Source: Trichlorobacter lovleyi SZ
Lineage (GTDB): Bacteria; Desulfobacterota; Desulfuromonadia; Geobacterales; Pseudopelobacteraceae
Direction of reading: 5' to 3'
Length of the DNA: 32,000 nt
Assembly: GCF_000020385.1 (NCBI RefSeq)
Contig: NC_010814.1
Location: 2,430,001-2,462,000 of the forward strand
The stretch's first letter is position 1; the number at the start of each line of letters is the position of its first letter. A model generated the notes under the pieces. It searched no databases, was not told the origin of the DNA, and saw only the letters and a program-made list of their open reading frames with translations. Both the position numbers and the translations under genes were made by a program. Shown piece after piece: positions 1-32,000 of this stretch.

Positions 1-1
1 C

Positions 2-715
2 ATCCAGCACCGCCCGGTGACCCCGGATAGCGGCACCCTGACCTGCTGTGCCACCATGACCAAGGTGGCCACCAGCGGCGGTATGATCATCCAGGAGTTT
101 GACTTCAGTGTGGCTGACAGCCTGGGCATGATCTACGAAGGTCAGACCATGTTCGGGTTTTTCTCCAAAGAAGCACTGGCGCAACAGGTCGGTATCCGCG
201 ATGCCCAGCCCTATCAGCCGTCGGAGGCGGAGACCGGCCGTGGCCGCAGCCTTGACTATCCAACCAACGCCCCGTTCCCGGACAAGCAGTTGCGGATGAT
301 CGACCGGATCGAGCTGTACATTGCCGATGGTGGTCCAAACGGACTGGGTTACCTGCAGGGGATCAAACAGGTTGATCCTGATGAATGGTTCTTTAAGGCA
401 CACTTCTATGAAGATCCGGTGACCCCCGGCTCCCTGGGGCTGGAGTCATTCCAGCAGTTGCTGAAATTTGCAGCTGTTGAACGCTGGGGCTGGCAGGAAG
501 GCACGATCATCTCCAGCGTGGCCCTGCAACAGAAGCACCGTTGGCTCTACCGTGGCCAGGTGGTGCCTTCAAACAAACAGGTCCGGGTCACTGCCTGGAT
601 CACTGCAGTGGATGATCAGCAGCAGCTGATGACTGCCAGCGGCTTCCTGGCCGTGGATGACAAGCTGATTTATCAGATGATTGATTTTACCGTGAGAATG
701 GAATCCATACGATGA
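2..715 (+). CDS. 3' end of a polyketide-type PUFA/secondary-lipid synthase gene (PfaC-like); FabA-type beta-hydroxyacyl dehydratase (hotdog) domain. 5'-truncated by the window edge.
   Basis: The frame is open from nt 2, so the GTG at 17 in the ORF track is not a true start. The motif DEWFFKAHFYEDPVTPGSLGLESFQQL matches the FabA active-site region (E. coli [26 protein letters not shown], recalled from memory). The stop TGA (713-715) overlaps the ATG of the next gene (ATGA). Confidence 0.75.
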   Translation: MQHRPVTPDSGTLTCCATMTKVATSGGMIIQEFDFSVADSLGMIYEGQTMFGFFSKEALAQQVGIRDAQPYQPSEAETGRGRSLDYPTNAPFPDKQLRMIDRIELYIADGGPNGLGYLQGIKQVDPDEWFFKAHFYEDPVTPGSLGLESFQQLLKFAAVERWGWQEGTIISSVALQQKHRWLYRGQVVPSNKQVRVTAWITAVDDQQQLMTASGFLAVDDKLIYQMIDFTVRMESIR

Positions 716-1755
716 AGTATCAGAAGGTAGTAATTGAGGCGCTGGAATACGAACTGGCGCCGGTGGTGGTTTCCAGCAGTGATCTTGAAGCACGGCTGGA
801 GCCGCTCTACCGCGAACTGCGGATTGCACCGGGACAGTTGCAGGCCTTGACCGGTATCCGTGAACGGCGTTGGTGGGAACCGGGCTACCCGCTTTCCCAT
901 GGCGCCATCATGGCAGCCCGCAAGGCACTGCTCAGCTCCGGTATTGCTGCCAGCGAGATCGGCGCCCTGGTCTACACCGGTGTCTGCCGTGAACAGTTTG
1001 AGCCTGCCACCGCCTGCCGGGTGGCCGACGGCCTGGGGATCAGCGGTGATGTGGCGATCTTTGACCTTTCCAACGCCTGCCTGGGGGTCCTGAACGGCAT
1101 CCTGGACATGGCGAACAGAATAGAACTGGGCCAGATCAGGGCCGGTCTGGTGGTCTCCTGCGAATCAGCCCGCGAGATCAATGAGGTGATGATTGCCAGG
1201 ATGCTGGAAGAGCGCAACATGCAGCATTTTGCCCATTCTCTTGCCACCCTGACCGGTGGTTCCGGCGCTGTGGCAGTGCTGCTGACCGATGGATCATTCG
1301 GCAGCAACGCCCCCCACCGTTTACTGGGCGGCATCACCAAGGCAGCTCCGCAGCACCACAACCTCTGCCTGTGGGGAGTGGGGCCGGACGGCAAGGGTGG
1401 CTATCAGCAGTCCATGGCCACTGACGGGGTCAATGTCATGAACCATGGTGTAGAACTTGGTCGACGTACCTGGGAGGCATTTCTGCCCCATGTGGGCTGG
1501 AAGGCAGAACAGGTTGACCGGGTAATCTGCCACCAGGTCGGTTCAGCCCATCAGAGCATGATCCTGAAGACCCTGGGAGTGCCTGCTGACAAGGACTTCA
1601 CCACCTATGAATTCCTGGGCAACATGGGTACCGTATCCCTGCCTCTGACCGCAGCTCTGGCTGTTGAACGGGATATCCTGTTGCCGGGTGATAGAGTCGC
1701 GTTTTTGGGCATTGGTAGCGGATTGAACTGTATGATGCTGGGAATCGAATGGTGA
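712..1755 (+). CDS. oleA: OleA, thiolase/FabH-like head-to-head (non-decarboxylative Claisen) condensing enzyme
   Basis: 347 aa with FabH-like architecture and the active-site Cys context DLSNACLG. The N-terminus MKYQKVVIEALEYELAPVVVSSSDLE is typical of OleA. It is followed by oleB, oleC and oleD in canonical order. Confidence 0.85.
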   Translation: MKYQKVVIEALEYELAPVVVSSSDLEARLEPLYRELRIAPGQLQALTGIRERRWWEPGYPLSHGAIMAARKALLSSGIAASEIGALVYTGVCREQFEPATACRVADGLGISGDVAIFDLSNACLGVLNGILDMANRIELGQIRAGLVVSCESAREINEVMIARMLEERNMQHFAHSLATLTGGSGAVAVLLTDGSFGSNAPHRLLGGITKAAPQHHNLCLWGVGPDGKGGYQQSMATDGVNVMNHGVELGRRTWEAFLPHVGWKAEQVDRVICHQVGSAHQSMILKTLGVPADKDFTTYEFLGNMGTVSLPLTAALAVERDILLPGDRVAFLGIGSGLNCMMLGIEW

Positions 1756-1785
1756 CCAGCGCCCTCTTCAAGCGCTAACGGCGTT

Positions 1786-1845
1786 GGCTCGTCTGCGGCT
1801 CTCCCAACGTACAGCTTGGTACGCCTCAGTCGCCGCCTCCTCGCC
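1786..1845 (+). repeat. Imperfect palindromic intergenic repeat, diverged copy (core CAACGTACAGCTTGGTACGCCTC at 1805-1827)
   Basis: The core matches the sense-strand cores of the elements at 14431-14520 and 17709-17790 (CAACGTACTGGTGGTACGCCTC). The flanking arms GGCTCGTCTGCGGC / GCCGCCTCCTCGCC are partly self-complementary. It lies in the 147-nt oleA-oleB gap. Confidence 0.6.
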
Positions 1846-1902
1846 GCCTTGTTATCATCTTGAATATGACGCTGGTTTAGCACTGAAAGGTGACTCCCTT
1901 AA

Positions 1903-2799
1903 ATGGCATTGGATCTGGCAAAAGAATATCCCTTCAAAAGCAACTACCTTGACCTGAACGGCCTCAAGTACCACTATCTGGATGAAGGCCAGGGCCCGAC
2001 GGTGGTGATGCTGCACGGCAACCCCTCCTGGTCGTTCTATTACCGTAATCTGGTGAAAGAGATCTCCAATCGTTTCCGCTGCATTGTGCCGGACCATATC
2101 GGCTGCGGCCTGTCGGATAAGCCGGGGGATGATCGCTACGACTACACCCTGCCCCAACGGGTGGATGATCTGGAACAGCTGCTGGACAGCCTGCAGCTGA
2201 ACGAGAAGATCACCCTCGTGGTGCATGACTGGGGCGGCATGATCGGCATGGCCTGGGCGGTGCGCCACCCGGAACGGATTGAGCGGCTGGTGATCCTGAA
2301 TACCGGCGCCTTTCCATTGCCCAAAGCCAAGCCGTTCCCCCTGGGCCTGAGGATCTGCCGTGACACCTGGCTGGGCACCCTGCTGGTGCGTGGTTTTAAT
2401 GCCTTCAGCCGTGGCGCTGCCCGGGTGGGCTGTAAGGAAAATCCGATGTCTGCAGAGCTGAGGGCGCTGTACGAGCTGCCCTATGACTCCTGGCAGAACC
2501 GGATCGCCACCCTGCGCTTTGTACAGGATATCCCGCTGCTACCGGGTGACCGCAACTATGACCTGATCTGTGCTGTCTCGGACGGCATCAACCGGTTTGC
2601 TGGTCTGCCGATGCTGATCTGCTGGGGTGAGCTTGATTTTGTGTTTGATCACCACTTCCTGGCTGAATGGCAGACCCGTTTCCCCAAGGCAGAATTGCAC
2701 CGTTTCCCCAAGGCAGGCCATTACATCCTGGAAGACCGTAAGGATACGGTGATACCGTTAATCTGTGAATTTATGGACCGGACCGTGCTGTCTACCTGA
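1903..2799 (+). CDS. oleB: OleB, alpha/beta-hydrolase (haloalkane-dehalogenase-like) beta-lactone decarboxylase
   Basis: 298 aa. Motifs HGNPSWSFYYRN, the nucleophile elbow VHDWGG and the C-terminal GHYILED histidine fit this family. Position between oleA and oleC. Confidence 0.85.
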   Translation: MALDLAKEYPFKSNYLDLNGLKYHYLDEGQGPTVVMLHGNPSWSFYYRNLVKEISNRFRCIVPDHIGCGLSDKPGDDRYDYTLPQRVDDLEQLLDSLQLNEKITLVVHDWGGMIGMAWAVRHPERIERLVILNTGAFPLPKAKPFPLGLRICRDTWLGTLLVRGFNAFSRGAARVGCKENPMSAELRALYELPYDSWQNRIATLRFVQDIPLLPGDRNYDLICAVSDGINRFAGLPMLICWGELDFVFDHHFLAEWQTRFPKAELHRFPKAGHYILEDRKDTVIPLICEFMDRTVLST

Positions 2800-2804
2800 G
2801 CAAG

Positions 2805-4439
2805 ATGACCATGCCCACCTTTGCCAATATTGCAGCACACCTGCCCCGAATGGCGCAGTTGCAGCCGGATACCACGGCGATTATCTTCCCCAAAGGCAAT
2901 CAGAGCCTGACCTTTCAGGAGCTTGACCGGCTCTCTGACCGGATCTGTCACGGCCTGATCCGCTCCGGCATTACCCGTGGTACCCGTACCGTGCTGATGG
3001 TTACCCCTTCTCCGGAGTTTTTTGCCCTGACCTTTGCCCTGTTCAAGGTGGGGGCGATACCGGTGCTGATTGATCCAGGTCTGGGAATCAAAAATCTGAA
3101 GAGCTGTCTGGCTGAGGTACAACCAAGCGCCTTTATCGGCATCCCCAAGGCGCAGGTTGCCCGCCTGCTGTTCGGCTGGGCAAAGGACAGTCTTAAAACC
3201 ATCATCACTGTTGGACCGCGTCTGTTCTGGGGCGGTATAACCCTTGACAAACTCATACAACAAAGCCCTGACAAACCCTTTGAGATGGCCGTTACGGCGG
3301 CAGATGATCAGGCAGCAATTTTATTTACCAGCGGCAGCACCGGCCCCCCTAAAGGTGCAATTTACAGTCATGGCAACTTCAGTGCCCAGGTTGAGGCGTT
3401 GCAGCAGGTCTACAGGATCCAGCCGGGCGAGATTGATCTGCCCACCTTTCCCCTGTTTGCCCTGTTTGCGCCAGCCCTGGGGATGACCGCAGTGATTCCG
3501 GAGATGGACTTTACCCGGCCCGGTTCGGTTGATCCGCAGAAGATCATCTCTGCCATCACCAGTCACAAGGTCACCACCATGTTCGGCTCACCAGCCCTGA
3601 TCAACCGGGTTGGCCGCTCTGGTGCTGAGCAGGGCATCAAACTGCCGACCCTGCAGCGGGTGATCTCAGCAGGGGCACCGGTTCCGGCTGTGGTAATGGA
3701 GCGTTTTTCCCAGATGCTTGCAGAAGGCGTGGAGATCTTTACCCCCTATGGTGCCACCGAATCTTTGCCGGTCTGTTCCATTGGAAGCCGCGAGATACTT
3801 GGTGAGACACGCGTTATTACCGAGAACGGCGGCGGGGTCTGCATCGGCAGGCCGGTTGATAGTATCCGGGTCGAGCTGATCAGAATCAGCGATGAACCGA
3901 TTACCGTCTGGGATGATGATCTACGTGTTGCACCGGGCCAGGTTGGCGAGATTGTGGTGCAGGGCCCCCAGGTGACCCGTGGTTATTTCCAGCGGCCGGA
4001 GGCAGATCTGCTGTCCAAGATCAGCGATCCTCAAGGCGGATTCTTCCACCGCATGGGTGATCTGGGCAGACAGGATGAGACCGGTAGACTCTGGTTCTGC
4101 GGTCGCAAAACCCATCGGGTTGAATCTGTCCATGGCCCGTTATTCACCATCCCGGTGGAAGCGGTCTTTAACACCCATCCACTTGTCTATCGCAGCGCCC
4201 TGGTTGGTATCGGACCCAAGGGCAGCCAGCAACCGGTAATCTGCATAGAACTGGAACAAGGGATCACCACCAATCAGGAACAACTGCGGTCTGAGCTGTT
4301 GAACATTGCAGCCAGCCATCCCCATACCAGGGAAATCAGCACCATCCTGTTCCACCCAGCCTTTCCGGTGGATATCCGCCACAACGCCAAGATCTTCCGG
4401 GAGAAGCTGGCCGTATGGGCTGCGGAGGAACTGGCATGA
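2805..4439 (+). CDS. oleC: OleC, AMP-dependent synthetase family beta-lactone synthetase
   Basis: 544 aa with the AMP-binding motif TSGSTGPPKG. There is a 5-nt gap after oleB, and the stop overlaps the oleD ATG (ATGA at 4436-4439). Confidence 0.85.
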   Translation: MTMPTFANIAAHLPRMAQLQPDTTAIIFPKGNQSLTFQELDRLSDRICHGLIRSGITRGTRTVLMVTPSPEFFALTFALFKVGAIPVLIDPGLGIKNLKSCLAEVQPSAFIGIPKAQVARLLFGWAKDSLKTIITVGPRLFWGGITLDKLIQQSPDKPFEMAVTAADDQAAILFTSGSTGPPKGAIYSHGNFSAQVEALQQVYRIQPGEIDLPTFPLFALFAPALGMTAVIPEMDFTRPGSVDPQKIISAITSHKVTTMFGSPALINRVGRSGAEQGIKLPTLQRVISAGAPVPAVVMERFSQMLAEGVEIFTPYGATESLPVCSIGSREILGETRVITENGGGVCIGRPVDSIRVELIRISDEPITVWDDDLRVAPGQVGEIVVQGPQVTRGYFQRPEADLLSKISDPQGGFFHRMGDLGRQDETGRLWFCGRKTHRVESVHGPLFTIPVEAVFNTHPLVYRSALVGIGPKGSQQPVICIELEQGITTNQEQLRSELLNIAASHPHTREISTILFHPAFPVDIRHNAKIFREKLAVWAAEELA

Positions 4440-5449
4440 AAGCATTAGTTACTGGCGGCGGCGGATTTCTTGGCGGGGTAATCGTCAGAATGCTGCGTGA
4501 ACAGGGCGATCAGGTGGTCAGTATCTCACGCTCCAGCTACCCTGCACTGACGAGCCTTGGGGTTGAACAGGTGCAGGGTGATCTGGCTGATCAGGCCGCC
4601 GTTCTCAAGGCAGCACAGAGTTGTGACATCATCTTTCACGTGGCTGCCAAGGCCGGCATCTGGGGCAGCTACAACGACTTCTATCAGGCCAATGTAACCG
4701 GCACCGGGAACGTACTGGAGGCCTGCCGGGTACATGGCATCACACAACTGGTCTACACCAGCTCCCCCAGTGTGGTATTTGATGGCAATGATGTCGAGGG
4801 TGGCAACGAATCCCTGCCCTACCCTGAACACTTTGAAGCCTTTTATCCCCAGACCAAGGCGCTGGCCGAGCAGTTGGTGCTGGCGGCAAACAGTCCGCAG
4901 CTTGCCACCGTGTCACTCCGTCCCCACCTGATCTGGGGGCCTGGTGATAACCATCTGGTACCACGGATTATTGCCAAGGGGAAAAGCGGCAGGTTACGGC
5001 GGATCGGCAACCGCCCCTGTCTGGTGGACACGGTCTACGTGGATAATGCCGCCAGGGCGCACCTGCAGGCAGCAGAGCGGCTTGCTCCCGGCAGTGTGAT
5101 AGCAGGAAAAGCCTATTTCATCAGCAATGGAGAACCTGTTCAGTTGTGGGATATGGTAAACCGGATTCTGGCGGCAGGTGGTGTAGCGCCGGTTAAAGGT
5201 AGTATCTCACCAAAGGCGGCTTATGCTGTGGGAACAATGTGTGAAGGGATCTGGAAGCTGCTTAACCTGTCTGGTGAACCGCCCATGACCCGTTTTGTGG
5301 CCAAAGAACTGGCCACAGCCCACTGGTTTGATATCTCGGCAGCCCGCCGGGATTTGGGCTATCAACCGCAGGTAACGCTGGATGAGGGGTTGGTTCGACT
5401 ACAAAAATGGCTGGCAGAAACTAGACCTTCACCGTTTCCTTTTCTTTAG
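4436..5449 (+). CDS. oleD: OleD, NAD(P)H-dependent 2-alkyl-3-ketoalkanoate reductase (3-beta-HSD/extended SDR family)
   Basis: I chose the start at the internal ATG (MKALVTGGGGFLGG, Rossmann motif) that overlaps the oleC stop. The catalytic YPQTK (YxxxK) is present. The ORF-track start at 4415 would overlap oleC by 25 nt. Confidence 0.85.
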   Translation: MKALVTGGGGFLGGVIVRMLREQGDQVVSISRSSYPALTSLGVEQVQGDLADQAAVLKAAQSCDIIFHVAAKAGIWGSYNDFYQANVTGTGNVLEACRVHGITQLVYTSSPSVVFDGNDVEGGNESLPYPEHFEAFYPQTKALAEQLVLAANSPQLATVSLRPHLIWGPGDNHLVPRIIAKGKSGRLRRIGNRPCLVDTVYVDNAARAHLQAAERLAPGSVIAGKAYFISNGEPVQLWDMVNRILAAGGVAPVKGSISPKAAYAVGTMCEGIWKLLNLSGEPPMTRFVAKELATAHWFDISAARRDLGYQPQVTLDEGLVRLQKWLAETRPSPFPFL

Positions 5450-6230
5450 CCGCATCCTTTTTCCTGCGATTGAGCAGGATCAGTAAAATGCCGCCAGCCA
5501 GATAGATCGGCAGGCTGAGCAACTGCCCCATGGAGAAGAAGTTGAAGTAGAGCCCCAACTGGCTGTCAGGTTGGCGAAACAACTCCACCACGAACCTGAA
5601 CAGGCCATACCCGCACAGAAAGGCTGCCATGGCGGTACCGGGGGCCTGATACCTGCGTGCAATCAAGCGTACCAGAAAAAACAGGACGATACCCTCAAGG
5701 AAAGCCTCGTACAGCTGGGACGGGTGCCGGGGTAACGGCCCTCCATCAGGAAAGATCATCCCCCACGGCATGGTGGTGGTACGGCCGAACAGCTCACCAT
5801 TGATGAAGTTACCGATCCGCCCCAGACCGAGCCCCACAGGGGCCGCCAGGGCGGCAAGATCAGCCAGCTGCAGATAGGGCAACTGAAAACGGCGGGCGTA
5901 CCAGAGTGCGGCAACGGCTACACCGATCAGACCGCCATGAAATGACATCCCTCCCTGCCAGATGGCAAAGATCCGCAGCGGGTTTGCCAGATAGCTCCCG
6001 AGGTCGTAGAAAAGTACGTACCCCAGCCGGCCACCGGCCACCACTCCCAGTGCCAGACAGAAGATCAGGTCCGCAACGGCCTCATTGTCCAGTGCAAGCT
6101 TTCTGCGCCGCGCCTCGTTGCGGATCAGAAAATAGCTGGCCAGAAAACCGATGACATACATGAGCCCGTACCAGCGGAACTGCAATGGACCCAGGCGGAA
6201 GAAAACAGGATCAATTGCGGGAAAGTGCAT
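5421..6230 (-). CDS. lgt: Prolipoprotein diacylglyceryl transferase
   Basis: 269 aa polytopic membrane protein. The N-terminus MHFPAIDPVFFRLGPLQFRWYGLMY and the GRIGNFINGELFGR motif are typical of Lgt. Confidence 0.95.
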   Translation of the reverse strand: MHFPAIDPVFFRLGPLQFRWYGLMYVIGFLASYFLIRNEARRRKLALDNEAVADLIFCLALGVVAGGRLGYVLFYDLGSYLANPLRIFAIWQGGMSFHGGLIGVAVAALWYARRFQLPYLQLADLAALAAPVGLGLGRIGNFINGELFGRTTTMPWGMIFPDGGPLPRHPSQLYEAFLEGIVLFFLVRLIARRYQAPGTAMAAFLCGYGLFRFVVELFRQPDSQLGLYFNFFSMGQLLSLPIYLAGGILLILLNRRKKDAAKEKETVKV

Positions 6231-6328
6231 AACGGATTACTCCTCAGAAATCCTGATCGGGAAATAGGTACAAAAAAACCACCCACGTTTTTTAACTGCT
6301 GTGCTATATAAAACAGCTGGAGGGTATC

Positions 6329-6418
6329 ATGAAAGATATACTTTTGTTGCTGCTTATTCTGGCTGTCTGGTTTGTCGTAAACAAATATCTGCTGCCCCGG
6401 CTGGGAGTTCCTACCTGA
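6329..6418 (+). CDS. Candidate 29-aa single-TM small protein (MKDILLLLLILAVWFVVNKYLLPRLGVPT)
   Basis: ATG at 6329 is preceded by GGAGGG (6318-6323) at 5-nt spacing. The product has a strongly hydrophobic core. It ends at a TGA that is followed in frame by 20 more sense codons (see findings). I cannot judge homology from the sequence alone. Confidence 0.3.
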   Translation: MKDILLLLLILAVWFVVNKYLLPRLGVPT

Positions 6419-6521
6419 ATGTCAGACAGCTGTACTCCCCCGGTTCGGGAGGAGAAAAAAACAACGCCCCCCAATACATAGCAGCTCAGTAGCCAGGTTA
6501 GACGGACAAGGCCGGTTGCTC

Positions 6522-6956
6522 TCAGCGACCGGCCTTGTTGCGTCGTTCTGTCGGCTCCTCCAGAACCACCAGATAACCATCAGGGTCAAAGCACCACATC
6601 TCCTTGACACCATAGGGCTTCTCCTCCAGATGGTAGAGAATTTCCATATCTTCTTCCAGGATGGCATCCCGGATCCCTTCAATATCCCTGACTTCAAAGT
6701 GCAGTGTAACCCCGACCCCTTTGGGAAACATGCTGAAACGATGTTCAAGCACCGGGTGGGTCCTGATCACATCACTTTCTTCAACAAAGATCAGGGAGAT
6801 GCCGCCCATGTCAACGATCAGATGTTCAGGTGCCCCAGGAGCTGAGAATGAGCGCCGGATCGGCAGTTCCAGAATACCGGCATAAAATGCTTCGGTGACA
6901 ACCAGTTGCGTTACAGCCAGCTGAATTGAATGTTCAGAGCGGTGCGCCTTGACCAT
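6522..6956 (-). CDS. VOC (glyoxalase/bleomycin-resistance/dioxygenase) family protein
   Basis: 144 aa. The beta-alpha-beta-beta-beta pattern and the C-terminal KPYGVKEMWCFDPDGYLVVLEE are typical of VOC-fold proteins. Its start is 1 nt downstream of the ccdA stop. Confidence 0.75.
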   Translation of the reverse strand: MVKAHRSEHSIQLAVTQLVVTEAFYAGILELPIRRSFSAPGAPEHLIVDMGGISLIFVEESDVIRTHPVLEHRFSMFPKGVGVTLHFEVRDIEGIRDAILEEDMEILYHLEEKPYGVKEMWCFDPDGYLVVLEEPTERRNKAGR

Positions 6957-6957
6957 T

Positions 6958-7686
6958 TTAGTTTTTCATAAACAGCAGATTGACATACCCGGAAAGCACG
7001 GACAACCAGTTGGTAAATATCAGCACACCAACAATTATCAGGAAAAAGCCGGTAATGATCTCAAAGAGCCTGATATGTTTTTTAAACCGGTTAAATACGG
7101 TAATAAAGCGGTGCAGGGCAAGAGAGGACAGCAGAAACGGGATACCCAGACCGATGGAGTAGAGCAGTAGCAGCACAATCCCATGGGCAACCTTTTCTTC
7201 AGTTGCTGCTATCATCAGGATCGAGGCCAGGATCGGCCCGATACAGGGGGTCCAGCCGGCCGCAAAGGCCAGACCGACCAGGAAGCTGCCCAAAAATCCG
7301 GCCGGCTTATGCTTCAGCGAGACCCGTTTTTCCCCCAGCAGCCATTTCAGCGGTACCAGACCGGTGACATGAATACCGAAGACAATAATCAGGATGCCAC
7401 CAAGCTTGCGGACCAGTTCCATATGCTGCTGCAGGAACGAACCGATATAGGTTGCTGAGGCCCCAAGCAGGACAAACACGACCGTAAAACCGCTGACAAA
7501 GGCCAGCGAGTGCAGCATGGTCTTTCTGCGCACAACATGGGTGGGATGCTCGGCATCCAGATCACTGAATGAAAGACCGGTGATATACGTAATATACGAG
7601 GGAATAAGCGGCAGGACGCAGGGAGAAAGGAAGGAAAGCAGACCTGCGACAAACGCTCCGATATAGGTAATCTGTTGAGTTTCCAT
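6958..7686 (-). CDS. ccdA: Cytochrome c biogenesis thiol-reductant transporter CcdA/DsbD-beta family
   Basis: 242 aa polytopic membrane protein with FLSPCVLPLIPSY and a second Cys in GWTPCIGP, the two conserved CcdA cysteines. Confidence 0.9.
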   Translation of the reverse strand: METQQITYIGAFVAGLLSFLSPCVLPLIPSYITYITGLSFSDLDAEHPTHVVRRKTMLHSLAFVSGFTVVFVLLGASATYIGSFLQQHMELVRKLGGILIIVFGIHVTGLVPLKWLLGEKRVSLKHKPAGFLGSFLVGLAFAAGWTPCIGPILASILMIAATEEKVAHGIVLLLLYSIGLGIPFLLSSLALHRFITVFNRFKKHIRLFEIITGFFLIIVGVLIFTNWLSVLSGYVNLLFMKN

Positions 7687-7697
7687 AAGGTGTCCGG

Positions 7698-8213
7698 CTA
7701 CTTCATCAGACCTTCAAGAAAGGCAATCACTTCAGGGCTGTTCCAGTCCAGACCGCCAATCACTTTTTTGACAATCAGACCGTTTTTATCAATCACAAAG
7801 GTTTCTGGCACCCCGGTAATACCATAGGTCTTGGCAACCTGTCCGCTTGGATCAGTATAGGCTGGCAGCGAGTATCCGGAATTTTTCAAAAACTCCTGTA
7901 CCGCCTGTTTGCCCCCTTCGTCAACAGAAACGCAGACCATCTGAAACGGTTTGCCTGCCATAAACGTGTTCAGTTTGATCATGGAGGGGATCTCTTCCCG
8001 ACAGGGAGGACACCAGGTGGCCCAGAAGTTAAGCAGCACCACCTTCCCCTTCAGGGCAGCCAGGGTCAACTGCTGGTTATCAAGCGAGACCACACTGATC
8101 TCGGGGGCCTGGCTCTTTTCAGCAGGGGCCTTGGAAGGGGCGGCAGACTTGTCCTTACTGCAACCGGCGGTAAGGGCAACAGCACAGCAGAGCAGTACCA
8201 GCAACTTTTTCAT
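7698..8213 (-). CDS. TlpA/ResA-like periplasmic thiol:disulfide oxidoreductase lipoprotein
   Basis: The start at ATG 8213 is preceded by GGAGGA (8221-8226). It has a lipobox LTAGC and the thioredoxin motif WATWCPPC. Confidence 0.9.
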   Translation of the reverse strand: MKKLLVLLCCAVALTAGCSKDKSAAPSKAPAEKSQAPEISVVSLDNQQLTLAALKGKVVLLNFWATWCPPCREEIPSMIKLNTFMAGKPFQMVCVSVDEGGKQAVQEFLKNSGYSLPAYTDPSGQVAKTYGITGVPETFVIDKNGLIVKKVIGGLDWNSPEVIAFLEGLMK

Positions 8214-8273
8214 GTATATATCCTCCAGCATAAAAACGGGATTTACAGCGTGAAAGAACTGCGCCTGGGGTGG

Positions 8274-9257
8274 TTAACGGTTGCGCGTTACCACATATTC
8301 AGCCAGATCCAACAGTGCTGCCTTGCAGCTATTGGCAGGAAAACAGGAGAGATGCCGTGCACAGTTTGCAACACAATCACGGGCTTTTTCAACCGTGTAC
8401 TCAATACCACCGTAGCTCTGCACCAGATCTGAAACCAGTCGGAAGTCTTCGGGCGTCAGCTCGTCTTTTTCAATAATTGCGGTTACCGCCCCACGTTCTT
8501 CATCACTGCAGCCACGCAGGGCATGGATCAGAGGCAACGTCAGCTTGCCTTCTTCAAGGTCATGGCCGATGCTCTTGCCAAACTCCTCTTCAGAGGCCGT
8601 GTAGTCAAGGATGTCATCCATCAGCTGGAAGGCGATCCCCAGCTCCATACCAAAGTCTGCCAGTGCCTGTTCCTGTTCAGGAGAAACACCGCCCAGGATG
8701 GCACCACACTGGCAGGCAGCAGACAGCAGTACCGCTGTCTTGGCACGCACCACCTCAATATACTGCTGCTCGGTGAGTTCCACCTCGCCGGTATACAGCA
8801 GCTGCAGCACCTCCCCTTCAGCAATCACGGTGGTGGCCTTGGACATGACCCGCAACACATCAAGACTGCCGGCAGCAACCATCAGGGAAAATGATTTGGA
8901 GAAAAGGAAGTCACCGATCAGAACGGAGGCCTCGTTACCCCAGAGGGTGTTGGCAGAGGCAAGTCCACGGCGCAGGGTGGCACTGTCAACCACATCGTCA
9001 TGCAGCAGGGTGGCGGTATGGATAAATTCAACCACGCTTGCCAGAGGGATGGCCTGATTACCTTGATACTCACACAAACGGGCAGCCAAAAGCAGCATGG
9101 CGGGACGGATACGCTTTCCGCCGCTGGCAAGTACATATTCGCCAACCTTGCGGATAAGCGGAACATCAGACTCAAGATCTTTTCTGAACTGTTCCTCGAC
9201 CTGTTTGAGATCTTCACCAATCAGTTCTAATGCAGCCTGCATGCCTGTCCAATCCAT
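8274..9257 (-). CDS. Long-chain all-trans polyprenyl-diphosphate synthase (IspB/HepT-like, quinone side chain)
   Basis: 327 aa with the first and second Asp-rich motifs LLHDDVVD and QLMDDILD. Confidence 0.9.
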   Translation of the reverse strand: MDWTGMQAALELIGEDLKQVEEQFRKDLESDVPLIRKVGEYVLASGGKRIRPAMLLLAARLCEYQGNQAIPLASVVEFIHTATLLHDDVVDSATLRRGLASANTLWGNEASVLIGDFLFSKSFSLMVAAGSLDVLRVMSKATTVIAEGEVLQLLYTGEVELTEQQYIEVVRAKTAVLLSAACQCGAILGGVSPEQEQALADFGMELGIAFQLMDDILDYTASEEEFGKSIGHDLEEGKLTLPLIHALRGCSDEERGAVTAIIEKDELTPEDFRLVSDLVQSYGGIEYTVEKARDCVANCARHLSCFPANSCKAALLDLAEYVVTRNR

Positions 9258-9414
9258 GAGTAAAGTTTACACATACTACTGAAGCGCTGCTTATTTTGTC
9301 AAAGTATTTCTGGATTTAACTGCAGAGCCGGATGCGTATAAAGTTGCTTGTATCAACGATCCGGTGTATAGCAGTCAAAGTTCGCTATCCCATCTATCAA
9401 CCGGAAACAATTAT

Positions 9415-10773
9415 ATGAAATTCAGTGATCTTTCGCTCCCCGCGCAGGTGCTGCAGGGAATTCATCAAGCCGGGTTCAATGCCTGCACACCGATTCAGGC
9501 CCAAACGCTCCCCCTGTCACTGAGCGGCAAGGACGTTGCCGGACAGGCGCAGACCGGCACCGGCAAGACCGCTGCCTTCCTGATCACCCTCTTCACCAAA
9601 CTGCTTGCTTCACCGTCGGCAGCTGCAGACGGCAGTCTGCCGCGTCCACGGGCCCTGATCCTGGCACCGACCCGTGAGCTGGTTGTCCAGATTGAAAAAG
9701 ATGCCCAGCTGCTTGGCAGCCACTGCGGCTTTAACATCCAGGCCATTTATGGCGGCATTGATTATATGAAACAGAAAAACGCCCTGAAAGACGGTGCCGA
9801 CATTGTTATCGGCACGCCGGGGCGCCTGATCGACTACCTGAAACAAAAAGTCTACTCACTGAAACATATTGAGATGCTGGTGATTGACGAGGCCGACCGG
9901 ATGTTCGACATGGGCTTTATCCCGGACCTGCGCTATATCCTGCGACGGCTGCCCCCCTTTGACCAACGCCAGAACCTGATGTTTTCAGCCACTCTGAACC
10001 AGCGGGTGATGGAACTGTCCTATGAATTTATGAATGTGCCGCAAAAAGTCTCGGTCACCCCGGAAAAGATGACGGCCGAACGGGTTGAGCAGGTGCTCTA
10101 TCACGTTTCCAACAAGGAAAAATTTCCCTTGCTGCTTGGCCTGTTGCGGCGTGAGGGGATGGCCCGGACCATGCTCTTTGTCAATACCAAACGTGAGGCA
10201 GAACGATTGCAGGACCGGCTGAATGCAAACGAGTTTCCCTGCCGGGTCATTTCAGGGGATGTTGATCAACGCAAGCGGATGAATATTCTTGAGCAGTTCA
10301 AGCGTGGGGAGCTGGCAATTCTGATTGCTACGGATGTTGCTTCACGGGGGCTGCATATTGACGGTGTTTCCCATGTCATCAACTACGACCTGCCACAGGA
10401 TGCCGAGGACTACGTCCACCGGATCGGCCGGACTGCACGGGCTGGGGCTGAAGGCAAGGCGATCTCGCTGGCTGATGAAGACGGGGCCTTTTATATCGAG
10501 GCGATTGAGGAGTATATCAGACACAAGGTAGCTGTAGAATGGGCTGAAGACGACCTTTTCATCCACGACTACAAGCGGCCGAAACATCGCCCGGCGCCGG
10601 TTGCCTCAACCAAACAACCCCGCGGGCAACGTCCTAAAGCCAAAGATCAAAAAGGTGCGCCACGAAAAGCAGCGGCAGCCCCACCTGAAGGAGAAAAAAA
10701 GAAACGCCGCCCACGCCGGAAAAAACCGGGGGGCAGCGTCGCTACAAGAGAAGAAAACGTTAAGACCGACTAG
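9415..10773 (+). CDS. DEAD-box ATP-dependent RNA helicase with Lys/Arg-rich C-terminal tail
   Basis: Q-motif region TPIQ, Walker A AQTGTGKT, DEAD (VIDEADRM), SAT and HRIGRTARAG are all present. I chose the start at ATG 9415 (MKFSDLSL) rather than GTG 9364. Confidence 0.9.
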   Translation: MKFSDLSLPAQVLQGIHQAGFNACTPIQAQTLPLSLSGKDVAGQAQTGTGKTAAFLITLFTKLLASPSAAADGSLPRPRALILAPTRELVVQIEKDAQLLGSHCGFNIQAIYGGIDYMKQKNALKDGADIVIGTPGRLIDYLKQKVYSLKHIEMLVIDEADRMFDMGFIPDLRYILRRLPPFDQRQNLMFSATLNQRVMELSYEFMNVPQKVSVTPEKMTAERVEQVLYHVSNKEKFPLLLGLLRREGMARTMLFVNTKREAERLQDRLNANEFPCRVISGDVDQRKRMNILEQFKRGELAILIATDVASRGLHIDGVSHVINYDLPQDAEDYVHRIGRTARAGAEGKAISLADEDGAFYIEAIEEYIRHKVAVEWAEDDLFIHDYKRPKHRPAPVASTKQPRGQRPKAKDQKGAPRKAAAAPPEGEKKKRRPRRKKPGGSVATREENVKTD

Positions 10774-11654
10774 CTCTTCCGGTATACCCGCTTAAGACTG
10801 TCTGTCTTGAGGTACAGCAACAGAAAATACAGCGGTGCCATCCAAAGCGCCGAAACCAGCATGGCGCTGACGCCTTCCACGAGATAGGCCCACCAGGGCG
10901 GGGCAATTGACTTCACAACCCAGACGACGTACTGCCCCGTTTCATACATCGGCACCAGCACCAGAGAGGCCATGACAACCTGCTGAACCCCCTGCATGCC
11001 CCATGCCGCACGCTGCAAAAAACCAAATGCAGCAGACAGGGCAGCCAGACCATAAAGTAATTTTATCCAGGGTAGAAAACCATAGCCCCAGAAGACCTGC
11101 CAGGCTGAAACCGGTTCAATCGACTGTTCCGACAACTGCGCCTGAAGGTCAGTGCCAAGATAATCGATCACCCCCCAGCCTCCCAGCAACAGAAAAACGG
11201 CTGCCCAGACAGCCACCCCCCAGCCCACGGCAGCGACCGGATCAAAGCCATTGGCAAAGCCGGCCAGGCTGATAGCCGGTTTTTCCCCCGCCGCAGGCGC
11301 AGCCGGGGTTATGATGCCGGATGGCTGCGGTAGTGCCACAACAGTATCGGGGCGAATGTTCCGGTTGCGCATCTCCAGCTCCTGCTTTTGCACATCTTCC
11401 TTCCGTTTTCGTTCTATCACAGTCTTAACATCCAGCCCACAGTGGGGGCACTCGTCAAATACCTCTTCGCAGAACGTGCTGTAGCCGCATGAAGGGCAGG
11501 TATTGGTGGCGAAGGCAGAGGTCGCCTTTTTACGCGGCTTTTCAACCCTGAAACTCTCTTTGCAACGCGGACAGGCGAGCATCATCCCATCGTCAGGGAT
11601 TTCAAGGTCGTTAATGGTTCCGCTTGCCTTGCAGTTGGGACACTCTATACGCAC
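10770..11654 (-). CDS. Double zinc-ribbon (MJ0042-type) N-terminal domain fused to a polytopic membrane domain; function unknown
   Basis: Two CxxC...CxxC ribbons (CPNC..CPRC and CPSC..CPHC) precede at least 4 hydrophobic segments. I place the start at GTG 11654, 5 nt after the thrC stop. The ATG at 11723 would overlap thrC by 64 nt. Confidence 0.6.
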   Translation of the reverse strand: MRIECPNCKASGTINDLEIPDDGMMLACPRCKESFRVEKPRKKATSAFATNTCPSCGYSTFCEEVFDECPHCGLDVKTVIERKRKEDVQKQELEMRNRNIRPDTVVALPQPSGIITPAAPAAGEKPAISLAGFANGFDPVAAVGWGVAVWAAVFLLLGGWGVIDYLGTDLQAQLSEQSIEPVSAWQVFWGYGFLPWIKLLYGLAALSAAFGFLQRAAWGMQGVQQVVMASLVLVPMYETGQYVVWVVKSIAPPWWAYLVEGVSAMLVSALWMAPLYFLLLYLKTDSLKRVYRKS

Positions 11655-11659
11655 AGCCG

Positions 11660-13042
11660 CTACCCCACTGTTAAAATAATAAATGCACGCACCTGCCCGG
11701 CATCTGCCTGCATCCGCACACAACGGGTCGGCAGCCCTTCCAGTTGGGCAATGGCCGGGGGAACCGGTACCGCGTCACCGGTGGCCTCAACCACCGCTTC
11801 ACCGAACTTTGCCGGATGGGCCGTGGCCAGACAGACCACCGGCGTATCATCCGTAACCAGCTCCTGTGCCGCCCGCACCCCTACCGCGGTGTGAGGATCC
11901 AACAGATAGCCGGTATCATGCTTAAACTGCCTGATCGTCTCCAGGGTCGCCTGGCGATCAACCGAGGCAGACCGGAAATCCTGACGGACCTGTTGCAGTT
12001 CCTGCTGGCTGAAGCTGATTTTCCCCTCGGCCTTGAGCTGGGCAAAGGCGGCAGAAACCCGGGCAGCATCCTGTTTAAAGAGATAAAAGAGGTAGCGCTC
12101 AAAGTTGGAGGCGACCTGAATATCCATGGATGGCGACAAGGTTTGCACCACCGTACCGACCGAATAATCCCCCTGATTGATGAAACGGGTCAGGATATTG
12201 TTCTCATTGGTTGCCAGCAGCAGTTTCTCAACCGGCAGCCCCATCTGCTGAGCCATATAGCCGGCAAAGATATCCCCGAAATTTCCGGTGGGAACCGAAA
12301 ACACCACCTTCCGACCCTGCTCAGCCACCCGTAACCAGGCATAGATATAGTACACCACCTGGGCCAGTACCCGGGCCCAGTTGATTGAATTTACCGCTCC
12401 AAGCGAGTATTTCTGCTTAAACTCAAGGTCTCCCATCAGCCCCTTGACAATATCCTGACAGTCATCAAAGGTTCCATCCACGGCGATATTGTGGACGTTT
12501 TCATCCAGTACCGACGTCATCTGCAGCGCCTGTACCGGCGAGGTCTTACCATGGGGATGCAGGATAAAGATGCTGATGCCGGCCTTGCCCCGCACGCCAT
12601 GAATGGCCGCACTGCCGGTATCACCTGAGGTGGCCCCCACAATGGTCAGGCGCTCATGCCGTTCATGCAGGATATACTCAAACAGGTTGCCCAGGAACTG
12701 CAGTGCAACATCTTTAAAGGCCAGGGTGACGCCATGGAACAGCTCCAGGATATAGACGCCGTCCTTCTGTACGACCGGGGTCACCTCCGGATGGCTGAAG
12801 GTGGCATAGGAACGATCTATCAGGGCCTGAAGGTCCGTTGCAGGTATATCGTCAACAAAACGTGAAATAATCTTGAATGCAAGCTGCGGATAGGTCAGTG
12901 TGCGCCATGACTCCAGTTCTGCAGCAGAAAAAGCAGGAATCGACTCCGGCAACAGAAGGCCGCCATCGTCGGCCAACCCCATCATAACCGCATCTTTAAA
13001 ACGTACCGGCGCAATGCCGCCACGGGTACTCAGGTAACGCAT
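11660..13042 (-). CDS. thrC: Threonine synthase
   Basis: 460 aa. N-terminus MRYLSTRG, a PLP-lysine context (TLAFKD) and the GDTGSA motif fit ThrC. Confidence 0.95.
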   Translation of the reverse strand: MRYLSTRGGIAPVRFKDAVMMGLADDGGLLLPESIPAFSAAELESWRTLTYPQLAFKIISRFVDDIPATDLQALIDRSYATFSHPEVTPVVQKDGVYILELFHGVTLAFKDVALQFLGNLFEYILHERHERLTIVGATSGDTGSAAIHGVRGKAGISIFILHPHGKTSPVQALQMTSVLDENVHNIAVDGTFDDCQDIVKGLMGDLEFKQKYSLGAVNSINWARVLAQVVYYIYAWLRVAEQGRKVVFSVPTGNFGDIFAGYMAQQMGLPVEKLLLATNENNILTRFINQGDYSVGTVVQTLSPSMDIQVASNFERYLFYLFKQDAARVSAAFAQLKAEGKISFSQQELQQVRQDFRSASVDRQATLETIRQFKHDTGYLLDPHTAVGVRAAQELVTDDTPVVCLATAHPAKFGEAVVEATGDAVPVPPAIAQLEGLPTRCVRMQADAGQVRAFIILTVG

Positions 13043-13102
13043 GGGAATTCCTTTCGGATGGAGAGTTGAACAGTTTTATGTAGCAGGTTTGGACAAAAAA
13101 AG

Positions 13103-13699
13103 CTAGAGGCTGACGGGCCGCAATTCGCCTGGCGAGAACAGGAAAAAGACACGAAAAATACAATATTTATAAAACTCGGAAAACAGCAGCCGGAAGGTGC
13201 CCAGATGGTGCCACCACTCCTCCTTGACATTGCTGCTGTCAACCGGATAGGGATAGAGCGCCACATCAGGAGCCAGGGCATTACGAAAGAGTATGGCCGA
13301 GCGCTTCAGGTGATAACGTGAGGTAATCAGCAGCACCGATCGCACCTTGTGTTCAGCCAGGATATCTCGACCATAAATGGCATTTTCCAGTGTGTTCCGT
13401 GACAGTTTTTCCAGAACCACATTATCAGCAGGCGGGTCACCGGGTTTGGGACGATACAGATCTGATTTTCTCACGGTTGGATCCACCCCCACCAGAAAGA
13501 GCCAGGTGCCGCGACGCTCCCTGAAAAGACGGACCCCCTCCTCAACCCTGCCTTTACCGCCGGCCAGCACAACAATCGCATCGGCCTGAACCTGGCGTGG
13601 ACGAGCGGAAAATGTCTTATAGGTAAAATCGACAAAAAGCGCTGTCACAATCAACAGTGCCAGCATAAGTAATGACAGGAAGGCTTTAAAGATTTTCAT
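13103..13699 (-). CDS. DUF218/YdcF-ElyC family membrane-anchored protein
   Basis: 198 aa with an N-terminal TM segment. The motifs AIVVLAGG..GR and SRNTLENA..LLITSRYHLKRS are typical of DUF218. Confidence 0.75.
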   Translation of the reverse strand: MKIFKAFLSLLMLALLIVTALFVDFTYKTFSARPRQVQADAIVVLAGGKGRVEEGVRLFRERRGTWLFLVGVDPTVRKSDLYRPKPGDPPADNVVLEKLSRNTLENAIYGRDILAEHKVRSVLLITSRYHLKRSAILFRNALAPDVALYPYPVDSSNVKEEWWHHLGTFRLLFSEFYKYCIFRVFFLFSPGELRPVSL

Positions 13700-13774
13700 A
13701 TCCGTATTTTTCCTTGCACCTGAGAAGCGATTCTGATAAAAGAATTTGTTCAGTTAGCACGGGAGGTAAGATCC

Positions 13775-13969
13775 ATGTCCAGAAAATGCGAAATTTGCGG
13801 TAAAGGCCCCAGCACCGGCAACAATGTGAGCCATGCCAACAACAAGACCCGTACCACCTGGTACCCGAACCTGCAGAAGGTAAAGGCCAAGGCAGCCAAC
13901 GGCAGTGTGTCAACCATCAAGGTCTGCACACGCTGTATCCGTTCCGGCTCAGTTACCAAGGCTCTGTAG
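13775..13969 (+). CDS. rpmB: 50S ribosomal protein L28
   Basis: 64 aa, [44 protein letters not shown] lies upstream. Confidence 0.97.
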
Positions 13970-13991
13970 CCTTTCCGGTAACACCTACATT

Positions 13992-14036
13992 AAACAGCCG
14001 TGTGCACCTGCTTGCACACGGCTTGTTTAGTTTTTT
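13992..14036. terminator. Bidirectional stem-loop terminator between convergent rpmB and ridA
   Basis: An 11-bp perfect stem, AGCCGTGTGCA (13996-14006) / TGCACACGGCT (14013-14023), is followed by TGTTTAGTTTTTT on the + strand and preceded by AAA. The ridA stop codon lies in the 3' flank. Confidence 0.7.
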
Positions 14037-14407
14037 ACAATCGCAACCGCCTCTACTTCAACCCGCGCGCCCCGCGGGAGGGCCGCAACGGCAACCGTGG
14101 CACGGGCCGGCTTGACACCCGGAAAGTACTGGCCGTAAACTTGGTTAACAAGTGGAAAATCAGCCATATCCGTTAAATAGATTGTTGTTTTCACCACCTG
14201 GTTAAAATTGCTGCCGGCAGCCTCAAGCACCCCCCGCAGATTCTCCATCACCCGCCCGGTCTCCTGCTCAACCGTCCCAGTGACCATCTCACCCGATACC
14301 GGATCAAGCGGAATCTGGCCGGAACAGAACAGCAGCCCGCCTGCCACAACAGCCTGAGAATACGGCCCGATCGCTGCCGGAGCTTTGTCAGTTGCTATAC
14401 TTTTCAT
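14027..14407 (-). CDS. ridA: RidA/YjgF family reactive enamine/imine deaminase
   Basis: Start at ATG 14407 (MKSIATDKAPAAIGPYSQA, the canonical RidA N-terminus) with a GGGGAAAG RBS. The ORF-track N-terminal extension runs through a repeat element and is rejected. Confidence 0.9.
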   Translation of the reverse strand: MKSIATDKAPAAIGPYSQAVVAGGLLFCSGQIPLDPVSGEMVTGTVEQETGRVMENLRGVLEAAGSNFNQVVKTTIYLTDMADFPLVNQVYGQYFPGVKPARATVAVAALPRGARVEVEAVAIVKN

Positions 14408-14430
14408 ATCTTTCCCCAATCCAAGGAGTG

Positions 14431-14520
14431 AAAACTTTTTCGTACAGATTGAGGCAAGCAAGGAATGACGCGGAGGCGTACTGATGCAGTACGTCGCACA
14501 AGGCATTCCGCAGCTTGACG
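14431..14520 (-). repeat. Imperfect palindromic intergenic element (sense core GACGTACTGCATCAGTACGCCTCCGCG)
   Basis: The + strand hairpin GGAATGACGCGGAGGCGTACTG-ATG-CAGTACGTCGCACAAGGCATTCC spans 14462-14509. It is homologous along its length to the element at 17709-17790, and the core is shared with 1805-1827. Confidence 0.7.
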
Positions 14521-14545
14521 CGATATGAACGGAAAAGGATCACTC

Positions 14546-16696
14546 CTAACTTTTTACCCGCTCCACCTTCATAACCCCCTTCACCTTCATCAGCGAATTC
14601 ACAACCTTATTCAGGTGGGTCAGGTCGGTCACGTTTAACTCAAAGATATTCTCACCACGCTTGTCAACGGTACTCTTGATCTGGGCACTGACAATATTGG
14701 CTTCGGCATTGGTGATTGCCAGCGTCATGTTAGCCAGAATCCCTTTTTCATCCATACAGAAGACCCGCAACCTGACCGGCAGCGCGGCACTCTTGCCCTT
14801 GGCCCAGGTCACATCAATCCGCCGTTCCGGATCACTCTCGGCAACAAAGGGGCAGTCGGCGGTATGGATGGTAACCCCCTGGCCGCGGGTGATGAACCCG
14901 ACGATCTCATCACCGGGCAACGGGTTACAGCATTTGGCATAGCGGATCATGATATCCTCCATGCCGCCGACCTCAACAGCGCTGGAGGAACGGCCCTTCA
15001 ACTTATTGATGACACTGGTTATGCGCGATTCTTTCTGGTCCTGACGGGCCTGCAGCCGCTCTTCAGGGATCAGCTTGCTGATCACCTGTCCAGCTGAAAC
15101 CTTGCCGTATCCCATGGCTGCCAGCAGATCATCTTCACTGTTATACCCATACTCATTGGCAATTTTTCTGAGTTCGCCACCCTTGATTACCTTTTGAAGA
15201 TTCAGGGAATATTTGCGAAACTCTTTTTCACAGAGCTCACGCCCCAGCACGATACTACGCTTGCGCTCCTCAATCTTGATCCAGGCCCGGATCTTGTTAC
15301 GGGCCCGGGAGGAACGGACGATCTTGAGCCAGTCCTTGCTGGGTGTGTGGTGGGGAGAGGTGATTACCTCGACAATATCGCCGTTCTGCAGCTCATGCTT
15401 GAGCGGCACCAGCTTGCCGTTGACCTTTGCCCCCACGCAACGATGCCCCACATCGGTATGCACGGCATAGGCAAAGTCAATCGGGGTGGACCCCTTGGGG
15501 AAGCCCTTCACATCCCCCTTGGGAGTGAAGACATAGACCTCTTCAGGAAACAGTTCAACCTTGACCGAATCCATAAACTCCCGGGAGTCCTGCAACTCCT
15601 GCTGCCATTCCAACAACTGGCGCAGCCAGGCAAAGCGTTTGACCTCTTTTTCGTCATACCCCTTGCCTTCCTTGTACTTCCAGTGGGCCGCAATCCCAGC
15701 CTCAGCCACCCGGTGCATCTCATGGGTGCGGATCTGCACCTCCATCCGGTCACCATGAGGGCCGATCACGGTGGTATGCAGCGACTGGTACATATTCCCC
15801 TTGGGCATGGCAATATAGTCTTTAAACCGTCCGGGAATCGGCCGCCAGGAGGAATGAATCAGCCCCAGCACCTCATAGCAGCTCTTGATATCATCCACCA
15901 GAATCCGCAGGGCAGTCAGGTCATAAATCTCCTCAAAATCAACCTTGCGTTTTTCCATCTTGCGGTAGATTGAATAGAGGTGCTTGCTGCGACCCGAGAC
16001 CTCACCCACAATCTGGTGTTCGACAAGTTTCTGCCGGATGGCCTCCTGAATCTCATGGATGAATGATTCCCGCTCCTGCTTCTTGCGCTGGATCTTGGTT
16101 GCCAGGTCAAAATAGACATCCGGTTGCAGATAGCGGAACGACAGATCCTCAAGTTCGGTCTTGATCCAGGAAATCCCCAATCGGTGAGCGATCGGCGCAT
16201 AGATATCCATGGTCTCGCGGGAGATGGAGCGCTGTTTGGTATCAGGCTGAAACTGCAGGGTCCGCATGTTATGCAGCCGGTCGGCCAGCTTTACCAGGAT
16301 CACCCTGATGTCATTGGCCATGGCGATCAGCATCTTGCGGAAGTTCTCTGCCTGATTCTCTTCCTTGGTCTTGAAATGGATCTTGCTGATCTTGGTCACC
16401 CCGTCAACCAGTTCAGCGACTTCCTTGCCGAACATCTCGGCCAGTTCTTCCGAGGTGGTCAGGGTATCCTCAATGGTATCATGGAGAAAACCGGTCACAA
16501 TGCTGGGAACATCCAGCTTCAAACCGGCAAGGAGTCCGGCAACTTCAAGGGGATGGATAATATACGGCTCACCGGAAAGGCGGGTCTGGCCCTGATGCAC
16601 CTTGGCACAGTACACGTAGGCCTTCCTGATCAGATTCAGATCAGCAGACGGGTTATAGGTTACAACCGTATCAAGGATATCGTTCAGGCGTATCAT
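14546..16696 (-). CDS. rel: Bifunctional (p)ppGpp synthetase/hydrolase, RelA/SpoT homologue
   Basis: 716 aa. It has an HD hydrolase domain (HPLEVA...HDTIEDT), a synthetase domain (YQSLHTTV), and TGS and ACT-like C-terminal regions. Confidence 0.95.
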   Translation of the reverse strand: MIRLNDILDTVVTYNPSADLNLIRKAYVYCAKVHQGQTRLSGEPYIIHPLEVAGLLAGLKLDVPSIVTGFLHDTIEDTLTTSEELAEMFGKEVAELVDGVTKISKIHFKTKEENQAENFRKMLIAMANDIRVILVKLADRLHNMRTLQFQPDTKQRSISRETMDIYAPIAHRLGISWIKTELEDLSFRYLQPDVYFDLATKIQRKKQERESFIHEIQEAIRQKLVEHQIVGEVSGRSKHLYSIYRKMEKRKVDFEEIYDLTALRILVDDIKSCYEVLGLIHSSWRPIPGRFKDYIAMPKGNMYQSLHTTVIGPHGDRMEVQIRTHEMHRVAEAGIAAHWKYKEGKGYDEKEVKRFAWLRQLLEWQQELQDSREFMDSVKVELFPEEVYVFTPKGDVKGFPKGSTPIDFAYAVHTDVGHRCVGAKVNGKLVPLKHELQNGDIVEVITSPHHTPSKDWLKIVRSSRARNKIRAWIKIEERKRSIVLGRELCEKEFRKYSLNLQKVIKGGELRKIANEYGYNSEDDLLAAMGYGKVSAGQVISKLIPEERLQARQDQKESRITSVINKLKGRSSSAVEVGGMEDIMIRYAKCCNPLPGDEIVGFITRGQGVTIHTADCPFVAESDPERRIDVTWAKGKSAALPVRLRVFCMDEKGILANMTLAITNAEANIVSAQIKSTVDKRGENIFELNVTDLTHLNKVVNSLMKVKGVMKVERVKS

Positions 16697-16749
16697 GCAG
16701 GGGTATGTGCTATCGAATGACCAGCGTCACAGACACCGGGGGAAGGCGC

Positions 16750-16783
16750 AAAAATGGAGGCACTACCAAGCGGCAGGCCTCCA
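16750..16783 (-). terminator. Intrinsic terminator/attenuator between rpoZ and rel
   Basis: The minus-strand RNA reads TGGAGGCCTGCC-GCTT-GGTAGTGCCTCCA followed by TTTTT. That gives about 12 bp of stem with one bulge, a tetraloop and a U5 tract. It starts 13 nt after the rpoZ stop. Confidence 0.6.
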
Positions 16784-16795
16784 GAGTTGATCCAG

Positions 16796-17002
16796 TCATG
16801 CAGAACGCTTGCTGCTCAGTTCAGCCGACAGCTTACCGGCAGCGATTTCACGCAGCGAGGTAACCACATGGCGGTTGTTCTTGGGGTCAATCAGCGGCTT
16901 AGCTCCCTTGTAGAGCTGCTTGACCCGTTTGGAGGCCATCATGACCAGCATGAAGCGGTTATCTACTTTTTCAAGACAATCTTCAACAGTAACCCGTGCC
17001 AT
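16796..17002 (-). CDS. rpoZ: DNA-directed RNA polymerase subunit omega
   Basis: 68 aa, [30 protein letters not shown]. Confidence 0.95.
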
Positions 17003-17063
17003 CGTCTCTATCTCCTTTTGTCCACAAACAAAATAATGGAGCGGTGATTATACCTATAGCTGC

Positions 17064-17672
17064 TCAAAGATCAAACATTTTCGACACCTGCCCCAACATA
17101 CGTGCCGTGGTATGGCGTGCGGCAGTCACCAGTGACGCCAGCGCCTCGTGGGCCTCATCAAGCCGGTCGTTTACCACGATGTAGTCATACCAGCGTGCCT
17201 CACGGATCTCCTCGGTTGCCCGCTCGATCCGGCGCTCGATCACCTCCCGTGCATCAGACGAACGGGATTCAAGCCGGCGCCGCAGCTCTGCCATGCTGGG
17301 GGGCAAGACAAAGACAAACAGGCCGTTAATACCCCGGTCCTTGAGGATACGCGCACCCTGGCAGTCAATATCAAGCAGGATATCAATGCCGTCAATCCTG
17401 GCCTGTTCCAGTGTCGCAATGGCGGTGCCGTAAAAATTACCATGCACCTCGGCCCACTCGGCAAAACCGTTTTCAGCAATCATCTGCTTGAAACGCTCAA
17501 TCGAGACAAAATGGTAATCAACCCCATCCTGTTCCCCCGGCCTGGGCTGCCGGGTCGTATAACTGACCGACTCTTTCAGTGCAGGAAAGCGGCTGACCAG
17601 ACCGTTGCAGAGTGTTGTCTTGCCGGCCCCGGACGGTGCTGAAATAACGATTAGAAGCCCTTCTTGCTGCAT
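17064..17672 (-). CDS. gmk: Guanylate kinase
   Basis: Start at ATG 17672 (MQQEGLLIVISAPSGAGKTTL, P-loop) with a GGGGGAG RBS. The ORF-track extension to 17768 runs through the repeat element. Confidence 0.95.
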   Translation of the reverse strand: MQQEGLLIVISAPSGAGKTTLCNGLVSRFPALKESVSYTTRQPRPGEQDGVDYHFVSIERFKQMIAENGFAEWAEVHGNFYGTAIATLEQARIDGIDILLDIDCQGARILKDRGINGLFVFVLPPSMAELRRRLESRSSDAREVIERRIERATEEIREARWYDYIVVNDRLDEAHEALASLVTAARHTTARMLGQVSKMFDL

Positions 17673-17708
17673 ATCTCCCCCACAGCTAAGGAACGATGAT
17701 TTTTTTGT

Positions 17709-17790
17709 TCTGAGTGCGGCAGTTAAGAAATGGCGCGGAGGCGTACCACCAGTACGTTGACAAGCCATTTTGAAAACTGACGTGCTCAGA
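17709..17790 (-). repeat. Imperfect palindromic intergenic element (82-nt hairpin-capable; TCTGAG...CTCAGA ends)
   Basis: The + strand reads TCTGAGTGCGGC...AAATGGCGCGGAGGCGTACCACCAGTACGTTGACAAGCCATTT...CGTGCTCAGA, flanked by a T7 run and an A7 run. It is homologous to 14431-14520. Confidence 0.7.
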
Positions 17791-17807
17791 GCAAAAAAAG
17801 ACCGTTC

Positions 17808-18683
17808 CTATTCGATGTTCTGGACCTGTTCCCGCATCTTCTCCAACTCCGCCTTCATCTGCACCACCAGCGAAGTAATGGCGGAATCATTCGCCTTTGA
17901 ACCAATGGTATTGACTTCACGGTTGATCTCCTGCATCAGGAAGTCCAGCTTGCGCCCGACCGGCTCCTTCAGCAGCAGGGTTTCGTCGAACTGGATGAAG
18001 TGACTCTCCAGACGCACCAGTTCTTCCGTAATATCACAACGGTCAGCCAGCAGGGCAACCTCCTGGGCCAGACGCTGCGGATCAAGTTCTGTCCCGCCCA
18101 GCAACTTCTCCAGCCGCTGCTGCAGCTTCTGCTGATACTCTTCAACCACCCGGGGGGCACGTTCCCGCACCTGGGCAACCAGGGTTGCCAGCTCAGTACG
18201 CCGCGCTTTCAGGTCAGCCTGCAGTGCCTCGCCTTCGCGCAGTCGCATCCCGTCCAGACCGGCAAGGGCCTGTACCACGGCCTGCAGCACCAGCGGCAAC
18301 AGATCCCCCTGGTCTTCACTGGTCTGCTCCTGCAGCACATTGCGTTGAGCCAGTATCAAAGACAGCGGAATCTCTGCCGACACATGCAACTCATGGGCAA
18401 GCTCCTGAAAGGCCTGATGATATCCCCTGGCAACAGCGTGATTCAACGGCGGCACCACCACCTCACCCGCAGCAGGCTCCCACTGCACAAACAGATCGGC
18501 CTTACCACGCTTGACCAGGCCGCCGACCGCCTTACGCACCTCATGTTCATAGGCCAGAAAACTGCGCGGCATCTTGACCGACACCTCTCCATAGCGGTTA
18601 TTGACGGTCTTTATCTCAACCAGACAACGGCCCTGAGGATCCGCTGACTCGCCCTTGCCATACCCGGTCATGCTCTTGATCAT
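17808..18683 (-). CDS. yicC: YicC family (UPF0701) stress-induced protein
   Basis: Start at ATG 18683 (MIKSMTGYGKGE, the canonical YicC N-terminus) preceded by GAGGAGG. The C-terminal EINREVNTIGSKAND motif is present. Confidence 0.9.
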   Translation of the reverse strand: MIKSMTGYGKGESADPQGRCLVEIKTVNNRYGEVSVKMPRSFLAYEHEVRKAVGGLVKRGKADLFVQWEPAAGEVVVPPLNHAVARGYHQAFQELAHELHVSAEIPLSLILAQRNVLQEQTSEDQGDLLPLVLQAVVQALAGLDGMRLREGEALQADLKARRTELATLVAQVRERAPRVVEEYQQKLQQRLEKLLGGTELDPQRLAQEVALLADRCDITEELVRLESHFIQFDETLLLKEPVGRKLDFLMQEINREVNTIGSKANDSAITSLVVQMKAELEKMREQVQNIE

Positions 18684-18944
18684 GCCTGCCTCCTCATCGT
18701 TCATACCTACTCATATACTTCAGCTGACCCGCTGCTGTCCATAGCGAGAACACAAGCAGTAACGATCGGCAGATTCCGGCAACTGCCTATTGACAACATA
18801 CAAGATCAATGTGCAAAGTCACAGAAAAGATAAAAACCGGATACATTCCATGGGGATCAAATTTCGATTCCAGTTCAGAAATGCCCGCAGAGAGCCGCCA
18901 AAGAGAGCACTTTGACCGTGCATTGAGATAACGAGTGAAACCAT

Positions 18945-20981
18945 ATGAGCCATACCGCACACATTCGCAGCCGGATACTGATTCCGTTGTCACTTACCTT
19001 TCTGGTACTGCTCTGCGGTTTCCTTTACAGTGCCTTTGCCATCCGGGGATCCGGGATCACGCATGAGCTGGAACGGGAACATGGTGAAACCATTTCCATC
19101 TTCAAGGAAATGCTGGCATCCAGGATCAGACTGATGACGGCCTCTGCCGAGGTCATTCTCAACGACCCGGCCACCCAACGGGCCATGCGCAGCCGGAACC
19201 GCTCCGCCCTCTACGCTGCTGCACTGCCCTACCTGCGCAAACTGTCAGCAAACGATGTCTCCCATTTCTACTTTCATACCCCGGATGCCAAGAGTTTCTT
19301 GCGGGTTCACCAACCTGACCGCTATGGGGATCTGATCAGCCGCGATTCCATGCAACGTGCACTGAAAACCGGTACTGCTACCGACGCCCTGGAGATGGGC
19401 CCCTTCGGCACCCTGACCCTGCGCCTGGTCATCCCCTGGGAGGACCAAAGCGGCCGGATCGGATTCCTGGAGCTTGGCACAGAAGTAAATGAAATTCTTG
19501 ACGACCTTTCAATCATCAACAACATTGACTATCTGGTCGTACTCAACAAAACGTTGCTTGACAAAAAGGCCATGGCTACAGGCTATGCCTGGGTGGGAAG
19601 AAGGATTGACTGGGATAAATACCCGGAAAAAGTCATCATTGCCCAGTCGATTCCAAGCATTCCACCGGCATTGGATCACTTGCTTTCAGAGGAAACAAAG
19701 AAGTTTTCCCGCAACAAGGCCTGGAACAGCGCAGCGCTTGACAACAGACATTACGCCTTCAAAACCTTTCCCTTTCACGAATCAAGCGGCCGCGAGATCG
19801 GAAATTTCGTTCTGTTATACGACATCACCAATCAGACCCGAAGTTTTCACCACTTTATCGTCTATTCACTCTGTTTCAGCTGCGGCATATCAATCTTCCT
19901 GTTCATGTTTGCCTGGAAGATCCTGGGGCGTGTTGAACAAACCATTGAAGAGACCCAACAGCAGCTGTCACAGGAAGTGGTCAAGACCTCTGAAGCAAAT
20001 GCCCTGCTTGAATCCGAGGTTGCCGAGCGTCAAAAAGCGGAGGAGGCGCTGGTCCATCTGAATGCACACCTGGAAGAACGGATTGCGGAGCGGACCGTAC
20101 ACCTTGAAACCGCAACCAGAGAACTTGAGCAGGGACGGCATGAGCTGGAAAAGGCCTATGCAGAGCTAACCTCGCGACAGGCGATTATCCTGCATCAGGA
20201 CAAAATGGCCAGTATCGGTCTTCTGGCTGCCGGGGTTGCCCATGACATCAACAATCCGATCGGTTTTGTAACCAACAACCTGGAAGAACTCCGTATCTAC
20301 CTGACCCGGCTCCAGGCATTTATTGAAGAGCAGCAGGCCATCATTCAGGCCTCGGCCCCTCCCGAAGAACTGAAAAAATTACACGAAGACTGGAATCAGT
20401 TGGGAATTGAGTACATTCTTGATGATTTTGGAGCGTTGATTGCAGAGTCTCTGGAAGGGGCAGGACGGGTCAGCGACATTGTCAAAAACCTGCGCAACTT
20501 CTCCCGTGTCGATGATTTTGCCTTCAAGCTGGCTGATATCAATGAGTGTCTGGAAAGTTCCATCAAGATCACCCAGCATGAACTGCGACATAAAGCGCAG
20601 GTACATCGGCAGTTTGGCGAGATTCCAAAGATTTTCTGCTGCCCGCAGCAGCTGAACCAGGCCTTCATGAATCTGCTGGTCAATGCGGCCCATGCCATTG
20701 ACAAGCATGGTGAGGTCACGCTCAAAAGCTGGTCTGACTCTGACGGGGTGCATATCTCCATCGCTGACACCGGATGCGGCATTCCGGACGAACTGCTACC
20801 AAAGATATTTGAACCGTTTTTTACCACCAAGGAAGCCGGCAAAGGGACCGGCCTGGGGCTCAGCATTGTTGCTGATATCATCAAGCTGCACCAGGGTGAG
20901 ATCAACGTGCAAAGCCGACCGGGTCAAGGAACAACCTTTACCATTACACTGCCAGTAAAATCCGAGGTTGGCGATGCCTGA
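18945..20981 (+). CDS. Membrane sensor histidine kinase with a probable Cache-type extracytoplasmic domain, a coiled coil and a kinase core
   Basis: 678 aa. Two TM segments (residues about 10-32 and about 305-325) bracket a roughly 270-aa periplasmic domain. H-box [14 protein letters not shown], N-box [10 protein letters not shown], G1 DTGCGI and G2 GTGLGL are present. Confidence 0.9.
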   Translation: [678 protein letters not shown]

Positions 20982-21381
20982 CACGCTGCGACTACTTTGC
21001 GTTGACGACGAGGAGCATATCCTTAAAACACTGGCGCGGTTCTGTCATAATGAAGGGATTACCCTGCTGACTGCCGGTTCAGCCGCAGAGGCCCTGTCCA
21101 TACTGGAACGGGAACCGGTCATGATTGTCATCTCCGACTACCAGATGCCGGAAAAAAACGGACTTGACTTTTTGAGCGAAGTCCGTAGCAAATGGCCGCA
21201 GATCGTCAGGATCATGTTGTCCGGTTTTATCGAGCCAAGCGCGGTCAGCCAGGCTCTGCAACAGGGTGAAATCTTCGGTTTTCTCCCCAAACCCTGGCAA
21301 CGCAACGACCTGAAGAACCTGATTCAGACTGCAGCCGCCCAGTACAGGGCCGGCACTACCACAGAAAGAACTGCCAGATGA
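20974..21381 (+). CDS. Single-domain response regulator (REC only)
   Basis: LLCVDDE, the phospho-acceptor context VISDYQMP, and KPW near the C-terminus. ATG 20974 is preceded by GAGG and overlaps the kinase gene by 8 nt (ATGCCTGA). A TTG at 20968 is an alternative start. Confidence 0.9.
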   Translation: MPDTLRLLCVDDEEHILKTLARFCHNEGITLLTAGSAAEALSILEREPVMIVISDYQMPEKNGLDFLSEVRSKWPQIVRIMLSGFIEPSAVSQALQQGEIFGFLPKPWQRNDLKNLIQTAAAQYRAGTTTERTAR

Positions 21382-22748
21382 CGGTAGCTACCCGTATCCT
21401 GTTTGTCGATGACGAACCTGCCTATTGCCGTATTTTCAGCAAACGGATCGGTGCTGATCCCCGCTTTCGGGTTGAGACCGCCGGGAGTGGCGCTGAAGCC
21501 CTGGAACGCCTGCAGCACTCTCCGGCTGACATTGTCATTACCGACCTGAGCATGCCGCTCATGGACGGCATCGAGCTCTTGAGCGAAATCAAGAGCCTGT
21601 ACCCCCAGATCTTTATCCTGATCCTGACCAGTGATGACAGCACCTCACAGGTCGTCAAGGCGATGAAGGCCGGGGCCTATGACTACCTGTTGAAGCCCTT
21701 TGATTTTGAGATGGTAGAGCGGTCGATTGCGACCATACTGTCACACAAGGCCGCCGTACAGGCCGGTCTCTGCCCGGAATGCCTGAGTGGAGAGCAGTAC
21801 TGCTTTGAAAACCTGATCGGCCAGGACCGCAAGATGTTTGAGATCTATGAGATGATCAGCCAGGTTGCCCAGACCAGCGCCACCGTACTGATTACCGGTG
21901 AAAGCGGTACCGGCAAAGAGCTGATTGCCTCAGCTATCCATGCCAAAAGCACCCGCAAAGACAAGCCGTTTATCCAGATCAACTGTGCTGCACTGACAGA
22001 GGGACTGATCAGCAGCGAACTTTTTGGCCATGAAAAAGGTGCCTTTACCGGCGCCGTGGCCAGAAAAAAAGGCCTGTTTGAACAGGCCTCCGGCGGCACG
22101 TTGTTTCTGGACGAGATCGGCGACATCTCCCCCACCACCCAGGTTTCGCTGCTGCGCATTCTGGAGCTGGGCACCTTTCAGCGTGTTGGCGGCACTGAGA
22201 CCATCAAGGCGGATGTACGCCTGATCTGTGCCACCAACCGGGACCTGGCCGCTGCCGCCCGGGAAAAACAGTTTCGAGAAGACCTGTATTACCGTCTTAA
22301 CGTGGTCTCCCTGCAGGCACCTCCCCTGCGGGACCGCAGATCCGACATTCCCCTGCTGGTGCGCTATTTCCTGGAGCGCTACTGCAGCCTGAACAACAAA
22401 CAGATTGACGGTGTCACCCGTGATGCCATGACCCTGCTCTGCAACTATGACTGGCCGGGTAACTGCCGAGAACTTGCCAACATCATTGAACATGCGGTCA
22501 TCTTCAGCCGAGGCAGAACCCTTGACAAAGACAGCCTGCCATCCCAGATCAGAACCTCTGACCGCCACTCCAGTGGACTCACCCTGAACCTTGCCACAGC
22601 GACCCTGGCTGATGCCGAAAGCGCCCTGATTAAAAAAGTGCTGGAAGAATCCAACTGGAACCTGAAAAAGGCTGCCGAACTGCTGGATATTGCACGCGGG
22701 ACCCTCTACGGGAAAATGGAAAAATATCACCTCACCAAGCCGGTCTGA
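21378..22748 (+). CDS. Sigma54-dependent response regulator (NtrC family: REC + AAA+ + Fis-type HTH)
   Basis: 456 aa. It has REC (ILFVDDE..ITDLSMP), Walker A GESGTGKE, the sigma54-contact loop GAFTGA (EKGAFTGAV) and a C-terminal HTH (AAELLDIARGTLYGKM). The start overlaps the previous gene (ATGA). Confidence 0.95.
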   Translation: MTVATRILFVDDEPAYCRIFSKRIGADPRFRVETAGSGAEALERLQHSPADIVITDLSMPLMDGIELLSEIKSLYPQIFILILTSDDSTSQVVKAMKAGAYDYLLKPFDFEMVERSIATILSHKAAVQAGLCPECLSGEQYCFENLIGQDRKMFEIYEMISQVAQTSATVLITGESGTGKELIASAIHAKSTRKDKPFIQINCAALTEGLISSELFGHEKGAFTGAVARKKGLFEQASGGTLFLDEIGDISPTTQVSLLRILELGTFQRVGGTETIKADVRLICATNRDLAAAAREKQFREDLYYRLNVVSLQAPPLRDRRSDIPLLVRYFLERYCSLNNKQIDGVTRDAMTLLCNYDWPGNCRELANIIEHAVIFSRGRTLDKDSLPSQIRTSDRHSSGLTLNLATATLADAESALIKKVLEESNWNLKKAAELLDIARGTLYGKMEKYHLTKPV

Positions 22749-22852
22749 CGTCTGCCCCGCCACACTGCCGCAAACTGAACAGAAAGCCTTCAACACGCCC
22801 AACATATCGTATTAATTACGCGAACAAAAATACTCAGCCGACCAGTGCCGGT

Positions 22853-22977
22853 ATTTGAACATATCCGCTACTCACTGTATCATACCTAAATTATTAACCA
22901 AATATCCAATCAGCCCGCCATCCGCCAAATACATGTCGAATATTGAACAGATTAGAGCGTCCGCCCGAATTTGAACA
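22853..22977 (+). promoter_or_regulatory. Three direct copies of (A/T)ATTGAACA: candidate enhancer (UAS) sites
   Basis: GGTATTTGAACA (motif 22853-22861), CGAATATTGAACA (22941-22949) and CGAATTTGAACA (22968-22977). They lie 70-195 nt upstream of the -24 element in an AT-rich 395-nt intergenic region. Confidence 0.35.
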
Positions 22978-23045
22978 CCTCCTCTGTCTGACCCAAAACT
23001 GCCAAACAGCATTTTAGATCCGTAAATCAAGCCACTTATGCCAAG

Positions 23046-23061
23046 CGGCACAGTTGTTGCT
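23046..23061 (+). promoter_or_regulatory. Sigma54 (-24/-12) promoter
   Basis: CGGCACAGTTGTTGCT against the consensus TGGCAC-N5-TTGCW. The GG (23047-48) and GC (23059-60) have exact 12-nt register. It lies about 90 nt upstream of the tetR start and directly downstream of a sigma54 activator gene. Confidence 0.7.
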
Positions 23062-23152
23062 CAATTGATTAACTAAATCGCACAACTACGCGAATAAACT
23101 CATTAATAATATCTAACCCAACTCCTGCACGCACCGAACGGAGATGAACGAC

Positions 23153-23803
23153 ATGGCCAGAAGCCACTCCACAACCGGCAGACACCCCCACCGTCAGGCA
23201 CGCGACGAGGATACCGTCTCGACTGCAGAGCGGATCATTGCAGCGACCCTGCAGCTGTTGTCAAGCCGCTGCCTCCATGCCATCTCGATTCGCGACATCG
23301 CCTCTGCAGCCCATGTCAACAGCGCCCTGATCTCGTATCACTTCAAGAACAAGGAAAACCTGTACAACACGGTGGTAGCCTCACAGTTCCAGGCCTATCA
23401 GCAGCAGGTCGTCTCTGCATTCAGCACCGAAGGCGATATCCGCAAGACGATCTGCACCGTCTGCCATCTGATCGCCTCCTTCCATCACTCGAACCCCTGC
23501 ATGCTCATACTATATTTCAGAGAACTCACCAACCCGTCACCGGCCTACAAAACAATCATTCAACCCTGCATCAAGGAGGCCTCGGATAAATGCGTTGCCA
23601 TGATCAAGGCCGGCATCCAGGCCGGGGTTATCGCTCCAGCAACAAATCCGCGCCATGTCACGCTGTCGCTGGTAGGCATGGTCAACTACTTCTTTATGAC
23701 CAGGCAGATCATGCAGGACCTTGCCCTGGAACCGGCTAACAACGTTAACGAGTATATCGATTTTGTCTGCCAGACCATCTTGAAGTCGATCGTGGTTGAG
23801 TAA
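23153..23803 (+). CDS. TetR/AcrR family transcriptional regulator
   Basis: The HTH is ISIRDIASAAHVNSALISYHFKNKENLY. I prefer ATG 23153 because GGAG at 23140-23143 sits 9 nt upstream. ATG 23144 is an alternative but would leave no RBS spacing. Confidence 0.85.
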   Translation: MARSHSTTGRHPHRQARDEDTVSTAERIIAATLQLLSSRCLHAISIRDIASAAHVNSALISYHFKNKENLYNTVVASQFQAYQQQVVSAFSTEGDIRKTICTVCHLIASFHHSNPCMLILYFRELTNPSPAYKTIIQPCIKEASDKCVAMIKAGIQAGVIAPATNPRHVTLSLVGMVNYFFMTRQIMQDLALEPANNVNEYIDFVCQTILKSIVVE

Positions 23804-23930
23804 GCGTCAAAATCAAGTCCAGCTATCAGAGGAGGTGAAACACCAGACAGCATCTACTCCGCCAGACTCAGTCGTATTTGGAAACAAACGCACGTGCCGT
23901 AGAAACACAACATTTCATGAGGAGGAAAAC

Positions 23931-26279
23931 ATGCTGAAACGAAACATGATCAGTACCGCAGGATGCCTGCTGCTGTTCGCAGCTTCGTTGTTTACCGGCT
24001 GTTCCGGCGGCGGTGGTGGCGGCTCCACCCCTGCACCGAGCCAACCGGTTGTTGATGCCGCGACCATGAGCAATGAGACTCTGTCAGCCGTATCACTGCG
24101 AGCAACTGACATCAAGGTCACCATCAACAGTCCGCCGGTTGTCACCTTCAAGCTGTTGACAGCAGCCGGCAACCCGATCAAGGGGTTGGGTATCGCCTCA
24201 ACATCAACACCAACCAGCCTTAACTACATGCGTTTTACCATTGCCAAACTGGTTCCAGGCACCAACAATGCCCCTGATCAGTGGGTCAACTACCTGGTTA
24301 CCGCAACCAGCCGTCCAACCACTGAAAACGTGGCTGCCGGCCTGGTGGACAATGGTGATGGTTCCTATACCTACACCTTTGCCAAGAACATTACCGATCC
24401 GACCCAGACCAACGGTGTCACCTATCAACCGACCCTGACCCATCGTCTGGCCATCCAGATCTCCGGCACCATCCCCGGCACAGCCATCACTCTGGCAAAC
24501 CCGGCTAACATCATCTATGACTTCATTCCGGCCACCGGCAAGGCAGTCAGCGCCACCGACACCCAGCGTGAGATCACCCTGATCGCCAAGTGTAACGAGT
24601 GCCATGAGAAGCTTGCCTTCCACGGCGGCGGTCGCGTTGAAACCAGATATTGCGTGGTCTGCCACACTGACCAGCGCAAGATCGGCCGCACCAATTCCGC
24701 CTCAACCGGCGGTGTATTTACCGGTACCACCTACATTGCCGACGGCGAAGTGCAGGGCGACTTTGCCATCATGGTTCACAAGATTCATATGGGTAACCGC
24801 CTGACCAAGACCGGTTACGACTATGCCGGCGTCAAGTATAATGATATCGGCTACTCCATGATCGATGGCCAGATCAACTGCCTCAAGTGCCATGTCAAGT
24901 CCGACGCCGCACCTCAGGGCGACAACTGGAAGGCCAAGCCGAGCCGTGCGGCCTGCGGTTCGTGCCATGACAACATCAACTTTGCCACCGGTGCAAACTC
25001 CAAGGCCGGCGGTGCTGTCCACATCATCCAGACCAGCGATGCCAACTGCTCCACCTGCCACACAACAGCCAACATCACTGAGATGCATGCCTCTGAAAAC
25101 AACACCCCGAACAAGACCATGCTGAAGGCCGGCCTGGTGAACTTCACCTACGAAATCAAGAACGTGTCCGTCAGCACCGATAACCAGCCGGTAGTTACCT
25201 TCCGTATCCTCAAGGACGGCGCTGCCATCTCCCTGCCGCTGACCGGCTTCACCGGCGGCCCCAGCTTCCTGATCAGCTATGCCCTGCCCCAGGACGGTAT
25301 TACACCGGTTGACTACAACAACCTGGGCAAATCAGCAGCGCAACCGGCCTCAGTCTCACTTGCCAACCTGATCAGCGGTGCCCAGGGCACCCTGACCGGC
25401 CCTGATGCCAGCGGCTACTACACCGCCACCATCAATGGCGCCTCCAATGCTGCCCGCTTCCCGGTCGGCGCCACCCTGCGTGCCGTTGCACTGCAAGGCT
25501 ACTTTACCCAGGCTGCCGGCACCAACGGTATTGCCAGCGCAACAGCCCGTCATACCATTTCCGTGGTCAAGGCCGTCACCGGCGACACCGTACGCCGCAC
25601 CGTGGTTGACAGTGCCAAGTGCGCCAAGTGCCATGAGTGGTTTGAAGGCCATGGCGGTAACCGTGTCTATGAAATGCAGGTCTGCGTCATGTGCCACAAC
25701 CCCAACCTCTCCTCCAGCGGACGCGGCGCAAACGTTGCCAACCTGAGCGCAACCGAGGCAGCCAAACTGGCAGCAGCCGGTTACAGCACCACCGATCCAA
25801 GCGGCTGGCCTGAGGCCTCCAACAACTTCAAGGATCTGATTCACGGTATCCATGCCGGTTCCAAGCGCGCAGCCGACGGCGCACCGTACCGTTTTGTCCG
25901 TGACCGTGGCACCAGCGGTGTCTACTACTACGACTGGAGCAAGGTCACCTTCCCGGGCATCCTGAAGAACTGCGAGTCCTGCCACGTGGCAGGTACCTAC
26001 AGCGGTACTCCCGCCAACACCCTGCGCAGCACGCAGAACACCAAGGATGCCGGCGGTCTCTTCACCAAGACCGTGCCGAATACCACTGACGTGATGCTGC
26101 CAGGCTTTACTTCAGCCTGCATTACCTGCCACGCCAGTGCCAATGCAGGCGCCCACAGCGTCTCCATGGGCGGTACCACCCTGACCGGCCAACTGCGCTC
26201 TGCAACAAATGCTGAGACCTGCGCAGCATGTCACAGCGCCGGCAAGACGGTTGACGCAGCAACGGTTCACAGGAGGTAG
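23931..26279 (+). CDS. Decahaem c-type cytochrome lipoprotein, OmcA/MtrC family-like (two beta-domain + pentahaem repeats)
   Basis: ATG 23931 follows GGAGGA (23921-26). It has a lipobox LFTGC followed by a Gly6/Pro-rich linker. There are ten CxxCH motifs arranged 5+5. The motifs DNGDGSYTYTF and CNECHEKLAFHGGGRVETRYCVVCHT resemble S. oneidensis OmcA (DHGDGSYSYTY and CYTCHQPESLALHGGRRIDIENCASCHT, recalled from memory). Confidence 0.85.
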   Translation: MLKRNMISTAGCLLLFAASLFTGCSGGGGGGSTPAPSQPVVDAATMSNETLSAVSLRATDIKVTINSPPVVTFKLLTAAGNPIKGLGIASTSTPTSLNYMRFTIAKLVPGTNNAPDQWVNYLVTATSRPTTENVAAGLVDNGDGSYTYTFAKNITDPTQTNGVTYQPTLTHRLAIQISGTIPGTAITLANPANIIYDFIPATGKAVSATDTQREITLIAKCNECHEKLAFHGGGRVETRYCVVCHTDQRKIGRTNSASTGGVFTGTTYIADGEVQGDFAIMVHKIHMGNRLTKTGYDYAGVKYNDIGYSMIDGQINCLKCHVKSDAAPQGDNWKAKPSRAACGSCHDNINFATGANSKAGGAVHIIQTSDANCSTCHTTANITEMHASENNTPNKTMLKAGLVNFTYEIKNVSVSTDNQPVVTFRILKDGAAISLPLTGFTGGPSFLISYALPQDGITPVDYNNLGKSAAQPASVSLANLISGAQGTLTGPDASGYYTATINGASNAARFPVGATLRAVALQGYFTQAAGTNGIASATARHTISVVKAVTGDTVRRTVVDSAKCAKCHEWFEGHGGNRVYEMQVCVMCHNPNLSSSGRGANVANLSATEAAKLAAAGYSTTDPSGWPEASNNFKDLIHGIHAGSKRAADGAPYRFVRDRGTSGVYYYDWSKVTFPGILKNCESCHVAGTYSGTPANTLRSTQNTKDAGGLFTKTVPNTTDVMLPGFTSACITCHASANAGAHSVSMGGTTLTGQLRSATNAETCAACHSAGKTVDAATVHRR

Positions 26280-26304
26280 TTACAACCCGTTCAGCACCTG
26301 ACAG

Positions 26305-26330
26305 CAGGGGCATGGGAAACCATGCCCCTG
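26305..26330 (+). other. Intercistronic 11-bp stem-loop with GAAA tetraloop
   Basis: CAGGGGCATGG-GAAA-CCATGCCCCTG starts 26 nt after the decahaem stop. No U-tract follows. Confidence 0.6.
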
Positions 26331-26464
26331 TACGCGCATCATTCTCTGGAACGAATATTTACCTAAACATATCGGATGTTTGCCAATGCAGACCATCGTC
26401 CCTGCCTGCTACACGGGCGGGAATCGCGATACACTTCACACCCTGCAGAAAGGAGGTTAATTTG

Positions 26465-27688
26465 ATGGTACGGATGCCTAAGCGATTGCTGTACCCACTG
26501 CTTGGAGCCGCCCTCCTGATGCCTGTCAGCACGTCATGGGCTCTGGAACTCCATGGACGGTCATCAACCCAGTATTTATGGTTCAACAACATCTTCAACG
26601 ACAAAAAACAGGCGGAATTTGCCCAGTATCTTCAATTTTCACTGAGCGACATCGATCCGGACAAAAAACTCACGTTGCACGGCTATGGACGGATTTCCCA
26701 GGATGTCATGAATGGTGAAGGCTTCGGTGAGCGCCTGTTTTATCTGTATGCCGATTACCGCGACCTGTTCAACAAGGTAGATATCAGGGCCGGACGCCAG
26801 TTCGTCAACTACGCCGCCGGCAGCGCCCTTATCGACGGCGGCATGGTCGATCTGAAAAATGTCGGACCGGTTGCCTTCTCGGTCATGGGAGGGCGCAACG
26901 TCTATTACGGCATTGACGGCGAACTGACCCATGCCGGTGATACCGTCTTTGGCGCAGCGGCCTACCTGACCGGCTATCCTGCCACCGATGCCGAGATCAG
27001 CTATTTTGTTAAACGCGACAATGACGGCATCGCCAGAGAGCAGATCGGCGCCATGTTCCGCCAGTATCTGTTCGGCGGGCTCAAGTTGTACGGCAACACC
27101 CGCTTTGACATGGCCAGCGAGAATTTTGATGAAATCCTGGCCGGAGCAAAGTACTTCGTCAACGAAAACCTGGTGCTTACCGGGGAATGGTTCCAGAGTT
27201 ACCCGACCTTTGATTACACCTCGATTTACTCGGTATTTGCCGTGGACCGGTATCAGGAAGGCTCATTCCGGGCCGATTACACCATCAATCATATGTTTGC
27301 CGTACGGGGCGCCTACAAATATCAGGACTTTGGCGAAAACACCGAAGGGCATGTCTTTGAGGCAGGCCTGAAGGTCAGACCGATTGAAACCCTGATGCTG
27401 GACTTCGGCTATGACCGCCGTCACGGCTATGCCGGCGACCTGGACGGCTTCACCGTTGATGCCCAGTATGACGTGACCCCCAACCTGCAACTGGCTGGCG
27501 GCATGGCCTACGATGTCTACAAGAAGGACAGCATGACCGGCGATACCAATGCCCAGAGCTACTGGCTGGGTACTCGCTACAGGCTGAACAAGACCATGTC
27601 TGTTGACGCCCGGGTACAGGACAATATCAACGTTGGCCACTTCAGACACGACTGGTCAGGTCGGGTTGCTTTCAACTACGACTTCTAG
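26465..27688 (+). CDS. Outer-membrane beta-barrel (porin-like) protein of a porin-cytochrome conduit
   Basis: ATG 26465 lies 8 nt after AGGAGG. The signal peptide is ...PVSTSWA/LE. It has no Cys or haem motifs, an alternating hydrophobic/aromatic pattern and a C-terminal ...AFNYDF (terminal Phe, an OMP signature). It sits between cytochrome genes. Confidence 0.75.
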   Translation: MVRMPKRLLYPLLGAALLMPVSTSWALELHGRSSTQYLWFNNIFNDKKQAEFAQYLQFSLSDIDPDKKLTLHGYGRISQDVMNGEGFGERLFYLYADYRDLFNKVDIRAGRQFVNYAAGSALIDGGMVDLKNVGPVAFSVMGGRNVYYGIDGELTHAGDTVFGAAAYLTGYPATDAEISYFVKRDNDGIAREQIGAMFRQYLFGGLKLYGNTRFDMASENFDEILAGAKYFVNENLVLTGEWFQSYPTFDYTSIYSVFAVDRYQEGSFRADYTINHMFAVRGAYKYQDFGENTEGHVFEAGLKVRPIETLMLDFGYDRRHGYAGDLDGFTVDAQYDVTPNLQLAGGMAYDVYKKDSMTGDTNAQSYWLGTRYRLNKTMSVDARVQDNINVGHFRHDWSGRVAFNYDF

Positions 27689-27703
27689 GAAGGGGGGATT
27701 TTT

Positions 27704-28435
27704 GTGAAGAAAGTTTTTTTCATCTGCGCACTGCTCATCTACGGCCTGCTGATCTTCAATCAGCAGCAGTCCCGTGCCGAGAAAATGTCGCACAAGGACT
27801 TTGCCAAGATGGAACTGAAAGATTGCAACTCCTGTCACAAAGAACAGGGCATCCCCCTGACCCATGACAACGACTGGGCAGGCAGGCACCACCAGAACAC
27901 CGACTGGATGGGTGAACACCGTGCACTGGCCGGTAAGGCCGGCACCAACTGTATCGAGTGCCACACGCAATCATTCTGTAACGACTGTCACACCGGTGGC
28001 GGCGTTGACGCAGCATTGCGTACGCCGAACTTTAAACGCAACTACATGCCTAAAAACCACCGCAGCGACTTTATCAGTATTCACCCGATCAAGGCCAAGG
28101 ACAACCAGCAGAGCTGCATCCGCTGCCACAACCAGAAGTTCTGCTCCGACTGCCACGTCCGCTTCCCCAAAGGCTCACTGCGGATTAAATCGCACAACCC
28201 TGCCGGGCCGAACAATCAGATCTATGCTGCCTCAAACTGGTCCCAGGAACACTCGACCGAGGCCCGCAGAAACCTGCAATCCTGCCAGACCTGTCATCCA
28301 TCCGGCGATGTCTGCATCAAGTGTCACAGCAGCGGCAAGACACGGCCCCACCCCCGCAACTGGAAGGCCGGTAACTTCAAAGACAGAACCAACGGCAAGG
28401 TATGCGTCAAGTGTCACCTACCGGGAACGTATTAA
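27704..28435 (+). CDS. Periplasmic octahaem c-type cytochrome (OmaB/OmaC-like)
   Basis: GTG 27704 follows GGAAGGGGGG. It has a Sec signal peptide with no lipobox. Eight CxxCH motifs sit in about 218 mature residues, several as CxxCH-x3-5-CxxCH pairs. Confidence 0.85.
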   Translation: MKKVFFICALLIYGLLIFNQQQSRAEKMSHKDFAKMELKDCNSCHKEQGIPLTHDNDWAGRHHQNTDWMGEHRALAGKAGTNCIECHTQSFCNDCHTGGGVDAALRTPNFKRNYMPKNHRSDFISIHPIKAKDNQQSCIRCHNQKFCSDCHVRFPKGSLRIKSHNPAGPNNQIYAASNWSQEHSTEARRNLQSCQTCHPSGDVCIKCHSSGKTRPHPRNWKAGNFKDRTNGKVCVKCHLPGTY

Positions 28436-28465
28436 CATCATTACATCATCAAGGAGGAACTACGT

Positions 28466-29968
28466 ATGCAGATGCGAAGATTAGTAGTCATGCTGTTTTG
28501 TCTGCTGCCCATGACGGTACTTATGTACGGCTGCGGCTCCACTTCCAAAGAAGGTTCTGCGGTCAGCGGTCCCGTCAAGGTTGACGAGGCTTCATGCGCC
28601 CAGTGCCACGCACAGGCGGTTGACTCAATTGAGCCATCAACAACCATTTACGCCAAGTACAACCAATCCCTGCACTTCACCAACAACTTCCATACGGTGG
28701 GCTGCCAGGACTGCCACGGCGGCGGTTCGCAGCACAACGGTGTCGGCCCGATCCAGTATGCCAACCCCGATGCAGCCGGACAATGTTTCAGCTGCCACAA
28801 AAACTATTTAAATAGTGAACATTACGCAGTCTATCCTGCTTCTTCTGTCTACAACGGCCCTGCGCACAATGCGCAATACGTCAGCACTAACTATCAGAAC
28901 TCCTGCAGCAGCTGCCACGACTCCCATCAACCCAAAGTTAGTCAGGAACACACCGACTGGGCCACATCAGGCCACGGTGAAGTCAGCGCCGAAGGTTGGG
29001 CACACTATGACTTCAAATTCTATGGCACCGGCGAATGTACCCCCTGCCATACCTCAACCGGCTTTATCAATTTTGTCAGCAACGGCTTTACCATGCCCAC
29101 CAGCACCTGGGCCACCGCCGGTGACGGCAGCCGCGAAGTGCTGACCTGCAAGGCCTGCCACACAGATTACAACTTCAAAAACCGGATCCGCAACGTTGCC
29201 GCAGTCAAGGCGATCTACACCTATAACGGCGCCAACGTTCAATTCAACAGCATGGGCGCATCAAACCTCTGTATCACCTGCCATGCCGGTCGCGGCAACA
29301 CCCAGTCTGCCAAGAGCACCAGGTTCCAGGGACACCATGCCCCGGCTGCCGGCGTGCTGTTCAGCTCATCAGCCCACACCGGCTACGAGTTCAGCGGTAA
29401 ATCCTATGGCAATGCAACCGGCTTCATTCACAACAAGATCGGTACCTCTGCCGCTCCCGGCACCGGTTCCAACGGTCCCTGCGTAACCTGTCACATGAGT
29501 GCCGCAGATAACGCAAACAGCCATAAGTTCTCGGCAGCCACCAAGAACACTGCCGGTGCCATTACAGCCCTGCCAACCCAGGCTGCCTGCCTCAAGTGCC
29601 ACTCGGCTGCCTTTGTGACGCCTGCCAACATGGAACTGCTGCGCCTGGGCTACAATGAGGCCGGTGAAGTCCTGAAGGCCTATGTTGCCAACACCATCAC
29701 CAACTACCTGAATGTCGCCATTACCAGCACCAACTACGCCACGGTTGCCGACAATGCCTATGGCGCATTCCAGAATGCGCAACTGTCGACAGAAGAAAAA
29801 GGTGCCTTTGCACACAACAGCGTTTATGCCAAGCGCCTGATCTTCGACTCGATCGACTGGATGGACAACGGTGCGTTCAACAACACCATCACTATCCCGG
29901 CCGGGTATCCGAACGCACGTGCCTGGTTCGGTGCCGATGCAGCCGGTGTTGTGGCAAGCCGTCCCTAG
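28466..29968 (+). CDS. Nonahaem c-type cytochrome lipoprotein
   Basis: ATG 28466 follows AGGAGG (28452-57). It has a lipobox LMYGC and nine CxxCH motifs. The C-terminal region of about 120 aa has no haem motifs. Confidence 0.85.
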   Translation: MQMRRLVVMLFCLLPMTVLMYGCGSTSKEGSAVSGPVKVDEASCAQCHAQAVDSIEPSTTIYAKYNQSLHFTNNFHTVGCQDCHGGGSQHNGVGPIQYANPDAAGQCFSCHKNYLNSEHYAVYPASSVYNGPAHNAQYVSTNYQNSCSSCHDSHQPKVSQEHTDWATSGHGEVSAEGWAHYDFKFYGTGECTPCHTSTGFINFVSNGFTMPTSTWATAGDGSREVLTCKACHTDYNFKNRIRNVAAVKAIYTYNGANVQFNSMGASNLCITCHAGRGNTQSAKSTRFQGHHAPAAGVLFSSSAHTGYEFSGKSYGNATGFIHNKIGTSAAPGTGSNGPCVTCHMSAADNANSHKFSAATKNTAGAITALPTQAACLKCHSAAFVTPANMELLRLGYNEAGEVLKAYVANTITNYLNVAITSTNYATVADNAYGAFQNAQLSTEEKGAFAHNSVYAKRLIFDSIDWMDNGAFNNTITIPAGYPNARAWFGADAAGVVASRP

Positions 29969-29976
29969 TTTTTAAC

Positions 29977-30004
29977 GTTCCCGGAGGCCCAGGCCTCCGG
30001 GAAC
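29977..30004 (+). other. Perfect 13-bp palindromic stem-loop just after the operon's last stop
   Basis: GTTCCCGGAGGCC-CA-GGCCTCCGGGAAC. No U-tract follows. Confidence 0.6.
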
Positions 30005-30047
30005 AGACCACGTCCTTCATGTATTGGTGTACCGCCCAGGTACTGTT

Positions 30048-30075
30048 GCCGTCCCCTCCGGGGGGCGGCTTTTTT
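30048..30075 (+). terminator. Rho-independent terminator of the cytochrome operon
   Basis: GCCGTCCCC-TCCG-GGGGGCGGC (9 bp including one G.U pair) followed by TTTTTT. Confidence 0.8.
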
Positions 30076-30185
30076 CTGCGAACCTGACTATTTCGCGCGT
30101 AGTTGAGGGAGAACAGACGGCCGGTTACACAAAGAGAACGCCGTGAAATGGAAGTAGTAGTACGTCTGTTTCGGAAAGGAACGGC

Positions 30186-32000
30186 ATGCTGAAACGCAAT
30201 ATCAGGAGGCAGGTACTGGTTCCACTGTCACTTACCTTCATCATCCTCACCATCTCGTTTATCTACACCAGCTACCGAATCAGGATGGATGATTATGAGC
30301 GGGGGATCGCGCACCGTTATAAGCGGGTCCAACATATCCTGAAAAGTCTGATTGGCGACCGGACACGTTTCATGACCTCCTCAATCGCCTTCATCGCTGA
30401 GCAGCAGCAGTTCCAGGATGCCATGCGCAGCAAAGACCGCCAGGCACTCCTGCAGCTCGGTCATCCCATACTCAAACGGCTCTTCAGCCAGCAGCAGATC
30501 ACCCATTTCTATTTTTATGACCCAAACGGGGCGATTATCCTGCGGGTCTATGACCCGCAGGACACCAGCGCCTCTCCGATGCGACATACCCGTCAGCAGG
30601 CAATGGTGCGGGGTGAAACCGTTTCCGGACTTGAACTGGGCCGGAACGGCACCTTCACCCTGCGGGTTGTGTATCCCTGGAAAGTGCATGGTAAACTGAT
30701 CGGCTATATCGAATTGGGCCAGGAGTATGACCACATCCTGCAGGAATTACGAGCGGTCACCCTGATTGATTTTACCGTGGCTCTGGACAAAAAGCAGCTT
30801 GACCGTGAGTCCTGGGAACACGGCATGAAGCTGCTGGGACGTCCTGCAGACTGGAATCTTCTTCAAGATCGGGTCTTGAGTGATCAGACGGTCACCCTCC
30901 CACCCACTGCTATTGCAGCGCTGCTTGAAACGGGCAAAGGGGAAGAGAAACAAACACAGCAGATCAAGATCAAAAATAGAACCTACGGGGCACGTTCGTT
31001 TCCGTTGCAGGACATCGTTCAAAAAGAGGTCGGCCGGTTTATCCTGATCACCGACCTGACCGACAGCATAGCCTCATTTCGCCTCTTCATAACACAGATC
31101 CTTGCCTTCAGCCTGTTGGTATGCGCCGGATTGTTCACCTACTCCTACCGTTTGCTGGGCCAGGTGGATCAACACCTCAGAGAAAACCGGGAACAGCTTA
31201 ACCGGGAGCTGGAGCAGCGGGCTGAGACCAACAGACAACTTGAGGCGGAGGTTGACGAGCGGCAGCGGGCCGAGGCGAATCTGGTCACCCTGAACGAGCA
31301 GCTTGAGCAACGGGTGCTGGACCGGACGACGCAGTTGAATCAGCTGAACCGGCACCTTGAGACCAGCCGCAGCGAACTGGAGGAGGCCTGCAGAAACCTC
31401 CAGTCGCAGCAGGCAACCATCCTGCAGCAGGACCGGATGGCCTGCATCGGACAACTGGCAGCCAGCGTGGCCCATGACATCAACAATCCGATCGGCTTCG
31501 TCTATGGCAACCTGGAGGTCCTGAAAAACTACTGGGGCAAGCTTGCAACCTTTCTGGCCGAGCAGGACACGCTGCTGGCATCCTTGCTGTCTCCCGAACA
31601 GCTGCGCCATACAGCAGAGCGTCGCCAGGCCCTGAAGGTGGATTACGTACTGAATGAGTTTAATGCCGTGCTTGATGAATCACTTGAAGGAGCGGAACGG
31701 GTCAACCGGATTGTGCTGAACCTGAAAGGGTTTTCACGTCTTGACGAGAAGGAGGCCCGTCTGGCCGATATTCACGACTGCCTGGAAAGCACACTGAATA
31801 TCGTGCGGAATGAACTGCGCTACAAGGCCGATATCAAAAGGGAGTACGGGGATATCCCCCGCCTGGTCTGTTATCCCCAGCAACTGAATCAGGTCTTTAT
31901 GAATCTGCTGATCAACGCCTCACAGGCCATTGAAAACTGGGGCGAGATCACCATCCGTACCTGGACGGACCGGAAGAATGTCTTTGTCGCCATAGGTGAC
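30186..32000 (+). CDS. Second Cache-type sensor histidine kinase, paralogous to 18945-20981; 3'-truncated by the window edge
   Basis: It is absent from the ORF track because there is no stop. I translated it by hand: 605 codons are open from ATG 30186 to nt 32000. The layout matches kinase 1 (TM, periplasmic domain with [15 protein letters not shown], TM, coiled coil, H-box [13 protein letters not shown], N-box [10 protein letters not shown]). Confidence 0.85.
   Translation, partial: [605 protein letters not shown]

Follow-up and report, generated by a model that had tools for sequence, protein, structure and literature searches.

In Geobacter, Pcc clusters consist of a TetR-family gene followed by the genes of a porin-like barrel, a ~25 kDa periplasmic 8-haem cytochrome and an outer lipoprotein multihaem cytochrome, in that order. 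The omcA-mtrCAB system of Shewanella comprises MtrA (10-haem, TIGR03508), MtrB (about 700 aa, 28 predicted trans-membrane motifs, PF11854) and the surface lipoproteins OmcA and MtrC, decahaems which have a domain-III disulphide. A cluster resembling both has been analysed within a 32-kb window, by which the whole stretch of 32,000 nucleotides is meant (Table 1). As in Geobacter, a TetR-family gene lies upstream, and a barrel, an octahaem and a lipoprotein cytochrome follow in the Pcc order, a likeness judged for the first two proteins from gene order, haem count and predicted fold. Unlike in Geobacter, an OmcA/MtrC-family decahaem gene and a hairpin stand between the TetR and barrel genes, the lipoprotein has 9 haems, lacking a central ~240-aa module which bears three, and the cluster has a sigma-54-type promoter and is flanked by HK-RR-EBP sets. 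Genes of two surface lipoprotein cytochromes lie next to that of one barrel, which recalls OmcA and MtrC, but the second cytochrome is OmcB-like and no decahaem paralogue, and the window contains neither MtrA nor MtrB.

Table 1. Features of the cluster and its surroundings (positions in the window)
Feature	Position	Strand	Basis or remark
dCache_3 histidine kinase	18945-20981	+	upstream regulatory set (18945..22748)
Response regulator	20968-21381	+	upstream regulatory set
Sigma-54 enhancer-binding response regulator	21378-22748	+	upstream regulatory set
Putative sigma-54 promoter region	22854..23061	+	conserved boxes and -24/-12 element
TetR-family regulator, OrfR-like position	23144..23803	+	PF00440, CecR_C
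OmcA/MtrC-family decahaem lipoprotein, 782 aa, 5+5 CxxCH	23931..26279	+	TIGR03507, PF22113 x2, PF22112
Hairpin CAGGGGCATGG-GAAA-CCATGCCCCTG, without U tract	26305..26330	+	conserved
OmbB-like outer-membrane beta-barrel, 407 aa	26465..27688	+	AF2 model, Foldseek
OmaB-like periplasmic octahaem, 243 aa	27704..28435	+	8 CxxCH, signal peptide without lipobox
OmcB-family lipoprotein nonahaem, 500 aa, third-slot protein	28466..29968	+	9 CxxCH, lipobox
Intrinsic terminator	30048..30075	+	9-bp stem, 8 G-C pairs, then TTTTTT
Second dCache-type histidine kinase	30186..32000	+	runs past window end

Given the family assignments of the decahaem, the barrel and the nonahaem, the locus is, as judged from its sequence, a Pcc (OmbB/OmaB/OmcB-type) cluster in which the gene of an MtrC-family decahaem has been inserted behind that of the TetR protein and before that of the barrel. 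The coordinates and haem counts which the preliminary description had given for the four cytochrome and barrel genes, each preceded by an RBS, were all reproduced. CxxCH motifs total 27 across three adjacent proteins, far beyond chance, with 0 in the barrel; CxxxCH, CxxxxCH and CxxCK variants were looked for in the cluster proteins and none was seen. The five genes, tetR to nonahaem, form a chromosomal cluster of the Geobacter/Trichlorobacter clade, and the identical four-gene order was found on independent public contigs, including L006 and L092. In a literature search no published description of the decahaem-barrel-octahaem-nonahaem order was found, in agreement with the preliminary description, which had not recognised the combination among the described clusters.

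The barrel protein is Cys-free, with a signal peptide, an RBS AAGGAGG and the C-terminus NYDF. Its AF2 model is all-beta with about 22 strands (pLDDT 65.7), as compared with the published Pcc range of 18-22, and the Foldseek matches of this model were outer-membrane barrels only, so that the earlier proposal of a beta-barrel-like product held. More than 800 homologues were retrieved, the named ones mostly from Geobacteraceae or Desulfuromonadaceae. Profile searches found no MtrB/PioB signature in the barrel and no match of the octahaem to the MtrA/DmsE family. The octahaem gene has a GTG start. Nearly all related loci encode an 8- or 9-haem homologue behind the barrel, and about 70 Geobacterales loci share the porin and 8-haem pair, the lipoprotein cytochrome in the third (OmcB) slot being variable. 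The ombB-omaB-omcB order previously assigned to the last three genes is indeed this porin/8-haem/lipoprotein-cytochrome order conserved across Geobacterales.

The decahaem carries CxxCH at residues 221, 241, 317, 342 and 373, then at 564, 585, 681, 730 and 764. Its gene is preceded by the RBS GAGGAGG, and its N-terminal lipobox (LFTG-C24) is followed by a Gly/Pro-rich tether, CSGGGGGGSTPAPS. The OmcA-like nature which had been claimed for it was confirmed by TIGR03507 (475 bits, cutoff 209, model positions 2-672 of 672), and it shares with the Shewanella proteins the 5+5 haems and the beta-barrel and pentahaem Pfam domains. Its nearest matches in the PDB are MtrF, MtrC and OmcA, a similarity which is only distant (MtrF 3pmq, E=3e-26), and the motifs DNGDGSYTYTF and LAFHGGGR..C..CH, pointed out earlier, are both present and align to equivalent MtrF positions. 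Unlike its Shewanella counterparts, the protein lacks the domain-III disulphide, since it has no non-haem cysteines. Moreover, as its nearest relatives (45-59% identity) belong to Geobacterales, Holophagaceae, Nitrospirae and Rhodoferax, the label 'Shewanella-type' in the preliminary description overstates its origin, while the adjacent barrel is of a non-MtrAB type, as had been stated. With 45-53% identity to the MtrC-family protein of Rhodoferax, the decahaem can therefore be placed in the same sub-clade; in Rhodoferax, however, a canonical MtrA (309 aa, 10 haems) and MtrB (696 aa, PF11854) precede the decahaem, whereas in the window its gene precedes an OmbB/OmaB-type core.

The nonahaem has the lipobox LMYG-C23 and is 37-42% identical to proteins named C-type polyheme cytochrome OmcB, with which it shares the CGSxNKEG tether and the C-terminal non-haem domain; on this similarity it is a short relative of these proteins. 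Its nine haems, set earlier against the 12 of OmcB, were counted correctly but are no rarity, as 22/58 third-slot proteins have nine. Such nine-haem proteins are common at loci without any decahaem, so that the nonahaem does not need a decahaem partner. The consensus C-G-S-x-[SN]-[KR]-E-G stands behind the lipid-modified Cys in 45/47 third-slot proteins: it reads CGSTSKEG in the nonahaem, and the motif is common to the named OmcBs and to all five third-slot MtrC-family decahaems. Only 5/89 other lipobox ORFs have it, each of them a misclassified third-slot protein, and neither the window decahaem nor any other MtrC-family member examined outside the third slot carries it. Nevertheless, its conservation could reflect a recombination-prone 5' region rather than barrel docking.

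We give about even weight, for and against, to the reading in which the nonahaem caps the barrel/octahaem conduit and the decahaem is a second surface lipoprotein acting as an accessory terminal reductase. The tether motif of the nonahaem, the recurrence of the five-gene architecture and the exchange of outer cytochromes between genomes speak for this reading; the nine-haem third-slot proteins at loci without decahaem and the 185-nt gap with a hairpin before the barrel gene speak against it. The barrel, the octahaem and the OmcB-family nonahaem would form a Pcc-type trans-outer-membrane conduit, in which periplasmic electrons would pass to the octahaem, seated inside the barrel, and from there to the nonahaem at the cell surface. 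The decahaem would not plug the barrel; the nonahaem would pass electrons on to it, as MtrC passes them to OmcA in Shewanella, and the acceptors of the decahaem may be Fe(III)/Mn(IV) minerals, chelates, shuttles or electrodes. Such a step would suit OmcB, which reportedly does not itself carry out the terminal reduction of Fe(III) oxide but needs a downstream extracellular cytochrome (PMC4282303). The wiring of the cluster proteins is proposed from synteny, and complex formation, the identity of the barrel-docking lipoprotein, the substrate and the direction in which electrons flow are likewise putative. That direction is fixed by no sequence feature, and Mtr-type porin-cytochrome conduits carry electrons inward in Fe(II) oxidisers (PMC4245776; PMC6148476); the import of electrons by Fe(II) or cathode oxidation or by interspecies uptake is, however, highly improbable here, with no Fe(II)-oxidation markers found in the window and with the clade of the host, as well as every characterised OmbB/OmaB/OmcB homologue, belonging to Fe(III) reducers.

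The combination of an MtrC-family decahaem with a Pcc cluster is not unique to the window and recurs in two architectures, being found in 9/79 related barrel loci, 4 with the decahaem upstream of the barrel and 5 with it in the OmcB slot. The latter five (L010, L063, L068, L070 and L072, from Geobacter and Syntrophales-type MAGs), for which no published description was found in the literature searched, resemble the window in the barrel family (49-76% identity, the highest in L010), in having a related cytochrome in the periplasm and an upstream sigma-54 activator, and in a TIGR03507 decahaem (420-483 bits) inside the cluster. Since there the decahaem is the sole outer cytochrome behind the barrel, MtrC-family decahaems can presumably cap OmbB-like barrels directly, a counterpoint to a nonahaem cap. 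The outer lipoprotein of omcB-type clusters often undergoes non-orthologous replacement (PMC6148476), and in the window decahaem and nonahaem might be interchangeable caps, the former docking on the core as MtrC does on MtrAB, so that two conduit species with differing acceptor ranges would result. This is considered rather unlikely: the third-slot decahaems are a separate, deep lineage (31-35% identity), all with a CGSxNKEG tether that is missing in the window decahaem, and the window decahaem gene lies outside the third slot, upstream of the barrel and separated from it by the hairpin. The third-slot decahaems also differ in that they substitute for an OmcB-like protein instead of adding to one, and the periplasmic cytochrome next to them has 9 haems where called (L010, L063, L070, L072).

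Four GTDB species have the five-gene architecture as well (L006, where the TetR gene is absent, L009, L048 and L055), although the L055 decahaem is only 29% identical to that of the window. L048 and L078 have nearly the same barrel (98.3%) and octahaem (98.7%) and differ only in the outer set, which is a decahaem and a 9-haem protein in L048 and a 12-haem protein without decahaem in L078. Conversely, the decahaem (86%) and the nonahaem (77%, C-terminal part 96-98%) are common to L048 and L009, whose barrels are only 50% identical. These comparisons show an outer cytochrome cassette exchanged between genomes; the meeting of a Geobacter-style conduit with a cytochrome family best known from Shewanella suggests that the two textbook metal-respiration systems exchange parts. 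The joint inheritance of decahaem and nonahaem across divergent barrels also speaks against a decahaem that is merely co-regulated with the Pcc genes and serves an MtrAB-type or other conduit at another locus or acts as a free surface reductase. Encoding of mtrC apart from mtrAB is frequent in Desulfobacterota (PMC12133095), at least 58% of Desulfuromonadia species are reported to have homologues of MtrA/MtrB (PMC11492766), and close decahaem relatives are orphans (L085, L086, L090) or accompany MtrAB in Rhodoferax (L089); in 80 metagenome loci, 21 decahaem relatives adjoin MtrA/B. Nevertheless, a partner elsewhere seems unlikely, as MtrA and MtrB are missing from the 32-kb window and the decahaem slot, behind the sigma-54-type promoter and before the barrel, is kept in L006, L009, L048 and L055, as well as in near-identical public contigs, although the genome may have an MtrAB pair outside the window.

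Lipoprotein decahaems added beside a non-Mtr barrel are also known from Ext-type clusters (Jimenez Otero et al. 2018, Fig. 9 note c) and were found in small-barrel/pentahaem/pentahaem-lipoprotein clusters (L087, L088, L091), grouped with the former by layout. The extra decahaem is upstream of the barrel, as in the window, in L091, L098, L107, L125 and L126. Unlike the window, however, the small-barrel clusters have a barrel of 437-463 aa, whose identity to the window barrel does not exceed 24%, and pentahaem partners in place of an octahaem and an OmcB-like protein.

As regards expression, the upstream regulatory set (PF14827, PF02518, PF00158, PF00072, PF02954) has equivalents, with kinase, response regulator and sigma-54 activator, before the cluster in L009, L048, L078 and L010. 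It is followed by conserved boxes, TTTGAACA at 22854 and 22970 and TGTCGAATATTGAACAGATTAGA at 22934-22956, and by a -24/-12 element, GGCAC-N5-TTGCT, at 23047-23061, 83 nt 5' of the tetR start and with one mismatch to TGGCAC-N5-TTGCW. Element and boxes keep their position in L009, L048, L078, L006 and L001, which is consistent with a putative sigma-54 promoter; the TetR protein is 71-76% identical in L009, L048 and L078. A single conserved sigma-54-type promoter before the genes and a single terminator behind them suggest that tetR through nonahaem form one operon. The hairpin lies ~25 nt 3' of the decahaem stop, in a 185-nt gap before the barrel gene. L009 and L048 have the hairpin too, with compensatory base changes, but the tetR-porin spacer of L078, a locus without decahaem, does not; as a possible attenuator or mRNA-stability element behind the decahaem gene, it would permit differing expression levels. 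Downstream of the terminator, the second dCache-type kinase is a paralogue of the upstream kinase (42% identity), and an equivalent HK-RR-EBP set follows the cluster in L009 and on a Logan contig.

The preliminary description had regarded the first of four plus-strand genes as coding for an OmcA-like decahaem with a duplicated beta-domain/pentahaem arrangement. The protein scores 475.3 bits against TIGR03507 (OmcA/MtrC family; NCBIfam cutoff 209.3), the match covering model positions 2-672 of 672. Among solved structures its closest relatives are MtrF, MtrC and OmcA, and it can be aligned to MtrF (3pmq) over three segments. The duplication is reflected in the sequence domains, with CxxCH motifs distributed 5+5, two separate matches to PF22113 (MtrC/MtrF domains II/IV) and a PF22112 (OmcA-like_N) match; the motifs DNGDGSYTYTF and LAFHGGGR..C..CH are present and alignable to the equivalent MtrF residues. 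The lipoprotein signal peptide (lipobox LFTG-C24, followed by a Gly/Ser/Pro tether) fits a predicted anchoring at the outer surface. Shewanella members carry a conserved domain III disulphide (CX8-15C), which is not a family-wide requirement; it is not found in this protein, whose 22 Cys comprise 20 in haem motifs and 2 in the signal peptide/lipobox, and the relatives in L087 (Geobacteraceae) and L088 (Holophagaceae) have 21 Cys, leaving room for haem motifs and lipobox only. A recent transfer from Shewanella was rejected, since the nearest relatives belong to Geobacterales, Holophagaceae, Nitrospirae and Rhodoferax (that of Citrifermentans pelophilum, P0131, being 56% identical); the GC content of the gene is just mildly raised (0.591, compared with 0.55 for the window).

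Features of the predicted conduit locus and its surroundings
Feature	Position	Strand	Remarks
Upstream kinase set	18945-22748		dCache histidine kinase, paralogous to the downstream one (42% identity)
Promoter region	22854-23061	+	-24/-12 element and two upstream boxes; beside sigma-54 activator gene
Sigma-54-type -24/-12 element	23047-23061	+	GGCAC-N5-TTGCT; 83 nt 5' of tetR
TetR regulator	23144-23803	+	Pfam match; 5' of decahaem gene
Decahaem lipoprotein	23931-26279	+	782 aa; lipobox LFTG-C; ten CxxCH (5+5)
GC-rich hairpin	26305-26330	+	10- to 11-bp, no U tract; ~25 nt past decahaem stop
Barrel protein	26465-27688	+	407 aa; Cys-free; signal peptide; C-terminus NYDF
Octahaem	27704-28435	+	243 aa; GTG start; eight CxxCH; non-lipoprotein signal peptide
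Nonahaem lipoprotein	28466-29968	+	500 aa; lipobox LMYG-C; nine CxxCH
Nonahaem tether	28532-28555	+	CGSTSKEG; residues 23-30
Strong terminator	30048-30075	+	after nonahaem gene
Downstream kinase set	30186-32000		dCache histidine kinase, paralogous to the upstream one (42% identity)

The four consecutive genes, each preceded by a GGAGG-type RBS, have the coordinates and haem counts originally ascribed to them, and the TetR gene expected ahead of the cluster was located, with the decahaem gene lying between it and the barrel gene. Its product contains one CxxCH (CTVCH, residues 104-108, window 23453-23467), probably by chance. An identical decahaem with the same neighbours occurs on independent public contigs, the cluster is present at 95-98% identity in L006 (a GTDB MAG of an uncultured Geobacter sp.), and it is also found on a 375-kb metagenome contig (L092).

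Behind the decahaem, the three remaining genes follow the ombB-omaB-omcB order of the Geobacter porin-cytochrome (Pcc) conduits, as had been proposed: porin-like protein, periplasmic multihaem cytochrome and outer multihaem lipoprotein succeed each other both in the window and in about 70 Geobacterales loci. The product of 26465-27688 is predicted to be a beta-barrel from its signal peptide, its C-terminal Phe and an all-beta AF2 model of moderate confidence (22 strands, pLDDT 65.7, pTM 0.53), for which Foldseek gave outer-membrane barrels as sole top matches; published Pcc porins have 18-22 trans-membrane strands (PMC4282303), a range which includes the predicted number. As in Pcc, the periplasmic cytochrome has eight CxxCH and a signal peptide without lipobox. 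The likeness of barrel and octahaem to OmbB and OmaB is one of gene order and features. Like Pcc clusters, which have a TetR regulator (OrfR/OrfS) encoded immediately upstream, the locus is preceded by a TetR gene; here the decahaem gene lies between it and the barrel gene, and in the related locus L078 it directly precedes the barrel gene. More than 800 barrel homologues were found, the named ones mostly from Geobacteraceae or Desulfuromonadaceae; a Trichlorobacter lovleyi protein is 80% identical, and the barrel of a Citrifermentans bremense cluster, L069, 50%. Pcc clusters had been reported in all Geobacter genomes then sequenced, G. lovleyi included (Shi et al. 2014).

The MtrCAB system of Shewanella differs in both inner components. 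Its MtrB/PioB barrel has about 700 aa and matches PF11854/TIGR03509, whereas the 407-aa window barrel matches neither; sequence searches of Pfam, NCBIfam and the PDB gave no match for it, specifically none to MtrB/PioB; a PF11854 match is present in the contrast locus L089, from Rhodoferax. MtrA/DmsE is a periplasmic decahaem (TIGR03508), whereas the octahaem, with 8 haems in 243 aa, has no NCBIfam match. With no match to PF11854, NCBIfam MtrB or MtrA/DmsE, the barrel beside the decahaem would be a non-MtrAB one, in agreement with the initial proposal. The Ext conduits (ExtABCD, ExtEFG, ExtHIJKL) contain a periplasmic 12- to 15-haem cytochrome and small pentahaem lipoproteins or a rhodanese lipoprotein (PMC6148476), whereas the present locus encodes a 10-haem lipoprotein, a barrel, an 8-haem cytochrome and a 9-haem lipoprotein; going by these published descriptions, which are the sole basis of the distinction, the gene content is not that of an already named ext cluster.

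The nonahaem is 42% identical, over 72% of the query, to a Geotalea uraniireducens protein named 'C-type polyheme cytochrome OmcB' (NCBI/UniRef name) and 37% to a T. lovleyi protein named OmcB, sharing with named OmcBs the tether and the C-terminal domain. OmcB has 12 haems and the nonahaem 9; from its sequence it looks like an OmcB from whose centre a module of some 240 aa with three haems is missing. The haem count initially remarked upon was correct, and the idea that such a count is unusual was rejected, since 9-haem forms account for 22 of 58 third-slot proteins, i.e. lipoprotein cytochromes in the OmcB position, and are as common there as 12-haem ones. In PDB sequence searches the barrel, the octahaem and the nonahaem gave nothing significant; the AF2 model of the nonahaem (pLDDT 62.5) is confident in the C-terminal helical domain alone, and Foldseek with this low-confidence model gave no match at E <0.4. 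The best reading is that barrel, octahaem and nonahaem would form a complex carrying electrons across the outer membrane.

An alignment of the barrel was scanned against one genome per GTDB species, yielding 79 loci, annotated by ORF calling and BLAST, most of them from Geobacter, Geobacteraceae and other Desulfuromonadia/deltaproteobacterial MAG records. Almost all encode the barrel together with an 8-haem (sometimes 9-haem) periplasmic cytochrome, followed by a variable third-slot lipoprotein of 8, 9, 10 or 12 haems, in agreement with the frequent non-orthologous replacement reported for the outer lipoprotein of omcB-type clusters (PMC6148476). A TIGR03507 decahaem was present in 9 of the 79 loci, in two architectures. 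In type A (L006, L009, L048, L055) the order is tetR-decahaem-barrel-octahaem-9-haem, as in the window; the decahaem of L055 shares just 29% identity with that of the window, yet scores 378 bits on TIGR03507. In type B (L010, L063, L068, L070, L072; 420-483 bits) the decahaem itself occupies the OmcB slot, and the periplasmic cytochrome has 9 haems where called; L010 and the window share 76% identity in their barrels. On a neighbour-joining tree the decahaems of the two types split deeply into lineages of their own (31-35% identity). The type-A group also takes in orphan decahaems, decahaems encoded next to a different small barrel, and a Rhodoferax MtrC that follows canonical MtrA/MtrB. The separation implies at least two recruitments of the family to OmbB-type clusters; the association of Mtr and Pcc parts is recurrent, with two architectures and two decahaem lineages. 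Near the type-B cluster of L072 (12589-15172, minus strand) lies a second MtrC-like gene, apparently split into 725 aa with 6 haems and 150 aa with 4 haems; a frameshift or decay to a pseudogene might explain this. The idea that the combination is unique to its host was discarded, as the same association occurs in these 9 loci and on public contigs.

As to which lipoprotein is the direct partner of the barrel, the main argument comes from a short motif, C-G-S-x-[SN]-[KR]-E-G, directly after the lipid-modified Cys. This tether is found in 45 of 47 third-slot proteins (37 by the strict pattern) and across families, both in OmcB-like cytochromes with 8-12 haems and in MtrC-family decahaems (third-slot genes of L007-L084); named OmcBs have it, as do all five type-B decahaems. 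Among 89 other lipobox ORFs of the same loci it appears in 5, which are themselves third-slot proteins whose barrel gene the annotation had missed. The window decahaem (CSGGGGGGSTPAPS) lacks it, and so do the other type-A decahaems and every MtrC-family protein examined elsewhere. This distribution points to the nonahaem, not the decahaem, as the direct partner, and makes the motif a concrete candidate determinant of barrel coupling; alternatively, it might just mark a recombination-prone 5' end. The possibility that the decahaem itself caps the barrel directly, as an alternative to the nonahaem, draws on the type-B loci, where the MtrC family is able to occupy the third slot, and is considered unlikely.

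A natural cassette swap is provided by two related loci, L048 (2078-8900) and L078 (6215-11223), whose barrels are 98.3% and octahaems 98.7% identical, with sigma-54 activators at 93% and TetR proteins at 80%. The outer set of L048 consists of decahaem, hairpin and 9-haem third gene, whereas L078 has a 12-haem third gene and no decahaem; the third-gene products are identical over the signal peptide and some 35 mature residues and diverge beyond. Between L048 and L009, on the other hand, the decahaems are 86% and the nonahaems 77% identical (96-98% in the C-terminal part), with barrels at just 50%. These comparisons indicate that decahaem and nonahaem travel together and that a single barrel lineage can take more than one outer set, the swap on a 98%-identical barrel being a ready-made comparison of which outer cytochromes a barrel accepts.

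We give about an even chance to a mechanism in which barrel, octahaem and nonahaem would constitute a Pcc-type conduit and the nonahaem would pass electrons to the decahaem, acting as an accessory reductase on the cell surface. The decahaem would then stand behind the nonahaem as OmcA does behind MtrC in Shewanella, and would fill the role of the separate extracellular cytochromes behind OmcB in G. sulfurreducens. That the decahaem partners instead an MtrAB or other conduit encoded elsewhere is distinctly improbable in our estimation; mtrC is often apart from mtrAB in Desulfobacterota (PMC12133095). Least probable by far is a conduit running inward. In organisms that lack cytochrome nanowires, Pcc clusters may supply a terminal reductase of their own.

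Reviews and surveys describe Mtr and Pcc as separately evolved and unrelated in sequence (PMC4282303, PMC4245776, PMC12133095). MtrC/F homologues were reported in two Desulfuromonadia species only (Soares et al. 2024), an 'additional lipoprotein decaheme upstream of extE' in one cluster type (Jimenez Otero et al. 2018) and an MtrC-family decahaem in a prophage-like region of Desulfuromonas soudanensis (Badalamenti et al. 2016), while Baker et al. (2022) make no mention of Pcc and name Geobacter merely as a model organism. In open-access papers and bioRxiv no account was found of an MtrC-family protein encoded within an OmbB/OmaB cluster; the combination appears to be outside the described clusters. 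The reading of the locus as an Mtr/Pcc hybrid is supported by sequence: an MtrC-family surface cytochrome inside an OmbB/OmaB-type cluster, predicted to share one sigma-54-type promoter. The locus is of value for the recurrence of Mtr/Pcc mixing, for the natural swap and for the tether as a candidate signal.

A wider distribution emerged from 80 metagenome loci with decahaem relatives, sorted by neighbouring system: MtrA/MtrB in 21, a 437-463-aa barrel with periplasmic pentahaem and pentahaem lipoprotein in 14, the OmbB/OmaB type in 3, and no recognised system in 42, many of them short contigs. Where a barrel system could be recognised (38 loci), it was a non-Mtr one in 17, and MtrC matches in Desulfobacterota metagenomes are not to be taken as evidence of an Mtr pathway. 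The small barrel class also occurs in Holophagaceae L088 (24% identity to the window barrel), Geobacteraceae L087 and L091. In L088 (5405-17025, GCA_016720465.1) the whole pentahaem-type conduit, comprising small barrel, periplasmic pentahaem, pentahaem lipoprotein and MtrC-family decahaem, is tandemly duplicated; such conduits were also seen in L087, L091, L095, L098 and L100, and may correspond to Ext-type or GM18_3461-type clusters. Seven metagenome loci (L097, L102, L104, L111, L120, L129, L140) carry three to four tandem MtrC-family decahaem genes, some arrays being directly upstream of an MtrA homologue. It is conceivable, albeit doubtful, that MtrC-family decahaems are a terminal module, exchanged horizontally, of at least three unrelated barrel systems, with the tether, in clusters of the OmbB/OmaB type, coupling whatever third-slot cytochrome is present to the barrel. 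These systems would be MtrAB, OmbB/OmaB and the smaller barrel with pentahaem partners, and unrelated cytochrome families could have been swapped in by recombination at the C-G-S-x-N-K-E-G tether. Were this true, Mtr and Pcc would draw on a common pool of parts instead of being isolated inventions, and grafting the tether could be a way to re-engineer the specificity of conduits.

With regard to regulation, the operon lies directly downstream of genes for a dCache histidine kinase, a response regulator and a sigma-54 activator. The -24/-12 element and the upstream boxes TTTGAACA and TGTCGAATATTGAACAGATTAGA keep their position in five related loci, and the boxes are probably binding sites of the adjacent activator. 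The generic sigma-54 pattern occurs in the window at chance level (28 found, 25 expected), so the weight of the 23047 site derives from cross-locus conservation and nothing else; element and conservation together suggest sigma-54 regulation of the operon. Sigma-70 promoter matches in the window were no commoner than in shuffles. The hairpin accompanies the decahaem gene, being kept via compensatory base changes in L009 and L048 (three loci with the window), and may serve in attenuation or in stabilising an mRNA 3' end. The TetR gene is missing in L006 (3305-3771), though its conduit genes are 95-98% identical, and its upstream HK/RR/EBP reach only 68-76%, which indicates that regulation is mosaic too. 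The downstream kinase set runs past the window end; its L009 equivalent is a complete HK-RR-EBP. Elsewhere the window holds ordinary chromosomal genes (relA/spoT, gmk, yicC, thrC, lgt, polyprenyl synthase). On the minus strand, at 5421-8231, lgt, the gene for prolipoprotein diacylglyceryl transferase, lies near DsbD_TM/CcdA-like and thioredoxin-like/ResA-like genes; their closeness to the conduit operon may be coincidental, the functions concerned (lgt, DsbD_TM/CcdA-like, ResA-like) being those required for lipoprotein c-type cytochrome maturation.
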